Shown: in pieces, positions 1-64,000 of the stretch
Layout: each line of letters starts with the position of its first letter
How positions within the stretch are numbered: position 1 is the first letter of the stretch
Assembly (NCBI RefSeq): GCF_036321535.1
Contig: NC_087436.1
Location: 14,818,001 to 14,882,000 of the forward strand
DNA: 64,000 bases
Source of the DNA: Camelus dromedarius
Lineage: Eukaryota
Reading direction: 5' to 3'
Notes under the pieces: model-generated
Told to the model about the DNA's origin: nothing
The model's input: only the letters and a program-made list of their open reading frames with translations
Database searches by the model: none
Position numbers and translations under genes: made by a program

Positions 1-89
1 TGGACATTTATGTTGTTTCCATGTCTTGGCTATTGTAAACAGTGCTGCTATGTACTTGGTGGTGCAGGTGTATTTTTTGCATTAGAGTT
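1..89 (-). mobile_element. LINE-1 3' region fragment (continues off the window edge)
   Basis: tggacattta.gttgtttccatgtcttggctattgtaaa..gtgctgctatg is typical antisense L1 3' sequence. Confidence 0.85.
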
Positions 90-429
90 CCCTCCAGATA
101 TAGCCCATTGCCTTCTGTTCCAGCCAAACTGACTGGGGACAATCACCTACTGACATAACAGCCTGTGCAGGGCTCCCTGCAGGCGGAGGCAGAGAGGGTA
201 GGGTCCTTGCCATGTGACTTGAGGAATCTCGGAGAGCCCCCATTGGGTCCCATTCCCCATTTGCTTGGATTAGAGGCCAGATTCCTATCACTGAGTCCTG
301 CTTACATCCACACTTTCTTTTCCTTTCTTCTTTCTTCTCTGGATATCAGGATGAAATGGAACACTCTTATCTCCCTACTAATTGCCAATCCTTTGAGGGA
401 GAAGGGGAATGTGAAAGAAACCATGTACT

Positions 430-600
430 AAATGCTTATTTATTAAGTGTTAGACAAAGAGCTGGGCACTTACCTCTGGTATTTCCTATAATCCTGTCAG
501 ATGTAGGTGATTTTAAAATTCCTGTGAAGTGAAGTAATTTTTTAAAAATCCCATTTTACAAAGGAGGAAATTGAGGTTGGGAAGTTCACTAACTTGTGGG
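430..600 (-). mobile_element. MIR SINE
   Basis: cccattttacaaaggaggaaattgagg core. Confidence 0.6.
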
Positions 601-1303
601 TCTATAGATCTTGGAGTATCTTTGGCTGCAAATTAAGAGAAAACTAAGCTTAACATGTTTCAAACAACAAAAAGGATTCTTGGGCTAAGTAACTTGGTGA
701 ATACTGAGACACAGCGGATTTCAGGGACAGTTCTATCAGGGTTTCGGTTCTGTGTCTCTACATCCTCCATGTGGTACTGGTTTCACCACGGACTGGCTAC
801 CCTCCTAGCAATAAAAAAGGCTGTCAGGCCTCATCCCTGCATAACACACCCATCAGGGTGAGACAGGCTCCCGTCTTCCCGACTAAGAGCCAAGTCCCGC
901 AGTTCCCTGGGACTGGACGCGAAGGCCATGGGGCGAGGGGCTCAGGCCCATCCTTTAACCGTGGCTCACAGATGAAATTATACCACGGGGCTGGGCTGTG
1001 GTTAATCTTACCCAAACCACAAGGCTGCTACAAAATTAAATAACTGTTATAAGCAGAGAAGGCTGTTCATCAGATTGCCACAGGAAAATGACTTGAAGGA
1101 ATTAGATGTCCCAGGGGTCTCCCTGCTTATCCTTCCGCAGAGCGGAAGGGCTGGGACAGGTGAAGAGCTCCTCCCCCACCCAGCCTGGGGTGACCTGGCC
1201 TGGGTGACCTGGCCAGTGAGTTGAGCAGAGGGAAGGAAGTGTTGGTGATCATTTCTGGTTTAGGGAAAAACAAAAGGGAAGATGGTGGTAAAGAGACAAG
1301 TAG

Positions 1304-1453
1304 TGGGGGAGGCCATAGCTCAGGGGCAGAGCACACGCTTAGCATGCGCAGGGTCCTGGCTTCAATCCCTACACCACCACTTTAAAAAAAAAAAAAAAAA
1401 AAGACCTAAGAAAATAATAAAATGCTGTTGGGTTCATTAAAAAAAAAAAAAAA
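1304..1453 (+). mobile_element. tRNA-derived SINE (camelid vic-1-like)
   Basis: A box tagctcagggg, B box ggcttcaatccc, A-rich tail, TSD aaagag(a/c)caagt. Confidence 0.85.
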
Positions 1454-2194
1454 GAGCCAAGTGGAGAACTTTTGCCTTCCACCTGCAAAATATCAAGGGA
1501 GACTATTACAAAGAGAGAGACTTTGTTTTGTTTGCCCTGTGCTCTTTCCATTAACATTTGCTAGAGAGATGGGGTAAAGAATTGAAGTATTAGTAATTAA
1601 TTTAAATTGTTGGGTTGTGTTTCTCCAAACGTGACACTAAACTAAGAATGAACTGTTAGGTGGTTAGATAAGTGGGGGCACCGGGCAGATAAGGTGGAGG
1701 AGAGGGAGGCTGGTCTGGAAGGCGGAGTTGTGACCACCTGCAGTGCAAAGGGGCTTTACTGCTAAATGAGAGCCAGCAAGAAACTGGTTAGAATCCAACA
1801 GTGCAACCGCATGGTAGAGACAAGGACGTAAGCAGACATGACCCAGTGCTCATTGTAATTTGACTGATGCGGTTTAGACACCCTCCATGGGTTCTTCTGT
1901 GTGCATCATGGGTAAGGACAAAAGGGGACAAACATGACTGAGCGCTCCAAGGGCAAAAGCTGTCAATCAATCAATAGACCACCTCTAAGTGAAGGTATAA
2001 GAGAAGGGGGCAAACAAAGACCACTGCTTTTCCTGCCCTGGATCAGCCCGCCTCTCATTCTTGGAGGTGTGTTTTCCCTTTGCTAATAAATCCTTTAAAA
2101 TCTTCTCTACACAATGCTGCTTCCCATCTGAATTCTTATCTTTTGGGTTAAGACAAGAACTGGGGTCTTTCCCCTTCCCCTTCTTGGGTAACAG

Positions 2195-2274
2195 AACCAC
2201 GCGAGGCTCCGGGTTTTATTCAGGGAATAATATAACTGTTTGAAGCAAGATATAATCAAGATTTTCAGGATTTG
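2195..2274 (+). pseudogene. pseudo-exon (phase 1->0): PREAPGFIQGII*LFEARYNQDFQDL
   Basis: Pyrimidine tract + acag acceptor; gtacct donor; TAA at 2233-2235. Confidence 0.65.
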
Positions 2275-2808
2275 GTACCTCCAGGGAGGAAGGGAAGGCA
2301 GATCCGGGGTGGAATGGAGGAGAAAACAACAGAGATCTTGCCCCAACAAGAGAAGGGAGTGGCAGGGATGCTGCTGCTGGTGTGGCCTGAACTGGGGAGA
2401 GGGCTGCTGGTTTACCTGCACCTGCGTCCCACAAGGAAGAAGGGCAGGAGATGGTCTTTGCAGACTCCATGCAGTGCCCAGGGCCAGGCCAAGGAATCAC
2501 TGTGAGCACTGGCTGACCTTTCTCTGTCTCCCTGCTTTGGGTGCTCTGGAAGGGGCTCAGGGAGCTGCCCTAGCAGGCGCAGAGGGGCCGAGGACCGGTG
2601 GCTGAGGGTTGGTGGGGGAAATGGGGAGGCGGAGGGATGGGGGAATGGGTCGGGGTGGAGCAGGCCAGGCCCAGCCCACTAGCTAAGCAAGCAACCAGCC
2701 AGCTCCTTTCCTGGTTCTCGGCTGGGTTTCCTCATCTACAAATGAGGGACTCGATCTGAAATCCCTTTCAGATCCGAAACTCCTGTATCCTCCCTCCCTG
2801 TCCGCTAG

Positions 2809-2983
2809 GAGAAAGGGTCCCAGCACATCGGAGGACTGGTGTTGCGTCCCTCTTCTCTCACCTCTGAGCCTCTCCCAACCTTGGAATCAGGCTCCACATT
2901 TGCTTTCAGAGCCATGAAAAGGCAGATCCTGCAGTGACTCCTACACCAGTTGATGTGGGAATTACAGAAACGTTGTCGTAGAA
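2809..2983 (+). pseudogene. pseudo-exon (0->1): EKGSQHIGGLVLRPSSLTSEPLPTLESGSTFAFRAMKRQILQ*LLHQLMWELQKRCRR
   Basis: tccctccctgtccgctag acceptor; weak gttaaa donor; TGA at 2935-2937; phase fits both neighbours. Confidence 0.7.
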
Positions 2984-3096
2984 GTTAAACTAAGTTTTCA
3001 GTGTTGCTTGTGTGAGTCTGTATGACTTGTGAAGCCATAAAAATTTGTTTTTCTCCTAAAGAAGGAGTTAGGTTCAGGGACCAAGATGAACCATGC

Positions 3097-3098
<2 letters not shown>

Positions 3099-3130
<32 letters not shown>

Positions 3131-3185
3131 ATGCGTATGTGTATATGTATGTGTATGTGTATGTATATGTATGTATTGAGTGTGT
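3099..3185. repeat. (TG)n / (TATG)n microsatellite
   Basis: Seen directly. Confidence 0.95.
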
Positions 3186-3369
3186 AGTGGAAACGTATAT
3201 GATTGACGCAATTTTCCTTTCAGTAGTGGACTGATTTCCACGTCTAGCCAGGAACACTCAATCAATCAATACAGTTGACAGCTACCACTGTTGTCATGTT
3301 TTAAGCCGTTTCTCCTTTTATTCACACTCTTGTGTATTTCTTCCGTGTTTGACAACCTCTTTTTCTCAG

Positions 3370-3434
3370 TAATAAAGGACCACTTCTCGTCCTCTGAAAT
3401 TACTTATTTTGTTCCCATTGCAATTACAATGCAG
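3370..3434 (+). pseudogene. pseudo-exon (1->0): IKDHFSSSEITYFVPIAITMQ
   Basis: ctctttttctcag acceptor; cag|gtatga donor; no stop in this frame. Confidence 0.8.
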
Positions 3435-4024
3435 GTATGAACTATTTATGGATTTGCCCAAGTAAAAGAGTTGGAGGCACATGACTTGCAGAGTCAAAAT
3501 GTGTTGGAGAGATTCTGAAACTGGAAGGGGCAAGAGCCCGGTTTCTGTGGGAGCTGATAAGGTTCTGTCTCCCGATTAGGAAGCTGGTTACCCAGGTATG
3601 CTCGGTCTGAAGAAAATTCCTCAACCTGTAGCCTTTAGTGCACTTTTCTGTATGTATATTGTATTTCAGCAAAAATTTTCTTTTTAAATAAGTCCTGGAA
3701 GTCACCAAGAACTCACATCTTTGTGGCGATGTTGAGGGGTTCATAGTCATTAATGGACTTGGATCCCTACTGGTCAAATCAAATCTCAGATTCAGATAAT
3801 TAGATTCTTGGGAGAGACCTTAGAAATAATTTAATTCCATTCCTAATTTACAGCTGAGGCAACCCGGGCTTAGAGGGGGAGGGGCTCGGCCTCGCCCACA
3901 CAGTGAGAGCCCACGCGGGGCTCAGAGACCACATTGCTGTAGATCCAATACCGCTACAGGGGGAAAGGGCTAAGCTTTGGAGACAAATATTATACATACT
4001 CTCATAATTCTCTGGTGGTTTCAG

Positions 4025-4110
4025 TTTAAACTGAGGAATTATCAGTCTTGTACATCACCTGCTATCCCTTAGCCATCTGCAGCAAAATTAGTTGAAATCT
4101 GCATCGAAAG
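4025..4110 (+). pseudogene. pseudo-exon (0->2): FKLRNYQSCTSPAIP*PSAAKLVEICIE
   Basis: gtttcag acceptor; aag|gtaggt donor; TAG at 4070-4072. Confidence 0.8.
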
Positions 4111-4888
4111 GTAGGTTCTGAGGGTTCTTACTTCCTAAGTCAAAAGATCATTGGCATTAAAGCTGGGAAGGAGATCATTTACCCATCAATGAAATGTGCT
4201 GTTTACATATAGGAGTATTTTTTTTAAGTTGGGGATGAAGACAGTTTTGCCGTTAGAGACGTACAATGAGGCCAAGACCGTTTCTGCTGCCCACCGTCCT
4301 CCTCCCTGTGGGGCCTGAGATGCTAGGAGGCATGGCTGCCTGGCTGATGGAGCCTGGGAGGCAGGTAGCAATGGTGCCTGGAAGAGGGGGAGGGAGGAGA
4401 GGGTCGTGGATGCCTGGAAAGCCCTCCTCACTTCTCTGCTGCCTGTCAGCCGTGTCTTCAACCCCTAAAGTGGGGGCCAGCACCCCTAATCAGGGGAGGA
4501 CTGCATGCACTTCATTACATAGGTCTCATCAGTCTGCAGAGGCGGGAGCTCACTGCGGCAAACTCGCTTTTTACTTAGGATTTCTTGCCACCTGTTCTGC
4601 TTGGAAGAGGCACACAGAGTCTATACTGTGAGTCATTTGGGCAGTGGACTGGAAACTCAGAATCGAAAACTGTGGCTGCCAGTGTCAGGGTGGGAAGTGC
4701 TGCGGTGGTCATTTCAAAGGAATAAAGTGGGTTTTGGGAAGCCGGTCAGGTGGGGAGGACAGAAGCGGGGAGAGGGAGATGAAAGAGAAACAGAAAGCAC
4801 GAGAAACAATGGGTCAAGTAGGGCGTTGTTCCTAATGTTTGTGAACAAAGGGCAGAGACTGAAGCAGGGCCAGGGCTGAATTCCACAG

Positions 4889-5102
4889 GCAAAGAAAAGA
4901 CTTTGAGCAAGGATTAAAACAGGCAGAGAAACTCATAACCTCTGCTTGTTGTACCAGGATGAGAAGCTTATACGCAGTTATTAGTTTCCACCATTGTAAT
5001 TGCCTCTGGCGGCGTGTACAGTAGGAAATATCCAAAAACAGGAAAACCCTCCCCTCAGGTCCTCTCCTGACAACCTGGGCCTGTCCAGGAAGGTGACATA
5101 AG
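4889..5102 (+). pseudogene. pseudo-exon (2->0): QRKDFEQGLKQAEKLITSACCTRMRSLYAVISFHHCNCLWRRVQ*EISKNRKTLPSGPLLTTWACPGR*HK
   Basis: ttccacag acceptor; aag|gtgaac donor (alternative donor after 5092); stops at 5022 and 5094. Confidence 0.7.
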
Positions 5103-5459
5103 GTGAACAATTCACCTTGCTCGGCCTCCTGGAAGGCAGGCAGTCAGATAAGGTGGTCCAGGGATCATCGCAAAAAGCCTCCACTTTCTTGTCACTGTTG
5201 GGACTCAAAACCTTTTCAGAAGCAGGGCCCAGCCAGGCTCCAGAAGTGCACAGTGGTCATTGTTTCGGGAATCCTGCCTCCCAGCCCATCACGAGGCAGA
5301 AAAGTGACCTTGCTTCTGCTCCATCCCATTAAAGCTCTAGTGAGGTCCGGCCCTGCCTCCCCATCGCGGGGCAGCCGCTCCCCCCGCCCTTTCCTGCCCC
5401 ACTACCTTGCCCCTCCCCTCTTCCTCCTTAAACTCTTTCTCTCTTTTTTCCTGGCCTAG

Positions 5460-5507
5460 CGGGAGGAGCTAGAGAAGCTGCTGGAAGTTTGGGATTTGGA
5501 CACTGAG
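5460..5507 (+). pseudogene. pseudo-exon (0->0): REELEKLLEVWDLDTE
   Basis: Long pyrimidine tract + ctag acceptor; gag|gcgaga (GC donor or mutated GT). Confidence 0.7.
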
Positions 5508-5630
5508 GCGAGACCACCTTTCCAGGGGTGACAGAGAACAGAAGTGGAGAGCCAGGCATCACATTGCCCCATTGCAGCCCCCTGCTCCGGGTACCGCCTG
5601 ACTCAGCTCTGGCTCACCTCTGGTCCTTAG

Positions 5631-5889
5631 GGAATGGCGGTGGTGGGTGCAGGCCACAGATCGTTGTTAAAACCAAAAAGCTGGTGCTCAATTCTCATTC
5701 CTTCTGGCCACTCCTGCTTTCTAGATTTAACCCCCCAAAATTCAGTCAATGTGAGACCCTGTGGCCTGGGGAGGGCGAGCTGCTGGGAGGCCACTGTGCA
5801 GATTTTCACTCTTACCTACACCATCTTGACATGACTATTTATGGTCAAATCTCCATGATCCATGATTGGATGTCCTCCTTTCCAAGAAC
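5631..5889 (+). pseudogene. pseudo-exon with frameshift: GMAVVGAGHRSLLKPKSWCSILIPSG...//...DFHSYLHHLDMTIYGQISMIHDWMSSFPR
   Basis: tccttag acceptor; ctgagt at 5890 looks like a GT->CT mutated donor whose phase (2) fits the next exon; alternative internal donor gtgaga at 5751. Confidence 0.6.
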
Positions 5890-6077
5890 CTGAGTCACAG
5901 GGAAGGAAGGGGTGTGTGTGTGTGTGTGTGAGGTTGTTTGCGATGTATGTGATGTCTGACCACACTTCTAAACGCAGCATGGTTTTGGTCATCCATTCAA
6001 ATGTTTACTGAGTTCTTACCTTGTGTGGGGCGCTGCCCTAAAACTTATGAACCAGAGGTGAGGAAAAGAGTTAATTT

Positions 6078-6203
6078 GGTGGGGGAGGAGGTAATTAGGT
6101 TTATTTATTTATTTAAAAAAATTTTAATGGAAGTACTGGGGATTGAACCCAGGACTTCGTGCATACTAAGCATGCTTTCTACCACTGAGCTATACCCTCG
6201 CCT
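6078..6203 (-). mobile_element. tRNA-derived SINE (camelid vic-1-like)
   Basis: gtactggggattgaacccaggac...accactgagctatacc; TSD aagagttaattt. Confidence 0.9.
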
Positions 6204-6441
6204 ACAGAAGAGTTAATTTTGGACTCCATAGAGTTTATATTCTAGTTGGAGAGAGAGAAAAAATGTTAGGTACTGTTAAAAACTAAGGCACAAGTTCTAC
6301 TAAGGAAATACAGCGGTGGTGGGGAGGAGGGCAGGTGGGCAGTGCTCGGTTAAGGGTGCTCAGGGAGGCCTCACGGACAGCACCGGAGTTAGGGAAGCTG
6401 CTGGGTTGCAATATTTTCACCTCTGCTTCTCCTTCACTGAG

Positions 6442-6912
6442 TGTGTGTGTGGATGATGGAGATAAAGGCAATAGCCCAAAGCCTGGCCTTCATCTATTTG
6501 TATCTCCAAAATAAGACACGATTCCTCTCAAATCCCCAAATCACAAAGGCGCAGGCCCTATCTGTCAAATCAAGAGAAACCTCAGACTTTTCCTGAGCTC
6601 CCTTCGCAAAATATTCCTGAGAATCACCGGGATGGATTAGACTTGTCCATCACTCAGTCCCTATTTTGCCTGCCTGCTGCCACCTGCCAAGAGGGGCACC
6701 CAGTACTGGTCCCTGGCGGCTGGGGATGTCCACCCTGCTTGGCCTTTGTCCTGGACCAGCAGGCTGCCGGCTCTGATGGTCAGGAGACGCCCTGGCGGAC
6801 CCGGATTCCTGTTCCTGTCCAGCTCGCTCCTTTGTTATGGCTCCCGGTCTTTGCCCATGTTCCCCAGTCCAGCACATCTCTCCAACTTAAAAGGATGGGT
6901 CACCTTCCTTAA
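6442..6912 (+). pseudogene. pseudo-exon: VCVDDGDKGNSPKPGLHLFVSPK*DTIPLK...QIKRNLRLFLSSLRKIFLRITGMD*TCPSLSPYFACLLPP...KGWVTFL
   Basis: Pyrimidine tract ending in weak ctgag; only 2 stops in ~155 codons (6512, 6638); 3' boundary uncertain because the next intron would be only 47 nt. Confidence 0.55.
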
Positions 6913-6959
6913 GTAAACTTTCTCTCAGGTCTGCATTTTTTTTTTTTTTTTTTTTGCAG

Positions 6960-7029
6960 TTTGGTTTCATTTGGGAATGTAGTTTATCCAACATAGTCAT
7001 GTATCTGGGAGCCTCTTCTCCAGCCCCCT
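6960..7029 (+). pseudogene. pseudo-exon: LVSFGNVVYPT*SCIWEPLLQPP
   Basis: Poly-T + gcag acceptor; gtaagt donor; frame inferred. Confidence 0.7.
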
Positions 7030-9050
7030 GTAAGTTTGTGAGTGAAGACACAGCCCACCTCCATCTGGCAGCATCAGAGACCCAAATGCAGATGAGCAAG
7101 TTCCCTGACACAGACACAGGCAGAGTTTTGTTTGGATTGTGACTATAAGGGGAAGCAATGGAATTGATTTCCATACATTACCGGCGAAAAATCCGTTTTG
7201 TTAACATTTGAAATAGTTGAATAAAACACAAAAGAACCCACCACTCAAATTTAACAAATGGTTAACGTTTTACTACTCAGCTTAAGATCTTTTTTAAAGC
7301 AATAAAAACCTGATATCCCAGGGCAGGGGAAGACCCACCTCCTGATGGGTGGGTAGCTTGTGTGCGCAGAGAGACAGGACATTCATGGCAGCCATCTTGG
7401 GGGAAAGGCTACCTCACCGTGTCTCTTAACTCCTCTTTGATGATCAGTGTTCCTTTGTTTCTCTGTGTTGTATTCTGGATGATTTCTGCAGGAATATCCT
7501 TCCACTCACTAAATATCTTGGTGACTACATCCAACCCAAATTTTATTGCATCTACTAATTGTTTAAAATATTTTAATGACCTTTTAAGAAATTTTTGAGA
7601 TTTCTAATTGGTTCTTTTCCCCATCCATCTGTTCTTATTAGAGTATTGGCTGTTTCTGTTGAATGATTCCTTATTTGTTTTTACAGATTTTTAAAATTTA
7701 TTTCTTTTAATATCCTAAGCATAACTTTTTGGAACTAAGAAAAAAATCCACGAATCTGAGAGATATTTGTGTGCTCAGGTTGATAGGATTTGCTGATATT
7801 TTGGTTGTGATGAGGAGGTAGGACTATGAAGGATAGCTTCTAGGTTTTATGACTTTTTTTGGTGGATATAGGAAATGGGGGAAAATACCAGGCTTGCAGA
7901 AGAAAATTATGAGTTCCAGTTTGAAGTCCTACTAAGGTTGGACAGAACATAATCATTGATGTTAATTCTGAATATGGAATAGGAGAAATAGAACTAGTCC
8001 ATAGTGATAAATTTTAGTTCTTGATCCAAGGATTATTCAATAGCTATAGTCTTAAGCTCTACTTTCATTTAATTATGAGCTTAAAATTGTAATTCTCCTA
8101 TGGGCAAGTGAATAAATGTACTCAGCAACTTTTATGCTACTTTACTAATAAATTTGCCATTATTTACTTCTCAATATTTAATATTTCAATCACAGATCAT
8201 TGATTCTTGATCCAAATCCCTGCTCCAGAAGTCAGGTCACATGACTAGGAATGGAAATGAGGGAAGTAATGGAGAGTGTGACAGTTGAGATGAACACCAG
8301 ATCCTAATGCATTTCTTCTGGTCCCTGGTCACCCAGCACTTCCTTTCTCTGAATGTCTGAACATATTTCTCACCTTTGAGTTGCTGTCCTCCTTGTCTCT
8401 GCCACTGATCTCCCTGCCTGTTCTGGCCCAGATGGGAATCTGGAGGTCATGGTCTGACCTCTGATAGAGTGGTGGAGGGGAGGGGATGCTGCAGACTGGT
8501 GGTGAAGCAAGCTCTCTTGAATGATCAGCACATTCAAGATGCATCCTTCTGGAGTGTGTGTGTGTTGGGGGCATGTTTGAAAAACCATTGCATGAGAGAT
8601 TAGCACATCTAATCTCAGTCCTCTAGGCTAATGGCAATATAATTGAGGCCCAGAAGCTTCATCTTAAGTTAAGGAAGTGACATGATGCTTCTTCAAAAGC
8701 ACTTGGTAAATATTCACAGAATGAATGAATGGAGAAGCAGACCTGCAGAGATTAAGTGACAGTGTAACAACAGCAGCAAACCCGAAGAGCAGTGACTGTC
8801 CAAAGTGTCTTATGAACCCGATATTTGTGGGTCTTCGCCACAACCTCATGAAGTAGGAACTTTCTCATCTCCATTTTCAGATGGGATCCTGAGATACGAG
8901 GGGTTTCACAGCTCTAAGCGGCAGAGCTGGGACTCATTCCTCTACAGTCTAGTGCCAACCTTTAGCACTACTAGACTGCCTTCTCCATCTAGAATCTGCC
9001 CAGGTCCATCAAACTTAGTCTGTGACATCAGACTATGTGCTCCTAGCCAC

Positions 9051-9355
9051 TGCTATGATCTGAATGTTGGTGTCCCCCTAAAATTCCTATGTTGCAACCT
9101 GACCCCCAGTGTGATGGCAGTAGGAAGTAGGTCTTTTGGGAGGTCGTAGGTCAGAGGGTGGAGCCTTCATGAGTGGGATTAGTGCCCTTGTAAAAAAGAC
9201 CACAGAGAGTCTCCCTCACCCCTTCTGCCCTGTGAGGACACCGTGAAAAGGTGCCGTCTGTGAACCAGAAAGTGGGCTTTCACACCAGTGCCTTGAACTT
9301 GGACTTTGCAGCTTCCAGAACTATTGTTTATAAGCCACCCAGTCTATGGTGATTT
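9051..9355 (+). mobile_element. MaLR LTR (MLT1A-like)
   Basis: tgctatgatctgaatgttggtgtccccc...gtgggattagtgccctt...tttataagccacccagtctatggt. Confidence 0.8.
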
Positions 9356-9579
9356 GGGGAAACTTTTTGTGTTATTTCTTTAATAATTTCTCCCCTTCCT
9401 GTTTTTCTCTTTTCTCCTTTTGGAACTCCTGCTCTTTGTATGTTGGACCTCTTGATTAATATTCACAGTTTCTTAGCTTTCTCTGCAATTTTCTATCTCC
9501 TTTGTTCTACTTCCTGGAAGAGCTCCTCAACTCTATCATCAGTCCTTTCTATTGAAATAAGAGTCTGTAGAAGTTCTCA

Positions 9580-9918
9580 CAAAGATCATATGCTATCACT
9601 TATTTATGAAATCTAAAAAATAATTGACTCAAGTGAATTTATTTACAAAACAGAAAGAGACTCATAGAAAACAAACTATGGTAACTGGGGGGAAAGTGGG
9701 GAGGGAGGGATAAATTGGGAGTTTGGGATTGACTGATACAAACTTCCATGTACAGAATAGATAAACAACAAGATTCTGCTGTACAGCACAGGGAACTATC
9801 AATGGCCTGTAGTAACCTGCAATGAAAAAGAATATATATTTATAAGTTTTGTGTATATATAAAACTGAATCACTATGCTGTACACCAGAAACTAATACAA
9901 CATTGTTTAAAAAAAAGA
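9580..9918 (+). mobile_element. LINE-1 3' end
   Basis: gggataaattgggagtttgggatt...acagcacagggaactat...tgtacaccagaaactaatacaacattgt + A tail. Confidence 0.85.
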
Positions 9919-10683
9919 TTTGTAGATGTTTTTTTTTGAGTACTTTCATTTCTTCAGACACCAATCCTCTAACGCCTGATCTGGGAGTTAGAGTCAGAGT
10001 GGTGACAACTCTGGAAGCTAGAATTATAGGACCTAAGCAAAGTGAGGGGTTATGGGGGAGGGAAAAGGAACTCACTTAAACCAGGGGGCTTTCAAGAAGT
10101 TTTTCAGCTAAGTTTGGTGTCCCAAAGGCCAGACCCTTTTGATTCAAATCTTTCCAGAGAGAAACCCTCCAGTCTTCCAGGATAGAGGAATGATAGCCTT
10201 CTGACGGAGTATGTTGGGGAAAGGAAGCTGGGTCTAATTATTATATAGATTTTTAACCAATCTTCTAGTTTTTGGCTTTCTCCCTCACCCCTGCCTTCAC
10301 ATGTGTGTTGTGCCTCCAGCCTCTGAGGTTTTCCAGGGGCCTGCACACATGTAAACTTTCTTCTTCCCCAACCTTCCTCACTCTTCTCCAGGAACCTAGC
10401 GAAGAGTGAAAGCTGAGGCCTAAGTGGTTCATGCTTCTCAAAATTCTTTAACCTGTTAAATTATGTCATTTTGAAGAATATATTTAACACATATGTGTAT
10501 TAAAACCATACTAATGCAATGAAAACCCATGAATTTACCACCCAAATGAAAAAAGCAGGAGATTATTAACACTGGTGAATTTCTTCTGTTTCCTGGATCA
10601 GCAGATTCATGCTTTTCATTAATATTTTTTCAATAACATTTGCATTTTCTCTGTTCTCTCTGTTTTGTACTGTGAGATTTTAT

Positions 10684-11329
10684 TGATACAGGAAAAAAAT
10701 GTGGGGTGAGAGGATGGCCGTGTTCCAGGTCTTGGTTGAGTCTGTGGGACACTCCCCCCAATCAAGTGAGGGTCCTTGGCTTCACTTCGGAAATAATTCA
10801 AGAGTGAGCCACAGTTGAGTAAAGGTAGATCTATTCAGAAAGATACACACTCTATAGACAGAGCGCAGGCTGTTTCGGAAGGCAAGAGAAAGGCCATGAG
10901 GTGTGGGAGATGGGTGTTCAGTTTAAAGTAAAAGTAGTTACACACTCCATAAACAGAATGCGGTCCATCTCACTCAGAATGGAGCCTGGCCACGAGGTGT
11001 GGGGGTTGTTAGTTCTATGAGCTCAGTACTTCATATGCTAACAAGTGGGAGGATTATTCCAACTACTTAGGGGAAGGGGCAGGGATTGCCAGGAATTGGA
11101 ACACTGACCTTTTATGGTCAGCCTCAGAACTGTCATGGCACCCATGGGAGTGTCATTTACCATGCTAATATATTATAATGAGTGTATAATGAAGCTCAAG
11201 GTCTACTGGAAGTCAAATCTCCTGCCATCTTGGGCCTCAAGACCTACTGGGAGCTGAATCTTCCAGCATCTTGGTGTTAATTGCTGTATCATTTCTTGAA
11301 TGGCTGTGCTCTGCTCTCTTCCTGTCTCA
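10684..11329 (-). mobile_element. ERV solo LTR, copy 1
   Basis: TG...CA ends (tgatacagg...cctgtctca); colinear with 15153-15772. Confidence 0.85.
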
Positions 11330-11777
11330 CTGTCACACCTTCTCACCTTATCTTCTACTTTTCGTAACCTCTCCTCATGTTTCCCATCTCCTTGTCTCTT
11401 CCGTGCACGTAATTTACTAGGATCCCAGTGTGTTTTGGCATTAGAGTTTGTCAGAATGTCTGGCCTGTCATACTGCTGGAGAAGGAAGTCCCAAATCCCA
11501 TCCCGATGATTTCTTTCTTGTAATGGTTCATGGACAGTACTGGTCGGCTGTCATTGATGTTTCTGGTTTTTTGCTTTTGTGATTTGAAACATCTTCAATT
11601 CCTTTTCTGTCATTTTAGAGGGGTTCTAAGAGAAATCTGAGATAATCACTCTTGTTCCATCTAAATTGAAGTTGGTTAGGATTCTTTTTGTAGAATCGTG
11701 TGGCCCTGCACCGGGAGATCTAACATTCTCTGAGAAAGGAAAGAAGTCTACAATGTAGTCATTTAATTTCGTTTTTG

Positions 11778-11830
11778 CTTCGGTGACATTATTGGGACAA
11801 ATTCCTTCGGTGACATTATTGGGACAAATT
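11778..11830. repeat. Perfect tandem duplication (26-bp unit, period 27)
   Basis: cttcggtgacattattgggacaaatt at 11778-11803 and 11805-11830. Confidence 0.95.
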
Positions 11831-11857
11831 ACAAGTGTTTTTTAACATCATCTCTAG

Positions 11858-12102
11858 TGAACCATCCTGTGGATGGAAGGATTCATTCTGAGACTTATCT
11901 AGATGGAAACCTTCACCTTGAAAATACATGTGTTCATTTCCAAACAAAACTTTTAGAGAAGATGTATCAGTCATCTTGATTAAAGAACTGAACAGCTTGA
12001 GCTGCTTTGGAGATGAGGAAAGACCAAAAGATTCACATCAATCCCCTTGTTCTCCTTGTCCTTGAAGAAAGATTGTCTTGAAATGATCGCTTCTTAATTT
12101 GG
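11858..12102 (+). pseudogene. pseudo-exon: ...KYMCSFPNKTFREDVSVILIKELNSLSCFGDEERPKDSHQSPCSPCP*RKIVLK*SLLNL
   Basis: Acceptor at 11857 (catctctag) or 11956 (cttttag); donor gtgact; phase-1 end fits the next exon. Confidence 0.55.
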
Positions 12103-12248
12103 GTGACTAGAAAATCACCCCACCCGTGCATAATCACTGCTGTATAACTACTAGTTAATGATATAATTTATGGATTTCACAACTTCTTTAAACTGAATGT
12201 ATTTTTGTAAGCCTAAATCCTGGGTATGTGAAGCATGAAATATTTCAG

Positions 12249-12383
12249 TGCAGGATACCACCCGCGTGGGCCAGTTTTCCATCCAGACCCAAGCCCTGCG
12301 CAGCACCTACACTAGCTGTTTCCTTTGTGAGAGAAGAATCTACCCACAGAGACCCGTCCAGGTCGACCCTACGCTGTGATCAC
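12249..12383 (+). pseudogene. pseudo-exon (1->1): QDTTRVGQFSIQTQALRSTYTSCFLCERRIYPQRPVQVDPTL*S
   Basis: atttcag acceptor; gtaggg donor; protein-like composition. Confidence 0.65.
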
Positions 12384-13059
12384 GTAGGGTCCTTCCCGGC
12401 AAGGCCCTGCCCCCTCCCGGCCCTGCCTACCCATGGGCAACATGGCCCCAGGGTGGGCTCGCTCTTCCGCTCTGACAAGCAGTCATCTGTCTTGGAGCAC
12501 AGGCTCTAATTATCCCTGCCATTAGCCTGCCCAGCAGGACTGCAGATGTTATTAATGGTCATGAAATTAGCCAGTGCCTTTCAAAACTCCAGAGCCAGTC
12601 CGTGTTTGTCCCTGTGACCTCTCACAGCCCTTGGTTTCTTTGTTCATTTTGCTGCAATATTGAACCTTAACCCTGAGCATAAAACAGAAAATTAGGAGGA
12701 GACTGAAACTCTCCCCCATTTTTTTCTCACCTCATCAGCCCCCGAACCCCCTATTTATTTTGAGATCAAACTCAAAACTTTGCCTCGTTGCTAGACTGTT
12801 TATTTGCAGGTAACTCCTGAGTACATGAATGTGCCAATCTCCCCAGCCCCTCCTCATCTTTTGTCAAAAAGTAAAAGTAACTTGTTCATCCTTATTATAA
12901 AATCAATATATTTTCATGGTTGGAAAATTAGAGAAATGCCAAAAAAAGAAGAAAAATCCATTATCTCACCTTCCAGAGAGAAACACAGTTAAAATTTTAT
13001 GCTATATCTTTACCAACTTTTCTATGCAGATAGATATGAGATGAAACTGTTATGATGTT

Positions 13060-13300
13060 AATAACAACTAACGTTTATTGACTTCTCATTATGTAACAGA
13101 CACTGTTCAGACTGATTTTCTGTGTATGAATTCATTGAATAACTTCAAGAATCCTATGAGACAGGTTTAATTTCTAGTTCCATTTTGCAGATGGGGAAAC
13201 TGAAGCATGGAGAGGTTAAAAATATTGCCCAAAGCCTCATCGCTATTTAAGAGGAAGAGGTAAGATCTCAGCTGAGCAGTCTGGCTCTAGGCGCTGAACT
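13060..13300 (-). mobile_element. MIR SINE
   Basis: ccattttgcagatggggaaactgaagcatggagaggttaaa core. Confidence 0.75.
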
Positions 13301-14126
13301 CTTTTTTTTTAAATTGAAGCATGATCAGTGTACAATGTTGTGTCAATTTCTGGTGTACAGCATAATAGTTAAATGATGTGCTACACCATTATCTAACTTA
13401 CCTTTAAACTTCAATAAACTCTCAGTATCCTTCCATGTTAATCTTAATCCACCAGCCAATTTTGAATAATTTTGGGGACTGAATTAGAATTCAAAATCTG
13501 GATATGCTGGAACTTTCTTTAGGCAAACATTAGAGCTTCTTTCCTTTCCCTCTCTTTAGTTTTATTTTGTTTTATTGCTACAATTGACAACATGTGGATT
13601 ATTTTAAAATGAGATACTCCTTCAGGAATAGGACTTAAGGGAAAACAAAAAATGGAAACAATGAGAATAGAGTTCAGTTTATTTCATGCTTGTAAGTGAT
13701 AGTTTGATTTCCTCCTTGGTTCCTTGATTTCTAAGAGATAATTATCTACTTTAAAAAATAATAATAATTATTGGGCACTTTCTTTGTGTCAGCCACCCCC
13801 ATGTGTGCTGTTTAAGCACTGATATTTATTCCAAGTAACCAGGTTCTGGTGAAGTCAGGGACATTGAAGGAACAAGGCTTTTTAGGGCTGTCTCTTCCTG
13901 TTATATGCTGTCTTCTTTTTCTAGTTATTCCCACCTAAGCACCAGCCTTTTCTTTTCATCTTCTTTCTCTTTTCTTTTCTTTCCCCTTCCTCCCTACCTT
14001 CCTTCCTTTTCCCCCCTCTGTTCTTGAATATTCTGTCCTTTCCTTCATCTGGAAATTCTTCAACTGTGAGTATCCAGAAACACTAGTGCAGATTCAATCT
14101 CATTCCTGTTCTGGAAGGACATTCTT

Positions 14127-14282
14127 TTTTTGTGTTTGTTTGTTTTTGTTTGTTTGTTTGTTTTGGGGGGGAGGTAATTAGGTTTATTCATTTATTTACT
14201 TTTAAGAGGAGGTATTGAGGACTGAACCTAGGACCTTGTGCATGCTAAGCATGCACTCTACCACTGAGCTATACCTTCCCCC
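14127..14282 (-). mobile_element. tRNA-derived SINE (camelid vic-1-like) with (TTTG)n tail
   Basis: TSD gaaggacattctt on both sides. Confidence 0.9.
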
Positions 14283-14981
14283 TTGAAGGACATTCTTGGC
14301 ATGCCATTTTCCCCTCATCTGAGTTGGAGATGAAGCCTATATTTGGCCAGTAAATCCACCTTGGCAGGATCCAGTTAGAATGTTTAGCTGATTGCGAGCA
14401 GGTCTGTGTAAAATGTGTTTGAATTGGCCTCTGGCTGATAGAATGGGCTAAAGGCTGTCCAGCTTCATTAGACGTTCATCCTTCCATGAGTGAGGGTGCA
14501 ACCCAGGTTCCAGACAAGTCACTGAGTAGTAACATGCAGGCAGAGGCCATGTCTGTTTATTCATTTTTCTACTCCGTGCAGTGATGTCTTGCACACGGGA
14601 GACATTGGATAACTATGTATGACGTTGGCAAGGAAGTCTCAGGAGATCTGGGTCCTAGTTTCAGATCCACTGCAGATTAGCTGTTGGAGAGGAACAGGGG
14701 AATAAATGACCAACCACTCTGCCCCTCAGTGGCTTCACACATATTACCCTCTTAGGACATCTTGGAGACCCAGTAAAACTGTCCTTGAAGAGCTTTCATT
14801 TGTATAGAATTGTTTTATAGGTTTTAAAAGGGAATAGCTTTCAGGATGAAGAGTAAAAAATATTGACTCTCTTATCTTGAAAGACACAATTTTAATTCTG
14901 AAGAATTATGCAGGGCAAATAGGCGATCACTTTGATGTTGCCTGACATAATCTCTTTTCCCCATTTTGCCATACATTACAG

Positions 14982-15087
14982 ATGACAGTTACATGTAGGC
15001 TACGCTCCCACGGGTGACCCAGTGTGAGAATTATGGGCTAGGACAAGGATAAGGGAGACTGTGGGATTGTGTATAATTCTCAGTCTA
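14982..15087 (+). pseudogene. candidate pseudo-exon: DSYM*ATLPRVTQ...
   Basis: Pyrimidine tract + tacag acceptor; phase-1 start fits the previous exon; 3' end uncertain. Confidence 0.4.
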
Positions 15088-15152
15088 GTACCTACAACCC
15101 CAGCCTTCTCTTCCATTGAACAAAAGATATTGACTAAGACATTTTTCAAAAC

Positions 15153-15772
15153 TGATACAGGAAAAATGAATGTGGTGTGAGAGGATGGCCATGTCCTAGG
15201 TCTTGGCTGAGTCTGGGATGTGCCCCACCAAGTGGGGGTCCTTGGCTTCATGCAGGAAAGAATTCAAGAGCGAGCCACAGTTGAATAAAGGTAGACTTAT
15301 TCAGAGAGATACATGCTCCATAGACAGAATACAGGCTGTCTCAGAAGGCAAGAGAAAGGCCATGAGGTGTGGGAGTTGGGTGCTCAGCTTAAAGTAAAGG
15401 GAGATGCACACTCCATAGACAGAGTGTGGTCCATCTCACCTAAAAGGGAGAGCAGCCATGAGGTGTGGGGGCTGTTAGTTTGGGCTCAGTAACTTCATAT
15501 GCTAACAAGTGGGAGGATTATTTCAGCTACTTTGGGGAGGGGGTGGCAATTCCCAAGAATTGGGCCACTACCCACTTTTTGACCTTTTATGGTTGGCCCT
15601 GGAATTCTCATGGCCCTGTGGGAGTGCCATTTATCGTGCTAATATATTACAGTGAGCGGATAATGAAGGTCAGGGTCTACTAGGGATCAAATCTCCCACT
15701 TTTTGCTGCCCTGGTATTAATTGCTGTGTTATTTCTTAAAGCACTGTGCCCTGCCCCTTCCTGCCCGTCTCA
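15153..15772 (-). mobile_element. ERV solo LTR, copy 2
   Basis: tgatacagg...ccgtctca; near-TSD aaac/aagc; inserted into an older L1. Confidence 0.85.
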
Positions 15773-16880
15773 AAGCTACCATAATAAAACTGTGGGGTAG
15801 GGGTGCAGACACAGGCAAAATGACCAAAGAGACTGACATGTTTCCATCAGAAACTGGTACCTAGTAAAGCTTCTTCCCAAACCAGTTAGGAGAAGATGGA
15901 TCATTTAGTGGATGGTACTGAGAAAACTGATTCACCATGGGGGAAAAAAAAGTTGGATTCCCATCTTACAACATATGTAAAAATAAATTCCAAATGCATT
16001 CAAGACCTAAGACAAAAAGGGAAAAGATACACATTTTATAGAGGAGTATGTAGAAGAATATCTTTGCGGTTCTGGGGTTTGAAGGAAATTTCTTAACCAA
16101 GACCCAAAGAACATAAACCATAAGTGGAAAATTGATGGGTCTGAGTACATCAAAAGTAAAGATTTCAGCTCAAAACAGTTAACCTATATGACAGATGGCA
16201 CTGGGGAGAGATGTTTGCAGAGTCCAAAAATCAATAAGGAATTAATGCCCCCAAGAAACTCCTGCAAGTTGGCAAGAAAAACAGAGGAAGCTCACATAGG
16301 AAAAATATGGGTCAAGGATGTAGGCAGTTCAGAGAAGAAATGCAAATAGCTAATAAGCATATGAAGAGATATTCACTTCACTAGTAATCAGAGAAATGCG
16401 AATTTAAATTACAATGTGATCCACTTTAAAATTATCACATTGTCAAAAATTGGAAATCTTTTAAATATCAAGCGAGGAAAGGCATGTAGGGAAATAGAAA
16501 GCCTCTCGAACTTCTGGAGGGAATGTCCTTTGCCTCGGCAACCCTGCTCCTTGTGCAAACTCCAGAGACAGGCTGGCACAAATCCGTGAGGGGACAGCTC
16601 TGTGCATGTTCCTTGCAGCAAAGAAGTGGAGTCAACCAGGAGTCCATTGCTAGGACAAGGGCAAATGCGGTTACATGTAAGCCATCAGCTGTAATAATTA
16701 GACTCACAGCTACAACAAGGGTGGATTGCAAAAGCATAGAACTGGATTTTTTAAAAAAGTAAGCAAAGGAATGAGATCTTTAGCACATTGCTTTTTGCAG
16801 TTAGACACACACAGACATAAAGCAATACCATGTATGTTTCAAGTAGGTTTATACATATGTCTAAATCAAAATAGGAGTGA
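15773..16880 (+). mobile_element. Old LINE-1 (L1M-type) ORF2 end / 3'UTR
   Basis: PWGKKKLDSHLTTYVKINSKCIQDL resembles the ORF2 C-terminus; cactagtaatcagagaaatgc motif. Confidence 0.75.
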
Positions 16881-17125
16881 GGAGGACTGGAGTGGGGGTC
16901 AGGACATAGGAGAGAAAGCCACTGTAAGATAAAAGAGGGACCTTTTGTGGATTGATGAATGCACCATGAACTTAAGAGTAGAACTAATTTAACTCTGTGA
17001 TCCAAAAGAGAAGAAGAAAAGGAAGTGAAAACAAATTGGAACCTGGGTAATAACCTTGAGATATTCTGTTTATATGCTGTGTAATAAATCATTGATAAAC
17101 TTCAATTCTTCATTATTTGTAATAG

Positions 17126-17301
17126 ATTATTTGCCACACAATTCCCAGCTGTCGGGTCCCCAGGGCTGAGAGCCAGAGGAAGAGTGGTCTGTATTCAAAT
17201 TCTTTGCCTAACATAATCCCGCAGAGGTGAATGCAGCTATAAAAACCGAAGAGAGGCTACTGCACTATTCGAAACAAAATGAGGAGAAAGATTTGGAAAA
17301 G
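17126..17301 (+). pseudogene. pseudo-exon: YLPHNSQLSGPQG*EPEEEWSVFKFFA*HNPAEVECSYKNRREATALFETK*GERFGK (frame ambiguous)
   Basis: Acceptor ttgtaatag (or ttcccag at 17148); aag|gtttgc donor; an alternative frame is stop-free (…SGLYSNSLPNIIPQRWNAAIKTEERLLHYSKQNEEKDLEK). Confidence 0.6.
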
Positions 17302-18073
17302 GTTTGCAATTATTATTCCATAAAGACTGAGTCTGACTACCTCCTCCATATTTTATTTCCTCCTTTCAATATTTAAAATCTTCCCCTTATATGTGTAGAA
17401 TGAAAAGCAGAAATCTAAACAGATCTAACATTTTCTCCCGAGTTCCCAGAGCCCACTTCACTTGGATGTCAGACTCTAAAATTCCTAATACAAATGAGCA
17501 GGAGACAAAATCATTTTGTGGGATTCTGAAATGAAGTATTTCAGTGGAACACAGAGAAACAGTTAAATTTTGCAAAGCTGTGAAACTGGAGAGGGGGCTG
17601 GCCTCAAAATCTACCAACCAGAGACCTGGAAGGAATTGCTTGCTTGAGATTCATTTCTCTCTCTCTCTCCGTTCCCCCTCTATTTGCACCAAACTTGCCT
17701 GTCGATTTCATCAAAGAGATACTTGAACAGATTTCCTAATCTGCTCCCATTCCAAATTGATCAGTTAATTAGGTTGATCTCTGTGAGCTTGTTATAGAAC
17801 CAGGTCTTTTCCTTTCATGTTCTGGGGGCTCAGTGAACTCCCTTCACTGTGGTGTGCTTCTTAGAGGCATCCAGGAAGACGAGCATCCCTTACTAATATT
17901 TTATCCTGCACACAAATGCATTTTATTCAATGTGAATTTGTAATTTTTTTTTAGCATATTATTGCAAGTGCATTGTGCAACCCCTTACTTCTGGGTCAGA
18001 ATTGAGTGGGTTTCTGTTTCTTATTTATTTATGATTCATCATTTTAAAATATGAAATTCTTTGTCTCGTACAG

Positions 18074-18120
18074 GATTGCCATTGATTTACTTCATATATT
18101 TGCTTTGAGGATCAGAATTG
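18074..18120 (+). pseudogene. pseudo-exon, 47 nt (frame ambiguous)
   Basis: tttgtctcgtacag acceptor; ttg|gtaaat donor. Confidence 0.6.
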
Positions 18121-18161
18121 GTAAATAACATGGATGTGTCTTGTGGTAATTGACCATGAGG

Positions 18162-18162
<1 letters not shown>

Positions 18163-18204
<42 letters not shown>

Positions 18205-18212
18205 TGTGTGTG
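18163..18212. repeat. (TG)n microsatellite
   Basis: Seen directly. Confidence 0.95.
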
Positions 18213-18615
18213 GCTTGCGGCTGCTGGGTGAGGTCACTCCTTGGGTCTAAACACATGGGCATTGTTAATGACCAGAAGTACTCTAGGAGGAAGTGGGGCT
18301 GGTGTCCTGGGTACCATCTAACTCCCTCAGAGGGGCTCCAACCACTTGCAGACCATTATCTCATTAGTTCTCAAAATATCCCAGTGAGGAAGAAGGGAAG
18401 GGAGATGCTGATAGATAATGAAATGCTATTAAGCACTTTGCTAATGAAATAATCACTTCCTTTGCCCCACCCCCAAATCCCCAAGCCCAGATGCAGAAAC
18501 TGAGGCAGAGGGAGCCGACCTTGCTGACCCAGGATCCCCAAAGAGAGTGAGAGCGAAAGCAAGAAGCAGGAATGGGAGGCTGTCACCTGGAAAGCTGATA
18601 GAACTGTTTTTTAAG

Positions 18616-18688
18616 GAAATCTGTGGAGAAGGGCTCCTTCCCTCACCCAAGATGACAGCAACCTTTTATTTCTAAACCAGCACTGGAT
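18616..18688 (+). pseudogene. pseudo-exon, 73 nt (frame ambiguous)
   Basis: tgttttttaag acceptor; gtgagt donor. Confidence 0.6.
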
Positions 18689-19755
18689 GTGAGTAGCAGG
18701 AAAGTCAGAAATGTGCTGGGAAGAGGGCTGGGCCCTGGGCCAAGATAAAGCCACAGATAGTCTCTTGGAAGCGGGCACTTGGGGTGCAGGTGGCCTCTTC
18801 TGCTGACTCAGGACTTCCCTGAGAAGTACGACGCAATTCGGTCTGTGTCTTTATAGATGCACACAGCACACACTAGACTGACCTCATTTTGCCTAATTCC
18901 TCAGATTTCTACCAAAGCCTTTGAGGCTATTTTCTTAAAGAAGTGCTTTGATAAGGACTTGGATTTTTAAATAAGCTGAGTTGGTTTAAGCTTCTTCTCT
19001 GCTTTGAAATTATGAATTATCTTATGGAAAAGTGTTTTGAGAGTCACCTAAGAGGACATTTCTGGGTCCATTCTTTTACCTGTGGAACTCCCAGTCTCCA
19101 CCCTCACGACACCACTGGCTCCGGCCCTTCTCAGAGGTCCCCTGTGTTCCTCTGTACAGATTTCTTGCCTTTACACTCCCTCCTCTAGGCTCCATGACAT
19201 CCTCCTTCTCCGGAGGAGAGGGATTAAGGTGCAAATGGCTGGTAAGACATAGGTCAAAGGAATAAATCTTTAATTGTGGAACAGTAGGCCTGAGTGAGAA
19301 TTTGTGAGAAGAGGGAGTTTTATGGCATTCCATCAGTCACCTCCTTGGAAAGGTCAACCCCACCAGGAAAAGACAGCCTTGTTCCTAACAAAACACAGGT
19401 GCGACTGTTTCCCAGTTGGAGTCAGCCTCTTCGACATGTTGAAAGGTGTTAATGAGAATGAATAGCGTCAAATTCGTTCGTTCATTCAATCATTCATTCA
19501 GCAGACACAAAAAATGAGTACGTGATAGCCCCTCAGACCAGGGAGCTCACAGACATGGAAACAAATTATTGCTGTGCAATAGTGAGAAGCATAACAGAGG
19601 CAGAGAAAGCAGACATTTCTAACATAAGAGTGGCAGTGTTCAATGAGTTTACAGATCATCAAAACTCAAGAAGACATTTCTATGCCCCAAGTCCTAGGTA
19701 AGGCTGGCAGGAGTAATATTTAGTGGCTATAAATAGATGGTCCAGGATAGGTTTA

Positions 19756-19901
19756 TTTATTTTATTTTGGGATTTTTTTTTTGGGGGGGGGATTAGGTTT
19801 ATTTATTTATTTATTTATTTTTATAGGCAGTACTGGGAATTAAACTTAGGTCATCGTGCATGCTAAGCTTGCACTCTACCACTGAGCTATACCCTCCCTA
19901 C
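19756..19901 (-). mobile_element. tRNA-derived SINE (camelid vic-1-like)
   Basis: TSD ccag(g/a)ataggttta. Confidence 0.9.
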
Positions 19902-19958
19902 CCAGAATAGGTTTAAAAAGACCAATGGAATAATTCAGGATTGAAGCCATCTGTTGCC

Positions 19959-20103
19959 GGAGGAGGGTATAACTCAGTGGTAGATCTCGTGCTTAGCATG
20001 CACAGTGTCCTAGGTTCAATCCCCAGTACCTTCACTGAAATAAATAAATAAAAAAAAAACTTAATTACCTCCCCCAAAAATGTAAAATTAAAAAAAATTT
20101 TTT
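19959..20103 (+). mobile_element. tRNA-derived SINE (camelid vic-1-like)
   Basis: gagggtataactcagtggtaga...ggttcaatccccagtacc; TSD aag(c/a)catctgt. Confidence 0.9.
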
Positions 20104-20124
20104 AACAAGACATCTGTGGCTATG

Positions 20125-20380
20125 ACCTGGTGGGCAGGAGTACAGACTATGAAATTGGGTGGACCCGTGTCCCAATCATGCCTCTATCATTTATTCTTTC
20201 TATGATCATGGACAAATGTCACCTCTCTGTGTCTCTGTGTCCTCATCTGTAGAATGAAAGTAATAAATAGGTCCTGTCCAAAAACGTTGGCGGATTAAAT
20301 GAAATCGTATGTTTCAAGTGCTTAGAAACTTGCTTGGCAAAAAATCAGCACTCAGTGAGACTGAACAACTATTATCGTTA
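20125..20380 (+). mobile_element. MIR SINE
   Basis: cctctctgtgtctctgtgtcctcatctgtagaatga...ggattaaatga. Confidence 0.7.
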
Positions 20381-20539
20381 CTCTGAAAAGGACTCCTTTC
20401 TGAGAAAGCAAAATGAAAGATCGCAAACTTTTATTTTCCAGCTTTTCCAGCTGCAATCAGTGGTTTTCTGATAAACTCATTGGATTGCCTACTGGTCTCC
20501 CAGGGGATAAGAGGCAACAAGGCAAATCATTGCTTTCAG

Positions 20540-21369
20540 ACTTGATATTCTGCCCAAAAGAAAGTGGACGCCACTTGTGTCACCCCAGGGTTCTTGATCA
20601 GCAAGAAGAGAAAACCCGGTTCTGCTTGGACACACACCCCGAGCAGGGTGCATGCCATGAAGCCTTCAGGAAAACAGCCCACTGTGTGCTTCCGTGACAT
20701 GTGACCCTTCCAGGGAGGACCTCTCCTGACAGTGAGACGCTCTCAGAAATGAGCTCATCTCTGCCATCACAACAGGTTCCGAGGAGGAAGGAAGGGGCGA
20801 AGTATTGAAAGAATCCAAGGTAGCTGTGATGGACTTGATGATCCCAAACTTTAAAAAGACTCTTGCATAAGATTGAGAAAAAGCACGCAACCAAGAGTGA
20901 TTACAAGAGGCGTGTTGGGGGGAGGTGAGCTGAGGCTTGCAAAACACTTGTAAAGCTCACAAGGGACTTACAGATGTTCCAGATAAGATCAGGGAGGGAG
21001 AGACGGAGCTTACAGCTGCTGGTGAAATTGCAGCTTGGTGGCCAAAGGAGGCAGAGTTCAGAGAGACCAACTTCCGTCTGATTTCTCTGACAAAGAGAAT
21101 GGCGGGATAGAAGGCAGAGAGAACGAGCACTGGCCGGTCACTGTGGAAGCCGACCAGCTTTGGAGAAAAGTGCAGCTACTCTGAATTCAGATTTCAGTGA
21201 ATTATGTTGCAAGTTCCTGGGGCAACTTGCAGATGAGCTTGTGCAGTCATTCCTGGTCGAAATGGGAAGAATCTTAGAGAAGAGGAGTTGTGTTGGAAGA
21301 AGATGCTGGCCAGCATGTGTGTTTCTGTTTCAGAATGGAGAGGAAGTTGATTTTACAGGGTACAGACAG
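20540..21369 (+). pseudogene. large degraded pseudo-exon (or two exons) with a PAZ-like segment: ...VMDLMIPNFKKTLA...//...DFSELCCKFLGQLADELVQSFLVEMGRILEKRSCVGRRCWPACVFLFQNGEEVDFTGYRQ
   Basis: ttgctttcag acceptor; cag|gtaagc donor; purine-rich non-repeat sequence with several stops and frameshifts; possible internal donor gtgagc near 20925. Confidence 0.65.
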
Positions 21370-22079
21370 GTAAGCGGATTGTCCATCTTGGATAAGAGTT
21401 GGATATGGAAGGGTTAATTTGTGAGCACTTTGAAGAGAATGTGGGATCTTTGGAACACAGCACAGGGTGACAAGGAGCTCATCCCCCTCCTCTTTCCCTT
21501 CCTGTCCCTCCCCCTCCTCCCTCCCTATCCTCCTTCTGCCCTTCCCCCTCCACTTTCCTTTGGAATTCTTGTGCCAAAGTCCTGAGAAATCAACTGGTGA
21601 GAGGGAAACATGGCAGCAGAGTATGTCACTGTCATTTCTAGGATCCACTCTATAATAAGGATGCAGACAAAGTTCCAAGGAGAGGCAACCAACAACCACA
21701 TTACCCGGGGAATAAGCTGGGGATGTCGGGCTGGTGTGAGCACCAGTCAGCTGCGGAGGCCACCCTGACTGGTGCTCACACACTGGAGGGCCATCAGGTG
21801 GGAGCACACGTCTGCTATTTCCCTAGGACCCTGGCTTTCCAACTTGCCTGGCTGTTACCTACACTAAGAGTGACATTCGATATCTCAACCCAGAGTACAC
21901 ATAAACTCACGCATGTAAGAGACAAGCCTTTCAGAAAAATTATTAGTTTTACTATATTCAATTTATTTTTATATTTTCTATTCTACCCCATCCTATCCTC
22001 TTCTAGTCTATTCTGTCTTGTTCTACTTATTCTATTCTTTTCTTTTTTTGTAAAAAATGCTTGTTGGGTGCAAATGACA

Positions 22080-22690
22080 TTTAAAAAATCCCTGCCCTCG
22101 TGGAATTTACAGATGACTCACAACAAGCACATTAATGATGGATGGATTCTGACTGTGGCGAGTACAGAGAACCCCGAGAGGGTGCCAGTCGAGTGCAAGA
22201 GTCAGAGATGTGTCCCTGAGGAGGTGGCATTAAGACTGCCACCTGAAGGGTGAGTATGGCTGGTTGCAAGGAGAGGGGGCGAGGAGATCGGAAAGGAACA
22301 TTCCAGACAGAAGAAACAGCAAGCATCTGGGGATATGAAAGAAATTCAGGCTGCTGGGATGCAGAGGGGGAGGGAGGGAACTGATCCCACATGGTCAAGA
22401 AGTGGGATTTGATACTAGGAGCAAGGCGAACCATTAGAGGGTTACTGAGGTACAAAAAGACATAGAGATAGAGAGAGATTTAGAGACATAAAGAGAGATG
22501 GAGAGATAGAGGAATATCGAGACAGAGAGACGGGATTTGAGAGATGTGTGGGATGCAAAATCCGCATGACCAGATGGGAGGATGAGCTGGAGGGAGGAGG
22601 CAAGGAAGACCCCCGCGTTTCCATCTTGAGCAGTCGGTGGTGCCATGCCGATGAGGCAGGGCAGGGAAGGAGTCCTATTCATGGAGACAA
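22080..22690 (-). mobile_element. LINE-2 fragment with GA-rich insert
   Basis: ccctgccctcgtggaatttacag, gaggaggtggcatt, gaacattccagacagaagaaacagc motifs. Confidence 0.65.
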
Positions 22691-24215
22691 GGCGCAGAGG
22701 ACACAGAGCCACGAGTGGGGGGAGACGGGGTCAGTTGGGGACATCTTTGCTCATGTAGCTTCATCTCCTCAAAATACCACCAGCCCACTTGTCTGCTGGG
22801 AGCACACCTGCTTCTCCGCCAACACCCAGGAAGCCTGTCTCAACACTCGTCTTTGCCAGACAGGAGTGCTCTCCACTCTGTGACCCAATTCTTCCTTCGA
22901 AATTTTTGATAACTTCCTCAGCCACACTTCATCACACTGGTTTCTTTGTCTGTAATAACAATAAAAATAGTAGTACCCACGGGAACTTCTGCCAGCCCGT
23001 TACACCTGCTGTCTCATTTAATCTTCACGACAGCCTTTTATGGTCAATATCATTACTCTCCCCATTTCATTGGGAAACTGACACGGGGGCAGGTCAGGTC
23101 ACTTCCCCAGCAGGCGTGGCACTGCTGGCCCAGGGTCTGGGCAGAGCTCGGATCCAAGCCCAGGTGATCTGGCTTCTGGGTCCACACTCTTATTCATTGT
23201 GTGTGTCTTGTTTTCCACTGGATTGTAGACCTTGAAGTTAGGAACCATGTAATAGTACTTTTTTTTTTTTTTAAAGAAACACACACTTTGAGAGCTTTAA
23301 AGAAACGAAATAAGAAAAACGCAACTGCAACTTGTAAAGAAAACCAAAGTGAGTGGTTATCTAGATTTTTTTTCTATGAATCCCAGAAATTTTGTGATTT
23401 GCAAATCAAGATGTTTTCATAGAATTCTTGAGTTAGATCTGGTCCTGCTCCCTAATTTTAAAGATGAGGAGATTGAGGACCCACCAAAAGGTTAAGTGCC
23501 CAAGGCCAGAGTGTGTGGCAAGGCTGAAGAGTGGGGCCAGGTGCTGCCTGTTTCTGATTGTGACTCCAGTGCCCTTGAGTGAGCGGTGGGTGTTCCGCTC
23601 TGCCTGTAACCTACCCTCAACCTAGGGCCCCGTATTCTCCCGGGTGAACCTTTTACTGCAGGCACATGGTCACTAGAATGTAATCTACACCAGGGTGGGG
23701 ATCCTTGTTTTGTCTGCTGATGTAACCTGGTACCTGGAATCAGCCTGCCTCATTGTCGACACTCTAAGTACACAGTGAATGAACCACTGGGTTCTCTAAA
23801 CACATCTCTAGGTTTTCTGACTCCACGGCTTTAAATGGAATGTTTTTGTGCTAAAACAAGCAAACAAACAAAAAACCCCCAAACAAAAAGCAAACAACCT
23901 CTTAATTCTCTCCAACTCTCCAAAACCTATCCCATTCTTTAAGTTCAAGTTCAAATTTCTTTTTGTGAAATCTTTCCAAAATGTTGTCTTTCCTTCCTCT
24001 GAATTCATATGGTGTCTCTATGTATTTTTTGTTTGGTGATGAGAACATTTAAGATCTAGTCTCTTACTGTTTTTTTTTTTTAACCTGCCCAGTGCCCAGC
24101 ACAGCACCTGGGCACCATCATAAGTCCTTAAAAAGGTTTGCTAGGATGGATCAATGACATGAAAACATTGTTCACCCGTTTAAAGAGGGGTTGGGATTGC
24201 TCATGTAACTCTAAA

Positions 24216-24535
24216 GTGGGTCGGCAAAATTTCTCTGTGGAAGGACAGAGTAAATATCTTAGGCTTTGCATGCTGTGAGGTGTCTGTAGCAATCATTCAA
24301 AGCTGCCATGTAGTGTAGAAGCAGCCACAGAAAATAGGAAAATGCCTATGTTTCAGTAAAACTTTATTTGTGGATATTGATGTTTGAATTTCATATAATT
24401 CTCATATGTCATAAAATGCTATTTAAAATTTAAAAAGAACTATTTAAAGATGTAAAAACCATTCTTAGCCCTCAGACTGCAAAAACCTAGCATTGGTGCA
24501 GATTTGACCCGCGGGCCGTAGTTTGCAAACCCCTG
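24216..24535. mobile_element. hAT-Charlie DNA transposon (MER58-like)
   Basis: gggtcggcaaaattt...gatttgacccgcgggccgtagtttgcaaacccctg ends. Confidence 0.75.
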
Positions 24536-25260
24536 CTCTGTTCAGAGGCTTGGAGCTGGTGGTAGAAACGACTTTTGACCCCATGGAGTTCATGTTCATC
24601 TCAGCCTCATTCTCCTCAGTAGGAGGGGCTACTCACGTCCTAGGAAGCTGCTCTCATGGGAGATTTCCAAGCAGAGGTCTAGGGATTATCTGGCAGGGGA
24701 TGCAGAGGAGACCACACCCCTGCCCCGGGGGGACAGGGCAGGAGGCTGGACATGAGATGACCTCTAAAACCCCTTTCTTCTGCGAGATTCCTTCCACGCA
24801 GCAAATTCCTGGGCTTTGAAGTGAAACCACGGGAGCCGAGCTGATTGGAGGGAAGGTCATTCTGAATTAGTGGAAAGGTCTGAGTTATAAAGCGGTTCAT
24901 AAGGAATGATGCCTCATTGCATCCAAGGGCATTCAGCAATCAATTGGACACTTAACAAAGGACTGTCAATAGTCCATCGGAATTGCACTTTATATTTTTC
25001 AAAGTGCTCTCTGGTACATTATCTCCACTGATCCCCTGGGGAACCCTAGGAGCTGGACAACTCCATTTTACAGGTGAGATCAGAAGGCGCTCGCTCCGTC
25101 TGAGATGGTTCAGAATAACCGCCGTCAGCCTGCTGTTGGAGACAGAAAAATGACAGTTTTACATTTTGTATTGAGGGTGTATTATGGATTCTTAAGGATC
25201 TCATTTATATTGGTATGATGAATAAACATTCTGAATTCATGCTTGTTTTTAATCCTTCAG

Positions 25261-25331
25261 AATCTACAAGAAACATGGCCACATCCCCAGATGAGCACGT
25301 GGAGTCTGTCGAACTGCAGTGATAAAATATA
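25261..25331 (+). pseudogene. pseudo-exon, 71 nt (frame ambiguous)
   Basis: cttgtttttaatccttcag acceptor; gtaaga donor. Confidence 0.6.
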
Positions 25332-26189
25332 GTAAGAGTTCATTACAAGTTGGAAAACTGGGCTTCACCTGTTCCCTCACATCGGGGTGAAAATGGTGTT
25401 TCCACTGCCTGACCTCGGGCGGGGAGGTGAATGTTGTCCTCATCAGGGCAGAAAGTTCGAAGGGTCAGAAATGCACGTTGAATTAGAAAGAATCTTGAGT
25501 GTCCAAAATTCTTCATTCGGTAAATGAGTACTTTAGAGCAATTCGAGAGAGTGTCTCTGACATGGGAGGTGTCACTGCCTTTGGTGGTTTTCCTTCATCC
25601 CTGTCCTAGAAAGTGTGACTTGGGGCGGGGTGGGGGGTTGGACACACAAGCAGCAGATAGCCAGCCAGCCCTGATGATTTGGGGGATAAATCTGCTTTTT
25701 CTTCCCTCGACTTGGGGGCTCTCATCAACATCTTCCTGCCAAATGAGGGTTTGGCACAGCTAAGAGTGCCTTGGCAAACCTTTTAAATTTCCCCAGAGCA
25801 ACTTCCTGGTTCTTAATTAGGCCTTTTATTCCTAGATGTCTATATTTAACTGTGCTCTGTTAGCGCTGACCCCTTTTGGATACTGCCAAGGGCTTGAGGG
25901 AGGTGGTGGTTGAGTCTAGACAGGGCAATTATTCAGATAACTAAGTTCCCCAAACTTAATCCTTAAAGTAAGACACCGTGAGGGTATGTTCTGGTAGTGA
26001 GAGATTCCTGATCGAACTTATGAGTTAACTGCCCAGCGCCCTTCCTTCACTTTGCCCAACAGAGGCAGAGAGCAAACCCTTCATCAGCGGAGAGAGACAG
26101 GCCAGTAACTGTCAGGGTCTCACCCATGAACTTGGCGGGATGGAGGACAGAGCGGAAACAACCAAGTGAAAAAGGGGCGGAGAGGAAGG

Positions 26190-26790
26190 CTCTCAGCTGT
26201 GCACAGGGAAACTGCAAGAATGTTCACTCCACTCTTGTATGTAAAAGAGAAAAATCGAACATAGCCTGAGCATCGATTGCAGGAGAAACGGGTCTATAAA
26301 CTGGAGTCTTTCATTCAAGGGAATACGACTCAGCGGGGAGAAAATGAATGCCCGAGAGTGATGCACGTGGATGTGGGGAAATCTCAGAAATGTACTGCGG
26401 AGTGTGAAAAGCAAGTTGCATAAGGGTACCTACTGTAATGAAAACATTTGTAAAAATTTAAAGCATCAGTGATAATTATACTGTATATTATTTACGAATA
26501 GCATATATGTAGTACCAGAATTTTAAAAATCCACAATCAATAAAATGTTTAAAAGCCCAAGTCCATTGTTTTATTCTAAAAGAAAGAAAGGAAACACATG
26601 GTAACGCCACACATTTAAGCTCAGGAGAGTGGTCACCTCTAGGGAGGGGACAAGGGAGTGAGACTGAGCAGGGCTCACAGTCTGCAGTGGAGTTAGTCCT
26701 GTTCCTTTTTTTCAGCTGGGTGGTGAATTCGTGGGGAGTTCCCATGGTATTATTAGCTCTACTCTTTAATGAGCCTGAAACCATTCATTA
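26190..26790 (+). mobile_element. Old LINE-1 (L1ME-like) 3'UTR
   Basis: Degenerate L1 3'UTR motifs. Confidence 0.55.
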
Positions 26791-27039
26791 AAAATGCAGG
26801 GGGTCTCAAAGGAGCGCTGGGGCTACTGTTTGTTGGGGATGGGGTGGGGTGACAAGCAACCTCTTAGGAGAGGAGAACCTATGGTTTCTCTCCTCCCTGA
26901 GCTGTGATCAAGTCCCCTTTCAGGAAAACAAGAGTGTTTGTGGGGAGCTATGGATGGAAGTGCAGAGAACAGGATTTTAGAACCAGTTCTGCCTCTCTCA
27001 GGAGCTGAGAGATGGGCAGTGAGCCTTTCCCTTTCCCAG

Positions 27040-27175
27040 GTCTTTCCTCTGGAATCGATCTTGCCAAATTCTAGCTGCCTTTGGTTGTTGGAAACTGTCC
27101 CAGGAGGGCCTGAAAGGCAGCCTTGCCAGGGAATTGGCCCCACTGGTGTTGGCTGCTTGAGATAAAGTGTAGTGG
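27040..27175 (+). pseudogene. pseudo-exon (2->0): SFLWNRSCQILAAFGCWKLSQEGLKGSLARELAPLVLAA*DKV*W
   Basis: cctttccctttcccag acceptor; tgg|gtgagg donor. Confidence 0.7.
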
Positions 27176-27394
27176 GTGAGGAGGGGAGTGGGCTTATAAG
27201 TACTGGACAGAGTTGAGTTAAAACTTTGCTTATATAATTCTTTGTGCCTTGCCAATGACATGGGGAAAGGTTACATGGATCAAGAGAGTTTCTTCTGTTT
27301 GCTTTATTTTGTTTTTAACTATTATTTTGGAGAATTTTGAACATGTATAATATTTAGATACTATTATCCTTATTTTTTTGTTAGATATCTTTAA

Positions 27395-28312
27395 AAATTT
27401 TATTTTTTGTTGAAATGTAGATGATTTACAATGTTAGTTTCAGGTATAAAGCAAAGCAATTCAGTTATACATACACATACATACATATATTTTCAGATAC
27501 TTTTCAATTGTAGATTATTACAAGAAATTGAATATAGTTCGCTGTGCTATACAGTAGGTCCTTGTTGTTTATCTATTTTATATATAGTAGTGTGTGTCTG
27601 TTAATCTCTAACTCCTAATTTATCCCTCCCTGCCTTTCCCTTTTGGTGACCATAGTTTGTTTTCTATGTCCGTGAGTCTATTTCTGGTTTGTAAATAAAA
27701 TTTGTATCCTTTTTTAGAGTTCAAATGTAAGTAATATCATATGATATTTGTTTTTCTCTGTCTGACTTACTTCACTTAATATGATCATCCCTAGGTCCAT
27801 CCATGTTGCTGCAAATGGTATTATTTCGCTCTTTTTATGGCTGAGTAGTATTCCATTGTGTATATATACCACATCTTCTTTAACCAATTCATCTGTCAGT
27901 GGATATTTAGATTGTTTCTAAATCTTGGCTATTGTAAATACTGCTGCTATGGAACATTGGAGTGCATGTGTCTTTTTGAATTGGAGTTTTCTCCAGATAT
28001 GTGGCCAGGAGTAGGATTGCTGGATCATATGGTAAGTCTATTTTTAGTTTTTTGAGGAATCTCCATACTGTTCTCCATAATGGCTGCACCAGTTTACATT
28101 CCCACCAACAGCGTAGAAGGGTTCCCTTTTCTCCATACCCTCTCTAGCATTTATTATTTGTAGACTTTTTGATGATGGCCATTCTGACTAGTATGAGATG
28201 ATAACTCATTATAGTTTTGATTTGCATTTCTCTAATAATTAGTGATACTGAGCATCTTTTCATGTGCCCGTTGGCCATCTGGATGTGTTCTTTAGAGAAA
28301 TGTCTATTTAGA
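27395..28312 (-). mobile_element. LINE-1 3' end (ORF2 C-terminus + 3'UTR)
   Basis: Minus-strand ORFs [33 protein letters not shown] and [24 protein letters not shown]...DTCTPMF. Confidence 0.95.
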
Positions 28313-29020
28313 CTAATACCCTTGTTTTTAAAAGTACCCATCATCCTGCACCCAAAACCATAAACTCATGGTCAGTCTTGCCCCATCCATCTCTGATCCA
28401 CTCATCAGCATTTCTTGTACTATTTTGAGACAAATCTCAGACAAAGACCAGAGTCATCTGTCCAGAGAAACAGAACCAATAGAATAATCTCTATCTAATA
28501 TCTCTCTATATCTATAACTTTCCAATTATCTCATAAATGCCATAATTTTCATTTTTACAATTTGTTTATTTTAGTTAGGGTCAAACTAAGGTCTACATGT
28601 TTTGATTGGTTAAATATGTGTTTTACATCTCTTAATCTACAGGTTCCCCTAATAGTTCTCTCTCTTCCTTGCAGTGAAATTTTATAAAGTATCAATTTGT
28701 CCTGTAGAAGCTCTCACAGTCTGGACTTTGCTGGTAGCATTCTCTTAGTGTCATCCATTCTGTTCTTCTATCCTCTATGTTTTTTTGTAAGCTGATAGCT
28801 AAATTTAGAGCCTTAAACAGACATTTAAAGAGACATGTATTTGCATAATTTTAAGAGCTCACTGAAGAAGTCTTTATTACACATTCTGCAAACAAACAAA
28901 CAAACAAAAGCAAACAATTCTCTTCTATTAGCTTGCTGAGACCTAAAATTGCACTTCTAATAATATTTTGGTTTTAAAACTCAAAATACAAATACCCTTA
29001 GAAAAGGGAAAACTTATTAG

Positions 29021-29100
29021 GTCTTTATTCTTGAGGATGAATGCTTTTATGAGGTCCTTATCTGAGCCGGTTTCTGAAAGTGAAGGAGAGAAGGATGTTG
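29021..29100 (+). pseudogene. pseudo-exon (0->2): VFILEDECFYEVLI*AGF*K*RREGC
   Basis: Weak cttattag acceptor; ttg|gtgaga donor; phases fit both neighbours. Confidence 0.6.
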
Positions 29101-29199
29101 GTGAGAACACATGGGCAGTGGTGTGCATTTCATATCCAAGTGACAGTGGGACCACTATCGGGACAGAACAAGTTACAATAGGGCTCATCCTTAAAGCCC

Positions 29200-29420
29200 C
29201 CTCAGCTATTAAGCAGTTACAGTGCTATAGACCCCTGTATTCAGTGCTTGCAAGCAATTATTTTGTTTCAATCTTATAACAGCCCTGGGAAGTGAGTAGA
29301 ATTTATAGCCATTTTAAAGATAAGAACACTGAGGCTCAGCCAAGCTTAAGTAACTGGTTGAAGGTCATGCAGCAGGATTCCTCCCTACATTCTTGGCCCC
29401 AGTGCTCTTTCCACTAACTC
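29200..29420 (-). mobile_element. MIR SINE
   Basis: ccattttaaagataagaacactgaggctcag core. Confidence 0.65.
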
Positions 29421-30022
29421 GTAGCTGCCACCCTGGCCCCTACACTTCATTCCCTCCAGCTTTGGGCTGGCTTGAGAGGGGGTGATGAGACATGACCCCC
29501 TCACACGAGTGCTTTCCAGCCTCTGGTGTAGCCTGTTCCGGGACACATTCTGGGGCTCCTGCCCAGAGCTGGGCCATCTCAGATGGCGGTCAAGGATCTG
29601 CCCAGTGGCCTCTGAGTAACAAGCCTATTTTGTTTTGTTTCTTTTTTCCCACCACATCCTTTTCTGTGAAAGAAAATAGGAACACTATCTCTGGAAAATC
29701 AGCCTGCTGATTAGACAGAAAAGATGCTATGACTTCTGTGGTGCTCCCGTGAGTCAGCAGGATTTTCAAAAAGAAATTTTAATTTGTTTATGGCACAAAG
29801 GAAATTCTAACAGAATTTTTTTTAAAGAGACAGTCACCCAGAATTCCATCACCCCCATGAAATCAATTGTCTCCCTTTATTGGTGTTCCTGGTCAGTCCC
29901 TGACTGGAGGCATGAGCAGGTTTTCCAGTTCTGTTGGGTTCCTCTCTAAGCCCACAGAACAGTCAGAGGAGTGAGGAGAGACATCTGCTCTCATCCGCCC
30001 CTGATTCCTGGCCATTTTGAAG

Positions 30023-30148
30023 TTGCTCAATTTGAAGCATTAACCTGCAAGGGGCCAAGGAGAGGGACCATCAGAGTCTTACTAACTTACAGCTTCCTCG
30101 TTTTCTTCTGCTGGCCTCTTGGAGAACACAGCCATGAACCTTCATAGG
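30023..30148 (+). pseudogene. pseudo-exon (2->2): CSI*SINLQGAKERDHQSLTNLQLPRFLLLASWRTQP*TFI
   Basis: attttgaag acceptor; agg|gtagct donor; phases fit both neighbours. Confidence 0.5.
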
Positions 30149-31575
30149 GTAGCTCTTTCTTTTAAAAACCAGAAGAGGTGGATCAAAACTAGCAAAGGTA
30201 ATTGAGAAAGAAGAAGGAGAGAGAAACCAGCTACACCGCGCAAGCAGTTCTGATGTTCCTTAGCACCCACATCAGACAGAGCTGCAGCTCCTATTTCTGG
30301 GCAACTAAGACGTCATTATTTAGAAAGATGTATTTTGTATGCAATTTCAACATTCTAAGACAAAAGGAAGCATGTGGCACCAGTTGAACGTTGGCCCATT
30401 GTCAGCTGTTTATTCATATTATATCTGTTCCATGCAAGCCTGAGGTAGACCACTGTTAACCTTAATCAATTTCCTGCATATTTCAAGAGTTAAGTTATGC
30501 CAGGCACAATCTCTGGCTTCAGCCAGCTGAGAGGAAGGTGCAGGGCACTTACTCTCAGGACCTACATACAGTAAAACCTTTGAGGCATCCTTAAGGAGAA
30601 ATGCAGCAAGGAAAAAAAAAGTAAAGTTTTTGAAAGAAGTCATTTGTCTTTAGCCGAATTTATCTGGGTCTGATATGTGTTGCTGCAGACATAAAACTGT
30701 CTGGAGTCTGGCTTCAGGGTTTAGAATTATAAAATATTCATGGTGTATAATTTTGCATAATTTGTTTAGCTACCAAGACATAATTTAGTTATTTGGCGCA
30801 TGAATCCTTGGGAAGGCCTAAAGAAGAAAAAAACGGGCTTTAAGAGGCTGACTCCAGCTTTGATGCTAATATAGATAAGATGAACGTGCCCTGTAGTGCG
30901 CTGGGTGCTCAGCACACGTCAACACACACACACACCATTCGCGTGTAATTGATTTTTTCCCCACTGATCCTTAGCTCTGTTTTATCAGCCATTTTACATA
31001 CAAAGTTACCTAGTGTCACTCTGTGTGATTGCCAATAAACCCAAAGGAAAGAGCTACAGAACTAGTCTTTGATTTCAGTAAGAGGTGTTTAGATGATAAA
31101 ATTCCTTGAGTAGAAGGCTGATAAGAAAACAAGCATGATAATTTATTCAAAGAATTAATAACTGATCTCTGTGTCCGGTGCTGGGCTGAGCACAGACAGG
31201 TGTATTCGTCAGACGTGGTCCTTATCTCCGAGGGAGCTTTCAGTCTAGTTAAGACAAGACACATAAACAGGAACAACCGGATGAACCACCAGCTCACAGG
31301 CATTGTTTAAGCAAGTACAAACTAGCGTGGCAGAGCCCTCACACCGAGATGCAGAGGAAATGCAAGAGGAGAAGACAATGGATGTCTGTGCCCTCGTGGC
31401 CCCACCTAGGTCGTGGTCCTGTCCCCTGTCCCCAGTTCCCTGTGTCGTGGCATCCCCCAACTCCGCGTCTGCCGTCTGGCTCCTTCCAACCCGTTCTCCA
31501 TATTGATATAGCAGAGGATTGCTCTAAATGCAAATCTGACTGTGGTGTTTCCCTTAAACTTAAGAAAAAGTCCAA

Positions 31576-31720
31576 GGGGGAGTGTCTAGCTCAGTCTAGA
31601 GTGTGTGCTTAGCATATCTGAGGTCCTGGGTTCAATCCCTAGTACCTCCATCAAAATAAATAAACCTCATTACCCACCCTAAAAAAGAACTGCTTTAAAA
31701 AAAAAAAAGAAAGAAAGAAA
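31576..31720 (+). mobile_element. tRNA-derived SINE (camelid vic-1-like) inside L2
   Basis: TSD aagaaaaagtcca. Confidence 0.9.
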
Positions 31721-32019
31721 AAGAAAAAGTCCAGACCCTTTAGTTTGGTGTACAAAGTCCAGCCCCCACGCCCCAGGTTTCCTATAGAACCCGCCTTGCT
31801 TCCCTACCTCACAGCGTGTCTTCTCCTCACTCCTCACCTCCTTGCCAGCTCACCTCCAATTCCTCTTCAGTGTCAGCTTAGGCTCCCCTCCTTCTAGGAG
31901 TCTCCTGTAACTCCCTGAGAAGGGGCCAGTGCTCCCTGCTGTCCTTCATCACGCTGGAACCTTCCCTGGCCTACACTCACTACCCAGCGAGCTCAGAGTC
32001 AATAATTGGCAATCAATGA

Positions 32020-32410
32020 TGTGAGTAGGGCTCTGAAGTCAGACTTCTGGGTTTGAAACCAAGACCCATCATTTGCTTGTTTTGTAATCTTTTTTTTTTA
32101 ATTAAAGTACAGTTGACTTACAATATTATATTAGTTTCAAGTGTGCAACATAGTGATTCAATACTTTTATAGCTTATACTCCATTTGAAGTTATTATAAA
32201 ATACTAGCCATAGTCCCTGTGGCGAGCTTTGTAATCTTATGGTAAATTGCTTACCTTCCCTTTATCACTGTTTTTTCATCTCTAAAATGGGGATAATGAT
32301 GATACATATAACTCAGGGCTACTGTGAGGAACAAAGAGGTTGTACGTGTAAAAGTACCTAGACTGGGGCCTGGCACGTACTCTGTCCTCAGTAAACGTTG
32401 GCTGCTCTAG
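32020..32410 (+). mobile_element. MIR interrupted by a short antisense L1 3' end (~32090-32227)
   Basis: MIR motifs on both sides; TSD tttgtaatctt. Confidence 0.75.
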
Positions 32411-32834
32411 ATAATGCTTGCTTGTTAAGGGAATTGCGGGGATTTATGGCAGGTGTACATACATGCCCATACATGCACACATGTGTACATGCATTATCTA
32501 TAACACAGACTACTGTGTGATGTAACAATTACTACCGCTGTGACAATCACTGGTTAGTATCCCTCTTGGCACTGTAAACCCCTGCTCCCCACTGAGCAAG
32601 CTATGGCAGCCAATCCCAAGGGCTGACAATCAACACTTGGGCTTACTTACAACCGCCCCCAACCTGCTGTGGGGGAGACTCTATTCTCAAAGGAAGGGCA
32701 GGGTCCGGGAGTGTTTGTGGTTGTGACTCCAGTCCTGAGCACAGACCCTGGTGTGTGGACCGTGTTAAATACTTATTTTGTGAATGCATGGATGAACTGA
32801 GTTGTGTAAGGTTTCTTACAGGAACAAAATTTTT

Positions 32835-32999
32835 TTTAATTGAAGTATAGCTGGTTTACAATGTTGTGTCAATTTCTGGTGTACAGCATAATTTTTCAGT
32901 CATACATATACATACATACATTCCTTTTCATACTCTTTTTCATTGTAGGTTACTACAAGATATTGAATATAGTTCCCTGTGCTACACAGTAGGACTTTG
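32835..32999 (-). mobile_element. 5'-truncated LINE-1 inserted in a pseudo-exon
   Basis: taattgaagtatag...ccctgtgctacacagtagg; 16-bp TSD caggaaca(a/g)aattttt at 32819-32834 and 33000-33015. Confidence 0.9.
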
Positions 33000-33002
33000 C
33001 AG

Positions 33003-33054
33003 GAACAGAATTTTTGAAAGAGCAGAAAAAAATGTAGGATTGGGTTTGTCAGAG
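33003..33054 (+). pseudogene. pseudo-exon (2->0): NRIFERAEKNVGLGLSE, disrupted at its 5' end by an L1 insertion
   Basis: Original acceptor tttcttacag at 32821; exon start duplicated as a TSD at 33000; gag|gtaagt donor. Confidence 0.75.
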
Positions 33055-33794
33055 GTAAGTGGGGAATCTGGTCCTGCCTGAGGGAACAGCATGAAGGGGT
33101 GGAGGAACAGAGTATGAGTGGGATCAGGCAATGGTACCTGCATTTTTTGTGCTGTAGGAATCATTTTCTGTGCACAATTATGACTTAAACCCACACATAC
33201 GGAGTGCCTGACTGGAGAATATAGCTGGCTTATTACAGCATTAAAAGCAGGGCAGTAAAAATAGAGATTAGAAAATGCACAACGGAAGAACAGTAAAAAC
33301 CAGAAGTCTACATGTAAGCAAAATAGCTTTGATTGCAGAATGACTACCATAAATTTGTAATTTCATATGAATTTTAAAGCTAACCTTTTACAGATTTTAA
33401 CAGTAATACATATTCATGGTGGAGAATTTGAGATGTGCAGAAAGGCAGACAAAAAATAAAAATTACCCATAATCCCACCCCTAAAATAACCACATTGATG
33501 TAGTTATGCCTCTAGTTGGTTTTTTTTTTTTTTTGGCCTGTGCACATGTCCATCATTGAATATAAAATTTTGCATCTTTATCCCTTTGTTGTCAGGAATA
33601 GCCTGGTCCAAATCTGTCATTCTGTGTTTAGTTTTGTTGCCTAGGCACCTGGAATTGCAGGCAGGTTATTATAACAGGGGTCTTGGAGCCATTAGGGGAA
33701 AGTCTGCTCCCTGCTGGGCCTTTAGTGGCTGGGGACAAGCATCTCTTTGCTGGGAGAGGCCACTGGTCACTGTCAGATGCAGAACTATTTCTAG

Positions 33795-33993
33795 GCAGCC
33801 CTTGGCTGGCTTCTGGTCGTGTATCCTGAGATGACACCACTTCGACAGCCAGGGCCCGCTGGGACGCAGCTTGCTTTGGCTCCCTCTCTCAGCTTTGGCC
33901 TTCTGGCCACTGGGCTTAACTATTGGACTTTTGATGGTCTTGGTGGCTTCGTGGAACCTCCTCTAGAGTGTGATGACCCAGGGCCTGGACTTG
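33795..33993 (+). pseudogene. pseudo-exon (0->1): AALGWLLVVYPEMTPLRQPGPAGTQLALAPSLSFGLLATGLNYWTFDGLGGFVEPPLECDDPGPGL (internal compensating frameshifts possible)
   Basis: ctatttctag acceptor; weak gtggat donor; phases fit both neighbours. Confidence 0.55.
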
Positions 33994-34003
33994 GTGGATG
34001 GAC

Positions 34004-34006
<3 letters not shown>

Positions 34007-34038
<32 letters not shown>
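34007..34038. repeat. (TG)n microsatellite
   Basis: Seen directly. Confidence 0.95.
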
Positions 34039-34041
<3 letters not shown>

Positions 34042-35161
34042 TACAAGCGGGCATGTGAACCCAGGGTTAGTGCTTGACTGTCCCTGGCCTGTAGTGGAGG
34101 GGTAGGTTGAAGGCACCTGCCCCCACCCACTTCCCTGCACAGGCTCCACTCCTGGCCCCACCAGAGATTAGATAGAAATGAGACCAGAATTCTATGCCTA
34201 GGACCAGGGTTCACAAGTGTGGACTGACTTTAGAAACAAGGGGACATTCCAGATGTCACAATGGAGCTGTGATGTCACACCTGGCTTAGTGGCTCTGCTT
34301 CTTCACTCCAAGTCCCAGAGTGGTAGGTTCCAGCTGCTGAATTCCCACTGGGCTGAGGTCACAGTTTGTCCCGAGCCTGCACCAAGACTGAGTTTGCGGT
34401 GGGTACCTTGGTGAGAATCAAGGGACTGCAGGACCGAAGGGGCGGGGGGTCATTCCCAGCAAGAAGAGGTTTTAGAAATTATCATCCATCTCCCCACACA
34501 ATGTGAGGATCCCTTCTGTAAATCTCCCAGCAGAAGATCACGAAGCAACTCCTTGGACATGTCCAGCGACAAGGGACTCATTCACGCACTCATCATTCAG
34601 AATGATAGGCAGTTCTCCCACATTAAGCTGAAATAAGTTTTGGGGACCATCTATCCAGATACCCTCATTCTGCCAGGGAAGTAGCCCACGGAGAACCCAG
34701 ACTGGCCCTATTGACATCTGGGCAGCCCTCTTCTTCCTTCCAAACCAGGAGTGAACATTCTGCCCACCTCTGAGTGCCAGCCTGGCATAGAAGCAAGGCT
34801 GGGATGGATCCAAGGACAATGTAGCTGCTACCAACTCTGGTCACAGTGGATGTGGGGGTTTGTGTTATGGCAATAGAGGCAGGTGTGGGATAAAGCCCAG
34901 AGCCAGCAGCCCAGCAGGACCAGAGAGACAGAACACAGTCACCCCTCTGGGTGGCTTTAGCCTGACTGGATTAGGCTCTTGCTGAAATCAGAGGTGACTC
35001 CCTCCTCTGCATCAGGCAAAATGTTGGTTCTTTTTGTCATAAAGCACTATTAAGAAATTTCAGGACTCCAGGAGACTTCCATAAAACAGAACTTCTGCTC
35101 CTTTATTCTCTAGGCACAACAAAATGATAAAATTATTTAGATATTACCTTATTTGTTTCAG

Positions 35162-35352
35162 CTCTCTACTTTGAGTTAATTTTTTTTTCATAAGTCTCAG
35201 CAAGTTTTAACCCTTCCCTTTCTTTTTGGGAGGTTGGCATATAGGTTCCGGTCGCAGTGGGCCATTGGCTTCAAGGTATCTGACCCCTTTTATCATATTT
35301 GGGGCAGCAATAATTGGTGGGTGTGGTATTTGATCACAACCCATTACTTCGA
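35162..35352 (+). pseudogene. pseudo-exon with +1 frameshift in a poly-T run: LYFELIFF/HKSQQVLTLPFLFGRLAYRFRSQWAIGFKVSDPFYHIWG...
   Basis: ttatttgtttcag acceptor; gtaagg donor; removing one T from the run at 35180-35188 opens the frame and gives the phase the next exon needs. Confidence 0.65.
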
Positions 35353-35611
35353 GTAAGGGTTTCCCAGGCAGGTCACTTCCTGTTCTTTTGTAATGACTTT
35401 AAACAGCAAGCAATTTTCCAACTGTGATTTCTCCCATCAAATTTGTAAGCATCATACATACCATTTATTGCAGTAAAATATAATTTAGTCCCCAGAGATA
35501 GTGCATACACATTTTGGTGTGACTCTAGAATAGTAGTTAAAAGTTTCAATGGGTTACTTTGATCATCTTCCATCTTTTCCCAAGAAAGAATTAAAGTGTA
35601 TCTTTCCCAAG

Positions 35612-35767
35612 GGAGTTTCAGGACCACATTGAATAACTGACCAAAGACCTCTCAGAACTCTATCATAATCTGCCTGCAGATGAGATCAAGTTGGAAACCA
35701 TCCCATCCTACATAAGAAAAGCAGTTTCCAGCTTAGAGCAAAGAGGGACAATTCTATTGAAGGTCAG
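35612..35767 (+). pseudogene. pseudo-exon (2->2): EFQDHIE*LTKDLSELYHNLPADEIKLETIPSYIRKAVSSLEQRGTILLKV
   Basis: tctttcccaag acceptor; cag|gtaagt donor; single TAA at 35634-35636; strongly protein-like. Confidence 0.85.
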
Positions 35768-36062
35768 GTAAGTTGATTTTAGTGAGGGTGGTGATGAAGA
35801 AGTCTCCGGGCTTTTGAGCAGAAGTGCAAAATCCCTAACTTGGTTGTTAAGGAAGATCTACTTGAAGAAATATCAGATGACTGGAGGCAGAGAGACCATT
35901 TATGAGGTGTATTAGATAGGCCACAGGTTAGCTGTTGTAACAGAGAAACCCCCAAAGACAGTGACTTAATAAATGACACTGATGTCATATTCTGTATCTT
36001 GTTTGGTGTGATGGTTTCATGGGGGTGTACACTGTCAAAACTCAGTGAACGGATCCCTTCAC

Positions 36063-36590
36063 TGTGGTATATTTATGCAATGGAATACTACTCAGCCATA
36101 AAAAGGGTGAAATAATGCCATTTGCAGCAATACGGATGGACCTGGAAAATATCATTCTAAGTGAAGTAAGCCAGAAAGAGAAAGAAAAATACCATATGAT
36201 ATCACTCATATGTGGAATCTTAAAAAAAAATGGGAAGAAAAAAGAAACAGTAATGGACTTATCTACAAAACAGAAACAGACTCACAGACATAGTAAACTG
36301 ACTTATGATTCCAGGTGGAAAGGAAGTGGGAAGGGATAAATTGGGAGTTCAAGATGTACAAATACTAACTACTATATGTAAATTAGATAAACAACAAGGT
36401 TTCTGACCATTCTGCATAGCACAGGGAACTATATTCAGTATCTTGCAGTAACCTATAATGAAATAAAATATGAAAACAACTACATGTATGTATTGTATGA
36501 CTGAAATATGCTGTACACCAGAAATTGGCACATTGTAACTGACTATACTTCAATAAATAAATAAGAAAAGAAAAGAAAACAAACAAACAA
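36063..36590 (+). mobile_element. LINE-1 3' end, within an older MLT1-like LTR (~35905-36900)
   Basis: caatggaatactactcagccataaaaa...aaattggcacattgtaactgactatacttcaat + A-rich tail. Confidence 0.9.
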
Positions 36591-37517
36591 ATAGACATTC
36601 ATTTCTCTCTCACCTAATAGTCCAAAGGTGGACAATTCAGTTGCAGTTCTGTTTTGTGGTCAGTTGGCTCCACTATCCTGAATCCGTAACTCCATCTCTG
36701 CTGTCTAGGAAAGGGGACGATGGTGAAGGAAATGCAAGGAAATTGGCTTGTCTTCAAGCTGAGGTTAACTTGGATTTGGACGCATTGCTTCTACTCATAT
36801 GCCATGTGCCTAGAGTAGATCACAAGATGAAATAAAAGATCGAGAAATATAGATCTGAGCTGAAAAGCCATGTGACCAGCTGAAATTCCAGAGGATGAGG
36901 GGGTCTATCTCAGTGCAGACAGAAGATATGGGAGAATGATGCTGGAAAGACCTGGGAGATCTACCCCCCAAGAATGGTCATGGTAACCCATGATCCATGC
37001 CAACCTTGACACAGAAGGGCAGTCACTGGAGTCATTCAGGGACAGAACCGACCCAATTGTGTCCCTGTTTGGATGCAGGGACAGAGCTAAGGAGAATTAC
37101 AATTGGTTATTGGTTACAGTTGGTTGGAGATGATGGGTCAGGAAACAGTGGAGCCGTGATGGAAATGGGGAAACCAGGAGGACAGCTGGTGTGCTGGGGC
37201 GGGGCGGACAGAAGAGATGGCCAAGGGATACTTAGCGTCTCTATCCTTAGAGATGTTTAATAATAGAGGAGGCAGCTGTCACTGTTGTCTAGGGTGCGGC
37301 CCTGCCTGAAACCAGGGAGCTAAACGCAACAGTTTTTTCTGACACAGAAGGTTGAGTATTTTGAAGGTAAAACAGAGCAGGAGCTGGTGGCCGAGCATGG
37401 TTGAAATCTCTCTCGCCATCAGAGCGCCCAGCATGATGTCTGCACCTCAGCTTTCTCCACTGACCATTGGAAATCTGCAGAGTGTCCACCACGGGCTTAT
37501 CGCCACCTCCTCTTTAG

Positions 37518-37597
37518 CACAACCCACATCCTGCCCTTTCCTGAATCCATGCTTCTTAAACCCCTGGCACAATCCATTTTATGACCATTACTGGGCT
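37518..37597 (+). pseudogene. pseudo-exon (2->1): TTHILPFPESMLLKPLAQSIL*PLLG
   Basis: cctcctctttag acceptor; gtatgc donor; phases fit. Confidence 0.7.
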
Positions 37598-37880
37598 GTA
37601 TGCTGCTTTTTAAAATACAGTGACAGCAGGACAAATCAAGAACATGTGTTTGATTGTTAGGCTCTGCAGTGGGCTGGGGGAGTTCAGGAATGGGGAATAA
37701 CTGAGGGGTCCTGGGCTTTAGCAAAATGATCAGAAGACAATATACGTCACGTGTGTGTTGCTTGCACCACATTGCTGTTCAGCCCCTTTGTTGTATAAAC
37801 GGAGAGCAGTCAGCTTTCTCATGGAGATTAGAAAGGCCAGAAAGGCACTGACTGCACATCCTACTTTGTTACTTTCTCAG

Positions 37881-38092
37881 CTACTCCTGAAGATGCTTGG
37901 GAAATAGATATTTGTTCAACTAATAACCATTTCAATTTAATGCAGTGTCAAGCATTTGCATACATATTCCTCCAGCAAAGGGTGACCTTTAACCAACCAC
38001 CTCAAACCTCCCTGCATGTACCCCCCCCATCAGATGCAGGTGTTTTTCTGATTAGTCAGGAATTCACAAGGCTTATGCCAACTATAGGAAAT
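37881..38092 (+). pseudogene. pseudo-exon (1->0): TPEDAWEIDICSTNNHFNLMQCQAFAYIFLQQRVTFNQPPQTSLHVPPPSDAGVFLISQEFTRLMPTIGN
   Basis: tactttctcag acceptor; gtgagt donor; 70 stop-free codons; phases fit. Confidence 0.7.
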
Positions 38093-38429
38093 GTGAGTGT
38101 GATTTATCAAGGTGTGGGAACTTGGATACATCTTTTGACTTCTCTGGGCCTCAGTTTCCTCATCTGAAAATGGGTGTGGAAACTAGATCAGCTGATAGCT
38201 GAGAACATTTCACAGCATTCAAATTCCATGATTCTCTCTTAAATTGTGCTTGTCCTCTAGATATTTTCTCAGACATCTGAGTTTGCCACTCCTCCACTTT
38301 CCTTTGGAGGTAACAGAGCAGTCTCTATAATGTGTTTACCAGTCTTTGGTGAAAGCAATTCACATAATCTTGGTTTGGTTAGGGATATGAGCATGGGTAT
38401 TAAAGCAAATGATCTAACAGATAAGATAC

Positions 38430-39065
38430 TGTATTAGTTTTTCACTGCCGCATAACCAATCACCACAAAGTTCGTGATTTATAGCCACTCAAATTACACA
38501 AATCTGGCAGTTTTTGTGGGCTGAGAATCTAGGACAGTTCAGATGGCTCCTCTGCCAGTGATGTCACCAGCTAAAGTCAAGGTGTCAGCTGGGGCTGTGA
38601 TCTCATCTGAGGTTCAGGGTCCTCTTTGAAACTCTTTCAGGCTGTTGTCAGTATTTAGTCCTTTGTGGTTGTAGGACTGTAGTCCCAGTTTCTTGCTGGC
38701 TCTCAGCTGGGGGTGACTCCCTTAAAGGCTGACCTCAGGTACAAGCCATGTGGCCCTTCCACAGCACAGAAGTTTACTTCTTCAAGGCCAGCAGGAGAAC
38801 ATCTTCTGATGCTTCTCATCTCTTTGAAGGGCTCACCTGATTATGATAGGCTTACCCAGAGTAACTCCCTTTTAGTTACCTCAAAGTCAACTGATTAGGA
38901 ACCTTAATTACATCTGCAAAATCCCTTTGCCACCAACCAGAGAGGGATATGCCACTGTATTCACAGGTCCTGTCAACACCCAGGAGGAGAGGACTACACA
39001 AGGGGAGGGGGGTATACACCAGGTAGCAGGAATTTGATGTGGGTCTTAGAATTCTGCCTATCACA
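38430..39065 (-). mobile_element. MaLR LTR (MLT1E/F-like)
   Basis: tgtattagttt...aaagtcaactgattaggaaccttaattacatctgcaaaatccctt...gaattctgcctatcaca. Confidence 0.8.
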
Positions 39066-39421
39066 GCTCTGAAAGCTGGGGTTGCATTCTCAAACATACA
39101 CAAAGGTAGTCAGGCATGATAACCTGTGAAACTCCAGGAATTTACAGTGGGAACTAGTGGGGCCTGTGGTGAACTAGGGCCTATGACTTCCCGAGAAAAC
39201 CTTGATATGTTGCCATGGTGATCACTAAAATAATCTAGAAGTCCGGATTTTCATGTGAAAACTCCTGAGTTTTAAATTTGGACAACCATTTATAAATGGT
39301 TTTAAGATTTCAATTATTAAAAAAATATGTGTATATATTGAAATCCACAGCTGTGGGTCAGAGGCGATCTGTTGATCTAGGGTGTGAATTCTGTATTTGA
39401 GAAAGCCAGTTTGATTTCCAG

Positions 39422-39490
39422 TTACAGGAAATGACAAATTTGACCTTGCCAAGGAGAAATCCAACTCTAGAGACAAAATAGCTTCAGGAA
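39422..39490 (+). pseudogene. pseudo-exon (0->0): LQEMTNLTLPRRNPTLETK*LQE
   Basis: ttgatttccag acceptor; gaa|gtaagt donor; TAG at 39479-39481. Confidence 0.7.
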
Positions 39491-40843
39491 GTAAGTGATT
39501 GCATCAGTCAGTCAGAGCCCTGGATGTGGCCAGGCATCTTGGGCAGCAGAAGCTGAATTTGTATAAGACAGACTCCTGAAGGGGGGCGGGGATGACTGAG
39601 GTGACAAAGTGGGAGGCAGGGTCCCACTGGGATCACTGCTCTAAAACAGTGTTTACCCTGAAAAAAGACTCCCTCTCCACCTTGTAATGTGGTCCCATGA
39701 GCCAAATGCATATCACCTCACATTTGTAATGCAACACCTTCAATGGTTTGCCAGAAAATTGCTGCCCAAATTACACTTCTGTGAAGAGTACACAGTAATA
39801 ATGCACCACAAGGGCAGAGAAAAATGTATTGCAATTGGATACATTGAATAATGTAATGTTTCAACAATACCAGAAAGAATGTTGTATTATTAAAATACCA
39901 TGGCAGTTTTAAAATGCAGCATTAACATCACCATGAGCAAGCAGGAAGACTGAGAATAACAAATACTGAGCTTTTCTCAGAGCAACGGTGGGGCAAAAAA
40001 AAAAAAAAATCCTTCAATCCACTTACACTTTCAGAGAATAGACAAGCTTTACAGGAAGGGATGACTGGAGTGAGAAAGAAATCGGTTTGGCTCTCATTCA
40101 ATATGGGAGGGGCAGAAGGAGGGAAGTTAGAGCATCTCTTTAAGCAATCTACCCAGGTACAGTGATGCACTGAGGACCAGTCTAGATGATTCAGGCTCCA
40201 AAATGTCTACCTTTTCTGGAATTGCCAATCTTTGAGGGTAAAATAGTCGGTGCTTTCTGTCTTCTTAATGATAGTCCTTTCCTGGAGACCTGACTGGTAT
40301 CCAAGCATGTTACAAGGTACATAAAGTTGAACCTGAGTGCTGTTTGTGAACCTCACACAGACAATCCCCAGGGACTCCCTCAGTGCCGGTCTATTCTCAT
40401 GGGCTCCCGAGTCCTAGCTAGTCCTTAGATGATTTTACATTCTTGTAAGTCACCCTACCTGGATTTTTAATGCTTATTTAATGTGTCAACTCACCAATTT
40501 GATGTTTTCTTCACCTGGTCACAGGAGAGGTGCACAGTGTCCTCATGGAGCACTTTGATTGCAGGAAAAGGAAATCCACCAAAACTAATTGGAGAAAAGA
40601 GGGACATGGAGTGGAGGGAGATGTGTAATTTCATAGTCCCCCAGAGCAGGCAGCTCAACTGGGCCTCACATGGCCCTGGAGCCAGAATAGGATCATCTGC
40701 AAGAGAGTCACTGTCTTGTGCTGCCACCCGGGGGCTGTCTATGCCACTATGCCAGTGGGGGTGGTTGCCTGTCTGAAAGGAATGTGCAGAGTTTGTTGCT
40801 TCTTCATCTCTGTGTATCTGCTTCATTCTGTTCTCTCTGCCAG

Positions 40844-41326
40844 GTGAGGAAAGAGCCACCCCAACCGTACCTTTGCAGGACCCATCGAATATAAGACCCA
40901 GCTCTGACCGATGAGAGACCCTGGTGCCCAGTTCCAAACTGGGACAAGAGGAAGTCAGGTTGACCTACCTCAAGCCCAACCAGAATCTCTCCAAGTGTTG
41001 TTTTCCTTCCCATCAATCTAGTATTCTTTAAACTTTGCATTGTTTTCATACTGTGACCCAAAGTGGATGGAATGGGGACAGGGTCGGGAAATGCCACCAT
41101 CTGAAATTGAAGCCCCAAGGACCTACCATCCCGTGGATGTGATGTGTCATCTGCTGGAGTGATGACTTGAGGCATGCTGCAAATTAGCTTAGAGGGCCAC
41201 CCTGGATGCACCATGAAGATACACTGAATGCCACTGATCTGAAATAAATATTAATCATCGAAATAGTACCACATTACTGATAGAAATGAGTAGTCTGCTT
41301 GGGATGTTAAAAAAAATAAAAATAAA
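40844..41326 (+). pseudogene. putative terminal exon: VRKEPPQPYLCRTHRI*DPALTDERPWCPVPNWDKRKSG* + 3'UTR
   Basis: Strong pyrimidine tract + ccag acceptor; AATAAA at 41243-41248, 41315-41320 and 41321-41326. Confidence 0.55.
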
Positions 41327-42094
41327 GAATGAGTTGAAGAGTTACTGGTTGTCTCTGGCCCTGGCCAGAGGGGTGGGTACCTTGATTGGCGCCAGGGGTC
41401 TTCTGGCCCACTGTGGGGTGCCACTTATTAGGGCAGAGGCTCATTAGGGCTGGATAAAATCAACCGTTAAACATCTTCCCAGGCCCTGCTCTGTGACCTT
41501 GCCTCGAGTTAGTCATTTTGTTTTTCAAAAGTACTTTCTGATTTAGGAAAAAAAAAAATGTACTCAGCAGCTGTCAGCCAGTCTCATGAGTCTGATTAGC
41601 TTGAACCAATCATCCAGAACTTCAAAGAACTCACAAAATTGAGCTCCTGAACCCCAGATCTGAAGACCTTGGTGATCTTGAAGGTGTCAACCAATGAGCT
41701 CCTACCTCACTTGAATGACTCCAAAGAGAAGTCCTTGTAGGCACAGAGAGAAGCATGGTGAGGATCCCTGTAACAGCTGAGAAGTTAGCATCCCATGGGC
41801 TTCTTTTCTCCAAGCCCATTAGCACATGTGGTGGGGAGATGTCCCAGCCAGGTGAGGGGCAGGTGGTCCCAGCACTGCGGCACAGAGACATCCATGGCAG
41901 GTGGAACTCTCAGAGTCCTTCACGTCACCCAGTGAAGGCAACTGCTGCTTCTCTCTGTAAATATGGCAGGAGTTGCCTAAAGAAGTCTGCCGGGAAAAGG
42001 GCAGACCAGCAGAGCTTTGCCTTCTTATGAGTAGGTAGACACTTTGACTAATGTGCTATGGGGTTTTCTCTCCTTCTACGGTTTCTGTCTGCAG

Positions 42095-42466
42095 GTCTCT
42101 GTCTGCCTGGGCTGCCACAACAAAATAACATACACAAGGGGACCTAAAACAACAGAAATTTATCTTCCCATGGTTCTGAATGCTGGGAAGTCCAAGATCA
42201 AGGTGTTGGCCAATTTGGTTTTTAGTGAGGACTCTCTTCCTATCTTGCAGACAGCCACCTCTCTCTGTGTCCTGACACGGCAAAGACAGAGAGAGGAAGA
42301 GGGAGCTCTCTGTGGCTCTTCTTAGAAGGGCACTAATCCCATCAGACCAGGGCCCCACCCTCATGATCTAATTATCTCCAAAAGCCCCATCTCCAATTAT
42401 CATTACCTTGTGGGTTAGGGTTTAACATATGAATTTTCAGAGGATGCAGACATTCAGTCCTTAACA
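42095..42466 (-). mobile_element. MaLR LTR (MLT1A-like)
   Basis: gggaagtccaagatcaaggtgttggc...gggcactaatccc...cattcagtccttaaca. Confidence 0.8.
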
Positions 42467-43289
42467 GCTCCTTTCCTCCATGGAAACTCCGTGTCCTTTT
42501 AGAGAAGAGATATTGGGGAAGAATGGCAGCTCATGGAGCTGCATGGATGGAGCTGGTCTCTTTTCTCTTATGAATATGCCCCAGTAAACACGTTATAACT
42601 CAGGGACCAACCTCAGATGCTGCAAAGGAGATGTACTGAGAAGTGACCCAAACCAACCTGGTTGGGCACAACTCTTGGATTCCTTTTGGTAGAAACAAGT
42701 GGTTTGCGGGGGGGGGGGGGTGAGTTTCATGACATCACATGAGCTCTCTACATTTATTAGCAGTTAATGTAAAACAGGTCATACAAGCTTTTCTGAAAGC
42801 TAAATGATATCCCAGAAATTATCCCCTTAAGTACTTCAATCATTACCTTTGATGATAGTTCATTTGAAGTGATGTGACAACAGTCTGGAAGCCGAATGCT
42901 ACTGTCTTGCTAGTTGGCACTAGACAACCAGATCCTCCAACTCGATGGCCTTTGTGGGCCACTTAGGGGACACGCCTTGGCTGCCGTCTCTAAGAGGATA
43001 GCTACAGACCTCACTGGACTGTTATTCTCTTTTCACCTAAGGGTGTGGAATGTCTCTCAACTATTCAGGCCGTTCGGCATGCTTCTCTGGCTTTGGCGCG
43101 CAGGACTCTCTCTCTGGGTTTAGTACTCACCCTGGGCTTCCGCACAGGTGGCAGTTACATCCGGGAATCTCCTGCTGCCCAAACCTGGTCCCTGATCCCC
43201 AGACAAACCCAGCCAACCTGGCCAGTTCTTCCCGGCCTGAAATGAGGTCAGGAGGGGGCACTGGACAACCATCAAACAGAAATGGGAGG

Positions 43290-43500
43290 CAGAGTAACAG
43301 GAACGCGGGCCCTGGATCCAGACAGATGTGGCTCAATTCCAGCTCTTTGCTACTTGCTGTGTGACTTGGGGCAAGACACTTAACTTTTCTGAGCCTGTTT
43401 CCTCAACTCCCCAATTATTTCAATGTTAACTTCTGCAAAATTCCTGACACATAGAACTAGCGCGATGAACACTGGCTGTTAGTAGTCGTAGTATTGTTAT
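43290..43500 (+). mobile_element. MIR SINE
   Basis: ctacttgctgtgtgacttggggcaagacacttaac. Confidence 0.7.
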
Positions 43501-46489
43501 TGCTGTCACACTCAATAGGTGGGTGAAATGCAGTTGTGCGGCCTCCAAGGATCCCCTTGTAGGGGTCCCATTAGGGACGACCAGTCCAGGACTAAGTTCC
43601 CCATGAGATGTCAGTGTCAGAAGGAGGGGCTAGCAGGGCCAGAGTGGACAGGTGGTGTTTGGGGAAGAAAAGTGACCAGCCAGGCAGGTAGCCAGAAAGA
43701 ACCAAGAAGAATTAGACACAGGCAGAAACCCCGTCTGAGAACTGGGGCTCCAGCACTCTGATCTCAGCACATGGAAGCCCAGTCTTACAGGGCAGGGGCA
43801 GCCAGGGCCCCCTGCTAGTAAAGGTGGCCTTGAGCTGTAACAAAGGTTAGGCAGGGCTGTTGACCTTGCAGTCAGGCCTGAGCCTGAGGAAGAGGGCTGT
43901 GAAGCTGCTGGAGGTAAGTTTTGATCAGATTTTCTCAGTGTGAAGACCTTGAAGGGTAGGTCAGAGGTGGTATCGGGATAGGAGGAGCACACAGTACGCA
44001 TTTCCCCAGGCCCAGCCCTCAGCAGATATTTGGCTCTGTCCCCCAGAGAAAATTCTAGCTAAAACCCAAACTGCTTGTTGATTAGCAAATATGAACAATG
44101 TACAAATTAAACCACCTGCTCCTGTTGAATTAATTTAGGTTATACTGGGGCTGGGGCGGAGCGGCTGATGGTTAGTTAACACAATCATGCAAATTAACCC
44201 ACGCCTGGCTTCCAGGCAGCTCCCCACTGGCCACAGCAGGGGCCCTAAGGGAAATTAGGCAACAGACCTTAAAGAAAGCAAAAATCTCTGCTTTGTCTGT
44301 TCTGACAGTTTTCAGCTACTTTCCACAGGAGTCTTTTGGGGAGAATATTCAGTACCTTTTCTTCTTGGTCCAATAATACAGGAAGCAGAAAATAAAAAAT
44401 CGTGGGAAAGAATAATGCAACCATCGGTGTCCTGGGCCAGTGTCCCTCTGGTGAGCGGGTGATATTACTTCTGTGTTTCACATTTCTATGTGGGTCCCTG
44501 AGACTTAATTCTGAGAGCCATTCTCCATCAGGTGGGTTATTGAACATTGCCAAGAAGAGACTAGCCCGGACTTCCTTGGGTGATGGGGGCTGACTTCCAG
44601 GACACAAGGGAAAGGAAGAGGGTAGGACACCTTTTCCTCATTAGCCACAGTTGTTCAGGGTTTCAGCTCGGTCAGGACTAGAGAGAAAAGAACCTGAGTT
44701 ATTTGAGGTGTAGGCTGAGCCCACACCCATCATTCAGATTCTCCAAGAGAGACGTCTGATGGGTTCTGCCTGTCACAGAACACCCAGATTGGGCTAAGAT
44801 TGTCAAGCCTCCTCATGACCAGTCTGCAGTGGTTGGGGCACCAATCCCAGGTATCATCAGTCGTGGCCCAGGTAGCATAACTGGTCTGCTAAATAAGAGT
44901 ACAAAGCTGGAGACACAAGAACGCTGTGCTTCAGAAAAGCGTTCTTCAGAAGTGGGCTGAGGGCACGGTAGACCCTTACCGGATCGCAGACCCAGCTCCA
45001 GAATACATACCTCTGCGATTTTCCCCCTTGCAGGGTGGGTGAGCGTTGTGAGAGACACGTGATCGCTAACTTCAGATGGGTGAGGCAGGTGGTGAAGATG
45101 GCAGGGGATGCAGGGGACGGAAGTTCATCCCAGCTTTTCTCACCCTGGCCTCTTTGTCCCCACCTCTGGATTCCTAGTCCCACCTCATTCATAAGGAGAA
45201 AGGTGGTGGGATGCGGTGGGAGCAACTAAGAGGACCGATTCCCTGTGGGCGGGCTCTGGCCTCTGCAGAGCTGCCTTGGGTCTCACCCTGTGTGCCCCCC
45301 GGGACCACCTGTCTGTCTGCAGCCATTTTCTCCGGCAGGACAAGCACCGCCATCAACAGCACCAACGGGCGAGCAGCAGCTTCATGGAGAAGAACCACTG
45401 TAACTCCCTCTGCGACGGGTCAGCTCTGCTCTGCGACGTGTCGTGGTGGAAGGCGCGGGGCATTTGGACACGTGTGAGAGATGGGTCGGGGCCCCAACTT
45501 TAAATGTTGCCTTGGCTCCTTATTGAACTATCTGTGAAAGTTTTGGAGGGTCACCTAACCTTTCTGATGCTTCGTTGCCTTCTCTGTAAAATCAAAGTCA
45601 TAACCTGACCTTAAAAAGTGTGCCAGGCACCCAGTGAAAAATTCAACTATAAAAGCATTTTGTAATTCTACACTATCATAGAAATGTTTTGCTTCAAACT
45701 TACTTTTATGATTTTTTTTTTTGCTCATTATGGCAGGAAGTTTGGTTTTCTTTATTCAATACTGCAATGCTGTGGAAAAAATAGGAAAAAAAAAATCAAG
45801 ATTACAATTTCTATTACAGATAAAAGCTCAGATGCACAGACAATGAGTTGGATACTGTTAAGCCCTTCTCTTAACTAGATATTCCAGTCTCCATCCAGTC
45901 GTTGACCATTGAGCTTGTCCTCCAGGGATCCTATCAAACAAAAGGTATTAGCATCGGAACTTCACTTGGTTTTAAAGTTTGCATCACATCCTGGGGGGTT
46001 GTGGCGTGTTATGCTGAACGTACGGTAGGTTGCGTATAGCATTAATTCATTTTTGTTAAACACCTTGAAGAGGAGTGATTCGGCTGCTGAATCTATGTGT
46101 TGTGGTTGCGTGTAAATAAACACACAGATCAAATTTAGAGCTGACCTGGAGAAGTCGGTGACGGATGTCCCAGCATCATATCAGTGGAGGCAGTTTGATT
46201 TTTTTAAACACTCTTCTGAAACGTCCTGCCCCTCCTCCTGGGTAATTTGTCTGTCACTTTCTGAGTTCCAGTTCCCTCCTGGCTCTGTGAGCAGCGTCAA
46301 AGCCTGAATTTCCCTACAGGCGAAGGCACAGAACCATAATCCTCCACAAACAGCAGCTTTGTTATGCTTGAGGTAGAGATGCTGAAGGTGGGCCATATAT
46401 CCTCACAAGAGCTCCAGCTTGGTCTGAAGGAATCCTGATGGGCTGTGCGGCACGGGCCTCTGGTCGGCTCTGTGAAGAATGCGTGGTAG

Positions 46490-46806
46490 GTGAATTTTTT
46501 GCTGGGGCTGCCGCAACAGAGTGACACAGACTGAGTGTTTTGAACAACAGAAATGTATTTTCGTCCAGTTGCGGAGGCCAGAAGCCCAAGAGCAAGGTGT
46601 TGGCCGGGTGGCGTCTTCTGAGGCTTCTCTCGTTGGCTTGTTGGCGGCCGTCATCCGTCCGTGTCTTCACCGCGGTCTCCTCTAACCTTCTCACGAGGAC
46701 ACCAGTCAAATTGGATTACAGTTCACCCTAATGGCCTCCTCTTGAGATACTGGGGGTTAGGACTTCAACATACGAATTGAAGAGGCATATAATTCCTCTC
46801 ATACCA
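46490..46806 (-). mobile_element. MaLR LTR (MLT1B/C-like)
   Basis: aacaacagaaatgtatt...ggaggccagaagcccaag...gggggttaggacttcaacata. Confidence 0.75.
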
Positions 46807-47154
46807 GTAGGAAATTGTGCTTTTGGTACAGGACATCTATTCAGCGGATGAAAACCGTTTTTTCTTCCCAGATTCCTAAATATCAGTTTTGTCCTACAGC
46901 TTACAGCTTTTTCATCCTCATTTCTAAATTTCTAACCTCATTCTAGGTTTTTCCTGGGCAGGTTCTGCTGTGATGGAAGAGAGCTTCTCTGACCTGAAGA
47001 CCCTAAAGAGGCTGTGTACAGCCCCAAATTATGCTGGTGAAAGAGGATCTTGAAAAGGAGCACACCTGGGGGACATGGGCCATGAATTCAGCCTGAGCCA
47101 AACTCTCAGGTCCGTGTAATAGCTACCGAGTCCCAGGAGCTGAAGGGCTACCCG

Positions 47155-47380
47155 GTAGCATCCAGTGGAACTTTCTGCAATGGTGGACATGCTTTATATC
47201 CTGTAGAATATTCTATATCTATGCCATCCAATATAGTCACCACTAATCACTATGGCTGTTAAGCATTCGAAATGTGGTGAGTGCAATTGAAGAACTGAAT
47301 TTTTGATTTTACTTAATTTTAAGTAATCTAATGTAAATAGCCATGCGGGGAGAATTGCTGTCACGTTGGTCAACACAGTC
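47155..47380. mobile_element. hAT-Charlie DNA transposon (MER3-like)
   Basis: gaactttctgcaatggtggacatg...ccaatatagtcaccacta...gaagaactgaattttt. Confidence 0.7.
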
Positions 47381-50114
47381 CTAGACCCGGGATAAATAAG
47401 AGCAGCTGTGATGTTTGTGAGATCCAGTAGGATTGCAGCACCACAGACTGGCAGCTCCTCCCCGACCACACACACACTCCCCGGCCCTCGGCTGTCAATT
47501 CGAATGGCCTTTGGAGAAAGAAGCTATTGCCGACGTTGGCTGGGGAGTTCACTCCCTGCCACTAGCTTCAAGTTGGGGGCCCCATAAAAAGCTGGTTTGG
47601 TTTATTGCTCTGCAAACAAAAGCCTCCAAGAGACCAGATGGGTAGAGAGAGGCATGTTCCCTAGCCACAGTGGAAATACTAAGAAATATACCTCTGTGGA
47701 AATATTCACCTGGCAGATTGGATGAAAGCAGTTTTGAGCCTGTACTGGCATCCTTTGCAAACAGCACTCTGAGAACTCAGGTTAGAGGATGCCATCAGAA
47801 CGGGGGAGTCCCCATAATGCCTGATCGTTTTTATATTGTAAGGGGTCAGCAACTGTGGGAAATCAAGTCGCTTTTGCTCACTCTTATGCATCTGCAGAGC
47901 TTAGGTAAGTACCAATTTGGAGCCCGACCATTTTTATTTGTTATTTCGTAGAGGTAAGCAGAGTGGGAACTGCCTAAGACAATGAAGGTAGCCATTCCCC
48001 TCCACCTGGCTAAGTATATAATTTCCCCAGCGATCCTCCGAGTAATAACAGAAACTTATGTGAGGTACATGGACTGTTATATTCCCTGGGGCTTAATATG
48101 GCTCTCAGTAAAATTGATTTTCTGAAATCTTGCAATATACCTCATCAAACTAAATGAAACCTGCGCTGGGTTTATAAGAAGTGATTGGATTCCATGTGAT
48201 AAATTAACCCTCACCGTCAGAGAGGCGCTGGGTCATCAGCTGGTTCATTTCAGCCCCCACAGCTGCCATCCAGGATTTTAAATTTTTCTTAGGTCTTTAT
48301 ATAACTCCCTCTGGACTGGGAGGAGCTTCCACCCCATGGAGAGCCTCTGTGGGCTTAGCTGGCCCCACTGAAAGTCATTTCTCCCAGATGACAATGTATC
48401 ACCAACTCCACGTGAAGGGAGCTGGCCCGTGGTGGAGAGAAGGCCTCTAAGGGCAGAGGAGAAGGCACACGTGGGAATTTGGGGGCTTTAGGGAAATGGC
48501 TTTTGTGAGTGGTCAGATTGGGACACATACATGTATACATAAATACATATATAAAACACTTCTGGGAGGTGAAAACAGCTTTGTATCTCTGAGACAAAAA
48601 TAACCAGCCAGCTGAAACTGAGCCTCTCCTCTGTAAACTACACCTGCTTGTTGTGCCTCAGAGACCCAGGGGGACCTCTTCTCTTGGAAAGGAACATAAC
48701 CATGATTGGGCTTTGATTCAGCCCATCCCTAGGAGATGAGTTCTTAAGGAATGAGCTGGAGAGACATTACTAGGGGAGGAAATTGGTCTCCTCTATGTGA
48801 GTAACTAAGACCCATTAGGCCAGGAGACCTACATAAGCATTTCCAGAAGACCACAGTTTCTCACGACAATTTTGAAAGCCAACTAAAGCTATGCACCAGG
48901 TACTTGGGGGAATTGATAGCAAGATTGCTTATCATGCGAAAGATACCCTAGGTGCAAGCGTTGTATTGCTAAAACTCTGTTCAGCTTGGGTGAATTGGCC
49001 AGAGCACACAGACCCTCTGAGAGGTGGAAATAGCAAACATTTAAACAAACTGAGTGCCAGGTCCCCTTTCTAGACCCACCGCAGCTCAGAGCATCCTCAG
49101 TCCTGGCCTCACTCCCTTCTCCCTTTTCCTAAGGTCCTGCCCAAGTTAATAAGTCTTGGAAAAAGCAAAAAACAGACCACGTCCCCCAAGTAGGCTGTGT
49201 AATGTCTTGTTTAGCTAGTTTTTCTTTGCAGGGAGAACCAAAGTGGGACAGAGAGATGTGAGATTTGTGAAAGAGTTGGGGGCCAGGGATAAGAAAAGTG
49301 TGAGGGATGTGTTCCATTTGGGAGGAAAGTGAAATTGACTGTTTCTCAACCCAAAAGACCAAATTATCCAATAGAGTAGACCCAAGGGGGCAGTGAATAA
49401 AGTTGCCTGGGAATACAGAGAAGTGAGTTTAAGAGCAATTCGGTGTTACAGAGGAGAATTTTTGTGGTGACACCAAATAATGGGTCAATTTTTATCACCA
49501 ATGATTAAAATAGCCATACAATGTGAGCTTTGTTTGTAAAAAATGTTTTATCTTTGTTATTCAAATGAATATCTTCTTTATTAAAATAATAATAAAAAGA
49601 TCCTGGCATGCAGATGTTCCCTTTCCTATTTATCTCCATGCTTGTTTCATCATTGTAACCTGGGTAGCGAGGGTGCATTATAAAGGGGCAATGCAGAATA
49701 AATGCTCTATTCTTCACTGGGAGGATTTCCAAGGAGCAATGGTCACTGTGGACGGGTTCAGGTGGAAGGAAGGCTGTGTGTGCCCAGCCAGCCGGCGTAG
49801 TTCCCCGGGCTGCCATGACTACCTCCCCCTTCCCTTAGCCCCTCCAAGTGAGTCTCTCTCCCCAGCAAGCTGCTGGGTAGTGACCATTTGCCGTTGGCTT
49901 TGTCTGACCCTGTCAAGACCTGGAAATGACCCTTGGCACCTGATGCCTTGTTAGGTTTGATGTAGGTTCTAGAACTCACTTGAACTCCCTCACCTTTCAT
50001 TTCACCCTTGAAATAGAGAAAAGGAAATGTAGTGAGCTGAGGTTAGATGGGGTCTGCCACCTTTTAATCTTTCTCCTCTGACCTCAGTATTCTAAGTCTA
50101 CTGAGGTATATGGG

Positions 50115-50150
<36 letters not shown>

Positions 50151-52639
50151 CTCTGTAACCAAATCAGGAGAAGAATAATTCCTCCAGGCTGTAACCTCTT
50201 TCTGTTTGCAAAGGGCACCTTCAAAGGAGCCCCAGCCCTTTGATAGCATGCTAAAATGTTCATTTTTAATTCATTTCTACTTTCTTCATATTGGCAGCAG
50301 TTAATCCTGCTCCCAAACTTTCATCTCTATAAATAAAGGCATTTAACAGAATTGTAGGGCAGTTGTATCCTCGGCACCTTCTGTTCTATTTTGCAAAAGC
50401 ACGTTATTCCAGAAGATGCACGTGTTCTGACCTTACTCCAGAAAGTGCAAAAAGAAGCATGTTTCTCACCACTTATGGCTTCTTGAGAGTTGAGCCTTTA
50501 ACTCCAAGACATGGATAGATGCATATTTAGCCAGTGGAGTTGTTTGTTGGGCCAATATGCCTTAGATGGAGCTTCTCACAAAGGCCATGATGGTCTCAGA
50601 GACACACTGTGGCACGGCAGAGCTGGCCCAGGGGCAGATCAGGACAAAGGAGCACGCAGCAGCCACTGTGGCTCTGGGGCTCAAACAAAGGTTTTCAGTC
50701 ACCACCTCCCCCAAATCTGCAACTACCATCTTCAGAAGTAAGCCAGCAGGGGAAACTTACCAGAGGAGGCAGTGAATAAACACTGCTTTTGGATTTTGCA
50801 GGTTCCATCCTCAAACTTGAATGGGCTTGTGGACTGATAAAAATGGAGCTTGGGTGGAGGAATCACCTTTTCTTAGATGGCAATTCAGCCCTATTTTGGT
50901 TTCTAATCGAATCCACGTGGCCTACATTCCTCCCCTCAGGGGCCCGCCTGATGTGACTAAGATGTTGGGGGTGGGGAGAGGAAGGGGACTAGGAGCCGCC
51001 GCAGCGTCGGCACGTGGACCACTGTCCTTGGTCCTGAACACGAACATCCTGACATGTAAGGGCATGGCCACTTGTAAACTGGAGATGCTCATGTCTCCGG
51101 TGCAGCCTCTTCTAGAAATTCCAGGTAAGGCCACAGGAGAGGCAGTGGGAGCAGAGAATGAGACAAGACATCAAAGAGCTTCAAGGGGTGGGAGAAAGGG
51201 TTTTAATTTAGCATGATTAAAAGAGGTTTTATTTGGACAAAAATTTTTATAGTTTCTTTTTCAAAATATCCCTTTTAAGGGGGAAAATAATTAGTTTCTG
51301 CCCTGCTACTGAAGAAAAATGGTTGTAGCTTATGCTTTACAATGTGACTTATATTCTATACTCTCTGGGTGATTTCATGTAAATGTGACGGTTACAAATA
51401 GTGTTGCCTCTGGGATGTGTGTGAGGGTGTCACATGCCGCTGTGCCCCCACCCTGGACCGCAGAGGCCTGACACAGTGACAGTCAAGTAACTCCCTTACT
51501 GAGGACATGCTCATTCTCATGCCACGATTGTGAGAATGTTCACGGACCACCATCAATTCCTAGTTTATATTATGGATTCTCCTAAAAACCCAGCCGAACT
51601 GTCTACCTCCTCTCAGATATGCACTCTGCTCTCCCCTGTGTCTCTGCAAGCTTCCCCTCTAAGCGCTCAAAAGCATCTTTTATCTCACCACAATTCAACC
51701 TGCAATCTCTTGGCCTTGGATTGGGCTCAGTACAGAGGAGAGAAACCAAGAATAGCTTTTGGAAGTCTCATGCCAAGGCTGACAACGTGAGTAGGTTTCT
51801 AAGGACTGTGTCTTTTCAGATGGAAACCAAACTCAAGATGTTTTTAATTCCTTGGCAGTCTGTCTCCACCTTGACTTCCCCATGCAAGGAGGTGTAAGAA
51901 GTCTATTTACAACTATTGTATAATGTAAAGGCAAGTTATTTTGTTGCTATGTTTATTCCTGGTTAATTGAGAAAATTATTTCATTTAGCCAAGAGTGAAA
52001 CCTCTGAGATTTTTCTCCTCATTTCTCTGCATGTCTGGGGAAACAGGCAGAAGTAAACAATCATGCCCTATTTTATTCCTAGTTAAGTGAATTATCATGA
52101 TAATAATTACCAGTGAAAACATCTGGCTTTGGCACAGCTCAGCACAAGGATTTCTCAGTGCGGGGGCTGATCTTTACCCTGAATTCTTAACCTCTGCCTG
52201 GCTTCTCAGCCCCTTGGATTGACCCCCACACTATTGGAGCCCAGGACCTTGGAAAGCTAATGCTACTTTTAAATTTAGATGAGCCATCCCTTCAGAGATG
52301 ACTTTTTTGTTGTTGCTGTTATACACAATACATTTTTGTATGCCTTTATAGCTTGTTTAATTTTCTATGGAATCCATTTGCATGAAAACAGAGCTTTGTT
52401 CCTTACCTCTGCTCCCGTTGCTTCTCCCGGTGTGACCACCTGAGCTGCCGTCCAGTTGCTGTGAAATTCACCACATCGCCATACTGGAAGCCAGACACCT
52501 CCTGGGGTTCGATGCTCTGCATCCGGGGAGGGAGGATAAGGCTCTTGTCAGATTGAAAAACGTGTTGAAAATGTTGTGGTTTCTGAAATTTGGGAAAACT
52601 TTAGTTACCCAGTGAAGGCCAGAAAGCCAAAGAACAACC

Positions 52640-52845
52640 AAGTACACATATCTTAAAGTGTGGACTGGGGTCGACTTCATCAGCGCCACCTGGGATCCCT
52701 GTTAAAATACAGATCCTGAGGTCATACCCTGAACCGGCTGAGTCAGAATTTCTGCCGTCTGTACTTTTTAACACCCACTCCCTGCCGCTGCCCCGGCCAC
52801 CCCAGCTTCTTCTAAAGGCACAATTAAGTTGGAGAAACACTGAGT
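52640..52845. mobile_element. hAT-Charlie DNA transposon (MER5-like)
   Basis: cttaaagtgtgg...catcagcgccacctggga...aagttggagaaacactg. Confidence 0.65.
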
Positions 52846-54174
52846 TACAGCAGAGGAGTATGTCACCAAGCAAAGAACCTTAACCTAAGGGTTTGGGACC
52901 TGATGTCTGGACATCTGCCTGCGAATTCTGGGCGCTTAAGAGACTTGCTTAATGAACTGACGCAGACATCTATGTCTCACCACACAGGTGTGTTCCTGGC
53001 AGTGAGAACTGTATCTGGTGGAAGCACTGAAGATATCCTGGAACCCAGCAAAACAAAATCAGTATGACCAATGCCATGCGATGCAGGCAAAGATCACGGA
53101 CCAGGAATCAGCACACATGGGATCCTGCTCTGGCTGTGTCCTTATCAAAGTCTCAGCCTGGGCCATGCTTTCCATCTGGGCCTCAGTTTCCACATCTGTA
53201 AAATGAAAGGATTGGAATAGGTCTGTGGTTTTCGTACTATTTTCCTCGGAGACAAAGAAAATCAAGGGGCAAGAAGGAGGCTGGGAGGGCAAGGGTCAAG
53301 GTCTGCCAAGTCCACTTCAACCAAAGATGCTCAGCTATTCTCTTTTTATACATCACACTTCCACAAAAAGGTTGTTTTTGAAAAAAAGAGGTCTGCTGCT
53401 AAAAAAATGGATAAAAATAAACTATTGGACTAGATGATGTGGGAGACCCTTTCTTGCACTATGGTTGTAAGGAAACGTTTAGTGGGTTCTAGTTGGTTTA
53501 CCTGAGAAAATACATCGTCTTCTCTTCAAAACAGAGGATTAGGAAAGACAACACCAGCCACTTTGCATGTCAGATCATCTCACAAAATGTTAATTTAACA
53601 TTTGCAATTTAAAAATAAGCCAAGGAGATAGAAGTTCCATTTCTCCCACAAGAATGCATATACACTTTAGAATGTTTCTATCAAAGAGAAGTTTGGAATT
53701 TTCCAACCCCAAGATATTTTATGAATAGTTAAAGATAATAGATGAATTCATAACACAGCTAGGATTTTCCTCAAAGGAAAACAGCGGGGGTTGATGAAGT
53801 CTGAAGAGTTTGAGTGAGCTGACATTAATGGCTAATATTGGGTTTTGAAATATATGTGTATTTTAATTTTCAGTGTAGGCTATATTCCACATTAATAATG
53901 GACAATCTGGAGTTGATTGCTTTTTGAAAATATCTGCTTAATACTGTTTTTTTTTTTTTTTTTTTTATCACTCGGGCTGAAGAACAGAGCTGTGGCCAGC
54001 AGATGAGAAAGGCTTGGGCTAAATTCCATCTGTCCACGGGTGAATCCAGAGACCCAGGCAAAGTCCGCCATTCTTTTCCTGCCTCACCTTTACCAACTGA
54101 AAAACAGAGACGATATCTGTAGCTGAGTAAACCCTCTTTTGTCTCAGGGAGTTGTGTTTCTTTAAAGATCACGA

Positions 54175-54652
54175 GTGTATAAGTCTGCTAGGGTTGCCGT
54201 GACAAAGGACCACAGACTGAGTGGCTTAAAGAACAGAGCTTTACTTTCTCATAGTTCTGTGCAGGTGAGAGCACAGAGATCAAGGCACAGGCGTGGCTGC
54301 TTTTTCTTAAGACCTCTCTTCTTGGCTCGCGGATGGCCTCTCTCAGGGAGAGTTCCTGTGACGTCTCTCTGTCCTAGTCACCTCTTCTTGTAAAGACATC
54401 AATCACTTTGGAACAGGGCACAGGCCAATGACCCTATTTTAACTCAGTAACTGTCTTTAAAGGCCCATTCCAAATACAGTTACCTTCTGAGGTCCTGAGT
54501 GTTGGGGCTTCAAATCCTAGCCATGTTGCGAATTCATCTATTATCTTTAAGTAGTCATAAAATATCTTGGGGTTGGAAATGCCCAAACTTCTCTTTGATA
54601 GAAACATCTAAAGTTTACATGAATTTTAGGGGGACACAATTCAGCCCCTAAC
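54175..54652 (-). mobile_element. MaLR LTR (MLT1C-like) with an internal insertion
   Basis: tgctagggttgccgtgacaaaggaccacagactgagtggcttaaa...gggggacacaattcagcccctaaca. Confidence 0.75.
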
Positions 54653-55399
54653 AGTGGGTATCTGTGAGTGAAGAAATTTGAGTGGAGCTAAAAGAATTAC
54701 TAAACATTTCATTGTTATTATTACTGTTATAATTATGACTTAGGATGCATTTTGCCCTAAATGACTCAGTTCTAATCCAGCCATCTGGAATGCTAATCTC
54801 CAAGGTTTCTGGAACAGAACCGGCCGATTCTGGGCCACACCTGGTGTTCAGAGCATGTCAATGCCTCCCTTCTAAGCAGAGTCCTGGTCCTGAGAGCGTG
54901 CTGACCTGGCCCTCCAAATGGCTGGTTTGTAAATTCTCTACGCGCTGATGTCATTATTTGTGTCCATTCAGCATAAGGTATGGGTGATGAGATCATCTAA
55001 ATTTTATTTGGGGGGAGGGGGAGGCCATTAAATTCTTTTTGAAGACATCAAATAAATAATAATAGCTTTGCCAGAATAAGAGTTTTAACGGTGGGACAGT
55101 GCGTCACATTTTGATTTATACGGGAAGAATAAAAATAGCCCAACAACAATGGGAAATTATGAGAAGTGCCTAGTGAGCGTCAGGGAAAGCCCAGTGGGGC
55201 TGTAAAGGGAAGTCAGCGCATATCCAGAGGCCACCTTCCGCTGGCATCTGCACGTGCCTATCTTCCTGGGGCCGGCACCTCCTGGTGCTTGATCAATACT
55301 AGGTAATTGATTGATAGAAAAAGATAAGCTGAACACAGAGCTGCAAACCAAGACTCTTTGCTTTGAATATTTAAAGACGTCTGAATATAAACCTTCCTG

Positions 55400-55835
55400 T
55401 GTCACAACAGCTTAACTTTGGAGCAGGATAGAGAAGACCTGGAGCTCGGAAGCGGGTCCGGGCGTGTTGGGTCTGGTCCTCAGAGGAGGGGATGCTGACT
55501 GGGCTGCTGGCAGCCAAGGAGCTTGGAGGAGGGAGCCCAGGGCGCTGGGAATCAGCAGAGCGCTGCCCTGCTGCTGCTGGTCCTTCTGAGAAGCAGGAAG
55601 ATGCGTTCTGGGAGGGCAGAGCCCACTGCCGCGGTGGAGGTGAGGAGCCGATGCTAGGTCATCGGAGCAAGTCCTCTTCTTCCTCCCACCTTCCAGTCTC
55701 CTTCTCATACTCCTTGTGGTTAGAACCTTCCGGCGAGTCATGTGGGAAAGGAGTAACACATCTGCAGCCCTCGGCACCAGCGTCGCAGAGCAGAGTTTGG
55801 AGGCTGGTTTTGGCATCTGGAGATGGCCACTTAGT
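55400..55835 (-). mobile_element. ERVL LTR (LTR33/LTR16-like)
   Basis: Minus strand gaaggttctaacc...ggagactggaaggtgggaggaag followed by cagcagcagcag resembles LTR33-type consensus (recalled). Confidence 0.5.
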
Positions 55836-57899
55836 AGTAAGCACCAAGGACTACAGCCCGAGGTCCCGCCCTCCCATCTGTCAGAATAATCGGGGGAGGG
55901 ATCAAATCTCAGCCTATTTATAGCCCATTGGGGATTAGACCCATTGGGCAGTGCTGGGTTAGGGGCTTCACTGTCAGCAAAAAGAGATGAGCTAGTGTTG
56001 TGGGGAGAGGATGCTGTGTGAGGAGGAAGGGGGACACGGTGGACGCCATGAGATGAGGGGACAGAAAGAACGCAGTGTTTGAACGTGTGTGCTGGAGATC
56101 AACTGCCAGAGCTAAAGGCAGGTGCCAGCCCTGAAAGCTCCCCTGACCTGGGGCGAGCGACAGCCTTGCTGAGCTGCTGGGGCTGCCGTGAGGCTTAAAT
56201 GAGATAATGTGGGTAAAGTGCTTAGCCCAGCACTTGTTACCGGGGTAAGCATTCAGTAAGTGTTAGTCCCAATTATCGGAAAATTCGTGGAACTCTTTCA
56301 CTGCTCTTCCCATGATTGTGATGACTGTGCGCACACATGATGACTCGTTTCCTCATTCTGACAGCTCTGTGATGCCCAAATTCCACATCGGATGCAATTT
56401 GATCTGGCCAGTTAGAGAATTCAAAGCTGATGGGGAAAATGGGTCTACCCAGGGTCATTTCATCCTGGAAGACTGTCTCCTATTCTAATAAACAGCATGG
56501 CTCTGGCCCATGTGACAAAGACAGCTCCTCTGGTATCTGGGAGCTTAATTTTCTGTGTGGTTGGAATCAATACAACTGTCCTTTACTTATGAAAAGTAGT
56601 GTTACAGCAGTCATCGCTCAGGACCTTATTACTACTCTTGGTGACGCTGGGCATCTAATCAAACATGCCATTACACATGGGCTGGCTTTATGGCTTGCCT
56701 CGGAGGCACCTTTCTCCAAGACAAGGTGGTGTTTTTAAGTCACTCCAGGGCCAGGGATGCCACCCATGGGACTGGCACAATAAAAGCCACCTTGGACTGT
56801 GAGCAAACTGTCAACATTTATCTCCTGGTCTTGGACTTAGGTACCATTCCTGTCCTCCATATCCAGCTGCTGTTCTTGAACTTCAAGTTTTACCTTCGGC
56901 CTGAACAGTTGGCAACTCCCTCGTGTTACCTGCTGTTTTGCCTCAGGTCTGATGCTCTCATCCCTGACCCGTGCTCTGCCTGGGTCAGTTAGTGTGTGTA
57001 CGTACCTGGGCAGGTACCAGGATGGAGATGATCTTCCTTGTTTATTTGAAGGTACCTAACATCTCATCATTAAAGATACATTGCTTTAGCCCAAGGTATA
57101 GAGCTTGGGATGTGAAGAGTTTTTACTTGGAGAGGGGAAAGTCTTTCCTGATGAAGTTATTTGGGAAATATTGAGTTAAACATGGTGAAACAGGTTCCCT
57201 TACCCCAGGTCTCCTCTGAGCTGTTAAGATGTTGACGTTAACTGTGACCCTGCAAGAGAGAGAGTATGAAAAAGTTTCTCAGTATTATGTGCGCACCAAC
57301 TCATTTAGTGAAGGAGTAGCGCTTGGGACTGGAAAGGATTGCTGGGTTAGCCATTAACTCTTTGTTGTGACCTCTCTCTCTCTCCCCCTCTCTGCCTCTG
57401 TCTCTTGATCTAGGTGTCTTCTTTCTAGACAAAAGTACTTCTGGAAGGACTATATATCAAATCACAATCACTTAAAGAGAATTTGCCCGGTTAGTTTCCA
57501 AGCATTGTGGGTTTTTCCTGTGCAAAGACCCTCATCACTGTCTCTTCTGTTCTATCTCATCCCGGCCGTCTGCCTGGGCTTGGTTGCATGAAGGAGGTGG
57601 ATTGGAAGGGACTGATGTGGGAGACTTGGCTCCTAAGCCACCTCAACTCTCCAACCTTCTGTTTTATTTCTTATTGTGTTTCCTCAGTTACCAAACTTCT
57701 GACTTTTCTGTCCCTCTCCTGCGTCCTCCGGCCCATGCAGGGTGACGCAAGGGTGAGCTCCTCTGGCTTGCTGCCTGGTCTCCCCTTCCTCATCCCCTTC
57801 TTTCTCAGGCCCAGTTGCATAGTTACTGATTTGGTTTAGATGAAGAGAATAGCACATTGGTGATGCGGAGGTCCTTGTGCTGATCCACCCGGGCTTCGT

Positions 57900-58490
57900 T
57901 ATTCAGGAGGGAAAACGAGGGGCGACATTCCACCTGAGAGGCTCCTGACTCCAAGGTCAGCACTTCTCCCTGAACTCAGCTGCCCCCAGGACTGTATTTG
58001 TCATGTCTTTTTATTCTGTACTTTTGATGCTTTGATGTTTGGGGCCTTGATGACCCAGAGAGACTGCCTCTCCCGGGGCAAGCTGATTCCTAGGGATAGC
58101 AGGAAACTCACCTGTCTTACAATGTGCCTTGTAAACCACCCAGTCCAGAGCCCGCAGACCAGCCACCTGCTAGATCTGACTCTTACACTCTGGGCCACTA
58201 TACACATGTCTTACTATCCCATGGCCTGGTCCCAGGCAACCAGGGACACTCCTGTGCCCCAGATCTTGCTGATATGGTTCCAACAGCCGATCTTAAGCTG
58301 GCTTCCCCTGCCTCTCCCATTCTTCCTGTGGAAGCCACAGTAAAGGTTGCAGCCCCAGAGTCCCTCCTTCCTCCTGCCTGGACATCCTGGTGCTTCCCCG
58401 TGTGGCCCCCTTGACATGGTTCTCCCCCTCCTCTTGGGATCTCTGAGTTTAACAAACTTTTTTTTTCAATGGCAGTTGTTTCTTGATATG
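57900..58490 (+). mobile_element. ERVL LTR (MER73/MER74-like)
   Basis: ggcttcccctgcctctcccattcttcctgtggaagccacagtaaagg motif. Confidence 0.5.
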
Positions 58491-59829
58491 TTGGTCCCAC
58501 GATGCTTGAATAATTAAAAAACCCTACATTTTAAAACAGGACTTGGTCCAGGGAATTGGCTGCGCTTTTGGAAGGACACAGAAGGCCTCTGAAGTTTGGG
58601 CACAAGGAGGCCCTGGAGAAGGCTCTCCTGGTGGCAGAAAATTGCTGAGTGAGCGAGCCTAGTATTTCTCACCCTTGGAGGCTGACTCCCTGAGGGACGC
58701 CCTGGCATCACCACTCCCAGCCCAGAGGACCGCTGTCTCTCCGGTCCAACACTGCCGAAGCCACATCCCTTTCCCTCGTGTGCTTTGGCTCAAGCCAGAC
58801 AAGCTGAGATTTTCAAAGGGAAATGACTTCAAAAATAAGGGAAATCAAAAAGAAAACACACCAAGAAAAAAACCTACAAAACCCCCACGAACACACACAT
58901 ATGGACAAAAAATGAAAAAGTGAAAAAAAAAAAAAAGAAAGAAGGAAGGAAGCAGGGAGGGAAGGAAGGAAGGAAAGAAAAGAAAAGAAAGAAGGAGAAA
59001 TCCTAAGGACGCTCGACTTCAAAGCTCTGGGCTGCAGCCACCCTGGCCGCACTCCATCTGGTCCTTTCAATCCGCGAGAGATGCGCTGTTGTTTCCAGAT
59101 GACAGTGAACCCCACCAAGTGCCTCGTGCTCCTGCCCTCCCCTCCACCCCCAGATACATTACTGATTAAAAAACCAGCCTCATTATTGGGTCCATTTGGC
59201 AGGCACTTCGCCCTCTTTGGATGGATTCCAAGGCAAATGAACGCTGCACTCAGATATTTCTTTGGAACCTAACTAATCTGTTCAGCTTGACCACGGACTT
59301 CCCTCTCAGGCCATGCTCCTTCCCGCGGTCCTGGAACCCCGGGACCCTCCCGGCTTCACCTGCCTCCAGCTGCTGCTCCCCACCCTCCAGCTCCCTGACC
59401 TCCAGCTCTCCATGGCTCCCGATCTTTTAGCCCTGCCTCTTTGTAGGCCTTCTCTTCTGGTTCTCTTGGACATGACAACCCAGTTCTTGCCTGTCTAACT
59501 CTGGCCCGTGACCTTGACACTCTGGAAGACCCTGCCATAGAAAATTGTCCCCAGACTTCAATCCAGGCTCCCAGGACACCACTGAACAGAGCCTCAAACT
59601 TCTGATGACCTGGAAGGTATGGTGTACAAACACTATGTTATTAAAAACTATTTACCAAGTCCCTGGAATAATAAACAAACCACATTCCTCCAGTTTAAAG
59701 GAAAAAAAAAGATCAAAATAGGTTAGAAAGTGTAGAAAGGGTAGAGGGACACTTACAAAGACAGAACAAGGCCCTTTGAGGTTATGTGACTTTATTCATA
59801 ACTATAACAAATAACATTTTTCCCATAAG

Positions 59830-60420
59830 CGAATACTTATTCAGCATCACCAGTGTGTTGGGTACCACGAGTTCTAGGCCCTGGGGTATATTAGTAGATA
59901 AAACAGGCAAAAATCTCCGTCCTCATGGGGTTTCCACTCTACTGGGAGGGGGAGACAGATGCTAAACATAATAAATTAACAAGTCGATTAGTACATGGGA
60001 AAGATGGTAGGTGCTGTTGAGAATGGAGGGGGCAGGTCAGGGTGCTAGAGCACGCCAGGGAGCCGTGCAAGCTAGGCTCCTAGAGAGGGTGTTCAGGGAA
60101 GGTGACATTTGAGTGAAGACTTAAGGGAAGTCGGTGGGGAGGATCCATGCAGATACTGGGGGGTAGTGTTCCAGGCAGATGGTCGAGAGTGGCCAGTGCA
60201 AAGGCCCTGAGGCATTCATTGGTAGCAAGGAAGCCACTGTGGCTGCAACAGAGTGAGTGAGGGGAGAGCAATCAAGAAGGGGTGGGAGGGGTCTCAGGTC
60301 ATGGGGTCCCAGGTCACGTGGGTGTTAGGCATTGTAAGACCTTTGGGATTTACTCTGAGTGAAACGGCGAGTCATGGCCAGATTTTGAACAGACAAATGA
60401 TATAATATGACTTACCTTTT
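59830..60420 (-). mobile_element. LINE-2 fragment
   Basis: gtgacatttgagtgaagacttaa...gtgttccaggcaga...gtgcaaaggccctgaggc. Confidence 0.8.
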
Positions 60421-60439
60421 GAAAAAATTTCACCTTTTA

Positions 60440-60660
60440 CTTATTGAACCCTTAGGATAGTGCCAGGAACTGTGCAAATTACTCTATACGCAGTCTCTTC
60501 CAATCTTCCCAGAAGCTTTTAGGGAAAGAGTCTATTATTATAATAATCTCAATTTTAAGAAGTGAGGAAACTGACACTAGAGGACTAAGAAGCATGCCCT
60601 AAGACAGCTAAGAAGTGAAGGGGGCTGGTGTGAACCACAACTTTCCTAACTCTGAAGTTA
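60440..60660 (-). mobile_element. MIR SINE
   Basis: aattttaagaagtgaggaaactgac core. Confidence 0.6.
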
Positions 60661-61000
60661 CAGCTTGCAACCACTTCCTGGTGCCTTAGGGAGGCTGGAG
60701 AGGCACTTCCTCCAAGTAGAACCCATTAGACTTCTGCCTGCCCGGCCCCCCGGGTTTGGTCAGATTCTGAAGAGCACAACGCCTGAAGTGAAAATGGGAC
60801 CCAGCCTCAGTTCTCTTTATTCGTCTTTGCATGTAGGGCATTTCACCCCTGCTTGGCTGAATTTAAATCTTTCTCCTTCACACGTAACCCGTTGTGGTTC
60901 AAAGCTCATACTCATGAGCTCAAGCCCATGAAATCGGTGCACTGTGAAGGCACTGATTGAAGCTAAGCATATGAACATTGCTTAATAAAATGCTCCTTCA

Positions 61001-61673
61001 TCCTCAAAAAGCTAAAAATAGACTTACCATATGATCCAGCAATCCATTCCTGGGCATATATTCTTAGGAAACTCTAATTCGAAAAGATATATGCACCCTA
61101 GTGTTCATAGCAGCACTATTTACAATAGCTAAGACATGGAAACAACCCGAACGTCCAACAGCAGATGACTGGATAAAGTAGTGGTATATTTATACAATGG
61201 AATACTACTCAGCCATAGAAAGAACAAAATAATGTCATTTGCAGCAACATGGATGGACCTGAAGATCATCATTCTAAATGAAGTAAGCCAGAAAGAGAAT
61301 GAAAAATACCATAAGATATCACTCTTATGTGGTATCTAAAAAAAAAAAAAGGACACAAATAAACTTATTTACAAAACAGAATCAGACTCACAGACATAGT
61401 AAACAGACTTCTGGTTACCAGGGGAAAAAGGAGGTGGGAAGGGATAAATTGGGAGTTTGAGATTTGCAGATACTACCTATTATATATAAAATAAACAATA
61501 AGTTTCATCTGTACAGCACAAGGAACTATGTTCAAAATCTTACAGTAACCTATAATGAAAAAGAATATGAAAGGAAAATATGTATGTGCATATATGACTG
61601 AAACTTATGCTGTACACCAGAAGTTGACCCAACATTGTAAAACTGACTGTGTTTCAGATAAATAAATAAATAA
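61001..61673 (+). mobile_element. 5'-truncated LINE-1
   Basis: cctcaaaaagctaaaaatagacttaccatatgatccagcaat... to (TAAA)n tail; TSD aataaaatgc(t/c)ccttca. Confidence 0.95.
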
Positions 61674-62186
61674 ATAAAATGCCCCTTCAGTCCTACAGGT
61701 CAACATAGTAGGGCCCCTGAGCAAATATAGTCCCATCTCCCATCCTGTTCTTTTCTGCCCAACACAGCTTGGCAGGGAGCACCTCCTTGGCACCCCAGAA
61801 AGAAAAGCAGATCATCTATCTCTGGGTACCCCCTAGATTCTAATAGCACCCCAGCATCCTTCTCCAAGTGGTTTAAATTGCTTAAAATCTAAAACACCAT
61901 CTACGGAGCAATGCTCGGCCTATAGATAGCCATTTATGTGCCTGTGAAGTGAGTGTGTAAGCAAGGGATGGGAGAGTTGATATAAAGGGTTAGGATTTTT
62001 TTTAAAAAGCAGTTGTGTTGGGGTGGGTGTGGTGAGGAGCTGTCTGAAAGAGCTGGGACAAACCCAAAGGGCTTCATTTTTCAGCCTCCTCCGATGAGCA
62101 ACTCTGTGACCCAAGACTTTTAAGCAACTACAGGAGCCAAAGCTCTAAAATGTTACTATTTAAAGTGCTTACGCACCCGTGATATT

Positions 62187-62990
62187 GTGATTTATAATAA
62201 GATATATGGATTTGATCTTTGTTCCCATTTCTGGCACAAAGCTCCTAAAACCGTTGGAATTTCTTAAGCGAGGAAAGTAATTAAGATGCCTTTTGTTATG
62301 TTAATGAATTTTGGAAAGCACCCAGGTAACCTAAGAATGGGAGCTGGATGCCAAGGTACCCAACTGCGTAATTAGAGGTTTGGACCTTTCAGTCCCTCCT
62401 GGACCTTTGAGGAAGAAAGAGGGGCTGGAGATCGAATCAGTCACCAAAGGACAATGATTCAATCAATCATGACTATGTACTGAAGACTCCATACAAACCC
62501 AGAAGTATGGGATCTGAGAGCTTCTGGGTTGATGAACACATGGAAATTCAGGGAGAGTGGCACCCCTGGAGATGGCACAGAGATTCCTTACCCTTTCCCA
62601 TACCGCATCCTAAGGCTCTCTCCCATCTGTCTGTTCCTGAGTGATATCCTTTCATAATAAACCAGTGACTGAGTAAGTAAAATGTTTCTTGGAGTTCTAT
62701 GAGCGGCTCTAGCAAATTAGTCAAAGCCAAAGAGGGAGTCATTGGAACCTCTGGTCTGTGGCTGACCAGTCAGAAACACAAGGGACAACCTGGACTTGGG
62801 ATTGGTGTCTGAAGTGGGGGAGAGGCAGGTTGCAGGACTGAGCCCTTAACCTGTGGGCTCTGATGCCATCTCTGGGTAGATGGTGTCACCATTGAGTTGA
62901 ATTATAAAGGACACCTAACTGTGTCCTGAGCATTGCTTAGTGTGTTAAAAACACACACACTGGAACATGGTGCAGAGTTATAGCCCCTCA
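62187..62990 (+). mobile_element. ERV LTR (MER21-like)
   Basis: tgtgatttataataag...gctcctaaaacc.ttggaatttc...taataaaccagt...ctctagcaaatta. Confidence 0.75.
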
Positions 62991-63589
62991 TGAGGATGGG
63001 AAGACTTGGGAGTGTGGAGAGGGCAGGAGAAACTCTCTAACTGATGGCCCATCAGGCTCGGGTGAGACTCTTCCCAGGGTCATTCAAGCAAGAGAAGGTG
63101 GACTTCTCCCGGGGAGAAGGGCAGAGCCCCTTCCTGGTGTGGGAGTCTGAAGGAGAGGTCATGGCACCAGGGACCATTGAGGGACTCTAAAGGAGCAGCA
63201 GGATGCTTCTGTAGATGGTTCTGGGTTATGTGTGACCTTGATCTTCACCTGGGCTTTATCTGGAGCCTCTGATTCTTGATAGTCTCAGTTGGGCTGTTGT
63301 CCAGTCTGGCCAGTGTGTGAGCAGCTTCTGTCTACACCAGCACACTTCTTGTGTCTACACTGCCTTGAAAAGTGGAACAAACCTGGACCCAACGACTATT
63401 TTATTTGCCGCTGCATGTTTCAGAGGCAGAAGGTCATGAGGGCTTGAGAGGATGTAAGTGCGGCTGGAGAAAATCAGATTCCTGGAGTGAAAAAAGCAGA
63501 GGGACCTGGTTCCTGGGGTAAGTAGGGGTAGGGATGTTGACTGTGACCCCAGATGTTGTCACTTGCGTGAATTCAAGAATCACTGAGGC

Positions 63590-64000
63590 AAATGTTCATA
63601 GCAGCACTATTTACAATAGCCAAGACATGTAAACAACCTAAATGCCCATTGACAGATGACTGGATAAAGAAGTTGTGGTATATTTATACAATGGAGTATT
63701 ACTGAGCCATAAAAAGGATGAAATAATGCTCTTTGTAGCAACATGGATGAACTTTGAAATGATTTTATTAAGTGAAGTTAAGTCAGACAGAGAAAGTTAA
63801 ATATCATATGATATCACTTACATGTGGAACCTTAAAAAAAAGATACAAATTTTATTTACAAACTAGAAATGGACTGATGGACATAGAAAACAAACTATGG
63901 TTACCAAAGGGGAAAAGGGTGAGGGGAGGGATTAATTAGGAGTTTGGGATTAACAGATACACATTACTATATATCAAATAGATAAACAACAAGGACCTAC
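63590..64000 (+). mobile_element. LINE-1 3' region (runs off the window edge)
   Basis: atgttcatagcagcactatttacaatagccaagacatg...aggagtttgggattaacagatac. Confidence 0.95.

Follow-up and report, generated by a model that had tools for sequence, protein, structure and literature searches.

Possible remains of a single extended-Tudor-like domain in intron-like DNA of Camelus dromedarius

Results

The window analysed here is the whole 64,000-nucleotide stretch of C. dromedarius DNA, in which the region from 27040 to 38092 reads best as intron-like, repeat-strewn mammalian DNA of camelid-like character. An nhmmer self-comparison detected an interspersed repeat with several copies in the window at 27382..28307 (minus strand), which we take to be the 3' end of an L1, and a copy of the same family in the opposite orientation at 36061..36622 (plus strand). 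A short copy (32833..32999, minus strand) was inserted immediately before one of the candidate exons described below. A tRNA-derived SINE copy, presumably of the camelid type, lies on the plus strand at 31570..31704 and matches copies at 6087-6204 and 19955-20097, both of which have Rfam tRNA matches. A repeat origin of the motif pieces was considered and dropped, as none of them overlapped the repeats found within the window.

Five candidate pieces precede the terminal unit, all on the plus strand. The first (27040..27175) is an AG..GT unit with an acceptor of 14.6 bits and a donor of 7.5 bits, for which no motif had been cited. The second, an 80-nt unit at 29021..29100 read as VFILEDECFYEVLI*AGF, has an acceptor of -3.5 bits, below background, and three TGA stops in 26 codons of the frame chosen by the first-pass annotation, while another frame is open. 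A 52-nt AG..GT unit at 33003..33054, encoding FERAEKNVGLGLSE at 33013-33054, combines a strong donor (11.8 bits) with a 3.2-bit acceptor; the acceptor falls within 32997-33015, the second of the two copies of a target-site duplication (first copy 32816-32834, 89%). The candidate exon start AALGWLLVVYPE (33795..33860) follows a weak acceptor and has no scored donor, none of at least 3 bits being present within 33700-34000. Finally, the candidate exon at 35612..35767 runs from EFQDHIE*LTKDLSELYHNLP (35613) to RGTILLKV (35742), with an amphipathic-helix-like reading and one TAA. Its acceptor scores 7.7 bits and its two donors 7.4 and 12.8 bits; the donor at 35762 is in phase 0 and joins this piece to the Tudor-like frame further on, and the donor at 35767 is in phase 2.

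The first-pass annotation had quoted peptides from the pieces between 29021 and 35767 and from the terminal unit as segments of a C-terminal array of extended Tudor domains. They do lie on the plus strand, but they are spread over 9 kb in three genomic frames, at spacings of 0.1-4 kb and with stops, and two of them exist solely as spliced readings. Indeed, FERAEK...VVYPE is absent as a contiguous genomic string and requires the splice 33054>33795, and GSTPEDAW occurs in none of the six frames, arising by the splice 37597>37881. The splice phases of the pieces are mutually consistent, and five to seven of nine control stretches yielded phase-consistent chains that were equally good or better, which places the splice-chain test at background; strong AG..GT pairs numbered 71 on each strand. 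These values favor an explanation in which ordinary intergenic or intronic DNA, where a gene was never present, offers pseudo-exons at chance splice sites that can be fitted to loose Tudor patterns. Pseudo-exons are reported to exceed real exons perhaps tenfold (PMC1935003).

Several of the splice signals are nevertheless strong (27040, 33054, 35767), and a 44-aa open piece at 35637 had a language-model recognition value of 2810, above 91 of 100 shuffled proteins. This would suit genuine old exons that belonged either to a gene of another family or to a non-coding RNA with splicing, the Tudor likeness being incidental. We consider this improbable, since no other fold was matched confidently and since the strongest pattern score favors Tudor. 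The same 44-aa piece had no match in the protein atlas, and no Tudor family was recovered for the 35612-35767 piece in Pfam slices. The pieces from 27040 to 35767 may be further exons of the gene that would have left the terminal unit, with Tudor identity unsupported for them.

The terminal unit spans 37348-37981 and both starts and restarts at an 8.9-bit acceptor (37348 and 37881). The main candidate decayed exon (37348..37597, plus strand) would comprise, by hand-composed patterns, a possible helix, the start of a Tudor barrel (C 37441, F 37453, D 37462, W 37468 and A 37477) and the post-barrel proline motif ILPFPESMLLKPLAQSI at 37528, after which a TGA stands at the consensus Cys position. 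Stops interrupt it at 37402 and 37582. The candidate next exon, TPEDAW... (37881..37981, plus strand), supplies the P...W of an extended-Tudor tail and may extend to the GT at 38092. The junction 37597>37881 was chosen by the scan itself, with a tail score of 24/24 and a weak donor of 1.6 bits. In its second half the barrel runs out of frame and is short, with 16 residues between A 37477 and I 37528; judged from the usual spacing, about a dozen barrel codons are presumably missing. Where the D-Y-G turn of this second half would be expected, a neighboring frame reads VHHG (37484..37495, plus strand), noticed by eye in a three-frame display and lying outside the top scores of a D-Y-G pattern scan. 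Strict forms of the hallmark patterns, D[YF]G and W[YHFN]R, occurred in none of the window's six frames. The aromatic cage of extended Tudor domains consists of four aromatics plus Asn (PMC4152741). The earlier remark that the cage was hard to read can be made more definite: it is not intact, with F 37453 retained and K following W.

All Tudor patterns were composed by hand after the DNA had been seen, and the shuffles used to judge them correct for position, not for the number of families that a reader might fit. A first rigid, ungapped motif test was at background, with equally good results in 5-9 of 9 controls and 32-54 of 60 shuffles. The gap-tolerant test, in which unspliced and spliced tails were permitted everywhere, scored barrel start, proline motif and tail in order and gave 74 at 37528 (site 37432-37900), 13 points above the runner-up in the window (61); this score was reached by none of 200 whole-window shuffles (mean 61.1, sd 4.1, maximum 73), which argues against a chance fit. 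Without the tail, barrel start and proline motif scored 57 against 44 for the next site, and 5 of 150 shuffles were as high. The proline motif alone was equalled or exceeded by 25 positions, and the entry-strand and helix patterns scored at background.

The barrel-start motif had not been cited in the first-pass annotation, and it is located where the proline motif cited there predicts, 75-180 nt upstream, which also speaks against chance. With pattern versions v1-v3, the 37348 exon was the top site among 127,996 positions. The P values of this placement were 0.0001, 0.001, 0.00007, 0.29 and 0.01 for the first five versions and 0.003, 0.027 and 0.0005 for three further ones, hence below 0.03 in seven of eight; the exception was v4, with a fixed long spacing. 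Support beyond chance is confined to the last unit (37432-37900) and comes solely from hand-composed patterns.

The proposal of two to three extended Tudor domains was not confirmed. We found a single barrel start, and the next barrel-plus-tail score was 44, below the shuffle mean of 48. No second barrel was found, the best other plus-strand barrel start within 14000-37400 being a tail-less score of 28 at 30667. The candidate exons total 758 nt as cut in the motif test and about 1 kb if their limits are set as widely as possible, leaving room for at most two units of about 180 residues.

Profile and structure searches returned no Tudor match. The Pfam TUDOR check that had been suggested was negative for the six read-through frames of the finding (0/6) and for every further slice tried (0/19, 0/27, 0/23 and 0/10), with E values up to 10 and the HMMER filters active, the input being neither spliced nor frameshift-aware. 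None of 373 open frames of at least 55 aa that were not wholly inside the finding reached the curated Pfam cut-off. Six PDB sequence searches gave no Tudor match; the proteins that did come up (designed TPR, histone H2A, heparinase) were matched by chance, and single-sequence folds were uninformative (pLDDT 37.0 and 50.1). The lack of a family, structure or protein match for any piece favors chance resemblance. So does the match of 32 residues of the Tudor-like frame to the unrelated bacterial family Phenol_monoox (E = 8e-05, 23.1 bits, cut-off 27), since a chance match of this quality on the same residues indicates that noise can score well. Cage-less extended Tudor domains below the Pfam threshold exist (PMC10711660), and Tud10 is another cage-less example (PMC4152741); therefore, a decayed piece could derive from a Tudor domain even though it fails to match Pfam.

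In the searches described here, we found no parent gene, intact orthologue or N-terminal domain. Word-based searches among longer proteins with 21091-21369, P0003 and a 105-aa frame at 37343-37657 gave no matches; the 105-aa frame is the neighbor of the Tudor-like frame, which itself lay outside both large-collection searches. A TDRD10-like reading of the 105-aa frame was dropped for lack of a match, as was an RRM-like reading of 17164-17301, for which Pfam had none. In a profile-free search of 1.84 billion proteins, 20382-21371 had two matches: P0001, which is an artefact of repeats, and P0002, a short relative that has no name. None of the 10 open frames tried was present in a 15-billion-protein collection, and two open frames had no usable match in the protein atlas. 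A metagenome scan confirmed none of 70 candidates, and a further one confirmed 2 of 591, both representing one 21-residue chance match whose DNA is unlike the window. No conserved neighboring gene was found in the window, a codon-usage scan tracked G+C only, and our literature search did not find a paper on such a locus.

A reproductive-tissue study contributed four sequencing runs, three of which contained 0.28-0.34 of the words of 28400-38300 and the fourth 0.05; the other values were 0.30 and 0.26 in two runs of another study that were guessed to be RNA, and 0.01-0.03 in three small runs. The candidate exons make up less than one tenth of this stretch, and the highest shares are far above what they could give, pointing to intronic RNA or DNA carry-over. 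The RNA word share is no evidence for exons.

Discussion

The present-day sequence has no role as a protein. The candidate exons yield no intact product on account of their stops, a frame break inside the barrel and a repeat that was inserted later at one of the acceptors. The frames first proposed contain six or more in-frame stops (three at 29021-29100, one at 35634 and two within 37348-37597), and no intact spliced reading frame of the kind expected of a multi-eTudor TDRD gene remains. A functional gene whose two or three extended Tudor domains bind methyl-arginine on PIWI proteins, suggested by motif resemblance only, would also have to accommodate a broken barrel, the lack of a second one and the absence of the open frames tried from the 15-billion-protein collection. 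It is hardly credible and is refuted for the present genome, barring assembly errors at several independent places.

What stands of the extended-Tudor reading is one unit, 37348-37981, with its ordered-motif statistics, as a broken remnant and not an array. We propose, with a probability of roughly 55%, that the region preserves what is left of an unprocessed pseudogene in which one extended-Tudor-like domain can still be read. The final 600 bases would then probably be a broken Tudor-type domain whose gene died long ago. A dead, unprocessed plus-strand gene would have left decayed exons in the region, and 37348-37981 would formerly have encoded the domain. Loss of the frame and, by the usual spacing, of about a dozen barrel codons would have been followed by drift. 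The ancestor may have acted as a scaffold in the germline, its Tudor unit binding partner proteins, most likely at methyl-arginines on PIWI-type or other nuage proteins; methyl-arginine binding could be ascribed solely to such an ancestor. That the resemblance to Tudor arose by chance is a real possibility, to which we give a substantial but smaller probability.

By hand-composed patterns, the unit shares with extended Tudor domains of piRNA-pathway proteins (eTud, T3; Drosophila Tud9-11, SND1, Vreteno, mammalian TDRD1/6/7/15; PF00567) the order of barrel start, proline motif and G..P...W tail, as well as the Cys position after the proline motif. It differs from them in its stops, frame break, short second half of the barrel, unreadable cage, lack of a Pfam match and occurrence as one unit. 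Of the approximately 60-residue barrel, the first half is the top site of the window by hand-composed patterns and the second half is absent in frame; of the approximately 180-residue OB-fold/SN unit, the post-barrel motif and spliced tail score high in combination, with entry strands and helix at background. Tandem scaffolds such as TDRD1, 6, 7, 15 and RNF17 have no counterpart here, no second site exceeding the shuffle mean.

TDRD10 has one T3 Tudor domain plus an RRM, and its function is unknown (PMC12147562). Short patterns of TDRD10 type may be recognizable, in the order expected, in the pieces at 29021, 33795 and 35612. Three such post-hoc patterns were unique in the window and occurred in 2 (helix), 0 (tail) and 16 (entry) of 100 shuffles. 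In contrast to TDRD10, the window has no RRM pattern, and there was no Pfam RRM match among the frames and slices searched. The order of the AG..GT-bounded pieces along a single strand, their stops, the frame break and the repeats inserted later are features also of unprocessed (unitary or duplicated) mammalian pseudogenes. Here, no parent gene or orthologue was found, and the kind may be either.

A more speculative reading, which we regard as rather unlikely, is that a germline Tudor gene with several exons, not one of the listed mammalian TDRDs, survives here as a unitary pseudogene that has escaped annotation. Its relationship could be that of a TDRD10-type paralogue, with two Tudor-like units and a large internal exon at 20.4-21.4 kb; the loss would have occurred in camelids or early in the history of placental mammals, with the gene still intact in some other vertebrates.

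If the likeness is due to chance, the locus cautions against trusting ordered motif fits in spliced mammalian DNA, convincing though they may seem. In its present form the locus is a fossil that makes no protein and whose domain type is well known, and hence of modest interest. Some TDRD genes are dispensable, such as Tdrd15 in hamster, which is missing from mouse (PMC12548254), and for this reason losses of TDRD genes are of interest. If real, the remnant points to a vertebrate Tudor gene beyond the annotated mammalian TDRDs, which could be found by synteny where it is intact. A unitary pseudogene, if confirmed, would add a member to the vertebrate piRNA pathway and a datable gene loss.

A Spliced Model Interrupted by Stops

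The first-pass annotation placed a C-terminal array of extended-Tudor-like segments at 27040-38092 on the forward strand. Since these limits correspond to a splice acceptor (27040) and a donor (38092), and two of the quoted peptides span splices, this was a spliced model. Six of the peptides could indeed be read on the forward strand, in three genomic frames between 29021 and 37578; two exist only as spliced readings. FERAEK...VVYPE joins 33013-33054 to 33795 onward, and GSTPEDAW, absent from every frame, is produced by joining the GT after 37597 to the AG before 37881. Phases agree across the pieces, but the model is broken by six or more stops, of which 29021-29100 holds three, 35612-35767 one and 37348-37597 two. 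Whatever its origin, the region is not a working gene. At 32816-33015, a 160-nt repeat fragment is flanked by 19-nt direct repeats (89%); it lies precisely on the acceptor that opens the 33003 unit, and its insertion duplicated that acceptor.

Ordered Tudor-Like Motifs in the Last Unit

The last unit comprises a decayed candidate exon (37348-37597) and a candidate next exon (37881-37981). At 37432, 96 nt upstream of the previously quoted ILPFPESMLLKPLAQSI and in the same frame, lies HDVCTSAFSTDHWKSAEC, which we take to fit the start of a Tudor barrel, with its C, F, D, W, and A. Downstream of ILPFPESMLLKPLAQSI, still in frame, a TGA occupies the Cys position of the pattern, followed by L and G. 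For the barrel start combined with the proline motif, this site scored 57 and the next 44, and 57 was reached in 5 of 150 whole-window shuffles. With the G..P...W tail added, unspliced or across any GT..AG junction of 70-1500 nt, and with more cautious spacing, the score was 74 versus 61 for the next site; none of 200 shuffles reached 74 (mean 61.1, maximum 73), in counts that do not allow for the many other families that could be fitted and with ad hoc Tudor patterns composed after the DNA had been seen, several motifs having been looked at. The tail scan picked the annotated junction unprompted. The barrel start fell inside its expected 106 positions with P < 0.03 in seven of eight pattern versions (0.29 in the eighth), a partly independent check because the first-pass annotation had not cited this motif. 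The D-Y-G pattern for the other half of the barrel was not matched in the last unit, where only VHHG occurs, in the next frame; judged by the usual spacing, the barrel is presumably about a dozen codons short. Residues of the same unit also gave a chance match (37501-37596, forward strand) to Phenol_monoox, an unrelated bacterial Pfam family (E = 8e-05, 23.1 bits, cut-off 27).

Chance and the Number of Domains

Much of the spliced model, and the region as a whole, may instead be the product of chance, an explanation that falls short of even odds but carries real weight. Strong exon-like pairs, scored with splice matrices, were equally common on both strands (71 and 71). Three settings were used to look for phase-consistent chains matching the best one here; of the 9 control stretches, 7, 5, and 7 contained such a chain. 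The 29021 acceptor scores under background and the piece starting at 33795 has no donor. Pseudo-exons are described as abundant (PMC1935003). Database and pattern searches point the same way: the Pfam check proposed for Tudor returned no Tudor model in six read-through frames or in 19, 27, 23, and 10 slices, none of six PDB searches with pieces of the region retrieved a Tudor chain, strict Tudor hallmark patterns were found nowhere in the window, and five ungapped Tudor patterns scored at background in a test that disallowed gaps and covered neither the barrel start nor the tail. Against chance stand the ordered-motif score, unmatched in the shuffles, and the expected position of the uncited barrel start.

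The proposed two to three domains are not supported: no other site in the window combined the motifs above the shuffle mean. The candidate pieces total 252 codons as cut for the pattern test, and about 350 at most. The upstream pieces may resemble TDRD10; patterns composed post hoc for them were rare in shuffles, a rarity that means little because the patterns were fitted to the data. Extended Tudor units run to about 180 residues, as in Tud9 (residues 1978-2160; PMC4152741).

Relatives and Genomic Setting

Large protein searches yielded no named relative for the upstream candidates and the neighboring frame of the last exon; the absent hits say little on the Tudor-like frame, since that exon was queried in the wrong frame. 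Two metagenome loci were rejected as chance matches, and nothing was found in print on such a locus. Farther upstream, a purine-rich, protein-like stretch at 20442-21369 (forward strand) runs from a 9.1-bit acceptor to an 11.5-bit donor. Two short predicted proteins with no name, P0002 and P0003, match part of it (20600-20867) at 68-70% across 37 residues; the match crosses frames in the window. Both proteins terminate about where the window carries stops; such ends fit related DNA of another mammal, and would do so without coding. The stretch may be neutral DNA that another mammal also carries, or else a large exon of the same presumed gene, now decayed. A 138-nt AG..GT unit at 17164-17301 (forward strand), whose readings we take by eye to be RRM-like, had no Pfam match in three frames.

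The window has the features of mammalian DNA, with a G+C content of 39-51%, low CpG and no CpG islands. Outside the region, none of 373 open frames of at least 55 aa reached a Pfam cut-off, so the surroundings showed no known gene in intact form. Approximately 19% of the region consists of repeats found more than once in the window. The window carries tRNA-derived SINEs, with tRNA matches in Rfam at 6128 and 19963, and other interspersed repeats. A SINE pair in inverted orientation (19778-19897 and 19962-20080, about 65 nt apart) is 79% complementary across 121 nt. A 0.6-kb element, presumably LTR-like, occurs twice in the same orientation, at 10684-11324 and 15153-15763; at 81% identity, the copies are too divergent for two ends of one recent insertion. 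A perfect 27-nt tandem duplication occupies 11778-11830. CpG-richer patches at 45001-47000 and 55001-56000 (observed/expected 0.43-0.55) had no Pfam hits, and the first includes several long open frames (45195-45500). An AT-rich block at 44060-44260, which we assume to be enhancer-like, contains the octamer ATGCAAAT at 44187 and homeobox-like sites.

A Probable Remnant and Its Putative Ancestor

We favor, at a probability of roughly 0.55, the reading that the region is what remains of a multi-exon gene, with an extended-Tudor-like unit encoded in its final part; the region has no function as a protein today. What survives of the Tudor interpretation is one broken unit, sustained by the ordered motif tests; the array and a present-day function do not. 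The region was tested for a Pfam match, a cage, a tandem array, and an open frame, and none was found; therefore, it is not filed as a TDRD family member and is probably a pseudogene remnant resembling one. That it represents a lost, unlisted Tudor gene is rather unlikely. If it resembled Tud, SND1, and Vreteno, the ancestor would have served in the germline as a scaffold that bound methylated arginines, or other partners had it lacked the cage.
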